The notes below the pieces were generated by a model that saw only the letters and a list, made by a program, of their open reading frames with translations, was not told the origin of the DNA and did no database searches. Both the position numbers and the translations under genes were made by a program. This document shows, in pieces, positions 1-64,000 of a stretch of 64,000 nucleotides of DNA. The stretch is from Ginglymostoma cirratum. Lineage: Eukaryota. The first letter of the stretch is position 1. Every line of letters begins with the position of its first letter. The stretch spans positions 15,323,245 to 15,387,244 of the forward strand of contig JAHRHZ010000081.1 in NCBI GenBank assembly GCA_024137785.1, read 5' to 3'.

Positions 1-1172
1 TGGTTCAAACATGGACAAAAGAGCTGAATTCTAGAGGTGAAGCGGCAGTGACAGCGCTTGACATCAAAGCTGCATTCGACCAAGTGTGCTATCAAGGAGC
101 CCCAGCAAAACTAGAATCAGTGGGTATCAGGGTGAAAATTCTGTGCTGGTTGGAGTCATACCTGACACACAGGAAGATGGTTGTGGTTGTTGGAGGTCAG
201 TCATCTCAGCTCCAGGGCATTTTCTGCAGGATTTTCTCAGGGTAGTGTCCTAGGCCCAACCATCTTCACCTGCTTCGTCAATGACCTTCCCTCCATCATA
301 AAGTCAGAAGTGGGGATGTTTGCTTATGATTACACAATGTTCGGCACCATTCATGACTCCTCAGAAACTGAAGCAGTCCATATTCAAATGTAACAAGATC
401 TGGACAATATTCAGGTTTGGGCTGGCAAATGGCAAGTGATATTTGCACCACACAAATGCCAGGCTGTGTTCATTCCCAATACGAGACAATATAACCACGA
501 CCTTTGGCATTCAATGATGTTACTATCACTGAATACCAGATTATCAACATCCTGGGACTTACAATTGTCCAGAAACTCAACTGGACTTACCACATAAACA
601 CAGTGGCTGCAAGAGCAGGTCAGAGGCTAGGAATACTGTGGTGAGTAATTCACCTTCTGACTTTCCAAAGCATATCTATCATCTGCAAGGCCCACATCAG
701 GGATGTGATGGAATACTCGCAACTTGCCTGGATGGCTGCAGCTCCAACACCATCCAGGATAAAGCAGCCCACTTGATTGTACCACATCTACAAGCATCCA
801 CTTCGTCCACCACTGACACCCAATAACAGCAGTGTGTACTGTCCACGAGATATACTGCAGAAATGCACCTTCCAAATTCATGACCACTTCCATCTAGGAA
901 GGCAAGGGCAGCAAACACATGGGAACACCACCCCCTGCAAGTTCCCCTCCAAGCCACTCACCATCCTGACTTGGAAATATATCGCCGTTCCTTCACTGTC
1001 GCTGGGTCAAAATCTTCCCTCTCTAAAGACGTTGTGGGTCTACCTACAGCACATGGACTGCAGCAGTTCAAGAAGGCAGCTCACCACCACCTTCTCAAGG
1101 GCAACTAAGGATGGATGATAAATGTTGGTCCAGCCAGGGATGTCCATGTCCCATGAATAAATAAAAAAAAAA
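1..1172 (+). mobile_element. Decayed non-LTR retrotransposon (CR1/L2 group), RT C-terminus to 3' tail
   Basis: Frameshifted ORFs 48..245 (ALDIKAAFDQV) and 181..393 (QGSVLGPTIF...NDLP...FAYD) are RT motifs. Ends in GAATAAATAAAAAAAAAA at ~1156-1172. Confidence 0.85.
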
Positions 1173-2759
1173 CTCTGGATGGAATCTTATAGGGATCTGA
1201 GCAACTTGGGCTATGGTAGGATTGTGACTAGTGAGGCTTATCTCGATGATGGGAGCATCTTGCTTCATCCTTTGTACTTTTGATAAGTGTCATGGTGAAT
1301 TTCTTGCTAGACAGCAGTGAGTTGCGAATTAAGGGGATTATTGTTTGTTAAACAGCTTGTTAATAGCCCAACTCGCCTTGTTAATACAAACAAGCTAGAT
1401 GATGAGAAAACAATGTTTTAAATTGGAGCAGGTATCTGGTGGATTCAGCTCACTGATTGCTCTGAAGGACTTCCAAGTTGGTTAGGACCAAACAGCATCT
1501 GGGCACAATCTAGGGGCTCCAGCCACATGCACCCTTCATCCAAGAACATTGGCAGCTGACAAATGCTAACTCTTCACGGATCATCATGGATTCTGTCCGA
1601 TACACTTTGCAGGCCGCTCATGAAGCACAGGCTTGGATTGCACGGGTCACTGGCAACTGCTATTGAAAGACTGCAGCAAGAACAGTGCACCCACAAACCA
1701 GATCCCAGATCGCCGATTGGATCAAGATCTATCTCGGGGCTATTCAATTGCTGGCTTAGTATTTGCTCACTTTGCGTCTGCTCAAACCATCTAGGCCTTC
1801 TTGTTGTCTGCCTTGCCCTGCCAATTGACGCAATCATACAGCCAATGGCTTGTCTTGCTGGTCAGCAGTCCTCAGTCAAAGGATGAGGGGGAGGTGTATA
1901 TCTCACTGAATGGCACTGTGCCATGTCAATCTCCTACCTACACCATGTGGCAACAGCTTAGGTGTCAAACCTACGTATGCAGCAAGCCAGAAGCCTTGTC
2001 TCAAAGTCCTAGTGGAGTCATCCACTGAAGCCTGTGGAGGTTCCCGTCAGTCAGAGGCTCCCAGCGCAGGGAGTCAGAGGGAGCCTCCAGTACAAGCCCA
2101 GGGAACTGGACATGGGCAGGCATCCAGTCAAGGGTGCAGGCTGTGTGCCTCTGTGGGCCTGGTAGTGGAGCACAGTCAGTGGGTCACACGTGGCCAGACC
2201 AAGGGGTCAGGAGATGGCCAGCCTCCTGTTAGAGGGTGTGGTCATTTCTCATCCAGCACTATCCAGATCAGTTGCTCAAGGGATTGAGCCCCAGGCAGTC
2301 GATTGGTCCCTACGTAGAACCTAAAGGTGGGGAGGGTTGGAGGAGCATGGTGGGGGTGGGGAGGGCACTGTTGCAGGAAGGAGACTCAGCAAGTTATAGC
2401 CAATTATAGAACTGGGGGGGCGGCAGGCTCGTAGGGGAAGGGTGGATGATGATGAAAGTGGGAGGCAACATAGTAATTGTGGTAAATACAGGAAAGGGGC
2501 TGTGCCGGAAAGGGGTGTTTGTCTGCTGTCTGGAGCAGCCTGGCATCATATCATGGTGCATTTTAGGATCACACTCGGCACAGTTACCTGATATGCCAGG
2601 AAGGTCAGGGAGGGGGTGGTGAATTGGTCGGGAAGAGATGATGGGCAGCTCTACGCTCGTGTAGATGGTTGGTTGGGAGCATGTGGAACTGTGAAGCCTA
2701 CAGGGTTCCCAGCAAAGGGCTATCATGGGCCTTATCAGTATGGAGAGGCAGAGGCTGAA

Positions 2760-3770
2760 AGACACAGGCCATAGAGCTCTCACTGTTACCTTCCATCACG
2801 CTGGGAAGAAGATGGAGCAGTGACCACACTTGGTGTGGCTGGGGTAGGCGTGTCTCATCCTGTGAGGGACGGGGCTCCAACACCCATGGATGTGAGGCCT
2901 CTGAGAGAGAAAGTAACATCAGGACACAGAACTGCAGGCCTTCAAATCCCTGGCCATCCTAATGGTAATAGACGTGTGGAAGCAGGCCATTTGGCCCATT
3001 GATTTCACACTGACCCACTTAAAGATCACCCCACCCAGACCCACCGACTACCCTTTCCCTGTAACCCTGCATTTCCATGGCCAATCCAACTATCCTGCAC
3101 ACCTTTGGACTGTGGGAGGAAACGGGAGCACCTGGAGGAAACCCACACAGTCTCGAGGAGAATGTGCAAACTCCACACAGCTGCGCACCCGAGGGTGGAA
3201 TCGAACCTGCATCCCAGGCGCTGTGAGGCAGCAGTGCTAGCCACTGAGCTACTGTGCTGCCCTAATGTATTGCCCCCACAACCCCCATCGCCCCATCCTT
3301 GCCCCAGATATCGCTGACTACCTCATTCACACTGATCCTTTTGGACACTGAGGCCGAGGAAAGAAATAGGGATGTTGTAGGATGAGGGCCAATGGTGTCA
3401 GCAAGAACCCAGCGGCCTTTGGACGCCCTGTCCCTGTTGTAGGTGCAGCGGGCTCCCAACACAACCATTGATCCTTGTGTTCAGGTTCTGTGTGGGCATG
3501 GAGTTAGGCTCTGTGCTTTTGAGCAGTGGAGCTACACCAAGAGACAAACATGGTGGGAGCGGCTGAGGGAAAATGTTGTAGGAATTACTGAGAGCGGGAG
3601 GTCGGTATAGCAGCAGAGATAGAGTGAGTGTGAGGTAGCAGAGAGAAGAGTGTGGCACTTAGCCTGGCAAAGCAAAGATGGCCATTGACCTTCCTGTGGC
3701 AGTGCTGGGTATTCCAGCAGATGGCGGAGACTGCACTGATCCGAAGGCCTTGTCGTGGACACCTCTGCTG
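2760..3770 (-). mobile_element. Probable PIF/Harbinger-type Myb/SANT-like gene remnant, interrupted by a SINE
   Basis: Minus strand 3740-3663 reads ISAVSAICWNTQHCHRKVNGHLCFAR, resembling the VSA..R...QCRKK.NDL helix of Myb/SANT-like (NAIF1/MSANTD-like) proteins. Exon-like AG..GT block at ~2790-2905; GC-rich flanks. Confidence 0.4.
2975..3262 (-). mobile_element. HE1-like tRNA-derived SINE
   Basis: Reverse complement begins GGGCAGCACAGTAGCTCAGTGGCTAGCACTGCTGCCTCACAGCGCC (A box), followed by B box GGTTCGATTCC. Same family at 22725, 45030 and 52802. Confidence 0.85.
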
Positions 3771-4479
3771 GTTCCTCTCCTCCTTTGCACCTTCCCATCC
3801 ACCAGGCCACTGTTGGAGAATTGCTGCGGCAGCTTCAGAAAGCGTCCTTGACCAAGCTTTCAGAACGTCTGCGCTTATCCTTCCAACAGTGGCCTTTTAG
3901 AGATGATGCAGATGCAACGGATATCCGCTGAGCAGGAAGCTGTTCCAGGAACATTGCCTCACAATATGGAACTGGAATCAGACCTGAGGGACGCCACAGA
4001 TACAGCAGGTTTAGATCGTTAAATAAGCAGGTTTAATAAGTTCCAGTTAGAACACTCACTAGCAGCGTTCCCACTTGTTTTATTCTTCTGGACGAACTTC
4101 CATGTGGGTCAGCATTTTCCGGAATCAGGAATCAGTGGTGCAACCCGTGTCAGCACGCCAGTAGCCGTGTGCAGAATGTCAGAGCGGCTGTGAGGGCAAG
4201 TTGCTAGTCTGCTTGGCGAACTACCCTTCAATAAAGCCGCACACAACTTTAGTGGCAAGCCATTCAGCTTTTGGTCCAAGAAGCAGGTTTGGAAAAAGAG
4301 GAGAGAGAGAGAGAGAGCTAAAGATGCAAGAGGTTTAGAGAGAGAAGTCCAGGAAGCAGAAGGTGCAGGCACTGAAGGAGTGGTTGGACCATAATGGATG
4401 AAGCTAGATGGAAGACTGGGTTGTCAGCAGTAAACAAGGCAAACTGTATGTTTGTGTTAAAGTGAAGTTATAATAAAGA

Positions 4480-5030
4480 ATATTGCTGAGACCATACCTG
4501 GAATATTGTGTGCCGTTTTGGTCTCCTTATCTGAGGAAGTACATTCTCGCTATAGAGGGAGTGCGGCAAAGGTTTAGCAGATTGATTCCGAGATGCCAGG
4601 ACTGATGTTCAAGCAGAGATCAAGTTGATTAGCATTGTATTCACGGGAGTTTAGATCTCATAAAAACTTATCACATTCTAACCAGGCTTGACAGGTTAGA
4701 TGTAGGAATGATGTTCCCAACATTGGGGCAGCCCAGAACCAGGGGTCATAGCTTAAGGATAAGCAGTAAACTTTTTAGGACTGAGATGACAAGAAATTTC
4801 TTCACCCAGAGAGTGGTGCGCCTATGGAATTCACTACCACATGATGTGGTTGAGGCCTAAACGTTATGTATTTTCAAGAAGGAGGTAGGTATAGCTCTTA
4901 AGGCTAAAGGGATCAAGGGATATGAGGGCGGAGGTGAGTTTAGGGTATTGAGCTCAATGGTCAGCCATGGTCACAATGAATGGGAAGCAGACTAAAGGGG
5001 TTGAATGGCCTCCTCGTGCTTTATGATTCT
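4480..5030 (+). mobile_element. CR1 LINE 3' fragment
   Basis: Encodes a decayed RPYLEYCVPFWSPYLRK...IEGVRQRFSRLIP CR1 ORF2 C-terminus; typical 3' UTR (ggggttgaatggcctcct). Confidence 0.85.
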
Positions 5031-5177
5031 ATACCCGTCACCAACGCCTATCATAGAAGTGTGAGCCGGTTGAGGGGTGCTAAATCAGGATGCAGAAAGA
5101 GTCACAATTGTAGGAAGAAACAAAGATCGTGGAAACTTCTGGCGCTAACTTTTAACTGCATTGTGTTTTTGTTTCAG

Positions 5178-5356
5178 ATATGTGTCAGGATCGATTGGAG
5201 AAGGCAAAATGCTTGGGGGCCACTGTTGTCTTGAAGGTCGATAAATGTACATGTCCTATGGAACTGGCCCAGAAAGTGAAGAACTCTCTCTGTGCCATGC
5301 CAGACATATGCCTTGAATGCACTGGCTCTGATACCTGTACCCAGGCTGGTGTCTAT
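5178..5356 (+). CDS. SORD: SORD-like exon (equivalent to human exon 7)
   Basis: tttcag|AT ATG TGT...GTC TAT|gtaagt; [60 protein letters not shown]. Confidence 0.93.
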
Positions 5357-8300
5357 GTAAGTACTGGGATTCAACACAGAGGTCCTGAGCTATTTTGAAA
5401 TCTGTCAATTAGTGCAATATTAGACAAAAAAAAAGCATAAAGCTAAAGATTGAGCAAGGATATTTTCTGCAATTCTCAGCTGGGTGTCCATATGTAGGCC
5501 AGGTGGTGGCATCGCTTGACCTTGAGTATGACATGTTTCTTTAAATTGGTGTATACAGAAAAACAATATACTGTATTCCAAGTGCAAATTTCCCAAAGAG
5601 ACTGGTAATATTTTATTGTCACAGTGAAAATTTGCCTCAGACATGTTATGACAAAACCTGAGGGGCAGATAGGATTTGAACCCAGTTGTTCTGGCCCAGA
5701 GGAAGAGGCACTACCTCTGCACCACAAGACCTAATCAACTGGGTACATTACAGGCACAGCAGAGGACACAGGATCCAGCTGTGATCATAGGAGCAAAGAA
5801 ATACATCACGCAAGGGAGACCATTTCTTCCATTATGTACGTGCAGGCTGTCTGAAGCAGCCTATCCGTTTATTCCAGTCCCCATCATCTTTCTCCAGAGC
5901 CTTGACAATTTCCTTCTTTGCAGCTGTGCAGCCGACTGAAAGTTAGGATTGAATCTGCTTGCACCCTCCTTTCAGATACAACAGTTCACTGCAGAAAGAA
6001 TTCTAGTTTCCCACTACATCGTTTGTCCATTATCTGGAATTTGTGTCCTCTGATACTAACCCAGGTCCCAGGGGAAGCAGTTTCTCCTTACCGCCTCTAC
6101 CAAAGACCTCCAAATTTTAATTGCCTCTACTCAATTTCCCCTTAACCGTTGACACTCAGCAAAGATCAGTCCCAGCTTCATCAGTTTCTCCATATGATTG
6201 AAAACCTGCATACAAAGGTATCCTGTATAGAATATTAACTTGTAATTCCAATATATGGATAGGTATTGAAATTTTATTTGGAAGAACAACACTTTTGCTT
6301 ATCAAATGACACTGATTTTTGAAGTCACTGCTGATTGGCATTGCAAAACCACAGCTCATTTCGTAGAAATAGAGCCAGGAATTGCAGATGCTAGGAATCC
6401 GAAACAAAAACAGAAATTGATGGAGAAACTCAGCAGGTCTGGCAGCATTTGTGGCAGCACAAGAGGTCACAGTACCCAAAACATTGCCTTTGCTTTCTCT
6501 CCACTTTCTGTTTTTGGCTCATTTCAAGGAGATACAATGTTTACAGAGTTCCCCAGAGAGTCTGGTGAACAGCTCCTTCCTAGCTCATCAAAATGGAAGG
6601 TGAATCATTCAGGAGTTAATGGTGGGGCTAAAGAAATATTCAGTCACTTTGGCTATGAGTTAATGGCTAAAGAAAAGCAATGAGAGACTTGAGCTAGTCC
6701 TTCTACAATCTTTGAAATACAAATCCAACGTATAGAGCGTGCTGTCTCTCCATGGATGCTGCATGACCTGCTGTGATCTCCAGCATTTATTGTTTTCAGT
6801 ACAAATTCCATCATCTGCAGTAATTTGCTCCTACATTGTGTTTAATTGACTGCCACATCTCTTCAAGGAATGCCTACTGTGAAGAAGTTTTGCTCTTCCA
6901 TCCAACAGGAATTCTAGTCGTCTCTTTCACTGTGTATATCTTCATTGCTTAATCTGAACTATCAACATCCTTTCTCCCCAGCACTCTACACTTCAATTCC
7001 CACCCCCAACAATAGCATAAATGCTGCCCCCTTTGCGTGAAGAATCATTTAGACACAAAGTGTTCACTTGTTCTCTCTCCATGGATGCTGCCTGACCAGC
7101 TGTGATCTCCAGCATTTGTTGTTTTTCTGTTGGAATGAGCAACTATCTCCATCTCCCCTTCTTTCCTAATTTGATTTATGTACTGAGCCCTGTTTAGCTG
7201 AGGGAAAGTGTCTACAAACCAACAAAGGCAGAGACTTCCTGCTGAAAAAAAAACTCTGGATTTTCTACACAGTGACTGCAGGAGAGAAAGAAATATATCA
7301 GCTAAGACTGGTGAGCAACTGCCCGAGTGACAAGCAAACATCCAGTGACGAGTCAGTGAAATGTTTATTGACTTTCCCTCTTGATCTGCGTCTTATGTGG
7401 CCAAGTTTAACACCTGACGTCTGTTAAGTCAGATCTCATTTTTGAATGCCTGGCAAGTACATGTGCGTTAGCACTCATTAAAGGGGGAAGTAGGGCATAT
7501 TTGTATGTTTTTAATGTGTATTAATTTTCACCTGGCTGTGCTTTAACAGTAAAACTAATCCATACATTTTAAATCAAACAGACCTATCTGGCAAAGTTCC
7601 TACAAACCGTGCCTACATTAAAAAATTGGCCTTTCGGCATTCTTTAAAGAACTCAAATTGGAACTAATCTTGTAAGCCTCCAGTGTGCTCATTCATGCAA
7701 TAGCATCATTCCTAAGGTTTGCTCCCAGTATTGTGTTATGGCATCCAGCTGAGGTTTAATTGATGGCTCATACATCATTGTCGTTGCTGTAGTTAGGCTT
7801 AAACAATAAGGCTCAGGAAAGGTGTGCTGATTGTCACATGTGACATCCACGTGCCTAGATCAGACTGAGGTCAGTACCTTTCATACCTTTGCTCAGTAGA
7901 GTCCATATATTAGAAAAGCCTTTAGCTGTGCTAAGGCAGCTATGGAAATGAGTGCAGTCGTGAACAAACATTTAATGGCTTTGAGTGAATTATCCTCCTT
8001 TATTTTTAATACTTGTGTAGCCTAGATGAGATTTGGATGAGCTCACATAACAATAATCTGTGTTCTTATTCACACAGTGAATAAGTCTCCCCTTTTAAAG
8101 TTTTTTTTCATGATAAAGATTTTTTTAATGTCCTATTTCCCCATTTAATGTGCCATTCCCTGTCACCGTGTTCCTGGTCATATCTCATGTCATTGTTCAT
8201 ATTGCATCAGTTGCAATGCTCGCCAGTTTCACTCCAAAGCTGATGCTGTTGTGTCTAGGCCCCTGCAGTCAAAGATGTTAAGTGTCCCTTTTAAGCTTTG

Positions 8301-11300
8301 TTTTTCAAATTTCTTTGCGGTTTGTACCTGTGCTGCAGAGGAGCTGCTGATCTCTGGAGTATTTGTGCAAAACAATAATTGAGGGACTTGCACTGCGTTT
8401 GTGCTGCGCTATAAACTTCTTTACAGCTTCTCTGCAAGGAAGAAGCTTGCTTTATTCACTGAAGTTTTCCTTGTTTTCTTTTGCAAGCATTTCAACTCAG
8501 AATTCTCAGTGCTGCACATATGTAGAACAGCATTTCAAACTTTATACAGAGATAACAAGGTGTGGAGCTGGATGAACACAGCAGGCCAAGCAGCATCAGA
8601 GGAGCAGGAAAGCTTGACGTTTCGGGCCTAGACCCTTCTTCCTCAGATTCTCCAGTATCTGCAGTTCCTACTATCTCTTTCAAATTTTGTATTGGCTTTT
8701 CCAGGTTTTTTCGAATCCTGGAAACCTGACTCTAGTTTTAACATTAATTCCTATGGGAAAACATGCTTCACTTAAAGTTGTTTCATTTCGTCATAATTTT
8801 CAGCAGTGCAACCCTGATTTTACGTGAGAACAATCAGTAAAAGGAATGTTGAATTGAGACCCATGAGGGTGATACCATACATAACAGGTTTGCTACTGGA
8901 TAAGTTATCATGAGACTCCGATTAAAGATCTGGGGACCTACATTCAAATCTCCATTGGTTACTTCAATTGTGGAATTTAAGTTCAATTCATTCAATAATG
9001 TGTCATATGTTCTAATGCTGGACTAATATGAGATGAGCATTAATTAGCCATTTAGGGCCTGAATTGGCTCCATGTGTCAGATGAGCCGCCCAATGCCTTT
9101 GACTTTAAAATTTCAAACAGGTTGAAGATGAGCAGGTAAACAAAGGGAAATCCTTCAAAGCCACCAGTGGGGAAGAGTGTAAACTCCAGCCCAAACTTGG
9201 CTTAGACATGACACTTATCTTTTAGGGGCTGGAGCTGCTTGGTGCCATGTCTCATTGTGTTTTGCTTTTCACAGGCTGTCAAACCTGGTGGGATGGTCGT
9301 ATTGGTTGGCATGGGACTGGCAACAGCAAATGTTCCTGTAACACACGCAACAGTCCGAGAAGTGGACATTCGGGGTACCTTTAGATACACAAACACGTAA
9401 GCATTCAGCCTCCCTTTACAGTTTGTTCTTTAAATACTTATGTGATCTGACCTGTGGAGGGACAATTGTGCGAAAAACACACACTGATTTGCCTTGAAAT
9501 CTCATATCTTGTAAATGCCCTGGAGCAAACCTTTATTCAAGGGCACTCAGTTATTCCAATGAGTATGGCAGCTCTTACACTCAAAGCAAACAGTAATGAG
9601 ACAAAAGAATAATTAAGATAACAAGGTCTGGAGCTGGATGAACACAGCAGGCCAGGCAGCATCGGAGCAGCAGGAAAGCTGACGTTTCAGGTCTGAACCC
9701 GTCAAAGGGTCCAGACCCGAAACGTCAGCTTTCCTGCTCCTCTGATGCAGCCTGGCCTGCTGTGTTCATCCCGCTCCATACCTTGTTATTCTCAGACTCC
9801 AGCATCAGCAGTTCCTACTATCTCTGAAAGAATAATTAAGTTTGCTGTGCGCTGCATTAGAGCCTATGAAGTCTGCCCGTTTTGCAAGAGGAGAGGATAT
9901 TGACTAGGGCACCAGGAGAAGGTCTTTTCTTTGAACATGTCGGAGGTGTATGTAGCCAATGCCAGGGTGGCTGGCAAAGGTGGCCACTCAGCTGGCTGCG
10001 TATGTTCAGACAGCCACTTATTTTGCAAGAGTGCCATCTGGCATTGTCATTGGCTTGACCTACTATCCCTCTTTTCACTGCCCCTCCCACTAACGTCAAG
10101 TCTTGCTACTTTGTGCAGGGAGTGGGGAAGTGAATGAGGTTGGTGGGGCATCCAAGGCCTCTTTCTGAGTGCGCCTCAGGGTCAGCCAATTTTTCATTCC
10201 TTTCAGTGGCATCTCTTGCATGGTTTCCAAAGTTGTGCAGACTAGATGGATTGGCGAGTTATGGGGATAGGCTGGCGGACTGGGCCTGGGTGGGAAGCTG
10301 TTCGGAGTGTTGGTGCAGACCTGATCGGCAGAATAGCCTATTTCCGCACTGTAGGGATTCTGTGATTCTATGGATGCTTTAGCAGTGCAGTGCTGCACTT
10401 TTAATAAAACCTCCCGCTATCAAGGCAGTCCCACCAGATAGGAATGCCTGTTAATTTTAGTGAATCAATGCTCAGGAATCCAGCTGCAAATCTGTGCCAC
10501 ATGGATGCTGGGAACAGTGGGCGACAAAAGTTGCAAAACCCACCAACTCGAACCAGCAGACAAAGGCCTGATTGAGTGCCTGTGGCACCTCCTGCAGTGT
10601 TGCACTCCAGCAACCGTGCACTGACCTCTCAGCCACACTCTAGTGTCTGGACTCGAGTTTGAACTGGAAACTTCTGCCTCTGAGGGTACCAGCTAACATC
10701 AGCCAGACACAAACAGAATGGAACAGCCTTCCGTCTGAAGTACTGTGTCAAGTTTTGGTCTCCTGACTTGGGAAAGGATGTAATTGCATTGAAGACAGTT
10801 GAAAGAAGATGGAAGTCTTGGCTGATGAGGAGAGACTGAGCAATTTAGACTCGATCTCAATAGAGTTTAAGAAGATGAAGGAGATTTAATTGAGATATGG
10901 AAGATGCTAAAGGGAGAGAGTTTGTTTCCCCTTGTGTGGCAATCTAAAAGGAGAGGTTATAGTTTTAGAATAAGGAGTGGCAGATTTAAAATAGAGATGA
11001 GGAGGAATTACCTCTCAAAGGGCTGAATTGAATACATTGAAGGAAGAGGTAAGTTTTTAATTAGTACTGGGTTAAAGGGTTAAGGAGAGTGGGCAGGAAA
11101 GTGGAGCTTGAGGCCAAGATGAGATTGTCCCTGACCGTATCAAATGGAGGAGCAGGCTCAAGGGGCTGAATTACCTACTCCTGCTCCTGGTTCTTATGTA
11201 CCAGACTGAAGTCGACCCAGTGTCTGACTGAAAAGGAACTAAGAAGGGGCTGATAATCCTTGTGGTAGCCAAGGGGTTCGTGTGTTGCACTGCATTGAGA

Positions 11301-14300
11301 CAGCGATCTTAAAACCACTGACAATCACATGCGGAATGAACTTCCTGATGAAGTGGTGGATGTGGGTACAGTTACAATGTTTACAAGACATTTGGATAAG
11401 CACATGAATGGGAAAGGTTTGGAGGGATATGGGCCAGGAGCAGACAAGTCGACTAGCTTAGTTTGGGATTATGTTCAGCATGGACTGGTTGGACCAAAGG
11501 GTCTGTTTCTGTGCTATGTGACTATGTGGAGCAAATACTGTAGCTATTAATGCGTGCTCATGCCATTTCCCAAGATACTAGCCTGACACCAGTGATTGGC
11601 AATGTTGTGCTGTGTGGAATCTGAGAGGATTTCAATTTCTGTGATGACAGTCATTTCCAAGAACTATGGTCTTATGGGAGAGGGGAGAGGTTGGTTGCAG
11701 TGGGTGACGGTACAGTACACGGAGGTAATAATGCATTGCCTGATGCTAGTTAACTCAAATTTTAATGCTCAGTTGAGGTAAAAGGATTATTGCAAGTAGC
11801 TTCCTTGCAGGGGCTGTGTTTGTGAGAAAATCTTAAATGGAATGTGCTGTGGTATGAGCTTTCACCAATATGAAAGAAAGTAGACAATACTAATGACATT
11901 TTTCAAGCCACTCAGCAGGTAATTGTAGATTACTGACACAATTGATAGATGCACCTGACCCATAGCAGTAATATACACAAGCAGACCCGTGAACAATCAA
12001 AGTGAGAGAGATCACCATTTCTTCAAAGTGGAATGTAACCTGTAAGAGAACCCTTCATACAACTGCACTGTCAGCGTGTGCTGCTGAGCTGAACCTGACT
12101 GATCGGAATCTCTGTCATGCTCCAGGACCATGAGTGAGGGCAGAGACTCCCAAAATGCTACATCCCACAGAGCCGTCATTTCTGGTGACATGGAGGTGAG
12201 GCTCCAAAGGAAGAGACATTGGTTTGTTCCTGAGTGAATTGAACTGCTTGTTTGGAATGAGGGTCGAATTGCGTGGCTTTTAGATAAGGAAATGTCTTTG
12301 CCGACTGTGACTATGTTCATCACAGACCTTCATTTCCTTACACACTAGAAGGGTTGTCTTCTGTCACTGCTATTTCGTGGTAAGGATAATGTAACCAGGA
12401 GGGCGTTTGGTTAGACTGCATTAACACAAACCGATGAAAGGACTTAATTTGTGGAGTTTTGTCTAGAGGCATGTCAATTGAAAAGACCTTCATCCTGATT
12501 TTATCAGATGATTTGAGAAGGGTCTTTAATTCCTTGCGAACATCTCTGAGGTGAATAATGATTGATTGTCAGTCAGGTGCACAACTGGGCATTAGCCTCT
12601 TGCCTCAGAGATAAAAGGTACTGCAGATGCTGGAGAATCCGAGATAACAAGCATGGGGCTGGATGAAGGGTTTAGGCCCGAAACGTCAAGTTTTCCTGCT
12701 CCTATGATGCTGCTTGACCTGCTGTGTTCATCCAGCCCCATGCTTGTTATCTAGCCACTTGCCATTGGTCCACCCTTAGGCAGTTTTCTGACCAAGAGAG
12801 TCTGTTTGATGTAGGGATGCCCACACTTATTATTTGCAGGGAGTTCCAGGATTTTAACCCAGTGGCAGTAAAGGAACAGTGATATATGTCCAAGTCAGGA
12901 TGGTGAGTGGCTTGGAGGAGGACTTGCAGAGGGTGGTGTTCCTATGCCCTCGTCCCTTCTTGTTGGTGAGGTCTCAGGTTTGGAAGGTGCAGTTGTTGAG
13001 TTGCTGCTGCTATGTGACAGTCACAGAGGGGAGTAAATGTTAAGTGTGGTGGATGGGGTGCCAATCAAGCAGGTTGGTTTAGTCCTGGATAATGTTGAGC
13101 TTCTGTAGTGTTGCTGGAGCTGCCCCATCCAGACCAGAGGAAGGTATTCCATCACACTGCTGAATGTGTCATGATAGCAGTAATATATGGACTCTCAATT
13201 TTCAGCTTCCATCATTTGCTTTTTAACTTCTGAGGCCTTTTGTGGGCTGAAGTGATTTTAAAAGGACGCAGATTGACCGGAAATGGCTGCAATGATTATG
13301 TGACCACAGACTGCATCAGGTAAACCAAAGTAGAATAAACAAAACAGAACTGCAGTTACTATTTTACCTAACGTCAATGCGACCAGACATTGAGTCAGAT
13401 CATCAAGAAATTCACATCTCCTACTGCACTTTGCTTGTGCTTGATACATATTGGACATGAAAGGTTGCCTGTGGATTACGCAGCTTGCAAGAAAACAGTG
13501 AAACTGAACATGGGAATACGCAAAGGACCTGTAGTTCAATCGCAGTAGCAACAGAAAAAAGGAGCTATAAATTGGTAGTAACAAGAACTGAAAGTCTCTC
13601 CCTCCCTCTGTTTTTCTCCCTGTTAAATTGTAAGATCTCAAGGACTCTAAGGACTTGTAAGTAGCATAGCCTTTTTCTCTTGTCTGTACACATCCTTTTC
13701 TAACCTTCGTGCCTATGTTGTGTACACGTTTGGTGATTTTTTTTTCATGGATTGTAAGTAATAAAACTGCTCCTACTTCCACTCAAGTAAAGCTAGTGAT
13801 CAGCTCCTTAATTTTAACAGCAATGTCATTGAAGTTTTGCAAAAAAGAAATTTAGTGATTTGTTGTTACTAAGAGGGACAGGGCCCCTCCACTCCTGGTT
13901 GTAACCCATTTTGGTGGCTTGGCTGGTGGAATTGGAATGGAGGAAAATAAATTGTTTTTAAAGAAAACTGGAAACTATGAAAGGATTTCCTTCAGACTGA
14001 TAATATCAAAGAACTAAGGTGCCCACTTTAAATGGTAAAGCTTTTGTGGAGCATAATGTTTGGCAATTAAATGCATCAACTTTGGAAGAATTTAAAGTGA
14101 TAGCTAGACATGTAAAGATGAAGTTTCACCCGAAAGCTAGAAAAACAGAAATTGCAAAACGGGCAGTGAAATGTCCAGAAGTGGAAATTGAAGGTAGCAG
14201 ATGCATTAAAATTGGAAAACCTGAGGGAAGTAGGACTTCAACAGAAAATAGAAGCAAATTTCACAAAAAAAGAAAAGTGAGGCTGGAAAGGGAAGAAGAG

Positions 14301-17300
14301 AGAGAGAGAGAGAGAGAGACGAGAACAAGAGCAGGGAGATGAAAGAGAATTCCATGAGCGGGAAAACCAAAGAGAAAGGGAGTTTAAATTGAGACAGCTC
14401 AAGCTTGACTAACTCATACCTAAGGGCTGAAGTATTCAGGTCCAGCCATTAAATCACTACACTGGATGTGGGAATGGTGTTTGCCTTCTTTATACCTTTT
14501 GACAGGTTAGCACAACTACTAAAGTGTCCAGTCCAACAATAAAATTTAAAGTCACCATAGTCTTGCTCTCATTGGAGTGAGAGAGACAACTGGTAGTGGT
14601 TTAACCTGAGGGCCCCCATGCCTCAGACAAAGGGGACAGGCTGAGAAGGTGGGTCCTTCACGGTAACCTTAGCTGGTGCAGGAACTGAACCTACACTTTT
14701 GGTAACGCTAACCAGCTGTCCAGCCAACTGAGCTAACCTACACTACAGCTATTGAGCAGGCAGATGAGGAAAGTTCATGAAGTTTGCTCTTTCATACCTG
14801 AGGGGAGAACCAGTGACTTTGAGACAGCAAAAGAGCTTATTTCAAGTGCGTGCTAATTCAAGCAAAAATTCTGCATCCTCAAGTAACAGTGTGAGCAGAC
14901 ATCCCTGAATTTGAATGGGCTTATCAGCTCACTTTTAACTGAAGTTTATGAGCACTTAAAATTAAGACCATGCATAAAAACTGCCTTCATGTAGTAATTC
15001 TTCTAGAGGATCTCCAAAACTGAATATCCTTTGCTCTCCGGGTGTACATGGAAGAACAGGAGGTGGTAACAGGGCCCAGCGTGGTAACTATTGGTGAGTT
15101 GCTGCCACTGTGGGTCAGTCACAGAGGGGAGTGGATGTTAAATGGGATGTCAGTCAAGCAGGTTGGTTTCGTCCTAGATGGTATTGAGCCCCTGCAGTGT
15201 TGTTGGAGCTGCACCATCCAGAGAAGGGGAAGGAATTCCAACACACTGCTGGCTTGTGGCATGATAATTAATGGACTCTCAATTTCAGCTTCCATCATTT
15301 CACTTTTAATTCCTGAGGCCTTTTGTAGTCTAAAGTGATGTTAAAAGGACATGCTGTGACCTGAAAGGGCTGCAATGATCACATGACCATGGATTGCATC
15401 AAATTAATCAATGCAAAATAAAGAAAACAGTCAGAACTGAAATTACCATTTTCTCTGAGGTCAATGAGACCAGTCGCTGAGTCAGAACATCAAGAAACTC
15501 ACATCCCCATAGGCTGATGATTATAAGACATGGACCATAACCTGGCTCACATAACAGAGAGTAATAAAGGTAAGGTGAGTATGCCTGAAGCAAGTGGAAC
15601 AGTCAAAGGAAGTTTGGCAGCTTGAGTAGAACCATCTCGGACTATTGCAAGAAGGGACCCAGTGGGAAATGGTCCCAAGTGTTTGCATTGCAGAGACCAG
15701 AGAGTATAAAGGAAAATTGTTTGTTCTGTCTGCCCCTAGAAACTCAAGCTGTGAAGCCATTGCGTGCAACATTAACATTGGTCACTGTCTGCTCAGGTCT
15801 GACTGTTGACCCTCAGAGCTCTCAAGAATCTTTGTCAAAAAGGAATGGTGACCACTCACTGTTTTAAACAGCTAGAAAGATACACCAGCATTCCCTGAGA
15901 CAGTCCTGGCTAAGCAGGGGAGAATCAAAAGGTTCTTCACCTGGAAGAACATTAAATCCCAGTGTGCTGGTAAAGAACTAATGGAAAAGATTATAAAGGA
16001 GCACTGGTTAAAGTTTACTCTGAGAGTGACTAGTATCAATGGGGACAGTGCCAGTACCAGGGATAGATGTCTTATTGGGAAACAACATGGTTTGGCAGCA
16101 AGATAGCTCCCTCAAATTGAAAAGGACAGTCCAGTTGACAGAAAAAAAAAAGTTGATAGCTAGTGACAGAAAGTTTGGGAGAACTAAGATTCACAGAGTG
16201 TAATAAATTCCTTGAGAATTGGCTCAAGGTGGGTCACTTACATTAACTCAGAGGGAAGTGACTTAAAAGGCCTGGAGCTGTTAGAGGTCCTTAAACCTGC
16301 TCAGGAAGGGTCATCTGAATGAAATGGGCCAAGGGAGGCCGACAGTATCAGAAATGGTCAGAACAGAATCCAAAGGGATTAGGTAGCAGAGAGTTAGGCC
16401 AGTCACCATAAAAGAAGGCAGGAGAAAGGGCCACGGAAGCTGACAATGGACGGCAAACCAGAACCAGAAATCTGGCTATCTGTACCCTCAGGGTATAATT
16501 ACAAGGGAAATCAATGGCATTCTCAAACAGGCCGAGGGTAAGTGAAGGTGAACCCTCACATAGTGAAAGAGCCGCAGGGGAGGATACTAGAACCTGAACA
16601 TCCACCTTGTAGCAGTAGTGTTCCAGGGAAAGTGAGGCATGTTCGGGACTCACCCCACAAAAGGGAAGCGAACATCCCCACCACAGGCACCGTTAGTGGT
16701 GGCCACCATTTAAACCGGGTACCACTAGGGCTCCAAGGAACAAAACCTCAAGCACCCCAGTCGGTTTGGTGTCGAGTTAAATGAGAATGAGGTATAGCAT
16801 TCAAGACCAGGCTCTCTGCAGGAGACAAACCTCAAATTAACACCGACCACCCTCTTAGAAGGGTCTCACTGCCTGGGGCAGCATTTATTGACCATCTCCA
16901 GTAGCCCTTGAGAAGGTGGTGGTGAGCTGCCTTCTTGAACCGCTGCAGTCCATTTGTACAGCACTTCTCTTCTGTCCCCACTGGTGATAATTAACCAGGG
17001 AGAACACCCCTGCTATTTGTAGAAACAGACTCAGGAGACCTTTTAAATTGGAAAGCAGTCGATGGCTCAGTTTAATGGCTCGTCTGGGTAGAAAAAAACG
17101 AAGAAATACAGAAAATAGGAGCAGGAGTAGGCCATTTGGCCCTTCAAGCCTGCTCCACCATTCAATATGATCATAGCTGATCATTCAACTCAGTACCCTG
17201 TTCCTGCATTTTCCCCATAATCCCTTGATTCCTTTAGCCCGAATGAACTGCTTCTTGAAAATATTCAATGTTTTGGCCTCGGTTGCTTTTGGTGGCAGTG

Positions 17301-18344
17301 AATTCCATAGGCTCACCACACTCTGGAACATCCTTCCTGCAACTAGGCTTGTTAGAATTTATTGGTTTCTACGAGATCCACCTGCATTCTTCTTCTAAGT
17401 TGACATGACCAACATCAATGGTAATGAATGGGTAAGTGAGTGGGGCAGAGCAGACAGGCAGGTGAGGTACCTGGATGAGTGGGTAGGCTAGATGAGACAG
17501 TAGGTGGATAGGGTGACCAGTGGGTGGGGTGATAGGTGGATAGAGTGGCAGTTAGGTGAGAGGGCAGGCAGTTGAGGTGGCAACTGGGTGAGTTGGTAGG
17601 TGGAGATGGCCACGGATAGATGAGGTGGTGAATCGGGTGGCCAAGGGGCCAGCGGGATGTGGTCGGGGTCATCAAGGACATAGCAGGACAGATAGCAATC
17701 ATGTACCAGAGGAGTGGCCAGGGATTAGGGGTATTTAGAGATCTGGAGGGTAGTCCACAAGTCTGGTGGGGTTGGGTGCCCATGTAAGTGTTTGGGGTGT
17801 CACTTCTGTAAGAGATATGATAGAACCCAAGAATTAGATTTTTTTTGTTTCCTAACATTTCCTGAGTAATTAACCAGGTCAGTATGTCAGAGCTGTCCAA
17901 AATCTGAGCTGTAATTCCGAATCAAGAGCTACTGCAGAAGACAGACTGACCCATTGGAAGTTGAAACTTCCTGGACCAAATCCTGATGTACATCCTGGAG
18001 CCTGGGAGATTTGAGCCTGTGTGTAATGACCAAGCGGGTAGAGGTGTAAGTTGTGGGGGACAATGTGACCTGGTAGTTACCTCTCGCTCTCTTGCTTTTC
18101 CAGGTGGCACACTGCAATCGCCCTGTTAGCTTCAAAGAAGGTGGATGTCAAACCTCTCATCACTCATCGTTTTGGACTGGAGCAGGCCCAGGAAGGATTT
18201 GAATGCGTGAAGAAGGGAGCTGGAATCAAAGTGGTCCTCAATTGTGAACAGCAGCAGTGCCCATCGCTGTGCCCACAGAACCAATGCGGCCAACAACAAT
18301 CACAATGCCAAACAAGACAGTGTCCCCAGCACAGCTTCTTCTGA
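5178..18344 (+). CDS. SORD: Sorbitol dehydrogenase-like gene, 3' part (join 5178-5356, 9275-9396, 18104-18344); 5' exons lie upstream of the window
   Basis: Three GT-AG exons in compatible phases translate to D..RLEKAK.LGA...ECTG, GG.VVLVGMG...[11 protein letters not shown] and [23 protein letters not shown], the medium-chain dehydrogenase/SORD C-terminal half. The neighbourhood (next to DUOX/DUOXA) matches known SORD synteny. Confidence 0.93.
6725..7130 (+). mobile_element. Penelope-like 3' end with tandem terminal-repeat fragments
   Basis: The block ctctccatggatgctgc-tgacc-gctgtgatctccagcattt occurs twice (~6746, ~7075). Homologous to the minus-strand element at 62945-63530. Confidence 0.6.
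8548..8678. mobile_element. Short Penelope-derived terminal fragment
   Basis: gataacaaggtgtggagctggatgaacacagcaggcc...gacgtttcgggcctagacccttc, then the inverted tail; imperfect flanking repeat tttcaaa(c/t)ttt. Confidence 0.7.
9275..9396 (+). CDS. SORD: SORD-like exon (equivalent to human exon 8)
   Basis: ttcacag|GCT GTC AAA...AAC AC|gtaagc, 122 bp; [41 protein letters not shown]. Confidence 0.95.
9618..9826. mobile_element. Fold-back Penelope-derived element with 14-bp target-site duplication
   Basis: Inverted arms of about 80 bp centred near 9700; AAAGAATAATTAAG at 9604-9617 and 9827-9840. Confidence 0.8.
10735..11525 (+). mobile_element. CR1 LINE 3' fragments (two pieces)
   Basis: YCVKFWSP-like coding remnant at 10740; 3' UTR motifs; ORF 11329 [24 protein letters not shown] is the CR1 ORF2 terminus. 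Confidence 0.75.
12607..12751. mobile_element. Short fold-back Penelope-derived element
   Basis: gataacaagcatggggctggatgaa ... ttcatccagccccatgcttgttatc inverted arms; flanked by tagcctcttgcc / tagccacttgcc. Confidence 0.75.
13167..16860 (+). mobile_element. Decayed Gmr1/Gypsy-like LTR retrotransposon (5' LTR ~13167-13906, gag/SCAN-like remnant)
   Basis: LTR-like ends TGTCATGA...GTTGTAAC followed by PBS-like TGGTGGC. Coiled-coil ORF 14019..14342, then remnants [28 protein letters not shown]...RVYMEEQ and ADDY, typical of SCAN-bearing gag. Confidence 0.65.
14555..14740 (-). mobile_element. tRNA-derived SINE nested in the LTR element
   Basis: Reverse complement starts GGTTAGCTCAGTTGGCTGGACAGCTGG with a B-box-like GGTTCAGTTCC; related copy at ~51160-51312. 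Confidence 0.65.
17095..17395 (-). mobile_element. CR1 LINE 3' fragment
   Basis: ataggagcaggagtaggccatttggcccttcaagcctgctccaccattcaat is the reverse complement of the CR1 3' UTR seen elsewhere in the window. Confidence 0.75.
18104..18344 (+). CDS. SORD: SORD-like terminal exon with Cys/Gln-rich extension
   Basis: ttttccag|G TGG CAC...; [79 protein letters not shown]. Confidence 0.95.
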
Positions 18345-18414
18345 TTGTTTTGTTTGCTCAATTACAGTTTTGACCACTGTAAAAGTAACATCACCCAGCC
18401 AATTGACCTTCTGC

Positions 18415-18420
18415 AATAAA
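18415..18420 (+). promoter_or_regulatory. Polyadenylation signal of the SORD-like gene
   Basis: AATAAA 70 nt after the stop codon, followed by GT-rich sequence (ctgtgtataactgtggtg). Confidence 0.65.
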
Positions 18421-18984
18421 CACTGTGTATAACTGTGGTGCCAGACCTCTCTTTATTTACATTGCATTGTCCCCACTCCAGTTTATGATCTATCTCCACT
18501 TCTAGCAGTAAATACAACATGAACAAATTTTGGATCTCCGAGGGATATGTAAAATGAATTATAGCCTCTCTGCTACCTGTTTTCAACCGGTTAGCTGTAG
18601 ACACCAGTCTGAGAGCTAAATCAGGCAAGTAGGGAGAGATTACTCCCATTGGCAGAAATACCAGAACTAGAGGATAACCATTTACAGAACACAAAGGCAA
18701 CATGAGGAAAATCTTTTATGCAGCAAGAGGATGTAGACTGCGTTGTGTGATGGTGTGGTGGAGACAAATTCAAAGAGATTTGGATAACTGAGGAGAGAAA
18801 GGTTTGCAGGGCTATGGACGAAAGGAGAGGGACTGGGGCCAGGTAAATTACTCTTGCAGAGAGTTGGCACGGACATGAGGGGATTAATTACCTCCTGTGT
18901 AGTTGTCTGAAAGTGCATCTACATATCCAATCACCCCACTTCCCATGCAGTAAGAGCGGGACAAAGTTCAGGCTCATATATTCA

Positions 18985-19660
18985 TGGAAAGTAAATGTGT
19001 GCCATGCAATTGCTGGGCAATGACCATTGCCAATAGGAGAGAATCTAACCATCACCTCACAACATTCAACACCATTAGCTCTGCTGCATCCCTTACTCTC
19101 AACATCCTGGGAGGTTACTGTTGACCAGGAAATTAACTAGACCAGGCATATCAATACAAGGGCACATTAAAAGTTGAAAACTGTGAATAGCTCACTTCCT
19201 GACTTCCCAAAGCCTGCCCATCTACAAGGCACAAGTCAGGAGTGTGACAGAATACTCCCCACTTGCCTGGATGGATGCAGCTCCAACAACACTCATGATG
19301 CTTGACACCATCCAAATACCAACTGTTAGATCAACACCCCATCAACCATGTTAAATATTCTCCACTAACAGTAAATAGCGGCAGCAGTTTGTACCATCTA
19401 TAGGATGTACTGCAACAACTCACCAAATCTTCTTTGGTAGCACCTTCCAAACCAAGACAATCCACCACCAAGAAGAGCAGGTGATGTATGCCAGCCCCAC
19501 CAGCTCCAAGTCCCCATATAAGGCACACACCATCCTAACTTGGAAATATATCACCATTCCTTCACTGTCACTAGTTCAATGTTCTGGGTAACAGCACACT
19601 GTGGGTTTCCCCACACCACATGGACTGCAGCTCACTACCACCTTGTCCAGGGTAACTGGG
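18985..19660 (+). mobile_element. Non-LTR retrotransposon 3' fragment (same family as 1-1172)
   Basis: Collinear similarity to 430-1110 (e.g. atctacaaggcacaagtcaggagtgtga-aatactccccacttgcctggatg). Confidence 0.8.
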
Positions 19661-20899
19661 GGTGATCTGCTGGCACCGAACTTCGCACACATGCCCAAGG
19701 AGAGGCCTTTCGGTGTTGGCATTTGCCCTTTTTCTTCCCATTTTGCGTCATCTCCACTTGGTGCGGGAGGTCTTGAAAACGACCTTTTAAAGGAGCATTG
19801 TGCAGGAATTGGAAAAATCTGAACACACGAGATTGTGACAGTGCAGCCAAGCCTTTGAGCAGTTTGCTTAGATTATCTGGTAGTAATGAGGAAATATGAA
19901 GTGAAACAGAAGAGGGAGTTCCTCTATCTGTGAAGTAGACATGGTGTCACTGTGGGAGTTGCCAGGAGGTTCGAAATCTTGTTTGTGTTGACAGTGTTAT
20001 GTCATGATGCTTGCAACAGAGGCTGAGAGAAGATTCATCATTTCACCAGGGTGTGCCCAAGTAGGAAATATTGCCCAACAAATTACTTAATACTCAGCTA
20101 ATATTCCGACAGGCGTAGCCTCTCACTCAAACGTGATGGGATTTAAATATTTCAATTACTTAAAATATGTGCCGCATTAGCAGCCGAAAATCTTGTCTCG
20201 GCCTTGCGTCTATTTTGCACTGACACATCCTTTCCAAACATGTTGAGGTAGGATTTTAATCTAAAGCCTGCCCATCAGAATGCAGCATGGAGGGAAGTCG
20301 TTCACCTTACATTAGAGCTGTTTTAGTGACTTTGATGGAGAGAAATATTACATATAAGAATGGAAATAATAGGAGCACAAAGCGAAAATACTCACTAATT
20401 AATAGAAACCTAATGCAAAGGGCATGCACATCACGGTTATACTTCATTTACAGCACTAATCACTTAAACCATAATGCAACTTTGCCTTAAATAAAACTTA
20501 CAGACAGCCAGCCTTCTCACTCACCCTCAACTGACCACTCAGGCATTGGGATAACACTGTAAACTTCTGCTGTTTCAGGAATATAATTTTTTGCTGGTTA
20601 ATCAAGACGGCCAGTTCATAAGCTGCCAGTTAAAGTGAAGTTATAACATGATAATGTAAATTCTTTTATTTAAACAATACTGTGGAATCATTCGGATCCG
20701 TCTGAAAGGCCAGGCAGGATTTTAGTTCAGTATTGGATGAAAAAGCCAGCACCTTCAACTGTGAGGTACTTCCTTGAACTGTCAGCCTAAAATATGCATC
20801 AAGCCTCTAGGCTATGCCTTTCCTCTGTCTCAGCTGTGACAATGCTGCCACTGAGCCATGAGTGATACTTATTTCAGTCAAACTGGGTGAGCACACAAA

Positions 20900-22660
20900 T
20901 TAAGCCTTGTGAGACCCCAGCTGGAGTATTGTGTTCAGTTTCGGTCTCCTTATCGTGCGACGGAGGGAGTGCAAGAAAGGTTTACCAAACTGGATCCTGG
21001 GACTGACATAAAAAGAGACACTGGATCGGCTAGGCCTATACTGACTGAGGTTTAGAAGAATGAGAGGGGGGATCTCATAGCAACCTCTAAAATTCTAACA
21101 GGACTAGACAGAATACACACATGAAGGATATTCCTCATGACCAAGGAAGTCCAGAACTAGGCCTCACAATCTAAGGGTATGGGGCAAGTCATTTAGGACA
21201 GAGATGAGGAGAAATGTCGTCACCCAGAGAGTGGTGAGCCTATGGAATTCTGTGCGCCAGAAAGCAGTTAAGGCAAAATCATTGAATGTTTTCAAGAAGG
21301 AGTTAGATATAGACCTTAGAATTAAAATGACCAAAGGGACATAGCAGGAGCATGTTACTGAGTTGGATGATCAGCCATGATCATATTGAATGATCATGAT
21401 CAGGGTCAAATGGCTTATTGCCGCCCCTATTTTCTGTGTTTCTCTGTTTAATTTATTCTGAATTCAAATGCTTAGACAATTCAATTAAATAATATAACCT
21501 CAGGGGTACATTTCTAAAGGTGGGGTGCAAGAGCAGATGTAGAGGGGGGGATAGAATTGTCATGTGGAAAAATACAGATTAATAGGAACTACCGACATGG
21601 ATTTCTTAATGGAAAACTATGTGTAACTAATATACTGCAGTTGTTGAACTGTTTAAAAAAGGGTTAATGAGGACAAGGTTGTCAACGCAGTGTACATAGT
21701 TTTCCAAAAGGCATTTGATTCAGTGTCATGCAATAGACTTGTGAGGAAAATTATAGCTTATGGATAAAATGGAACAAAAGTAACATGGATACAAAATTGA
21801 TTGAAGGATAGAAAACAAGAAGTAATGGTTAATGGGGTATTTTTCAAGCTAGAGAAAAATGCATAGTGGATTTCACATGGTCTAGATTTTGTATAGAAGA
21901 TAATTAACAAGTTTATAAATGAGACAAAATTTGAAAGTATTGTGGACTGTGAGGAGGATAGGATGAAGCTAGACTAAGGAACTTTTGCCAAATTTGAGTA
22001 TGATACTGGTTAAGCCTTCGCCAGATAAAAACCAAAAGAAGTGCGGATGCTGTAAATCAGTAATGAAAATAGAAATTGCTTGAAAAGGTCTGCAGGTTTG
22101 GCAGCATCTGTGGAGACAAATCAGAGTTAACATTTCAGGTCAAGTGACCGTTCCTCAGAATTGGAGTTTGTGTACGGTTATGCGTGCAACAGTTTAGAAA
22201 GTAGCTGAATGAATCGGAGAGAGTGTGGAAGAAGTTTATGAGAATGGTTCCAGGGATGAGGAACTTCACTGTGAATATAGATTTTAGAAATGAGAACTGC
22301 TTTCTTCAGACAGGAGAAGGGTAAAATGAGACTTGATAAGAGTTTTCAACATCCTAAGAGAACTGGACAAAGTAGATAAGGAGAAACGGTTCCCTCCGAT
22401 AAAAGAATCAAGTGTAAGAGGGCACAGATGTAAGGTAATTTGCAAAAGAAGGAAATGTGATGTGTTTTCATGCTACTTATACTTAGGGTACAGAACACAC
22501 CATCTGGAAGTGTGACAGAGGCAGATTCAATTAAGGCATTTAAGAGGGCATTAGATAACTATTTAAATAGAAACAACAGTCAGGAGTATGAAATCCATTC
22601 AGAGAGCTAATGCAGACCCAATGGGCTGAATTACCCCCTTCTGCATAATAAAACAGTACT
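20900..22660 (+). mobile_element. Cluster of CR1 LINE fragments with a nested Penelope fragment at ~22025-22162
   Basis: [13 protein letters not shown] remnant at 20910; RT remnant (FQKAFDSV) at 21700; ORF 22333 IRVFNILRELDKVD. Confidence 0.75.
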
Positions 22661-22724
22661 TGAATTGTGTAAATGACAGCACAGGGCAACCACTCTCTCA
22701 CATGACTGCTGCTATGAAATTTGG

Positions 22725-23030
22725 ACAGCACAGTAGCTCAGTGGTCAGCACTACTGCCTCACTATAGCCCAGGACCTGGGTTTGATTCCACCCTCAGGTG
22801 ACTGTCTGTTTGCACATTCTCCCCGTGTCTGTGTGGGTTTCCGCCCACAGTCCAAACATGTGCAGGCTAGGTGGATTGGCCATGCTAAATTACCCATCGT
22901 GTTCAGGGATATGTGGGTTAGCCATGGGAAATGTGGGGATGCAGGGATGGGGCAGGGAAGGCCCCACACTTTGGATTGTTAGAGTGGAGTTTATGGGCCA
23001 AAAGGCCAGTTTCCACACTGTAGGGATTGT
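22725..23030 (+). mobile_element. HE1-like SINE
   Basis: cagcacagtagctcagtggtcagcactactgcctcac...gggtttgattccaccc...ggattggccatgctaaatt. Confidence 0.85.
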
Positions 23031-24956
23031 ATAAAAAGTCCGTGATTCTGTGATCTCTAGTGGCACATATTTACCACTATGCCTTTTCCTATCTTGTGCC
23101 CATTGCTCACCTACAACTCTTGAGACACAATCTCAAATAGTTTGCTATTATCCTGAGATTGTTTACCTGCAAAGCTCACATTAATTTTGCTTTTAAAAAT
23201 ACGCCCAGCGCCATTTGCTTCTGTGGGTCTGTCAGCTGTCTGTAACTGCTTTTGATCGTGCATCCTAGTTTCCTAATAGGTAGCTGATCTCAAATGTCTG
23301 AATAGAAAAGCCTTGTATTTACATAGTGCTTTTTATGTCCAAAAGACCTCTGAACGTCATCAGACATCCCTATATTTGTCAGCTTTGCCAAGCAGAAAAG
23401 GTTAAGCTTGATCAGTTAGGAGTGTTGAAATGTTGAGTGTGTTATGGTCTATGTCCCAAATGTAAATATTTGTTTAGTGCCATTGTGGCTTGGAATATTC
23501 TATTGTATTGTGAATTTTCAGCTGTGAAGAATTCATTTAAATGCCTTTATTTTTAAAGGTTTTGCGGCATATATATTTCAACATTTTTTTCGTACTTCCC
23601 AATTCAGTGTTCTTCAGCCTTGTGAACTTGCGAAAAGTTAATTGCTCAGAGAAACCACTACGTTGATTCACAGCACCATGAATAGATAAAGGGAAAGCTC
23701 ACCAGATGCTGAATTTAGATCCATTGTTTTGACAGTGTAAAGGAGCTTTGTCCTTGACCTCACATCGAGAGTACTCTACATTTGCAGTGGCTGCACAGTG
23801 AAAAATGATCCATTCCTTAGCACAAATGTCTCCAATTCCAGAGCCCCATGCAGTGCAATGTTCTACAGCATGATAACCCTTGTGTTAAAGAATTTCCTCC
23901 ACCTTTCCAATAAAGTACTTTTTGAAACAACTGCACAAAGGCCAGTATCTTGTCACCAAATCACTCTTTATTTATGTGTACGAGAGTAATGAGGGTTCTG
24001 ACCAGCCAGCTCAGAACCAGTCCCGAGAATCAGGAGACTCTCTGAATCTACAGCTTATAACTTTTTTATTTAACCTATTTTTCTGATCAACCTGTTCCAA
24101 GATGCTATTACACACCTCTGGTGCAAGTGGGACTTGAACCCAGACTTCCTGGTCCAGAGGTAGGGCATTACCACTGTGCCACAGAGCCCTATTCTCCTAC
24201 TTACATCTGTCAGCCAGGGCTCCCTGATTGGCCCAGGTTAAAAGTCCCAATCAAGGATCTCATAGTCAACAAGATCCACCTGAGCCTCGTTCCAAGCACA
24301 ACACTCTTATAATAGTTGAGTCTTTAACTTTTTGAATTTGTCAATGAGTGGAAACAAGCTTTCGTTATTTATCCTTCGAACTCTCTCTTCCTTTTGAAAA
24401 CCATTCAATTTTCCTTCATCCTCTTTATTTCAGTGAACAAACTCTGATTTTTTCAACTTTAGTTTTTCTCTAGGACCTCTAATTCCATATGACAATCCTG
24501 GTGAATCCTCAAAATGACTTTCCCAGGACTTTCAATTCTTCCTGCATTCAATCTTCCAAAGCAACCTAACTAACATATTGTTCATATTTCTCATCACATT
24601 TTTATTTTTGCGTTCAATTTACATTTACATTTTGAAGCCTTTACAGACCTATTTGCTTTTTTAATGACCTTTCGTAAATGTAGTGCTGGATTCATTTGGT
24701 TTAGCGCAATCTTGAGAATCTCAGTTTTTTTTAAAGGCTGACTTCCTTTCACAACTTTTCACCATCCTTTCACAACATGATGGTCTGCTTCACAATGCTC
24801 TGATTTATGCTTCCTTCTACTCTATTTACGATACTTCACTAACCTGGTTACATCTTTCTGTAATTTCTTAATTTCCTGTTCAGTGTGCCACATGCCCAAA
24901 TTTTGTATCATATGGACTTCAATTCCTTGTGATTATGCCCAAGTCATTGGTGTGTT

Positions 24957-25285
24957 GATGGCCCAGTGGTATTATTGCTAGACTGTTAATCCAGAAACTC
25001 AGCTAATGTTCTGGGGAACTGGGTTCAAATCTTGCCACAGCAAAAGGTTGGGGTGAGGAGAAAAAACTCTGGAATTAAGAGTCTAATGATGATCACAAAT
25101 CTGTTGTTGGAGGAACCACCCATCTGGTTCACTAATATCCCTTAGGGAAAGAAACTGCTATCTTTGTCTGGCCTGGCCTACATGTCTCTAGATGAAAAGC
25201 AATGTGGTTGACTTTTAACCTCCTCTAGGCAATAAATGCTAGCCTAGCCAGTGATGCCGCCTTCCTGAGAATGAATAAAGGGAAA
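24957..25285 (+). mobile_element. tRNA-derived SINE sharing its 3' tail with the LINE at 1-1172
   Basis: gatggcccagtggt (A box)...gggttcaaatc (B box)...ggcaataaatgct...gaatgaataaa. Confidence 0.75.
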
Positions 25286-25607
25286 AAAAAATTATTGACA
25301 CAGGTGCAAGGGAGGTTTCAGCAATGACCTGCTTTTACTTAGCACCTTAACACAGTTAGTGTGCTTCAATAGGATCATCATCAAACTAGCTTTAGCACAC
25401 AATCACATAGGAAATATAAGGCAGGTGTGACTATAAGTTCATTCAAAGAAGAAAGTTGTAAGAAGTGACTTTAAAAGTAGCAGAGGTGGAGAAGTTTAAA
25501 AAGGGAACTCTAGAGATTAGCGATTAAACAGTTGAAAAGCATGCTTGCTAATGGTGGAGTGAGACTAACTGGAGGCAATTTGCCACAACTGGTGAAATAA
25601 TGGGGAG

Positions 25608-25937
25608 GTGATGGCCTAGCAGTATTATCGTTGATCCAGATAACATTTTTGGGACATGGGTTCAAGTCCCGTCATGGCAGATGGTAGAATTTGAGTTCAA
25701 TAAATATCTGGAATTAAGAGTCTAACGATAACCCTGAATCCATTGTCAATTATTGGAAACATCCATCTGGTTCACTAATGCCCTTTAGGGAGGAAACTGC
25801 CATCCTTACCTAGTCTGGCCTACATGTGATTCCAGATCCACAGCAATGTGGTTGACTCTTAACTGCCCTCTGGACAATTAGGAATGGGCAATAAACGCTG
25901 GCCTGGCCAACAACACCCTCATCTGTGAATGAATAAA
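25608..25937 (+). mobile_element. Second copy of the same tRNA-derived SINE
   Basis: Collinear with 24957-25285; further copies at ~53830-54160 (-) and ~63838-63900. Confidence 0.75.
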
Positions 25938-26354
25938 GGACACAGAAATCTGAAGGTTGTGAATTGCTGGAGGTTTGAGAGGTCGTGGGTGTAACAGGAG
26001 GCTTTGGAAAGAAGGACAAAATTAACATTGAGGCAATGGAATACAGAGAAAGCCAACCAGTACAGGGTTGATGAGCCATCACATCTCCACATAGATTTAG
26101 TCTTTGTCTTTAGTGTCTGAATTCCTGTGTCAACATTCTCTTCAAAAATTATTTTCTTCATGTATCTTCCCTAAGATCATTTGTTAAATATTTCCTCAAA
26201 ATTCAAATACACAACACCTATTGTCTTCCTTCCAAACACACTGAAACAAAAGCTGTCTTTCACAATCAATCCTTATGAACTGCAACATTTAAAATATACC
26301 TCTACAACTAAACCTTTGATCGCCTGTTTTAATTTCTGGTTCACGTCAATCTTT

Positions 26355-26900
26355 ATTTGAGTATTGCAAACAATCTTGGTCCCTTTATTTGAGGAAGGAT
26401 GTAGTTGCATCGGAGACAGTTCTAACAAGGTTCGCTGGATTGATCAGAGCTGACGGATTTGTTTCATGATAAAAAGATTGAGCTGTTTAGGCCTATACTG
26501 TCTAGAGCTTAGAAGAATGAGAGGAGATCTAATTGAGGTCTATAAGATGCTAAAGGGGATTGACAAAGTAGACGAAGAAAGGATGTTTCCTCATTTGGGG
26601 CCATCTAGAATGAGAGGGCATAGTTTTTATGATAAGCAGGAGCAGATTTAAAACAGAGATTAAGAGAAATTATTTCTCTCAAAAGGCCATAAATCTGTGG
26701 AATTCACTCCCCACAGTGCAGAGGATGCTGAGACATTAAGTAAATTTAAGAAGGAGATAGGTAGATTTTTAATTAGTAATGGGTTGAAGGGCTATGAAGA
26801 ACAGGCAAGATAGTAAGTCTGAGATGGATTCAGCCATGACAGTCCAAATAGTAGAGCAGGGTTAAGGGGCTGAATGGTCTACTCCTGCTCCTAGTTCTAA
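26355..26900 (+). mobile_element. CR1 LINE 3' fragment
   Basis: ORF 26466 [29 protein letters not shown] is the CR1 ORF2 C-terminus. Confidence 0.85.
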
Positions 26901-28581
26901 AACTACTGTGAATTTTAAATTAAAAGGCATTTCAAATTAAAATTGCAATATAAATGGAACGTGTTGTCCGTGCCAATTTCCCTGTTTAATCATGCATACA
27001 CGGTTGGAAGAAATAGACAAACCACTCAATTACATCTCATTCAATTTTACGTAATAAATAAGAAGTTAAGAATAATTTACAGCCAAGGTAAATGGAAACT
27101 TGTTCATCAATCATAAATCATTTGATGCTATATTTATAATTAGGGAGACACCTCCTTGCTCCTTAGGTGCACTGATAAATATGCACATTCTGTGTTTAAG
27201 ATTTTACTCGGACTATTTGTAAAAGAGATCTCCGTACCCATGTGTACGAATCCATAACTCTTAGTGAGCAGCAGTACACATCTGACTCATTGAAATTACC
27301 TCTTTCACATATTAAACACAGTCTTGTTCTTCCAGTTTTAGCAACATTACATAGTAGTCAAGTTACACGTTCCAATTGCCCAACAAATGCTTGAGTTGAT
27401 TTCACAATCACGTGCTCGCAATGAGATCAGAAAGTGACACCAGGTTCTCACGTTTTTCGTGCTATTGAGAGAAAAATAAAATGTTGTGCACCCTTGATTT
27501 CTCAACCAATTCCCTGTTAAGTCTAGATCCTTGTCCGTGAATTCCAATAACAGATATAAATCTCGAAATTAAATTAACAAGGAGTTAAAACATCGTCTGC
27601 CGAATCACCGACACGATTTGCAGGTTATTACACAAAAAAGAGAAGTAGGCCATTCAGCCCCTCGAGCCTGCTCTGCCATTTAATACGATTGTGGTTGATC
27701 TTGGGCTTTAGCTTAATTTTCATGACCACATCCCTTATCCCCTGAGTCCCTGAGAGACAATAGTAAAATGTGTATCCCAGCCTTAACTGAATTCAATGAT
27801 AGAGCACCCTCAACTCTCTCGGGTAGAGAAACGCCTGAGTGAAGAAATTTCTCCTCATCCCAATCCTAAAAGATCGATCCCTTATCCAGAGATGGCGGCC
27901 CTGTGTTTTAGTTTCCTCGATCAGCAGAAGTAAAGACTCAGAATCTACTTGATCAGCCTTGTCAGAACCTGGCATTTTTCAGTGAGATGTTGACAGCATT
28001 GATATCTACATTTGCTCATTCCTAAAATCAAAACGAAAACGACTTGAAGGATGTTTGCTCTTGATTTGAAAACTCTCACAACAAAGTATACAAGGTTATG
28101 GGCCAAGTGCTGAAGAATGAGATTAGAATAGGTAGGTGCTTGTTTTCATCTGGCGCATACTCAGTGGGCCGAAAGGCCTTTTTCTGTGCTGTAGATCTCT
28201 GTGACTACAAAATGTTCACTAGGAATCCTAACTCTAATCTATTAAAGTGCAGTTCTCTCATATCCTACTGCCCATCGAGACCTTTTGTCAGATTTTGCAT
28301 GTTTAAATTTTGGCATTGTTTAGCTTCAGAACAAAAAAACATTAAGTCTGATTATAAATAATTTGTTCCTCTTCGCACAGTTGCAGTTGATCCAAGTCTT
28401 GCATCTCCAAATAGTCTGAAACAAGGTACAGGTACAAGACTGCTACATTATCAAATAATCCACAAGACTGCTCACTTTCAATGGTACAGTGTTGGCTCAA
28501 GGCGTCTCGCTGCCATTTCACAAAATAAGCTAAAGAAAACAGTCTTTAAAAAAAAATGTACACGTAGAATTTTTACATCCT

Positions 28582-28641
28582 TCAGGAGTTGCCCAGTGAA
28601 GCTGTTGCACTGTTGAGTGAGCTGGGTGTTGCGTGGTAATC
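28582..28641 (-). CDS. duoxa: Candidate terminal coding exon of duoxa
   Basis: Minus strand ctctctgttcattttacag|GAT TAC...TCC TGA (DYHATPSSLNSATASLGNS*); phase 0 fits the donor at 31371. Confidence 0.55.
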   Translation of the reverse strand, partial: DYHATPSSLNSATASLGNS

Positions 28642-31600
28642 CTGTAAAATGAACAGAGAGGAGTATTCATTCAAAAGCGATGGAGTACTTCTGCCAAATG
28701 GACTGTACACACCCATCTCCTTAGCGCCACGGAATAGTTTGCAAATTTAACCATCATAGTTCTGTTTAATTCACTTTCCCTCATGAGTCAGCCCACACCA
28801 TACCATGTTATGAGATTTACTCATTGCTGCGGTCTCGTGAATGCATCTGTGAGAATTTCCAAAGAGATGTAAGAACTGATGTGTAAAGACTGTGGACAGA
28901 AACAGTCAAACATTTAAGAGGTTGCTACCAGTGGCAACAAAGGATTTGTTTTCTGTTTAACCTCGCTGATATATAGTCACAACAGATGTGTCAATCCCAT
29001 GCCTCTCTCTCCCTTCAGTCTCCTACCTCTTTCCCACTCTTGCCATCCTTGGCTCAGAGAGCCCTGTCACCTCTAATATCAGAAAGCCAAGGGGACAAGG
29101 GCCTGCCCAAAAATTACAGGCCACACACAATCCAGTGCTGAGGGAGTGCTGCTCTGTCAGATGCACCTCTCAAGCAGAAGCAGCAGATTCCATGGTACTA
29201 TTTCGAGGAAGATTGGTGTTGTCCTGGTCACTATCTATTCCTCAACCGACACCATCACCTGGTCATTACCTGGTCATTATCTCGTTATTATTTGTGGGGG
29301 ATTGCTGTGTGTCATTTGGGTTTTGCACTTGCATTAAAACAGTAAGCAATTCATTGGTTGTAAAGAACGTTAGCATCTGCTGAAGTAGTGAAAGATGCTA
29401 TACAAATGCACATCTTTCTTTCATCCCCTCAAACTTGACCGAGGTCAAGACTTAGCTGTCTATGGAAATCTTTATTTTCCGATATTAATACAGTAACATG
29501 GTTCTTTGGTAATTAATAACATTGACTTGAAATATTGATATGTAAAAACGTCAAGTTTTCCTGCTCCTATGATGCTGCTTGACCTGCTGTGTTCATCCAG
29601 CCCCATGCTTGTTATCTCTGTAAATTACCTTTTCAGTTCCAAGCATCTTCAGTCTTAGGTATAAACAACAAAGTCCTTGTTTTCAAAGCCATTTTTAATA
29701 TTCTGGAATTAAAAGATTTGGAAACAATTAATATACATTCAAAACAGTTTCAATTCAAGGAAGGCTCATTATATGTGACTCAACCTAGAGTGACACTAGT
29801 TGTGGCATATTTTATGAATCAAGCCTTTTGCAATCCTTTGGAGTGACATTTCACAGAATTTTTGAAAGTTGGGAATACTGTATGCCACTTACATTTTTTG
29901 AGTGCCCTTAAATGTAGGGTAACCCCCAGACTGGCTCACACAGCCATGAGGCTGAAGAAAGCTTCATTTCAAAAACTGGCAAAAAAAAAAATTGGGCAAA
30001 GTATTGGGTTTTCATTAATGCTTTAGAGCAGTAATTTCCAAATGTTTTGGGTTTGTGTATCTCCCTATTCATTTTACCAAGTTGATGCATAACTTGGAGG
30101 CATGTTCTTTTTCAACCACGTTTTATAAATCCCAACCTCATCCAACAGAATCACACACTAAGCATCCCCTACTTCCAGTCCAAGGACCGTCCTGTCAGTT
30201 ACTTGCCCCTCCTCCCACACCATTCTGCCAACTCATTCATTCAGCATTCCCTCTTCCTAAACCTCCTCTTCCCTATTCACTCTGTCGAATCTTTGGGAGT
30301 CAGCTCCAGCGGTGCCTGATCATCAGTCAGTGAGCCATCTCTCCCCACCCCCACACTTGGGCTAGTCCCGCATTAAGCACCATCTGATGTACGGTCATTC
30401 GCTCTCCCACTGTTTCACGCAGAGGGCGATGTGTGTATGGAATAAGCTGCCAGAGGAAATGGTGGAGGCTGGTGTGACTATAACGTTTAAAAGGCATCTG
30501 TAGGCTATATGAATAGAAATGGTTTAGAGGGAAATGGGCCAAATCCTGGCAAATGGGACTAGATTGATTTAGGATATCTGGTCAACATGGATGACTTGGA
30601 CCAAAGGGTCTGTTTCCGTGCTATACAACTCTATGAAGCTATGTCTCTGTCTGAGAATCCCCAGCCTGTGGAGGAGAGAATTCCAAGGAATCATAATTCT
30701 TTATTTCAAAGATTCATCACTACTGATTAAACCTTCTTCTTTACATTTTCAGCTTTACACATAACCTATGGGTTCACCACAATGTTAATTGATCCCTTCA
30801 TATCAACCCTCTTTTCTTTTTGGCTTTGGTGAGCAGCTAATAGCTGAATGCCCTTCCTGCAGCCAACTCTCTCCATTCACCTGGACTGAGAATTGATACT
30901 AGTGCATGGGGTCTTGCCTGCACCAGTAACTAGATTCTTTTGTAGCCAGCAAGTCCTGGGGAGAGACTTAAATCCAGGACTTTCTGGATCAGAGGCAGGA
31001 CAATACCTGCAATTGAGCCACTCCGGTGTCCATTTGAGGAAGCTACAAATTAATGGTGATTTCTTCAGCAAGCCCATTGCAAGGACATTCTAAAACTCCT
31101 AAGAGGTAGATAATATCATTCTCTGCTGTTTTTAAATCATACTGAGCAGTGATCTCTTTCAGGTACTTTACAATTTTTATGGAACAATAATCCCTCTATA
31201 ATAATATTATATCCATTCTTAATTAAGGAGAGTATCCCAACTTTAAATAGAATGGACTTCACAGCATTACTTGAAGAGTCATTATGAGGGAGCGGATGGT
31301 TTTCCAAGATTGGTATTTCTGATTCAGAAAGAAGACATTGATAGAACTGTGAGTTCTCGTTTAAACCTACCTTTAAATATAGAGCATTTCCATATTCATC
31401 AGTAAAATTGTGGTTAATTAATCCAGTGCTCACTTCATTGTCATCGTCCTCCTCTCCATTTAGCATGAAGAATGTTCTCAGTTTCTCTGGGATACAGTGA
31501 TCCATAATGATTACAATCACTCCAAGAATGAAGCACAGCAATGCTAGATTAAAAAAGAAAGGGGTCTGTTATTTGGTGCATGTTCCTAATCTGCTCTTTG

Positions 31601-34600
31601 TGGGAATTGGGAATTTCAATGACCCAATATTAATGGTGCATGCAAGGGGTATAAACTTTGAAATTCTAACTCTGAGCTCTAATCTGCCATGTTCCCATTC
31701 AATTAAATGATTTCCAGCCAATGTCTACATGGGCGCCCTAGCCAACATCTCCGTTTGCCTATCAGGCAGACAGTCAAGCTGGCTGAGGGTCAGAGCAGAA
31801 AGTCTGCAGGGCCTCCACACTCTGAGCCTTGCCTCCATTTTCTCCTATATTGACCTCCCTTTGTCCCTTCTGTCAATACTAAAGCCTATGTTCAAAGAAT
31901 CCCAAGGCTCAATATAAAGCTTGGCGCACTATAGCACAGCAAGTTTAGGGCACCATCGTCGCCTAGCTCTATCAATGCAATAACCCAAGTTCTCAATCTT
32001 TAGCCACTTAGTATAGAAAGTGCCAGGGTTCATCCATTCCCAAAATTGAAGGAAATTGAACGGAGTCAGTTTCAGATGACTCAAAGGGGCAGTAGGTTGG
32101 TCCTCCTTCACAGCCAGGGAAAACATGCACAAACAGGTCTCAAGGGGCTACCAGGGGAATAAGGGCGTCTTGCCTAAGCATTTTCTTTCTCCTTGCACAG
32201 CGAGCTGCTGCAATCTGGAATGCGCTGACCAAAAAGAGCTGTGAAAGCAGATTCAATAATAACATTCAAAAACGAGTTGGATAAAAACCGAAAAATGAAA
32301 TATTTGCAGGTCTATAGGCAAAAAGCAGAGAGGAGGAACTGTCAAAGAGTTGATTAAGCATGAGGGACTGGGTGGGTGTGTCGTTATTTTTCTGTGATAG
32401 GAAGTTGGAATACATAGTACCCAAAAGTAGAGAATAAAAATGTCTTGGGGTCAATCTGACTCTATTTATTTTGTAATTGTTGTTTGGATTTTTCGATCAT
32501 TCGAAAGCATATTCAACAGTTCATTCAATACCCTGGCCACAGGCCGATATTTCAGCAAAGTGAAAGCCAAGCTTATGCCACCAATATGAAAGAACTGAAT
32601 GAGTTTCTATGACCCAAAGGGCATTGAGAGTTAATCACATTGTGTAGAACTTGCAGCACAATTCCACCCAGACCATGGAAAGGTGGTTGATTCCAATGGT
32701 GGAAGAACGTCAATACACCTTTTGGCTTTTTGCAAGGAAAGAAAATTGGCTACCTTTATTTTTCTTGCTTTCTAGTGTCAGGTTATGAATTGATGATTTT
32801 AATAATTTTATGGACTGAATATATCTTCTATGCAGGGAGTAGAGATTCTGAGGAAGGTTACCAGTCCTGAAATGTTAACTCTGCTTTCTCTTCACAGAGA
32901 TACCAGACCTGCAGAGCTTTTCCAGCAGTTTCTGCTTTTGTTTCTGATTTACAGCATCTGTAGTTTTTTTTGATTTTTATTGAGTGGAGACGTCAACTTG
33001 AAGCTATGTTCAAAACAACTCTGGATGCCAGTCCAGACGTGTCAAAGTGTAAGAAAATGGATTTCAACAGCTGTACTACCTATCCTTAACTTCAAGTATT
33101 TCCTGTATTTGTTCCACTAAATGCAACTAATAAATATACCTTAATTGTTAATGAGACTTAAAGCTTAATAATTTCCTCTATATGGTCTACTAAGCATCAA
33201 ATATTTTACTATATTGGCCGATATTGATTTCTTGCCAGTCCCTTGGAAACTTATAAGTAAAGACCCCCTGATTTTGCATTGAATAATTTCAGAAGATAAA
33301 ATAACTTGCAGACATTGCTTGTGGTATTTTCTGGGCAGCCTCAACACTAGGAAAACCAACAGAAGAAAAATTATCCTGATACTACTGCAAGTGTCTGATT
33401 CTTTAGATCAGTATGTCTCCTGTATTCTGAAACACACGTTCACTATGCTTACCAGTTGCTAATGTCAGCCAGAAGGACCCACTGAAATTAGTCTTCAGTG
33501 TTGTCGGACCAAACTGAATGATGCATGGAGATACATTCTGTACAGTCGCAAATGAGATGACTCCGAAGATCATGAATCCAGATGTGACCAATGCCATGTA
33601 GCCTCCGTACACAATAGTTGACATGGAGAAGAGAATATTAGTGATGATCCAGGCACAAAATGCCACCCTAATCCAAAAAGATCAAGAACACAACATTAGG
33701 TCAAAGTAGAGATCTTTGGCACTTCTAAACATTTATTCCGCTAATATGACTTTCCTTTGCTCAATATGATAGTAATCTAGTCAACTAACAATCAGCTATA
33801 CTAGCATCTGGATCTCCCTTCTGACATGATCTATATCTTATCTTGAAACCAGTTTTTACACTGCGTATGTACTTCTTCTAGATGCATCAACTGAACATGT
33901 TGTCCACTCTGCACAGGTAAGTGCGGGATAATTGAGCTAATTGATTTTTCACAATAAAACATTGCATGATGCCAATTTTCAACAGGAATGTTGAATTTCT
34001 CAAGTCACCAAACCATCATAATTTAGGTTAAATTAGACCTGCATTTCTCTGAGTGGATTGGAATAATAACAAGTCAGGTCTGGGAACTTTAGAGACCGTA
34101 GTTTCCCCTGCTCTGTTATTAAGGATGCCCTCAACCACCTCTCCCCCATTTCCTGCACTTCTTCCCTCTCCCCCCAACAACAATAAGGATAGAGACCCCT
34201 TAGTCCTCACATGCCACCCCACCAACCTCTGAATACAACACACCGTCCTTCAGCATTTCTGCCACCTACAATCAGACCCCACCACCAAAAAGATATTTCC
34301 CTCCTCACCCCTATCCACTTTCCTCAGGGACCGTTCACTCCATGACTCCGTCATCAGCTCCACACTCCCCACCAACCCCTCGACCATAGCCCGTACCTTT
34401 CCTTGCAACTGCAGGAGGAGCTACACCTGCCCCTACACATCCCCTCTCAACTCCGTCCGAGGCCCCAAGCAATCCTTCCAAATTCAGCAGACATTCACCT
34501 GCACTTCATCTAATTTCTCCTAAAGTATCTGTTGCTCCCGATGCAGTCTCCTTTATATCTTTATACGTAGACTTGGGGATTGGTTTGTGGAGCACCAGTG

Positions 34601-37600
34601 CTCTACACGTACCAACCAACCTGACCTTCCAGTTGCCATTCACTTTAACTCACCCTCCCACTGCCCTGGTGACATGTCCATCTTTGTCTCCTCCACTGTC
34701 CAAGTGAGGCCAAGTGTAAACTGGAGGAACACAACACCTCATGTTTCGCCTTCGGAGCTTACAGCTCAATGACCTGAATATTGACTTCACCAGCTTCAAA
34801 ATCTCTCCTCCTCCAACCTGTCCATTGGCTGACTCACCTATCTGCTCCACCCTTTCCACTGACCAACCACAATAACCCTCTACATGCATTCGCTTATCTC
34901 TATCTCACCTACACTCCCCCCAGCCCTATTCCCTTCCCCTTATTTATTGCTGGACTTTCCTCCCCCTCCCCAGTCCTGACGAAGGATTTCAGCCTGAAAC
35001 ATTGATTTCCCTGCCTCCTTGGATGCTGTCTGACCTGCTGTGCTTTTCCAGCTCCATGTTCATTGACTCTTGACAATAAGAAGTCACTTGGTTGAAAGCT
35101 TGTCAATTTAGCATAGGTAGATAAAAGGATAAAGCTGCATTTTTTTTAAAACATTGAGATCTCGTTTAGGAATTTGGAAAGTAGAAATTGTAACACAGGG
35201 GAATGTAATTTTGTTCATGCTAGCAGTTTTGGTTCCAGCTCCAAATACCATCCTGTCTCATTTTTCTGTGTTTTCTCCCCTTGTACTGATTAATACATTA
35301 CATTCAATGATTTAAACAACTCCCACTTAAACACTGCAATTGATTCAGCTTCATTGACTCCTTGCATTAGTGCATTCCATAGTTTAATAACCCTTTGTGT
35401 GGAGAAAGCACCTTCAAACCTGTCCTTTACTTTTACATTCATGACCTCCTTTGGCCAGTGGTAATAATCTCTTGCTATTCAGTCTCTTTAAAGGTTAATT
35501 CTTGAGGCTCCTTCACCTTTCTTGCTCCAATATTTTCAGCCCTAGTGTTTTGGTTGCATTATCAATGTTTTCATTTTCCTTCCTCTTCCTTCATCTTGGA
35601 GGAGAGCCAAATGCCATGATACATCCTCTATAATTATGTCCTTTCTTCTTTCCAAAACTGATGTCACATACCTCGCAGACTTTTGTTTAATGACAAACTT
35701 TCATTCATAGTCTTGCTTTAGAGCTTAATGTTCATGTTCCCTTTCTCCGGACTTTTTTTACACTGCTCTATATCATGTTACAGGGCTGTGGTCGCAGCTA
35801 TCAGTCATACTGTCAGTGTAGAAACTGCAACCTCAATTTTACTTTGTTGGCTTGAAAATGCCTCAATCCAGCTGTCAGATCGTGTGCATCTCCTACATTT
35901 TGAACAGCTGTAGAAGAGATGTTAGGCAGTCTGCTTACTCTTCACCCATTTGAGCCCTTTAAGTGCCTAACTCAGGGACTCCCAATGCTGTTGGTCTTTC
36001 ACAAGGCAAGGCATACCCTGCAAAGTGGCTGCATGCTTAAGCTGCTGGACAAAGCAGCTCATTGTGTCCCTCTGTGCTGGTTTGAGTCCTACTGGATACA
36101 ATATAACCTTCCTCTATGTGTTGTGTGATGCAAAGGTTGTGTCCCTACCTCTGGGCCAGAAGGTGTGAGTTCAAATTACACCTTATCCAGAGTTGGGTGG
36201 TAACATATGTCTACGGGATGATTAAAAATAGTTCTTCATGAGCCAGTCTCTGTGCCCTGTTGGGAGGAGTGTCAATGCTTGGACGTTGTACAAAGGCCCT
36301 CCTTAGGTTAAAAAAAAGTCAACTATGCTCCATTCCTCCACTGGCCCCAATAATTCAATGAATTGCCAGAAACATGCGTAATTGTGTCTCTGCATTCCAC
36401 ATTTATTAACTCTCCCTCGCACAGCTGAAGGCACTGTTTAGGGTGAAAACGGTACAATGTATCTTGGGGTAGACTGGAGAGTGGCAATGGCTTCATTAGC
36501 TAGCGAACACAGTCATTAAAAACTTTCACCAATATGCCTTCCTGCTTGGGCATTCTCTGCTGCTAATTAATAAATCGCTCGATGTACAGATTCAACTTCA
36601 CTTTTTGTTCGGGTTGAATTGGAATTCGTACCATGGTTAGGAATTTAGCTCCATATTCAATTCAGAACTGTTCCGTTTGTTTCCCCTTGCAATCGCTACT
36701 ATCCTGGATTCTGAGTCTAAACTCTGCCTGCTTGATCTTGGAATAAAGTGAACCCCTTCATCTTCAAAATGCATCAGAAATACAAATAAAAAAGCATGGA
36801 TGTGTTTTGCTTACCACATCATGGCTGTTGCATAATGTCCAGAGAACCTGTACTGGTCATGAATAAGGCAGGGGTTCTTGCTCTGAAACTTCTCAGCAAC
36901 ATATAAAATTGGATGTGGAAGCCCTCGATTAAGCCCATTGTTATATTGCTCATCATAATTCAGTGCAAATCTCCACAGAAAATTCTCGTTGTAGTCTATG
37001 GTTTCATTCAGCTGGTTCTCAGGGATTCCTGTAAGCACATGGTGTGAAGCATCACCACATGTTAATTCACCTTGCAGTGAGCAAAAATGATAAATATATC
37101 CTCAAAGTAACACTTTGCACTTGACGAAAATCAAAACACTTGAACTTAAGAGTACAATGGCCAACCATTAGCAAGTGCATCTGCGTTGAATCACCCATTC
37201 CTTTTTGTGTCTACTTAAGCTAGCAGATTGTGGGCTAACTACATTGTAAACATATTAAGGGCCAGTTTCCTGCATATGGCAGTGAAATTATAAGCACATC
37301 CTTTCACAGAGCATTTGCCACTACCAGATTCTACCAAATTGGATGCGGTATTAAGATTGGTACCAGAAGAAATTTTCACAAATACAGTGTTACCCCACAT
37401 CCTTGTCAATGGATGATGAATAATGGAATCCTAAATCAATGTATTATTTTCTCAATGTTATTTTTGTTTTATTTAAATGTGTCCCTATTATATATCATAT
37501 CAGAGTATCAATTGATTCTTATCCACTGGTTTACAGTAACAACAAAGTTTGTTTAATCCTCGAAGGCAGACAAGCTAAATTGCTTTGGCAGAGATCTGAC

Positions 37601-40330
37601 ACAGATTGTTGGGTTGAGTGTGCACTTTCTGTGGTTCTCAAGTAAGTTTCTGTTCATTGCAAACTATTGGTGCATTTAGCTAAGTAGTAACACTGCTCCT
37701 GCTCTTTTCTGAAGAAACACCTAACACCAATTGCCGATCTCTACCTGTTGAACAATTGTTTATAAATCGATAACAACTCAAAGACAATTATTGCCACAAG
37801 AGATATTTGTGATGCAGACGTAGTGTCCCCACCCCAAACTAGGAGGCCTGGATTCAAGTCCCACCTGCTCCGTAGATGTGTAATGACATCTCTGAAACAG
37901 GTTGATTAGGGAAATAAGTTACTTATTAAAAAATTATCGTCGCAAGGAAATGCCTTACCTCTCAGAGTCACATTAATTCCTGCCAGTCCAACGTGGAGCC
38001 CTACTTCTGCAGTGATTATCTCGTTACTGAAAGCCTTGTAAATTGTGCTCACCCTGGCAAATCCAACTTCCCAGTCACCAGTAAAGTTCACCACTGCAGA
38101 ATGAATAATAAGTCCGTTAACTCTGTTATTATCATGGCCGAGGGTCTGATTTCCCTAACTGGTTATTAAAAAGTCATTGTGTTTTAGAAGCCACACTGAG
38201 CTAAACCCCACCTTTGGTAAATAATATCCAGAATTCATCCATATGATTATAAACCTTGCACTTTGCATCGGGAATTAACACAGCTCTCCCGTTTAATGAT
38301 TGAGAAACTAATGTGGGTAACATGAGACTTTAAAATGAGAAGTTACGCTTTCCAATGTGTCCTGAGCAAATATAATTGGTTTTTGCCTTCCTGTGGGACT
38401 GACTTGATTCCCCATTACTGTCAACATGAAATTTTCTATAATAAGAAATGAAAACCGAAAATGACGGAGAAGCCTAGAGGGTCAGGAAGTGACAGTAGTA
38501 GAAAAACACAGTTAATGCAATAGGTCTGGCATTCTAATGAAAAGGTGTTGACTCCCTGGTTCTGTGGGAGTTGTGATCTACCAGATAGTCATGTGATACT
38601 GATTATTGAGAGGGATCTCTTTATGTATCCTGCATATTCCAAACTTCAGCTATGCAGATTTCAGGCAGACACCTTTTCTGGTCAAGAAAAGAGACAATAA
38701 AACCCAGCTCAAAAAGTTACACACCACATTATTTGCATTCCATGTGCATTGAGCCTGAAAGCCATTGGATCAGAGGACCTTCCAAAACCCAGGCTGGCCC
38801 ACATATGTTATCTGTGTATTTCATAGATCATAGAATGATTACATCCTCACTCCTGAGCTGTGGGGAAGCAACCAGGAGCACTTTCACAAGCTTCAAAATC
38901 TCCCCTCCCCCAGCATGTCCCCGCCTCCTTAACCTGTCCTTCCTCCCACCTCTCCACTCCTCCCACCTCAAGCCCCAGCCCCATCTCCTACCTACTAGCC
39001 TCATCCCACCCCCTTGACATGTCCGTCCTCCCTTGACTGACCAACCCCCTCCCTACCTCCCACCTACACTCACCTTTACTGGCTCCATCCCCACTTCTTT
39101 GACCTGTCTGTCTCCTCTCCACCTACCTGCTCCTTTATCCATCTTCCATCTGCCTCCCCCTCTCTCCCTATTTATGTCAGAATCCCCTTCCCCTCTCCCA
39201 TTTCTGAAGAAGGGTCTAGGCCCAAAATGTCAGCCTTTCTGCTCCTCTGATGCTGCTTGGCCTGCTGTGTTCACCCAGCTCTGCACCTTGTTATCTCGCA
39301 CTCTCCCTTTAGGACAGGATGCAGTTTAAGTTTGTTACCTGGTTTACAATCACCAACTCTTTTGTCTGCCCAACCCTTTCATATCTCTCTCTCCCCCAGT
39401 CTCTCTGGGCTCTGTCTCCGCCGATCTCTCATCTCTCCCCCTACCCCAAAAATACCCCTTTTTCCAAGCTGGAGCAGTCTAATGAACAGTTACCGAGACG
39501 TTAATTCCGCTTTCTCTCCCCACAGATACTGCCAGCCCCGCTGAGTTTCTCCAGCAATTTCTGCTTTATTTTGGTTACAGATTAAGTTAGATCTTAGCAG
39601 ACTCGTTAGAAAGCAGAACCTATTATGTCTCGGTCGTGAAATTTGCAGGCGTAATATTATTTATCGTTTTTTTAAAAGAAATGGTAAATTGCACGTACCT
39701 ACAATAACAACTCCAACAAAGAGGCTTAAAATAATTCTGCAGAACGAATAAACTCTCTGAAAATATAAATCAAACATGCAACGTTTTAAACAAACGAAAA
39801 AAAGTTTCATTCGTTAATTTCATATTGCGATGTTTCACGAGACTCAATGTTAAAACCGCCACCAAGCTTCGTGAATTTGTCAAGTTAACATGAAGGAACG
39901 AAAGGACTTGAAATTGACACCCTGCGGTGAAAATTATAACTTTGAAGCGGAACATCGGCGTAACGAATTTCAGCGCTCAACCCCCATTTCCCGCATCTCC
40001 ACACCCTCTCTTCCTCTCTGCTAAACATTGGCTGGGAAGAGGGGTTGCAACGAGGGGCTCTGGCGAATGAAACTTCGCTTTTAAGATCGAAACTGATCAA
40101 CTGCAGTGGATAATGAGGCGAGTTCTGGTTCAACAGAGATGAAAAAAACAAAGGGGATTCCCACTCCCCCGTCCATCACTTACCCCTTTCCCTCTGATTC
40201 CCGGTAGGATAATGAGCAGTGTTAGGGTAAGCACCAGGAACACCAGGATAACCACGAGTAAAGTGATGGCGAAAATGAACGAGGTTCTGTCGTGGGGGTA
40301 AAATGGTCTAATTCCGTTAAAGAGAGTCAT
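28582..40330 (-). CDS. duoxa: Dual oxidase maturation factor (join 40330-40184, 39756-39699, 38093-37959, 37028-36815, 33667-33453, 31543-31371, 28641-28582; 333 aa)
   Basis: MTLFNGIRPFYPH...LPGIRG, YKAFS, GL.GINVTL, QLNETIDYNE, GLPHPILYVAEKF, GHYA, FWLTLATA are DUOXA family motifs. Exon sizes 147/58/135/214/215 with GT-AG and consistent phases. The last small exon is inferred. Confidence 0.93.
31371..31543 (-). CDS. duoxa: duoxa coding exon 6 (frame stays open to a stop at 31137 if unspliced)
   Basis: tttaatctag|CA TTG CTG TGC; ALLCFILGVIVIIMDHCIPEKLRTFF (last TM helix), acidic EEDDD stretch; donor TTAAAG|gtaggt. Confidence 0.88.
33453..33667 (-). CDS. duoxa: duoxa coding exon 5
   Basis: 215 bp; VAFCAWIITNILFSM...YGGYMALVTSGFMIFG...FWLTLAT|gtaagc. 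Confidence 0.95.
34090..35065 (+). mobile_element. Penelope-like retroelement 3' portion (GIY-YIG endonuclease remnant plus terminal repeat)
   Basis: Remnants PLVLTCHPTNL, CSRCSLLY and EHQCS...DLPVAIHFNSPSH, followed by a terminal repeat with ctgacgaagg...ctgaaac. Confidence 0.8.
36815..37028 (-). CDS. duoxa: duoxa coding exon 4
   Basis: 214 bp; GIPENQLNETIDYNENFLW...GLPHPILYVAEKF...GHYATAMMW. Confidence 0.96.
37959..38093 (-). CDS. duoxa: duoxa coding exon 3
   Basis: 135 bp; VNFTGDWEVGFARVSTIYKAFSNEIITAEVGLHVGLAGINVTLR. Confidence 0.96.
38885..39297 (+). mobile_element. Penelope-like 3' end
   Basis: agcttcaaaatctccc + C-rich tract + ttctgaagaagggtctaggccc terminal repeat, homologous to 34790-35065. 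Confidence 0.75.
39699..39756 (-). CDS. duoxa: duoxa coding exon 2
   Basis: 58 bp; ttttcag|RVYSFCRIILSLFVGVVIV|gtacgt. Confidence 0.93.
40184..40330 (-). CDS. duoxa: duoxa first coding exon (exon begins 40352 with 22 nt of 5' UTR)
   Basis: MTLFNGIRPFYPHDRTSFIFAITLLVVILVFLVLTLTLLIILPGIRGKG|gtaagt; preceded by a pyrimidine tract and acceptor ctgcag. Confidence 0.96.
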
Positions 40331-41102
40331 AGTTGGCGATAGATAGTGTCAACTGCAGAGCGAGAAAGAGGAAAAACAAATTAGTTACTGGATAATTAGC
40401 TAAGAGGAAGATACAAACCCTTTATACCCACTTTTAGCACAAAACAGAATAAATTGCACATTCGGTTAAACACATCTAAATTCAGGTCCCAGTCTGTTTC
40501 CCTTAAAAAAACAATAAAGGAATATCGAATGATTACAGTCTGACTGCGCAGAAAGGGGGCGTTCGGGCCATGGCGCCCCGTGCTAGCCCTCTGCAAGATC
40601 TATCCACTTGATTCTACACTCCTTCCCCCTTAGCTCCCCCCAACCCCAGAGCCCCGCGAATGCCCAAACGCAATGTATTCGCATACCCGGTGCGCCTGAG
40701 GAATTTCCCGAGGTTTTGTTTTTCGCTTTTTCTTCTCAAGGAAGGCGAGACTGCTCAGAAGTCACAACTTGAGTTCGTGAAGTGAGCACAGTCTTGAAAC
40801 AGGGAACTCTCTTTCTCTACAGAGAGATGCTGCCAAGAAACCTGAGTTTCTCCAGCACTTTCTGTGTATATGTGTCTGCCAAATTCAGATTGTCAGGATC
40901 TACAAGACTTTTTTTTTGCTTCTGATTTAGATTCGAAAGTTAATTGTTATTAGGGGGTCTCTTGGCATTTATAAACCTATCCAAATTCTTTTTTCTTTCA
41001 GATTTACAAGAGTCAAATTTCTCTATGTCGTGTGAAATAAACTCTCTAACGGTTCCACAAAGTTGCGAAGAATTGGGAGGGAGGAGATAGTCTCTTTCTT
41101 AC

Positions 41103-41160
41103 CCTGAGATGGAAATCTCGAACCAATTGTTCCCTCACACGGAATATTACGAGTGGCTCT
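41103..41160 (-). other. duoxa: Candidate non-coding first exon of duoxa
   Basis: Minus-strand donor CAGG|gtaaga at 41103/41102; TATAAATA on minus at 41191-41184 places a TSS near 41160. The acceptor at 40352 requires an upstream exon. Confidence 0.6.
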
Positions 41161-41517
41161 TGTGTCTGTCCTCTGTCCCATCCTATTTATACGCTCAGCT
41201 CTTTTTTTAATCTCATTTGGGCTGTGATCCAGCTGTTTGCGTCAGCCGTAACACGAAAAAAGGGAATCTTTTCTTTCTCTCGGCCCCTGAAACATCTCTT
41301 CCTTCCGGATATCAATGCAAATTCCTCTCCCCTCCCCTTCCCCACCCCACCCTCTACGTAACACTGAGCCCTCCCTTACCTGCACTGCACAGTCCCCAAG
41401 AGGGCCTTCTGTCTCCCCCACCCCCTTCTGGCTTGTCTCCGGTGAACTGGCTACGGCAGAGATCGGTGATAAGTTTAGTGATAAGTTTTAGCGCCGCGGA
41501 CCGTCCACACTTTGCAG
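41161..41517. promoter_or_regulatory. Candidate bidirectional duoxa/duox promoter and first non-coding duox exon (donor at 41517)
   Basis: CpG-rich. TATA (minus) 41184-41191, ETS CTTCCGG 41302-41308, octamer ATGCAAAT 41315-41322, C-tracts 41329-41348, two TGATAA sites 41467 and 41479, plus-strand donor CAG|gtgagc at 41517. DUOX/DUOXA pairs are known to share bidirectional promoters. Confidence 0.6.
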
Positions 41518-41770
41518 GTGAGCCTCATTGCTTTCTTCAATGCCCGGTCAATTGTGGTTGGGTTCTGGGAGGCTGTAAGCTGAGATCTCTCCCCATCCTG
41601 CTCCAACACCACCCCCCATCCCCATCCCTCTCAAGTCAAAACCTTCTTTGTCTACGAGTTTTTCTCAGGGAAGAAATTGTTTTTGCGGATGATCAGGCTG
41701 ACGGCAGTTGCAAATCTCAGCTCAGCAACAGGGCAAAACCTATCACGTACGAATAGTTCTCTCTCTCTCT

Positions 41771-41960
41771 CAGAGATAGTAAGAACTGCCGATGCTGGAG
41801 TCAGAGATAACACAGTGTGGAGTTGGAGGAACACAGCAGGCCAGGCAGCATCGGAGGAGCAGGAAAGTAAGAGGGTCCCAACCCGAAACGTCAGCTTTCT
41901 TGCTCCTCTGATGCTGCCTGTCATGCTGCTTTCCTCCAGCTCCACACTGTGTTATTCTCT
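41771..41960. mobile_element. Fold-back Penelope-derived element inserted in a (CT)n tract
   Basis: Same structure as 9618-9826, opposite orientation; flanked by tagttctctctctctc / tagctctctctctctc. Confidence 0.75.
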
Positions 41961-42939
41961 AGCTCTCTCTCTCTCGTTCATTCTTGGCTTACTTAGTTCA
42001 TTTCTATTTTTCAAATCTCTTACCTCTTTCATTTTTGACTCTCGTAGTCAGCCAGTTCATTTCTACGCTTCAAATCTCTCTATCTTTTATCCGTAACTCT
42101 CTTAGCTCATTTCTACATGTCAGATCTCTCTCTCTCGGCTTTCTTAGTTAGCCAGCTCATTTCTGCTTTTCAAATCTCTCCCCGTCCCTCGCAGACAACA
42201 GCGCTTTGTGACGCGGGGTAAGTGACCCCACTGATGGGTGAGAGGAGGAATCTCATTCGGAAAGGCTGGAGTTCACTCATCCAGTTGTGAGTCGGCTCTT
42301 TCCTAACTTTTCCTCCCAGCGCTGCTAACCCAGTGGACGCACGGAATCCCAGAATCGTTACGGTGCGGAAAGAGGCCATTGGGCCCTACAGACGCCCGTT
42401 CTATCACTGTGAGAGCAGTCCATTGTGTTGAAGTTGGGTAGTAAAGTGCATGTTTGAAGACATTGTGAAATCACAGGGCCTGTTGGTTACTTACTGATAA
42501 ACAGAAGATGCTCATAGTCCAAGCCAATGATAAACTGCTAGGGAGCGCTGGTGGCGCAGTGACAACATAGCTCTAAGCCAGGAGGTCTGGGTTCAAATCT
42601 CACCTGCTCCATCCGTGTGTTAGAGCATCTCTAAACAGGTCAATTAGGGGAAAATTGATACAGTCTTCTGGGGCACCTGAGTTCAAAACCCGCTGTCTGC
42701 TTTTCTATTTAAGTTAAATTCAGTAAATTTGAAACGTAAAAGTTGGTTTCAGAAGAATGCTATCTGTTGCCGTATCCACTATTCTGTAACAGAATGGCCT
42801 CCCCGTGGGGCTTCAGAAGATTTAACTGTGAAAATGAAAGCCAACTCATCCAATTAGGAATGGGCAGCAAACAAGCATGACTTTGCACATCCCATTAAAT
42901 TATTATTTTCAAAGGAAAAAAAACCCTTCTGAAATTATG

Positions 42940-43205
42940 CCTCTGTGCACAGCCTCGGAGTGGTTATACATCCATCACATTTTCTGGCGGTTCGTTCCAC
43001 ACAGGAAGCACCCACTGTGTGAAAATGTTGCCCCCCAGGTCTCTGTTAAATCTTTCCCCAACATTTGAAAGACATTTGGACAGGTACATGAATTGGAGAA
43101 GGTTTAGGGGGATACGGACCGAGCGCAGGCAAATGGGACGAGTTTAGCTTGGGAAATTTGAGTTGGACGAAGAGTCTGTTTCCCTGCTATATGACTCTAT
43201 ATGAA
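42940..43205. mobile_element. CR1 3' end with inverted 5' segment
   Basis: ~42975-43060 is antisense CR1; 43061-43203 is the sense continuation ending in tatgactctat. Confidence 0.65.
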
Positions 43206-43899
43206 CGTACATTGTTGTTTTGACCGGCATTAGAACATAGAACATTGAACTGTACAGCACAGTACAGGCCCTTCGGCCCACAATGTTGTGGTTCGTTGAT
43301 AAGCCCAGTCAGAGGGCGCTATTCCGGGGCAATGGTTAGGGAGTGGAGCAGGGACGGATTGGAGGGGAGAGGGACCAGAGGAAATCCCTGTTTTCGCTGA
43401 TGAGCGCACAGTATGATCCATCCATTCATTCGCTTTCGCTCAGATGCGGATAAATCAGACAGTATACTCCGAGAGGGAACAAGTACAGAAATAGCCGAGA
43501 AAAAGAACTCAGAAAGTCTGGCAGCATCTGTGGAGAGAGAAAGCAGAGTTGAAGTTTGCAGGAGACCCTGGGAGAGGTTTGGGGGTCAAAAATTCCCGTC
43601 TGGAATCAGTGCCTGTCATCAGCCTCACAGTGCATTGTAATCCTGACGATCCAATCATTGCAAACAGAGCGTGCAGCCTAGTGAGCACGGCAAGGAGGAA
43701 TAGTCAAAATTGACCGGACTTTCTGCGTTTAAAACATTAAAAGAGGCGAATTTTCCAAGACGGGCCGTGCGACCAGCGGTTAGTGAACATGTAGACAAAA
43801 AACAGCACATAGGAATTGTTGAACAAACTCAGCACCGTCTCTGAAGCAGATTAAGACTCTCTTGAGCCGAAATTACTCAAACTGAACCTGATAATAGTT

Positions 43900-44935
43900 G
43901 AAACAAAACAAAACCAGAAATAACTGGAGAAACTCAGCAGGACTTGCAGAATCAGTGGAGAGAGAAACAGGTCAAGAACTCAATATTCAGAAACAGAAAT
44001 TGCTGGACAAGCTCAGCAGGTCTGCCAGCATCTGTGGAGAGAGAAATCAGAGTTAACATTTCGGGTCCAGTGACCCTTCCTCAGAACTCAATTAATTGTT
44101 GACTCAAATATCACGAAGTTAATTTGTTTTCTTCTGATTCTCAATTAATTCTGCTTAGTTTTTAATCTCCCTGTCATTCTGCGCCGGAGCTACCGTTTCA
44201 GATATTCAACCCACCCCCCGCCCCGCACCCAACAGCCCCGTGTGCAGGGTGAAGTCTGGGTCGAGACCCCTCCCGCGCTCTCCCTCACCGCCAGGGGCGC
44301 TTTTCTCTCCCCGGCCGCTCCTGTTGCCCCTGACTCGCCTCTTTGCAGGGTTCCTCGGTAGATTAACAGGGTGAAATTGTTCAATATACAGACAGAAAAT
44401 ACTCATTTTATATATATCTCGTCTAATGTGATATACCATAAATATGTGTTATTTAAACAATGGGCGAAATAGTTGAATATGTGCGCATAACATCCTCACA
44501 TAATACATAACGTTATAAATAGTCCTATAACTGTGTAATGTTTGAGTTAAATAATTGAATATATGCGCGCAATTTATGAATATAATTAATAAATATTGTA
44601 TAATTGCTGGAAAAGCTCGGCAGGTCTGGCAGTGGAGAGAACGGGTTCTGAGGAAGAGTAACTCGACCCGAAAATTTAACTCTGCTTTTCCTCCACAGAT
44701 GCTGCCAGATCTGCTGAGCTTTTCCAGCAATTTGCTTTTGTAACTGGCTGACTGCCTTGATACCATTTAACGGAGAAGTTGATTGAAGGCACGGAGCGCA
44801 AGTAACGAAGAAGGGCCACTGGACCCGAAACGTTAACTCTGATTTCTCTCCACAGATGCTGCCAGGTCTGCTGAGCTTTTCCAGCAATTTCTGTTTTGTA
44901 TGTGATTTCCAGCATCCGCAGTTCTTTCAGTTTTT
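43900..44935. mobile_element. Cluster of Penelope terminal-repeat fragments in both orientations
   Basis: Copies of gaaattgctgga-aagctcagcaggtctggcagcatctgtggagag at ~43915(-), ~43995(-), ~44600 (fold-back) and ~44810-44935(+). Confidence 0.75.
44049..44089 (-). ncRNA. Minimal type I hammerhead ribozyme motif (Penelope-associated)
   Basis: Minus strand GAGTT-CTGAGGA-AGGGTC-ACTG-GACCC-GAAA-TGTTA-ACTCT: stem I, CUGANGA core, stem II, GAAA, near-palindromic stem III, UUA cleavage triplet. Confidence 0.6.
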
Positions 44936-45029
44936 AATATGGTATAGGAGTATGTAGTAATATATAATGCAATAAATATATAATGTTTAAGCAAAGGACA
45001 AGATAGTTCAACATGTTAGAATAAGTGCA

Positions 45030-45325
45030 GAAAGAGGCCATTCAGCCAACTGAGTCTGCACCTAAGAGTATCCCACCCTATCCCTGCATTCCCCATTGCC
45101 TACCCACTTAGCCTGCACATCCTTGGACACTATGGGCAATTTAGCATGGCCAATCCACCTAACATGCACATCTTTGGAATGTGGGAGGAAGCCAGAGCAC
45201 CCAGAGGAAACCCACACAAAAACGGGGAGAATGTGCAAACTCCACACAGACAGTCTCTGAAGGGTAGAATCAAACCCTGGTACAGTGAGGCAGCAGTGCT
45301 AACCACTGAGCCACCATCGTGCCCA
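45030..45325 (-). mobile_element. HE1-like SINE
   Basis: Reverse complement gggcacgatggtggctcagtggttagcactgctgcctcac... Confidence 0.85.
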
Positions 45326-46404
45326 AATGGATGCATGCATTAGTTATAACATTACATAATGTATTCTATTGTACAATAATGATATAAACTGGTGAAAAAT
45401 AGTGAAAGAGTTAAACAACTGGCATGTCAACTATACTATGTGAAATATACATTTTTCTCTATGTATGAGCCATTCTGGTTGTCACAGAATAACAATTGTA
45501 CAATCTGAGAGACTAATGTAATATATAGAACATTTTCCTGAATCATTCAATTGAGTTTAAAGCAGCAACTGTAATTATCTAGCAGAATTTTTTTTAACAT
45601 TGCCTTTTTAAAAGACACTGTGTGTGCAGACCCAAGCGTTTCACTTTCTGTTGGATATTTTATTGCTTTGGCATTCACTGGCTTGCTCCAATCTGTGTGT
45701 AATCATCAGTGATCACAGGGACTAGGCTCATTAGATTTGCTGAGGCCGATCATTGGAAACATTTCCAAAGCCACAGAAGGATGTCATTTGGCCCACTGAG
45801 TCTATGCTAGTTCACTGTTCTTGCAATCCAGTCCCTAGCCTTTGCTGAATAAATCTTCAGAGCTTACTGCTGTCTGGACTCTGTTGGCCCACGAGAATTC
45901 TATTCCCCCTGACCCATGGAGATGCACTCTCGACTAAACAAACTCCACTGGAACACTCCTGCTGATCACTTCTGCAAAGAGGTGGCTGGACAACAGCCAG
46001 ACCTAAGGTCAAAGCAAACTACAGTGGATGCTGGAAATCTGAAACAACCACATAATGCTGGAGAAACTCAGCAGGAAGAGTCATATTAGACTCCAAATCT
46101 TAACTCTATTTCTCTCTTCACTGGGCTGCCAGTGTCTCCAGCATTCTCTGCACTTGTTTCAGTTAGGCGTCATTACTCAATTACAACATGTGAAACCCCA
46201 AGAGTTGACAGACACAAAAATGATAAAATTGCAGTCATGGCCACCTACTGCTAGCCTGATAGTAGAAATTACCTTTATATAGTGCCTTTGTGACTTCAGG
46301 ACATCCCAAAACAAATTACTGCCACTGACCTAAGTAAAGGATAATCATTGTTTCGATGTGGGAAACGCAAATTGTGCACAGCAAGCTTCCATGCTCAGTA
46401 ATGA

Positions 46405-46700
46405 GATTAGGGGGACATATTTCTAAGGTGAGAGGAGAGAGATTTAAAAAAGACATGAGGGGAAATTTTTTACACAGAGGGTCCTTTGCATGTGGTATGA
46501 ATTTCCTGAGGTAGTGATGGATGCAGGCTCAGTCACAATGTTTAAATGACACTTTGATAATCGCATGAATAGGAAAGGTTTTGGAGGGATATGGGCCAGG
46601 AGCAGGCAGGTGGGACTAGGTTAGTTTGGGATTATGTTCGGCATGGACTGGTCGGACCAAAGAGTCTGTTCCTGTGCTGTATGACTCTATGACTATGACT
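46405..46700 (+). mobile_element. CR1 LINE 3' end
   Basis: ggggacatatttctaaggtgagaggagagagatttaaa...; tail tatgactctatgactatgact. Confidence 0.8.
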
Positions 46701-47089
46701 AGATCAGCAGATTTCTTTATTAAATGATGTTGGGAGAATTCCAGTTATCTTCAAAAGATGTTGCCACCAGGTCATCTGCCGCCATTTACTAGATCAAGGG
46801 ATTTGGGGATAGTCCAGGAAAAATGTGGCTTTCAAATAGATTTGCCATGATCTCTTTTGAATGGTGGAATAGTTTCAAGGGGCCAAATGGCCTAGTCCTC
46901 CTATTTGCCATGTGCCTAATGTGAGCACAGTGTGGGTCAGAGAGGGATTGCAAACTAAAGCCATTTCAAGCTATCACACAGCAGCATTTTCTGTCAGATT
47001 CTGGTGATGTTCTATCTTCACTGCAATCTCTTTAATGAGCCAACATTTCACAGAGACTCCATGTTCCCTTGTTTTATTATCCGACTGGT

Positions 47090-47815
47090 GATAAGTTGGG
47101 GAAAGGAGGTGGTACAACAAGACCTGGCTGTCCTCATGCACCAGCCGCTAAAAGTAAGCATGCAGGAACAGCAGGCGATGAAGAAGGCAAATGGTTTGTT
47201 GGCCTTCATTGCAAGAGATTCGAATACAGGAGCAGGGATGTCTTGCTGCAATTATACAAGGCCTTGGTGAGACGACATCTGGAGTTTTGTTTGCAGTTTC
47301 GGTCTCCTTATACAAAGAAGGATATTCTGGCTGTGGAAGGAGTGCAAAGAAGGTTTACCAGACTAATTCCAGAGATGATGGGACTGACGTATGGGGAGAA
47401 ACTGGATCAGTCAGGACTATATACATTACAGTTTAGAAGAATGAGGTGGGGTCAGGGTGGGGAGGAATCTTTTAGAAACCTCTAAATTCTAACAGGATTA
47501 AATAGGGTAGAGGAGAGGCCAGAATCAGGGGCCACAGCAGAAGGATAAAGGCTAGGCCTTTTAAGACAAAGATGAGGAGAAATTTTGTCACCCAGAAGGT
47601 GGTGACCCTGTGGAATTCTCTGCCACAGGAAACTGTTGAGGCCAGAAGTATTGAAGACTTTCAAGAAAGATACAGATATGGTTCTTAGGGCTAAAGGATT
47701 CAAAGGGTAAGGGGAGAAAGCGGGAACAGGATACTGAGTTGGCTGATCAACCATGATTGTATTGAATGGCAGAGCAGGCTCAAAGGGCTGAATGGCCTAC
47801 TACTCCTAATTTCAG
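47090..47815 (+). mobile_element. CR1 LINE 3' fragment
   Basis: ORF 47069 FEYRSRDVLLQLYKALVRRHLEFCLQFRSPY...VEGVQRRFTRLIP. Confidence 0.9.
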
Positions 47816-48443
47816 TGTTTCGATGTTACTACAGAGACAATGCATCCAGTAAGTGCTCCTTTCAATCCCAATTCAGGAGAGTGACTTCAATATTGCTCAC
47901 CATTCCAGTGGGTAACAGTTTTCAGCATGTGTTTCCCAATTTTTTTTTGTGAAAATGCATTTCATATTTTTCCTCTGATTTTCATTTACAAATATGAAAA
48001 TGCAATTCCAGCCTAATTTGTTGATCCATTCTTGTCAAAAGTTGAATTTTGTAGCAACGGACCACATAATTTGAACTTGAGTTGCAGCCTTTTCATTTCT
48101 GACAAATCTTTAATAGTCATACATTCGTACCAGCATGGAAACAGACCCGTCGGTCCAACGCAAGGGAGAATATTACTGATACTGATGAGAGATGAGCCTG
48201 GTCCATTGGAAACTGACCTTAAATCAGCAATCCATTCCTGTTGAGATTGTTCAGTATCCAATACTGGGTAGAGCTGGTTAGTTAGGTTGGGGGAGTGGGT
48301 TTGTGGGTAGGTACAGGAATTCCCAAGTGTTTTTGGCATTTGCTAATCAGATGACTTTTGGATTTTAAGGTACGCAAGACAATTTTTCTGGTCGCAGCTG
48401 AACGACTTGGAGAAACGTCTGGGGTATCATCGCCCCATTAAAA

Positions 48444-48522
48444 ATGAAGAAAATGACACCAATACACCTCTGGATAGTGCTAGTCACTGCCTGGATTGAC
48501 CTTTTCCACCTCCCACACACAT
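48444..48522 (+). CDS. duox: duox start exon, signal peptide (exon probably begins 48370)
   Basis: aaaATG; [26 protein letters not shown] + T|gtgagt; phase 1 joins the next exon; no upstream ATG in 48370-48443. Confidence 0.7.
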
Positions 48523-51500
48523 GTGAGTCATCTTGCTTTTTTCAATGTTGACCATTGTGGACTTAAGTCATAGACTGCTATAGAGTGGAAAAGATAGTTG
48601 GTGGTGGCAGTTTGGAATTCACTGCCTTAGAGGGTTGTAGAGGCAGGAAGTCTCATAATATTTAAGATTTACAAGAATGTTGCCAGGTTTGGAGGGTTTG
48701 AGCTATAGGGAAAGGTTGATTGGCTAGGGTTATTTTCCCCAGAGTGTCAGACGCTGAAGGGTGATCTTATAGAGGTTTATAAAATCATGAGGGGCATGGA
48801 TAGGATGAATAGCTAAAGTCTATTTATCAGGTGTGGAAAGTCCAAAACTAGACGGGCACAGGTTTAAGATGAGAGGGGAAAGATTTAAAAGGGGCCTGAG
48901 GGGCAACTTTTTCATGTAGAAGGTGCATGTATGGAACAAGCTGCCAGAGGAAGTGGTGGAGGCTGGTACAATTACAACATTTAAAAGGCACCTGGATGGA
49001 TACATGAGTAGGAAGGGTTTAGAGAGATATGTGCCAAATGCTGGCAAATGGGACTAAGTCAGATTGGGATGTCTGATCGGTGTGGACAAGTTGGATCAAA
49101 AGGTCTGTTTCTGTGCTGTACAGCTCTATGACTCTAAGTATTGAGGTGTACACAAGATATGTAAAGCTATGAGCCGAGTGGTGGAAAATGGGATTAGAAT
49201 AGTTGTTTTTGACCAGTCTTGACGGACCAAAGAACTTTTTTCTGTGTTATAGATCGCTATATGATTCTATAAGTACCTGTGTTAGCTCTTAGACATTTTT
49301 AACCAGTCTGCTAAGACATATTATGACATGCCTCTAGACCAGTTTGGACCTGAATCCATACTTCAGAAGTAGGGACAATGCAACAATGCCACAATAGCCT
49401 CCCACACTCGTCCAGCTCTTATGCTTATTCTTTCTTGATGGGAATATGGACATTTAGAACATAGAACATTACAGAGCAGTACAGGCCCTTCGGCCCTCGA
49501 TGTTTTTTTTTTAATCAATGTTGCACATAATTATTTAAAAATATTCCATTTACACAAGTTTGTCACAGTACGATTCTTAAATTTTTAAAGTTTATTGTGG
49601 AAACATGTGCTTTAGTTAACCATAGTTCGTTTGGCATGAATAGCATAAAATAGTTACCAGTAGTTTTTTTCCCCCCAATGTATTAGAAGGAACATTTTGT
49701 TGAAAAGGCAAAAAGTCTGAGGCACAGCTTTACAAACCAGATACAAAAAAATCAGAAATATAATGTTCAACTTGCATGAACAAGACATCACTAAAATACA
49801 AAAATCCCTTTATCTTAAATCAACTGTTAAAAATATAGTGTATAAATTGCAATGATGTGGTTCAAGTCAGTAGAAATGCATTTTACAGTTTCAAAGCTTA
49901 CAAATAGGCTCAGATATAAAATTTCAAGTGCTTGACAACTTACCTTGAGAAGTGGAATATGAAAATTGCGTTGTAACAGTAGAAAGGAACTTTAAAACAG
50001 ATCACAAGATACAGGTGAGACAGGCCATCCAACCCTTAATCATGTAACTTCACTGACTCTTGAAAGAGTCCAAGGTTTTTTGCTTCATGAATCCAAGACG
50101 CTCATTTCAGGCATTAATGGGCAATGCTCAAAGGCCAACCTCAGACCTATGCTCAAATGTTTCCTTCTGCAGTTTCAGCCTATTTAACATTTTCTATTAT
50201 CCCACCCAGCATGTCTACATGTTTTTGGCCAGACAAGGAGTTATCGCCCATCCTTAATCTTTCCAGAGATTGTCTTTGTTTCAGCATCACAGACTAACGT
50301 CCATTTTCTGATAATTTATTTCAAGTTACGAAACTTGTTTGCAATGTGATAATGAATCAGTTTCTTGTTTATTGACCAACCTGCCTGGGTTTTTAACAGC
50401 TTAAGTCATAAGGTGGGGACTTAAAGCCAGGACCTTATGTTTCAGGGACCAGAGTACTGCCAACTGAGCCACAGCTTAACTCTTACTGCTTAGTCTCCAC
50501 CTTGTCCCTCAGTGCCATTGCTCTCTCCACATAATCCTGCAATCGACTCCATATACTAATTGTACTGCAATATATTCAATATTTGAAAGTGCAGCCATCA
50601 CATTGAATTATTCTTGAATGATTTATAAATTATAAGTTTTTTTGTGGACATGCACAGATCTATTCCCTTATTAATTAGAATGTGTTTCAAAGTAGGGCTT
50701 CACTTGTCAATGTTTATTCATTTCATATGACGTGTGCTTTACTTGAATGATTAATCTGAGCACTTTCATGTTGGTTACTTAATATCATTTCTCTCTTAGC
50801 TGCTCAGCAGAACATCAACTGGGAGACACAGAGATATGATGGATGGTATAACAATCTTGCCTTTCATAGTCGAGGAGCAGCTGGTAAGAAGCCATCTCTT
50901 CAATGCTTGGTCAATTTCTAATTCACAAGCAAACATATAACTCATCTTTAGCTTGAATTAGTTCCAAATATTTAAGTTGTATGTTAATATCGGTGACATT
51001 CAGTATGGAATCAGTGGAGCTTGAATTAAGAACTTGAATGGGGTTTGGTATCAGTACTCACCAGCGTACATGGTATTACCATAATTTTCATTCTAAAAGT
51101 TTGCTTCCTGAAATACACCAGTTACTAAAAGCTGAAGTCTCCTTAGACAGAAAGAGAAACATGCGGTGTGTTTAACCTGAGGGTCTTCACATCTCAGGCA
51201 AAGTTGAGAAGGTGGCACCTTCATTGTAACCTCAGCCACTATAGGAATTGAACCCACAGTGTTGGCATTACTCTGCATCACAAACCAGCCATCCAGGAAA
51301 CGGAGCCATCAACTATTAAAGCATCATTTGGTTGTAGGGAACGTTAACATGGCTAAAAGAAGACAAGAACTCAAACACTTTTGTCTTGAACTTGTTGCGA
51401 CTAGGAAGCAAGAAATGAACTGGAGAAGAGGGAGACCCTGTTCTTGGGCCAGGCAGGTAGACTCTGATTGGTCAGATTATATTGATAGCTAACTGTTCTT

Positions 51501-54500
51501 GCTGTGTCTCCAAGCTCAACCAATCCGCACCCTCTCCTCATGCTGTCCATTTTTTCTAGTCTGGTTTTTTGTGTCCTTGTCCCAGTTGAGTGCAAGGCAA
51601 AAAGCTTCAACTCCTTGCCTCATCTCAACAATATCCCAGAATCTTAGACAAATAGAAGATTTACAGCACACAAGAATCCTGTTTGACCCATTGTATCTGG
51701 CTGAAAAATAATTTTCCAGTCAAATCCAACTTTCTGGTACTTGATCAGTAGCCCTGTAGATACAGCACTACAGGTGTATTTCCAAGAATTTTTTCTTGAA
51801 AATGATGAGGTTTCTAGTTGCTACTACCTTTTTTTTCAGGTAATAGGTTCCAAACCACCACCCTCTGGGTGAAAAACAATTTTTTTTGAGCTCCCTTGTG
51901 CCTTCTGACAATTTCTTTAATTTTATCCATTCTTGTTATTGACCCCATTGTTAACAGAAATAAGTCCTTCCCATAACCTCTCTCTAGGTTCCTCAAGTTT
52001 ATACACCTCACTGAAACTCTACCTTAGTGCCAAAGCAAACATACCCACCTTGTCCAAGTTTTCCCCACAGCTAAAAGTTCTCCAATACTGATAGAATCGT
52101 TGTAAATCTCTAGCCTAGTGCAATTACCCCTTCCTGTAATGTTGTGAGCTGAATGGTATGCAGTACTCTAACTGTGGTCTATCCACTGTTTTATATAGGG
52201 CTACTTAGCACTACCACCATCGGGGTACGGGCTCCTTGTGTAGATATTTTTAATTCAGACACACTTCTGGTCTAGGTGGAATCTCTTATTTATTGGATGT
52301 GAGCATTACATGTAAGGGCGTCCTTTTATTGCTCACCTCTAACTGCCCTTGAGAGTTAAGAGTTGACCAGATTGCTATGGATTGGATGGATATTTCCTCC
52401 CCTGAAGGACATGAGTGAACCAGACAGCTTTTTGCAATGCCTAATGATAATTTCACGCTTATTATTCCTGGCTTGCAAATCCAGATTTATCAGTTCAAGT
52501 TCCACCAGTGGCCACTGTAGGATCCTTCCACCACAGCATTGGCTTAGAGTACAGCCCAATGACATGACATTACACTGCCACTTTCCCTAGTTTGTCTGAG
52601 TAAAACCTGCTTCCCTTAAAGCAGCTACAAATTTACCATTGAATTAATGGTTTTAGCAATGTGAAGCCCAAACTATTCCTTTGCTTTTAGTGTCTAGTAG
52701 TTCCAGTTATATCTTCACAGAAACAAGAGGTGCAAAGCTACCGCACTTCAGGTTGGGGAGGAGACACAATAAGAGAAATGCTCAACAGGATACAAGCAGA
52801 AGGACAGCACTGTGGCTCAGTGGTAAGCACTGCTGCCTCACAGCGCCAGGGAGGCTCAGTGGTTAGCACTGCTGCCTCACAGTGCCAGGGAGACGGGTTC
52901 AGTCCACCCTCAGTGGAGTTTGAACATTCTCCCCATGGGTTTCCAAAGATGCTGCGGTTTCCCCCCACAGTCCAAAGTTGTGCCGGTTAGAGTGGATTGG
53001 CCATGCTAAGTTGCCCATAGTGTCCAAGGATGTGCAGCTATGTGGGTTAGCCATGGGCAATGCAGGGTTACAGGGATAGGGGTGGGGAGTGTGGTTCTGG
53101 GCGGGATGCTCTTCAGAGAGTCAGTGTGGACTCGATGGGCTGAGTGGCCTGTTTTCACACTGTGGGGATTCTATGACTTACAAGGTGTGGTCGCAGTGGG
53201 ATTATAGCTGGCAATCAGCTGCATATCTGAGGTGAAAAAAGAACCCTGATGTTTATAGGAAATGCCCACTCTCTGCAGCTGAACGTCACTATTGTAATAG
53301 GAGTTGTTTTTTTTGGCAAAGTGCTGCTCACTGAACCATGCTCCACTGTGCCTGATAATTTCTAGGGAACAAGTTGTGCGCAGGGGTAATTATTGCAGTG
53401 CATGGTTGGTCAGTCAAAATAATATGCTGCTTCCCCTGCAATATAATAATGTGCGTTTCTTTTTGCAGAATCGCCTTTTATGCGTCGGTTGCCTGCTCGG
53501 TATGCTGATGGGGTGTACCAGGCTTTCAGTGAGCCAAAAGTGCCGAATGCACGAATCCTCAGTAATATCATATCAAAAGGATCAACAGGACTTCCTTCCA
53601 TCAAGAACAGCACGGTGCTTAGTGTTTTCTTTGGTAAGGATTCAGGCTATGAGGATGCGCACAGCTCCAGTGTTACAAGAACAAGGGAAGGGAGTTACCT
53701 ATGGCTGTTCTCTCTATCTAATTGTGCTTACAATCCAGCCACCAGGCCTTTACAAGCACAATTGCTACATGTGGTGACCAGAGAGAAACTTCCTCTTGCA
53801 TCCTCAATTCATTTATTTTATTCACTCATGAAATGTGGATGTCTCTGGCTAGGCTAGCATTTATTGCTCATCTCTAATTGCCCAGAGGCCATTTAGGAAT
53901 CAACCACATTACTATGGGTTAGAAGTCACGCGTAGGCCAGACTAGGTAAGGAAGGCAGATTTCTTTCCCTACAGGACATTAGCAAGCCAGATGGCTCTTT
54001 TTCCCCCAACAATTGCAATGGTTTCATTGTCATTTTTTGACCCTTATTTCCAGACTTCTTATTTAATTCAAATTCTACCATCTGCCAGGCAGGATGTGAA
54101 CCCAGATGGCCAGAACATTAGCTGAGTGTCTGGATTAGCAATAATGCCACTAGGGCTATTGCCTCCCCTTTCCATCTAATCTATTTGCCAGTATCTTGAC
54201 TCCTCTGGTGTGAGAGGAATATGGAGTGGAAGGTAATTGTTGAAAAGTTGGAAGGTTTATTTTGTAAGAATTCATCTTACTTAAGACATACTTGGAAAAA
54301 GGAGTATCCTGGTTTCTATGTACCGTGACATTGTAAATGCATCTATGGTGGAAGTGCTGGTAAAGTGCAGCATCTATCTTCATAGCTGTGTTTTTCCTAT
54401 CTGTCTATCCATTCTTTTTATTTTTGTCAGCTTAGTTCATGTAGTTCAATTACAAAGTTCACTAGAATTAATGAAAATTAGCTTTTTCCCCACAGCAAAA

Positions 54501-57500
54501 ATAAATCCTTGAATTAGAGCTGGGGAAATTCATTTTGAAATGGAGCACCTTGCATGTAAATAAGAGGATAAATTAATGGGGAGATGCTACAAGTGATTAG
54601 ATGTAGGCCCCATGTAGAGAAGAAAAATTTTTGGAGCAGAAATGAATGATTTGGATCTCAAAATCACATGCAAACTGACAAGTTGTTTGTTTATCAATTT
54701 AATAGAATTGGAAAAATGACCAGTTTTCCGCGACTGAGCACATTATTCAAGTGGGTTTAAAGCCAAGGTGAATGTTTCATTGCTGCTTCAAGAAATCCTG
54801 AGACCTTTCCCTCAGTTTGACAGGAGTTTCTTTAATAGATTTACTAGTTTGGTTTTGAATGAGAAATTATATGATAAATAATCATTTTATTTTGCTCTTC
54901 CATACTCCTGCAGGATACCATGTAATGTTTGAGATTTTAGACACAAGGCATCCTGCCTGCCCCCCTGAGTTCATGGATATTGTAATTCCACATGGCGACT
55001 CAGTTTTTGACCCCAATGGGACGGACGGTGTGAGGCTACTGTTTCAGCGAAGTGGGTGGGATCGCCGCTCAGGGCACAGCCCCAACAATCCGAGGAACCA
55101 GGTAAGAGGGCTAAGTGGAGAAGAACGGTCAGAAACACATTAGAACTTCTAACCAATCAAAGTAATGACCTCTAGCCCCACCAAGTGTGTACAGAAGGGA
55201 CAGATCACGTCAGCTGGTTGAGGGGGCACTTCAGAATCTGCCTTCTGTCTCTTTCTTTTCCTTTCTGAGTGTACCTCTGAGATCTATACACAGCAGCAAT
55301 TTCTGAAACCGGATGTCAATGCGACTGCTTAGAGGCAACAGGGTTCAGGAAATGTCAGCGCAAGAACTGCAGACATCTCCACGTTCCCTGCGCCCTGGTG
55401 TCAGCACCAGTGCAGGCGCAGAGGTCCCAACTTTATTTCACATTTAAAGATGATGGCCAGTCCCCTGTGCTACCTTGGCCATTCCCTGTCGAGTTCCCTG
55501 ATGGTTTCTCATTGCCTAGCCTGCGAATTAGTGCCAGCAGAGATGTTAGGAAGCATTTCTACATACAAATTGTGGTAGGTGTTAGGAACTCTGTTCCAAA
55601 ATAAAATGGCAGTGGACGCTGGATCATTTGTTGATTTTATATCTTGAGATAGATGAAGTTTTGTTAAACAAAGATATTAGAGGATAAGGGCCTAAGGAAT
55701 TTCTCCACATGATATCATTTAATGGTGGATCAGCCTCAAAGGGCTGAATGGCCTAGTCCTGTTCTTGTCTTCTGAAGTTCTGGGGCAAGGCAGGGGGCAC
55801 AGGCAAGGGTCGAAGTGCCCGTTGGTACCTAATGTCATCTGTTTTGAATCTTTATGGCATTTGTTTTTCCTTCTTGGTGGTGAATAGTTAAATTATTTAT
55901 CTAATCCATTGCAGAGCCTCAGCGAATATCTTCTGCCCCAGGAATTGGTCTCCAGGGTGCCACCCAAATACCTTGGCAAAAAAAATTACAGGACAATAGC
56001 AAATGGCAGTTTCCCATTTTGTTTGAAATCTTTCACTTATTAAAGACGTCAGAAAACTATTCAACGCTTCCAAATGATATTGGCTTCCTCTTCGCACACA
56101 TGTAATCTTTGTGCCACCTTCAGCGTTAACAGATACACAGTACTTCTGAATGTTCTCCTTCCGCACAGCAAAGACATCAAAAATACCTACCCACTGCTGA
56201 GACCTTAAACTCTATTTCGTGCTGCCCATTTGCACCCACAGCAGCCCCTGTACATTAAAATGATTCTGTATGAAGGTATTGAGATAATAGAGATGTAGAA
56301 TGTACTAAGGAAATGCAAAATTTGTTTCATCCTTTACCGTGATTTTGGGGTGAGATATCTGAGCCCTGTTGCAATTACATTATTAGTCTAATGCTTATTT
56401 TATTTTTCATTGCCAGTTATCTTCTGTATTTAATTGTGCAAGTGTTGACCTGATTTTTTTTTTGTGTAGAGATGGAGGGACTGAGAATTTAATACGTTTA
56501 ATGTATTAAATTGGCACCTCAGTTAGTGTCCATATAGCACATTGTCTCAACACTATTGCCAATTAGAGGCCACAATGGACAAGAAAAACAAAGAGGTTGT
56601 TATTGTGTGCAGAGACAAAATAACTGCAGATGCTGGAATCCAAGGTAGACAAACAGGAGGCTGGAAGAACACAGCATCTGGAGGAAGGGAGAAGTCAATG
56701 TTTTGGGTATTACCCTTCTTCAGGACTCTGATTATTTATTGGTTATTATGTACATATCTTTCAAAGCATTCACCTAAAAAGACTCTACATGCTGTCTGTA
56801 TACACTATTGAAACTCTGTCTGATAGTCTGCTATAGGTTTGCAAGCTGCACACACAGAAAGCAATTGACTTGGTGTAATGCCTGCTTCTTAACTTATAAT
56901 ATGTTTTACTTTTTTAATTAAACTGGCCCACACATCAAGCAGTCACTGAAAAGCAATTGATTATTAGACCATTGTCATTCACATAACAATGATTAGCAAA
57001 CATGGCTTAGAAGAGGAAGATAAAGAGGAAAGGTAGCAGGCTATACCAGGAATAGGCAGATCAATGAAGTTAATGAACCTGTCAGAGACAGAAAACTGAA
57101 TCAGATGGACTTTGTAACTTTTTCTTTCTGTTGGCTTGTTCTTAATTCATTTCCATTCATTTTCAACAGCTCAATGAAGTCACCGCATGGATAGATGGAA
57201 GCTCCATTTATGGATCTTCCCATTCGTGGTGTGATGAGTTACGAAGTTTCTCTGGTGGTCGACTTGCATCTGGCTCAGACCCACTGCTTCCAAAACCCAG
57301 TACTGGAAAGTTGCCTATGTGGAATCACCCTGATCCAACCACTGGCCAGACTGGCCTCCAAGGATTTTACGGTGATTATATATCATTTTGAACTTGTGAC
57401 AAGTGAATAATAGCAATTAGTCTTTATAATTTGTTGTATGTACTGCTGTGGTCAGTATCATGCCAATGTAAAACAGGCAGATGCAGTAATATTGAATATT

Positions 57501-60500
57501 GTATTGTTCAATTTCATTAAGGGTAAATTCTAAGAAAACACAACTCATGGGCTAATGTTTGCTTGAGCTAGGTGAGTTTAATCTATTAAAAGCTCGTTCA
57601 ACTTGCTTATCAACTTTAAAATGTTCCACATAATTAGAGTTCTGAGTACATAAAATCTAAGTAAATAATTGAAGTTTACTTTGTGCATTGTTTTTTTGGG
57701 GACGTAACCAGAAAGTTTAATGAAGGCAGGGTGTTAGATATTGTCTACATCACTGTGGTAAAGCCTTTGACAAGGTTCCGCATAGCAGACTCGTTAGTAA
57801 GGTTGGATTGCATGGGATTCAGGGAGAGCTTGCCAATTGGATACAAAATTGGCTTCCTGGTAGGAAGTAAAGGGTGGTGGTAGAGGATTGTTTTTCAGAC
57901 TGGAAGCTTGTGAGCAGCAGTGTTCCACAGGGATTAGTTCTGGGTCCACTTTTGTTTGTAATTTATATAAATGATTTGGATGAGAATTTAGGATGTATGG
58001 TTAGTAAGTTTGTGGATGACACCAAAATTGGAGTTGTAGTCGAGAGTGAAGAAGGTTATCTAAGATTACAAAGGGATCTTGATCAATTGGACAATAGGCC
58101 AAGGAGAAGCAGTGGAGTTTAATTTGGATAAATGCAAGGTATTGCATTTTGGTAAAAAGAACAAGGGCAGGACTTATATGGTTAATGGTAGGGCCCTGTG
58201 TAGTGTTGTTGAACAAAGAGACCTAGGAGTTCAGGTACATAGTTCTTTGAAAGTTGCATCACAGGTAGACAGGGTAACTAAGAAGGCATTTAGCACACTT
58301 GCCTTCATTGCACAGACCACTGAGTATAGGAGCTGGGACGTCATTTTAAGGCTGTGCATGGCATTGGTAAGATCACTTTTGGAGTACTGTGTACAGTTCC
58401 GGTCACCCTGCTATAGGAAGGATATTATTAAATTGGGGAGGGTTCAGAAAAGATTTACCAGGATGTTGCCGGGACTGGTGTGTTTGAGTTACAGGGATAG
58501 ACTGGGACTTGTTGCACAGGTGCGTAGGAGGTTGAGGGGTGGTCTTACAGGGGTTTATAAAATGATGAGGAGCATAGAAAAGATGAAAAGCAAAAGCCTT
58601 TTCCCAAGGATGGATGAATTCAAAATTAAGGGACATATTTTTAAGGTGAGAGGAGAAAGATTTAAAAGGGACAGAAGGGCAACATTTTCACACAGAGGGT
58701 AGTTTGTGTGTGAAATGAACTGCCAGAACAAGTAGCAGATACAGGTAAAGTTACCACATCTAAAAGATATTTGGATAGGTACATGAATAGGAAAAGTTTA
58801 GAGAGAAATTGGCCAAACACAGGAAGTGAGACTAGTTTGGAGAAACTAGTTGGCATGGATGAATCAGACTGAAGGGTCTGTTTCTGTACTGTATGACTCC
58901 ATGATTCTATGACTAACCTCTCACAAGGTAAATCAACTGGTTAGAGTTTTGCTGAGAAACCTAACATCTTAAGTGAATGGGAAAATGGTACATCAAATTG
59001 AAAGACCATCATGGAATAAGATATAGGTGCCATTTTTCTCACCACTGAATTTTTGACCTCAGCTCATCATGGTTAGACAAGGCAAAATTTGGAGAACAAG
59101 TGCTTTACTGCATAGGAAGGTAAAATGAGCAGGAGAGGCATTTCCATTGTGTCTCTGTACATTCCCACGAAGCAACCTTATACAAGGAGGCTTGGGGAAA
59201 AATGCATCTCACCCACAGTTATTTAATGGCTGTGGGAGATCATGACCAGGAGAAGAATATAACTTCCTGCACCCACAAATCTGATTTCATATGGTGCCAA
59301 TTCAGTCCCTAACACCTTACACAAGTCATAAGACCAAACATAGTTTTTGCCAAGTTCTAAAGGTAGCAAAATCCATAGTCTTTAAAGAAGATAGCTAGAA
59401 AATTTAACAGTACTGTCAATTTTCTGTGGCATGTCCAGGCTTGTGATCATTTTCAAGTTTGCCAATCCTCCAGTACTCTATGGAGGCCCTCAACGTCTCA
59501 AAAGGCATTTTCAGATTTCAAAGAGAGGATGGGAAAGAAGACATGACCTTTGTTGGCTTTATTTGATCATCTATATTGAAAGAGGTTTGTTAATGAGGAT
59601 TTAATTGTAGATATGTTCTAACCAACCTGTTCAGAGATGTTATTATACACCTCTAGAATGGGCATGACTTTACTACAGGTCACCTAGTCCAGAGATAAGG
59701 GAATTACCACTGCATTGCCAGAACCTCCATGGATATAATTGTATTCTGGTACAAATTCTCTGTAAGGGAATAGAATACAAATTAGAAAAATACACTCTAG
59801 TGAACCTCTGACAGTCCTTTAATGAAGGTACAATTCTGTTCTAGATTTTGGAAATGCGGCAGCCAACGAAAGCCCATTCATCATGGCAGAGAGTGTCATT
59901 TGGTTCCGCTATCACAATTACCTGGCTTCTCAGTTTGAAGCTCTGAACCCCTTGTGGTCTGATGAAGATATATTCCAGCATGCTAGAAAATGGGTGATTG
60001 CCTCATTTCAGGTAATTTGGTGAAAACCCAAAATTACAATATAAATCATACAGTCTACACCAGCATTCTTTTCAAATCTTATGATGAGCTTGCTCAGCAC
60101 CCCTGTCCTACCTAATAACTTTCTGAGATCTCTGCACTCCTCCCAGTCTGGCCTCTTACCCATTCCTGATTTTAATTATTCCAGTGTTGGCAATTGTATT
60201 CTTACTCACCTAGACCCTAGGGTATCCCAAATTCTTTTTCCAAACCACTCCTCCCCTATTTGCCCCTTCCCCTTCTTTCTTAAAGTCAACCACTTTAACT
60301 GAAGTCACCATTCCCAATATCTCTACGTATGCCAAATGTTGCTACTCCCTGTTATGGATTGTTTTAAAGACATTATTTATTCAGATGACAAGCTGATGTT
60401 CCATGCTAAGCATAAACCTAGCCTCTACCTCTCCACTAACCATTAACTTTGTCTTTGCAGAACATTATACTTTATGAGTGGTTACCAAAATACCTGGGAG

Positions 60501-62741
60501 CAAGTGTATCTGACTATACTGGTAAGATGCAGGGAATGTGATTGCCTCTGATTGCAAAGTTAAAAGGAAAACTTTCTGTGCTGGTTCAGTTCAGTTTCTC
60601 TTATCAGAACTGTAAATTATTTTCTGGGTTTCATAGGGTACAAGACATTTGTTGATCCTGGCATCTCGCCCGAGTTTCAAGCTGCTGCCATCAGATTTGG
60701 TGATAGCCTGGTACCTCCAGGCGTTTACATGAGGTAACAAAGAGAAGATATACCATTATTGTTTGTTTTAATATTATTTGTTTCCTTTATTTTACAATGT
60801 GGTATTTATTGGCTCCAATTTCTTAAACTTCCTCTTGGATTGTTAACCCTCCCAGACACCTGACCCAGTGGCTGCCTCTCTCGCTTCTGAAAGATTGAGA
60901 CACTTGAGCTTGTCTCTTCCTGACTCTGGTGCAGAACCGAGGGGGTGTTGCACTGTTGGCAGTATCATCTAGTGGACGAGCCATTAAACTGTGGATCTCA
61001 CTCTTAGTTTAGATAGATGTAAAAAATCAACATGGGGAGAATCCCTCAGCGCATGGGTTGGCATTAATCTTTCAACAAAATCAATGAATATAGAATATCT
61101 GGTCATTTAACCCATTGTTTGTGGGATCTTACTGTAGGCTGTCCTGTTTCTTACATCACATCAGTGACAATGGTCCAAGAGTTTGCATTTGTCTTTAAAG
61201 TCCCTTTCTTGAAATAAATATTTCCTTTAAATGTTTCTTCCATGCGATGTGGGTGTGGCTGGCAGAGCCAACTTTTATTGCTCATCTCTGATTGCCCTAC
61301 AGGCAGTGCTGGTGAGCTGCCTCCTTGTAAAGCTACAGTCCGTGTGGTGTAGATAGACCCATAACGCCTTTAGGAAGGGGGTTCCAAGATTTTGATCCAA
61401 TCACAGAGAAGGAATGGCGATATGGCTCTGAGCCTGGGCTGCTAATTTAGCAAGTGACATTTGCGTCATGCAAGTGCCAGGCAATGACCGTCTCTAATAA
61501 GAGAAAATCTAACCATCGTTCCATGACATTCAATAACATCGGCATCACTGAATGCTCCACTGTCAATAGCCTGGAGGTTACCATTGACCAGAAACTGAAC
61601 TGGATTATAGAAATACTATAGCTACGAGAGCAGCTCAGAGGCTAGGAATCCTGCAATGAGTAACTCACCTTCTGATTCCTTAAAGCCTGTATATCATCCT
61701 CAAGGCACAAGTAAGAAATGGGATAGAATACTCCCCAGTTACCTTGATGGGCGCATCTTAAACAACATTCAAGAGGCTTCACACCGACCAGCTCACTCCA
61801 TTGGTACCACATCCATATGCATTCACTCCTTTTGCCACTGACGCTTGCAAAATTCCTGAGATAGCAGCTTCCAAACCTAACTCAAAGGACATGGGCAGCA
61901 GATACATGGGAGCATTGCCACCTGCAAGTTCCCATCCAATATGTCGCCTTCAGTGTCACTGGGCCAAAAACCCTGAATTCCCTCCCTAATGGCATTGTGC
62001 GTCAACCCACAGCAGGTGGACTGCAATGATCCAAGAAGGCATCTCACCACCACCTTCTCAAGGGCAACTAGGGACGGATGAGAAATGCTGGTAGAGCCAG
62101 TAACACCCACAATCTGTGAATGAATTTTGAGAAAGCCACTGCAATGTGTGGTTTGGAGGGAACTCACAGGAGGTGCTGTTTCATCCTCTGCATCACCAGT
62201 TGAAGAGCAAACTATATTTGGTATGTTCTTCCCTCAATGAGTCTCCTCTTGACATTTGATTGGGTCAGCTTCCCACACCCAGTGTTTGGTTAACATCATC
62301 TGATTAGCTTTGATTTATTGTAGTCACATGTACCTAAGTATAGTGGAAAGTTTTGTTTTGTGAGCAGTGCAGGCAGATCATGGCAAACAAGGATGTACAG
62401 GTCATAGGGCACTTAGACATAGTGAGGCAGACAAGTTACACTGCACAGGAGGTGCACAAAGCAAGATCAACCTTATTTGGAGAGTCTATTCAGTCATCCA
62501 TTAACAGCAGGGAAGAAGCTGTTCTTGAACCTGCTGGTGTGTGTTTGTATGTTCAAGTTTCTGTATCATCTTCTGTACAAGCTTCTATATCATAGTTTCA
62601 GAAAGTTATCTTTTTACGGACATCTTTTTTTTTGTTTTGGTTTATTCCAGAAACAGGACTTGTGTATTCCGTAAAGTCAATAGCATCTACGACAGGGAGT
62701 TTCCTGCACTTCGAGTGTGCAACAATTTCTGGAGCAGACAG
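48444..62741 (+). CDS. duox: Dual oxidase, N-terminal 378 codons (join 48444-48522, 50800-50883, 53469-53633, 54914-55101, 57170-57371, 59845-60011, 60461-60521, 60637-60733, 62651-62741); gene continues beyond the window
   Basis: [67 protein letters not shown] and ALRVCNNFW are DUOX peroxidase-homology motifs. All introns are GT-AG with a continuous frame; head-to-head with duoxa. Confidence 0.95.
48665..49135 (+). mobile_element. CR1 LINE 3' fragment
   Basis: [18 protein letters not shown]...[17 protein letters not shown] remnant and ctctatgactct tail. Confidence 0.9.
50800..50883 (+). CDS. duox: duox exon
   Basis: 84 bp; [27 protein letters not shown]. Confidence 0.95.
52802..53178 (+). 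mobile_element. HE1-like SINE with duplicated A-box region
   Basis: 39-bp tandem repeat 52814-52852 / 52853-52891, then the normal SINE body. Confidence 0.85.
53469..53633 (+). CDS. duox: duox exon
   Basis: 165 bp; [33 protein letters not shown]...VLSVFF. Confidence 0.96.
54914..55101 (+). CDS. duox: duox exon
   Basis: 188 bp; [34 protein letters not shown]...SPNNPRNQ. Confidence 0.96.
57170..57371 (+). CDS. duox: duox exon
   Basis: 202 bp; [35 protein letters not shown]...GLQGFY. Confidence 0.96.
57690..58912 (+). mobile_element. CR1 LINE, RT domain through 3' tail (frameshifted)
   Basis: ORFs 57874 ([20 protein letters not shown]...SKFVDDTK) and 58079 ([12 protein letters not shown]...LEYCVQF). 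Confidence 0.93.
59845..60011 (+). CDS. duox: duox exon
   Basis: 167 bp; [28 protein letters not shown]...[19 protein letters not shown]. Confidence 0.96.
60461..60521 (+). CDS. duox: duox exon
   Basis: 61 bp; [20 protein letters not shown]. Confidence 0.95.
60637..60733 (+). CDS. duox: duox exon
   Basis: 97 bp; [33 protein letters not shown]. Confidence 0.96.
61245..62125. mobile_element. Two divergent copies of the LINE family seen at 1-1172 (- at ~61245-61425, + at ~61435-62125)
   Basis: Collinear similarity with 415-1160; the + copy ends gtgaatgaat. Confidence 0.8.
62651..62741 (+). CDS. duox: duox exon (last one visible in the window)
   Basis: 91 bp; [31 protein letters not shown]|gtacgg. 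Confidence 0.95.
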
Positions 62742-62944
62742 GTACGGAATTCAAGTGGTTAAACTCCCAAGATCACATCCAGTGATGGAGTACAGATAGT
62801 GTCGGGATTTGTAATTGCCTACAGCTTTTCCATGCCTCTCCTCTTTGATGGCAAAAAATGACGCAAGAAATTCAGGGCAGATTTTTATAAAACACCAGTT
62901 TGATATCAACTAGAGTATTGAGAGCAGACATGGTTTTAATGTGG

Positions 62945-63530
62945 AAGCAAATTACTGCAGATGCTGGAATCTGTATGGAAAACAACAAATGCTGGAGATC
63001 ACAACAGGTCAGGCAGCATCCATGGAGAGAGCGCAAGCTAATGTTTTGAGTCTAAGATGACTCTTCATCAGAGCTGATGTGAAGTCTGGAGGAGACAGCA
63101 TTTATGCTATATTTGGAGGAGTGGGGGTGAGTTGGTGTCGTTTGAGTGGGATATTGGGTGCTGGTGGAGGAAAGATATTGATAGTTCAGATTAAGTGATT
63201 GGAATGTGAGAATGACAGAACAATGGTGTCTAACTGCCAGACTTGAAAGAGAAGACAGTCCCACTGGGGTGGGGTGAGGGGAGAGAGGACATGGTGACAG
63301 AGAATGTAACAAGTAAGGCTAAAAGAAAAGGAAGGAATGGGAGCTGGTTCACAATTTGAAGGTGCTGAACACAATATTAAGTCCGGAAGGCTATGAAGTG
63401 CCCCATCTGAAGTTGAGATGTTGTTCCTCCAGTTTGTGCTGTGATTCACTGGAACACCACAGCATGCCAAGGACAGACGCGAGCGGGATGCTGTGTTAAA
63501 ATGACTGGCTTCAAGAGGGTTGGGGTCATT
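62945..63530 (-). mobile_element. Penelope-like 3' portion
   Basis: Minus-strand remnants EASHFNTAS and KLEEQHL (GIY-YIG C-terminus), then a terminal repeat with ctgatgaagagtc...gactc. Confidence 0.8.
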
Positions 63531-64000
63531 ATGTTTTAATGTGAATAATTCTAAGGATCGGGAAGAAGGGTTATGAGGACAGATAGGGACTGTTCTCCTT
63601 TTGAGAAGATTGAGAAGAGATGTCATACAAAAGCTGGAAGCATTATAAACTGGGAGGAGGACAGTGTAGAACTCCAAAGGACCTAGAGAAGTTGGTGGAG
63701 TTGGCAGATTAGTATCATTTTGGTAGGAAGAGCATGCACAGACAGTCCAAATGGGGAGATTGATATGACCAGTACATTCATTTCTATGTATTACTGGTTT
63801 CTGTCTCTGATTTGCTAATCCTCAGATGGGGAGTCCAGAGATGACGGCCTTATGATATTATCACTGTACTATTAATCCAGAGACCCTGGTAATGTCTTGG
63901 GGGAGAAAAAATTGCGGATGCTGCAAATCAGAAACAAAACAGAAATTACTGGAATAACTCACAAGGTCCGGCAGCATCTGTGGAAAGAAAGCAGAGTTAA

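What the first reader, a model, noticed from the sequence alone, without database searches (positions are those of the whole stretch)
5178..5356. Cysteine enrichment across the SORD catalytic body, suggesting a specialised paralog
Seen: this 60-codon exon encodes 8 Cys (MC, KC, KCTC, LC, IC, EC, TC). The human equivalent has 2, from memory. Another extra Cys sits in FECVKK of the last exon. The NAD-binding Asp/Arg (D....R), ECTG and FRY motifs are intact. Inference: directional Cys gain on the protein surface, independent of the tail, as seen in disulfide-stabilised sperm or structural isoforms. This may be a second, tandem SORD copy rather than the housekeeping gene.
Basis: partly seen in the sequence, partly recalled or inferred. 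Interest (0 to 1): 0.7.

Follow-up and report, generated by a model that had tools for sequence, protein, structure and literature searches.

The report
Cysteine-rich shark sorbitol dehydrogenase copy
This is one of four or five neighbouring copies of the sugar-alcohol enzyme sorbitol dehydrogenase in sharks and rays; it has about twice the usual cysteines and a cysteine/glutamine tail, which suggests it gets chemically cross-linked into a tough cell structure, though where it is made is not known.

Summary
Observation confirmed. Exon 5178-5356 encodes 8 Cys in 59 codons; human has 2. Six are gains, present in 0-1 of 81 other vertebrate SORDs. The gene is not the housekeeping SORD. It belongs to one clade (my label E; 15 of 15 full-length shark and ray proteins, 100% support) of a chondrichthyan array of four or five SORD copies, and here lies next to DUOXA. 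Other shark copies have 2-3 Cys in this exon; a sister copy and a chimaera copy have 4-7 and carry Cys/Gln tails too. The exon is 88.6% identical between sharks and rays in E, against 64-74% in other SORDs. Fold, zinc ligands and NAD site are kept; the polyol pocket is altered. Lys rises while Met, aromatics and Arg do not, which argues against a crystallin. Best reading: an enzyme co-opted for covalent cross-linking in a terminally differentiating cell (sperm tail or epithelium), about 50%. Tissue and activity are untested. Ten literature searches found no description. New variant of a known family.

The parts
5178..5356 (+). Cys-rich coding exon of the SORD-like paralogue (E clade); the exon-7 equivalent (numbering recalled from human); covers the Rossmann domain from the strand bearing the NAD Asp to the helix after ECTG; 8 Cys, 6 of them gained
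   Evidence: 59 of 59 identical to P0127 and 58 of 59 to P0129
9275..9396 (+). Next coding exon (122 nt), with the FRY motif; the Cys that follows FRY in other SORDs is Thr here
18104..18344 (+). Last coding exon, including FECVKK, the end of the enzyme core, the tail and the TGA stop at 18342-18344
   Evidence: 79 of 79 identical to P0129
18246..18341 (+). 32-residue C-terminal tail: 5 Cys, 12 Gln, 3 Pro (62% C+Q+P); predicted disordered; absent from A/B/C copies and from bony-vertebrate SORD
   Evidence: (pLDDT <50 at 352-379)
18415..18420 (+). AATAAA polyadenylation signal 70 nt after the stop
28540..40330 (-). Neighbouring DUOXA gene (ATG at 40330; 3' end approximate); context only
   Evidence: Pfam DuoxA on three exons, E 2e-8 to 3e-25; exon translations
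50800..64000 (+). Neighbouring animal haem peroxidase gene, head to head with DUOXA and inferred to be DUOX; runs past the window end; context only
   Evidence: Pfam An_peroxidase on 2 of the 3 peroxidase exons scanned

Best explanation
The exon belongs to a neofunctionalised SORD paralogue (E) in a tandem array that expanded in cartilaginous fishes. SHOWN: paralogy; Cys gain across the enzyme body; Lys gain; a disordered Cys/Gln/Pro tail; strong conservation of the new exon; retained fold, Zn ligands and NAD residues; an altered polyol pocket. INFERRED: the protein has no N-terminal extension, so it is cytosolic and its thiols would stay reduced in an ordinary cell. A conserved thiol-rich body plus a Cys/Gln tail makes most sense in a cell that oxidises at terminal differentiation. 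There the folded subunits would be fixed to each other or to a scaffold by disulfides, and possibly by transglutaminase links from tail Gln to body Lys. It would then act as a tethered NAD-linked dehydrogenase or as a structural block. Candidate sites are the sperm flagellum (about 0.25) and superficial skin or fin epithelium (about 0.2). Paralogue status alone: about 0.95.
For: E forms a clade with 100/100 support, 15 of 15 rows, separate from D, B, C and from the canonical-type copies. The window's exons match E at 98-100% and the other copies at 44-67%. A Pristiophorus gene model joins a C-type piece (81% to C) to an E-type gene (86.5% to E), implying head-to-tail neighbours. Cys is 6.6% of the core in E against 3.5% in 81 other vertebrate SORDs; 11 of 59 fixed derived residues are Cys and 7 are Lys. 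Median K/R is 2.18 against 1.12. The exon is 88.6% identical between sharks and rays in E, against 71.3% (D), 73.9% (B), 67.7% (C) and 64.3% (mammal vs bird/reptile); 46 of 59 columns are invariant in E, against 24 in D and 32 in B. Tails rich in Cys and Gln occur in E, in D and in the chimaera copy P0207 (79% C+Q+P). A 916-bp Logan contig encodes 205 residues identical to skate E across several exons, which points to a spliced transcript. Chondrichthyan sperm flagella carry longitudinal columns (PMC8812575, passages), and SORD is listed in human sperm proteomes (PMC7826524, table passages).
Against: No expression, localisation, disulfide or cross-link data exist for this copy. Catalytic and cofactor residues are fully kept, which fits a plain enzyme equally well. 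The tail has no sequence homology to known cornification or sperm proteins (Pfam; short-protein search; atlas; cluster-representative search), so the likeness to SPRR/LCE/ODF1 is compositional and recalled. None of 6 accession patterns for shark SORD copies matched a SORD entry in the catshark semen proteome list. That test is weak, because the table holds accessions only and the catshark E model breaks off in its last exon. 'Sorbitol' was absent from the one searchable file of a shark skin-mucus proteome. The window's own tail has no Lys. Two gained Cys replace residues invariant in 81 of 81 SORDs (Ser155, Ala188) and are probably buried.
Confidence: 0.5

Rival explanations
1. A soluble dehydrogenase with a new polyol or other substrate, whose extra thiols act as a redox switch, oxidant buffer or metal (Zn/Cu) store, or stabilise the subunit internally; no cross-linking into a structure.
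For: Zn ligands Cys41/His66/Glu67, Glu152, the GxGxxG motif, Asp200 and Arg205 are invariant in 15 of 15 E proteins. The pocket differs from canonical SORD: Tyr to Phe at 47, Phe to Thr/Met/Gln at 115, Thr to Phe/Leu/Ile at 118; several changes are shared with tail-less copy C. Two CxxC motifs (199-202 around the NAD Asp, and 244-247) and CxC motifs are present.
Against: It does not explain a disordered tail with 12 Gln kept in two elasmobranch copies and in a chimaera copy, nor the parallel Lys gain. The structural-zinc loop region has no Cys cluster.
Confidence: 0.3
2. An enzyme-crystallin of the lens or cornea, with Cys selected for refractive index.
For: Gamma-crystallins are Cys-rich and enzymes are often recruited as crystallins (PMC11118217, passages); zeta-crystallin is an MDR-family protein (PMC2792335, passages).
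Against: Crystallins are enriched in Arg, Met and aromatics (PMC11118217); E shows fewer Arg (median 11 vs 15), Met 8 vs 9 and aromatics 18 vs 20. A review states that taxon-specific crystallins have not been found in fishes (PMC13643694, passage).
Confidence: 0.08
3. The Cys are S-acylation sites that anchor an otherwise normal enzyme to a membrane.
For: Cys next to Lys in the exon, and in the D tail Cys at i, i+4, i+11, i+15, which would fall on one helix face (read; inference).
Against: The Cys gain is spread over the whole fold (positions 13 to 334), far more than lipid anchoring needs.
Confidence: 0.07
4. Relaxed selection or a mis-annotated, decaying copy; Cys accumulated by drift.
For: The E stem branch is long (0.31); the S. 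torazame model breaks off in the last exon, so the copy may be damaged in one lineage.
Against: Intact in 15 full-length proteins across sharks and rays; the Cys-rich exon is the best conserved of four regions in E; all 4 listed exon differences in a relative's DNA contigs are synonymous (only 17 of 24 differences of that contig were listed).
Confidence: 0.03

Closest known systems
Vertebrate sorbitol dehydrogenase (SORD; MDR superfamily, PDH family; PDB 1PL6, 3QE3)
   Same: 55-56% identity; model TM 0.88-0.89, rmsd 1.6 A; Pfam ADH_N and ADH_zinc_N; Zn ligands and NAD residues kept; position beside DUOXA/DUOX (human synteny recalled).
   Different: About twice the Cys, more Lys, a 32-residue Cys/Gln/Pro tail, an altered polyol pocket, loss of the Cys at 116 and 298; one of 4-5 tandem copies.
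Chondrichthyan SORD-like paralogue D and the Callorhinchus tailed copy (XP_007908228)
   Same: Extra body Cys (4-7 in this exon), Cys/Gln tail, same chromosome-scale contig as E or the canonical copy.
   Different: About 62% identical to E; D and the chimaera copy keep the canonical pocket residues; the D tail is a Gln-rich CxxxC pattern without Pro; the chimaera tail is Pro-rich.
Cornified-envelope proteins (SPRR/LCE) and Cys/Pro-rich sperm-tail proteins (ODF1, SMCP); recalled
   Same: Low-complexity Cys/Gln/Pro composition of the tail (62-79% C+Q+P).
   Different: No detectable homology; here the segment is fused to an intact dehydrogenase.
Enzyme-crystallins such as zeta-crystallin (MDR family)
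   Same: Precedent for an MDR enzyme recruited to a structural role.
   Different: No gain in Met, aromatics or Arg; a cross-linking tail is not a crystallin feature (recalled).

Membership tests
Polyol dehydrogenase / SORD family (MDR) | Two-domain MDR fold (GroES-like plus Rossmann) | tested here: met
   Pfam ADH_N and ADH_zinc_N above cut-off on orthologue P0129; AlphaFold2 model pLDDT 87, TM 0.89 to 1PL6
Polyol dehydrogenase / SORD family (MDR) | Catalytic Zn ligands Cys44, His69, Glu70 (PMC9512048) | tested here: met
   Cys41, His66, Glu67 in 15 of 15 E proteins; these exons lie outside the window, so this was tested on orthologues
Polyol dehydrogenase / SORD family (MDR) | No structural-zinc loop (PMC2792335) | tested here: met
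   No Cys cluster in the loop region of E (alignment); even the single Cys at 102 is Val
Polyol dehydrogenase / SORD family (MDR) | NAD-type site: GxGxxG, Asp at the end of the second strand, following Arg | tested here: met
   Gly176, Gly178, Gly181, Asp200, Arg205 in 15 of 15
Canonical sorbitol-specific SORD | Canonical polyol pocket (human Tyr50, Phe118, Thr121; their roles are recalled) | tested here: not met
   0 of 15 E proteins keep Tyr47, Phe115 or Thr118; outgroup keeps them in 79, 79 and 81 of 81
Canonical sorbitol-specific SORD | Sorbitol/fructose activity and tetramer | not testable with these tools
   needs enzyme assay and size measurement
Canonical sorbitol-specific SORD | One-to-one orthologue of bony-vertebrate SORD | tested here: not met
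   In the whole-core tree the A-type copies (P0101, P0050), not E, group with bony-vertebrate SORD (98/84); E is one of several co-orthologues
Cornified-envelope / EDC proteins (SPRR, LCE) | Sequence homology | tested here: not met
   no Pfam family, no short-protein hit among 66 candidates, one unrelated repeat protein
Cornified-envelope / EDC proteins (SPRR, LCE) | Disulfide or transglutaminase cross-linking in differentiated epithelium | not testable with these tools
   composition only
Enzyme-crystallins | Enrichment in Arg, Met and aromatics | tested here: not met
   against the criteria in PMC11118217
Enzyme-crystallins | Very high lens expression | not testable with these tools
   the catshark multi-tissue supplement could not be read

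The most novel reading that the evidence does not exclude
Cartilaginous fishes turned a housekeeping dehydrogenase into a covalently cross-linked building block, by adding surface Cys and Lys and fusing a SPRR-like Cys/Gln/Pro tail before the chimaera-shark split. It would be a structural protein of the sperm longitudinal columns or of a hardened epithelium, convergent with amniote cornification proteins. Copy E may also be a mosaic, with the substrate pocket of copy C and the surface and tail of the D lineage.
Probability: 0.25. Interest if true: 0.8.

Novelty: new variant of a known kind. Interest (0 to 1): 0.55.

Why it matters
SORD is usually treated as a single metabolic gene (recalled). 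Here it forms a chondrichthyan array in which two elasmobranch copies and one chimaera copy carry Cys/Gln tails, and the normally most variable exon has become the most conserved one. If the protein is cross-linked, it is a named candidate for a shark-specific structure whose proteins I could not find described (sperm longitudinal columns, hardened epithelium), and a clean case of enzyme-to-structure recruitment. If it is only an enzyme, the C and E pockets still point to an uncharacterised substrate in sharks. A single look-up in existing multi-tissue RNA data would decide between most readings.

Tried and rejected
Upstream DNA: no whole genome is held, and tblastn found no further SORD exon in the window, so tandem order was not seen directly and codon dN/dS could not be run. 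Expression: no RNA holder listed. Of 4 runs laid, two were genomic contigs of a relative and two covered repeats only; none says anything on expression. Complex prediction of two copies with Zn and NAD gave no verdict. The first AlphaFold2 model (26 rows) was unusable, pLDDT 46; the second was good but coordinates are not returned, so Cys-Cys distances could not be measured. Tail homology searches were blank or chance. Mosaic origin of E is suggestive only: block 30-140 groups E with C (92/99) and rejects E+D (p-AU 0.008) but not E+D+chimaera copy (0.094); block 141-347 without the derived Cys columns gives D+E+chimaera 81/98 and does not reject E+C (0.16); the groups were named after seeing the trees. 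Literature: 10 searches listed no paper on chondrichthyan SORD paralogues. Supplements: unreadable for PMC11979771 and PMC13052469; no hit in PMC11083954, PMC6312339 (3 of 9 files not searchable), PMC10707392, PMC8379299, PMC8455134 (12 of 24 files not searched). The catshark spermatogenesis proteome paper is not held. These unseen supplements could hold the tissue answer or an earlier mention. Earlier findings of this scan: none. A functional link to neighbouring DUOX was considered and dropped, since the neighbourhood is ancestral (recalled).

Full report
OBSERVATION. The stretch 5178-5356 is a 179-nt exon with AG/GT boundaries; the frame from 5180 gives 59 residues with 8 Cys. Its best match among solved structures is human sorbitol dehydrogenase, which has 2 Cys over the same stretch. 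Two more exons follow at 9275-9396 and 18104-18344, then an AATAAA at 18415. The last exon carries the FECVKK Cys and a 32-residue tail with 5 Cys, 12 Gln and 3 Pro. No other SORD exon was found in the 64 kb, so the first six exons, including the zinc ligands, lie upstream of the window. Downstream are DUOXA on the minus strand and a haem peroxidase gene inferred to be DUOX; that human SORD has the same neighbours is recalled.

WHAT IT IS. A search with the exon returned 7 proteins among 7 candidates, six named from sharks or rays and one unnamed, at 85-98% identity. Their clusters hold 21 members. The window's three exons match the Stegostoma protein P0129 at 58/59, 40/40 and 79/79, so P0129 numbering is used. 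A wider search (437 hits, best 120 listed) and cluster look-ups showed several further SORD-like proteins per species. A tree of 62 selected proteins gave four clades with 100% bootstrap, which I label E (15 rows, this gene), D (13), B (8) and C (6). The A-type copies group with bony-vertebrate SORD, and D, E and a chimaera copy lie on one side of a 99/97 branch (midpoint root). Copies within one species are about 59-63% identical. The chimaera also has a tailed copy. The chimaera split is given as about 420 million years in an abstract opening (PMC6238376, search listing).

IS THE CYS GAIN REAL AND SELECTED? For one search, 28 of 180 held proteins were dropped (window pieces, fragments, isoforms, mis-models). 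Alignment A2 holds 124 selected proteins: 15 E, 11 D, 10 B, 4 C, 2 A, 1 chimaera tailed copy and 81 others (65 named bony vertebrates, 16 unnamed). Cys in this exon: E 7-8, D 4-7, chimaera 5, A 3, B and C 2, others 1-4. Six of the eight are gains, found in 0-1 of 81; they replace Ser, Glu, Gly, Thr or a gap. The gain is not confined to this exon: Cys13, 27, 77, 142, 155, 188 and 199 are also fixed or nearly so, while Cys116 and Cys298 are lost. Of 59 fixed derived residues 11 are Cys (binomial P 3e-6 at 3.3%), against 1 of 28 in B, 1 of 34 in C and 5 of 40 in D. The exon is the least conserved of four regions in B, C, D and amniotes (64-74%) but the best conserved in E (88.6% shark vs ray). 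That pattern, a burst of change on a long stem and then strong constraint, indicates a new function. Four listed exon differences in a relative's DNA are all synonymous (list incomplete).

ENZYME STATUS. An AlphaFold2 model of P0129 (pLDDT 87, tail 352-379 below 50) superposes on human and sheep SORD with TM 0.88-0.89. The zinc ligands named in PMC9512048 (passages), Glu152, the glycine motif, Asp200 and Arg205 are kept in 15 of 15; the Arg of FRY is Lys in 7 of 15. Residues recalled as lining the polyol pocket are changed in all E proteins, partly as in copy C. Block trees hint that E is a mosaic of a C-like pocket and a D-like surface, but the tests are mixed. So E very probably still binds Zn and NAD, but sorbitol may not be its substrate.

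HOW IT PROBABLY WORKS. The N-terminus aligns with human residue 6 onward, so there is no room for a signal peptide (no predictor was run). Many conserved thiols on a cytosolic protein are best explained by a cell that oxidises as it matures. The tail is disordered and rich in Gln and Cys, and the body has gained Lys (median 24 vs 17; K/R 2.18 vs 1.12) without gaining Met or aromatics. This fits disulfide and perhaps transglutaminase cross-linking (established chemistry of cornified and sperm structures, recalled) and fits a refractive role poorly (PMC11118217, passages; PMC13643694, passages). I put the cross-linked or tethered reading at 0.5, a soluble redox- or metal-tuned enzyme at 0.3, crystallin at 0.08, lipid anchoring at 0.07 and drift at 0.03. 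For sperm: chondrichthyan flagella have longitudinal columns (PMC8812575, passages) and SORD appears in human sperm proteomes (PMC7826524, table passages). Against sperm, weakly: no matching accession in the catshark semen proteome list (PMC11083954, passages and one supplement). For epithelium: one skate Sord copy of unknown clade is abundant and regionally biased in pectoral fin (PMC10115646, two supplement rows and passages). Against it, weakly: no hit in a skin-mucus proteome file (PMC10707392). The only evidence that E is transcribed is a 916-bp contig encoding 205 residues identical to skate E. Surface exposure, disulfide pairing, activity and tissue are all inferred, not shown.

COMPARISON AND NOVELTY. 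It is a member of the polyol dehydrogenase family (PMC2792335, section 9 read) but fails two tests for canonical SORD: the pocket and one-to-one orthology. It is not homologous to cornified-envelope or sperm-tail proteins; the likeness is compositional and recalled. Databases already name these proteins 'sorbitol dehydrogenase-like' and a skate annotation numbers several Sord copies, so multiplicity is on record. Ten searches of the held library listed no paper on the array, the Cys enrichment or the tails; subscription journals and several supplements were not visible. For PMC11979771, PMC13052469, PMC6312339, PMC8379299 and PMC8455134 I saw only search passages, supplement searches or listings, none with a SORD hit.

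VERDICT. A real, conserved feature. New variant of a known kind; interest 0.55.

Noticed in passing
window 28540-40330 (-) and 50800-64000 (+): DUOXA and a head-to-head haem peroxidase gene (DUOX) follow the SORD-like gene; only one DUOXA was seen between them.
   Followed up: partly
proteins P0013-P0021, P0140-P0157 (clade D): A second tailed paralogue whose Gln-rich tail has Cys at i, i+4, i+11, i+15, nearly invariant across sharks and rays; its polyol pocket is canonical.
   Followed up: partly
protein P0207 (Callorhinchus XP_007908228): Chimaera SORD-like with a 48-residue tail of 9 Cys, 18 Gln, 11 Pro, the most SPRR-like of the set (likeness recalled).
   Followed up: partly
P0129 residues 30-140 vs clade C: E shares 10 derived residues with tail-less copy C only, mostly in the substrate-binding half; possible exon exchange between tandem neighbours or convergence.
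   Followed up: partly
PMC10115646 SI Table 5: Skate Sord-4 (baseMean 2809, log2FC 2.47) and Sord-3 (baseMean 24, log2FC -4.46) differ between anterior and posterior pectoral fin; 2 of 5 'sord' rows were seen and could not be mapped to clades.
   Followed up: no
protein P0010 (S. torazame): The E model leaves the family sequence in the middle of the last exon, and no full-length catshark E was returned; the copy may be damaged or unannotated in catsharks.
   Followed up: no
clusters: Logan-derived members were frequent for B (13 of 15 listed in one cluster) and C (9 of 12, 3 of 3) but rare for E (1 of 21 listed) and D (2 of 24 listed); a weak hint of narrower expression.
   Followed up: no
window 5178-5185 and 5309-5320: A CxxC motif straddles the NAD-binding Asp (its first Cys is in the upstream exon) and a second CxxC ends at the ECTG Cys.
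   Followed up: no
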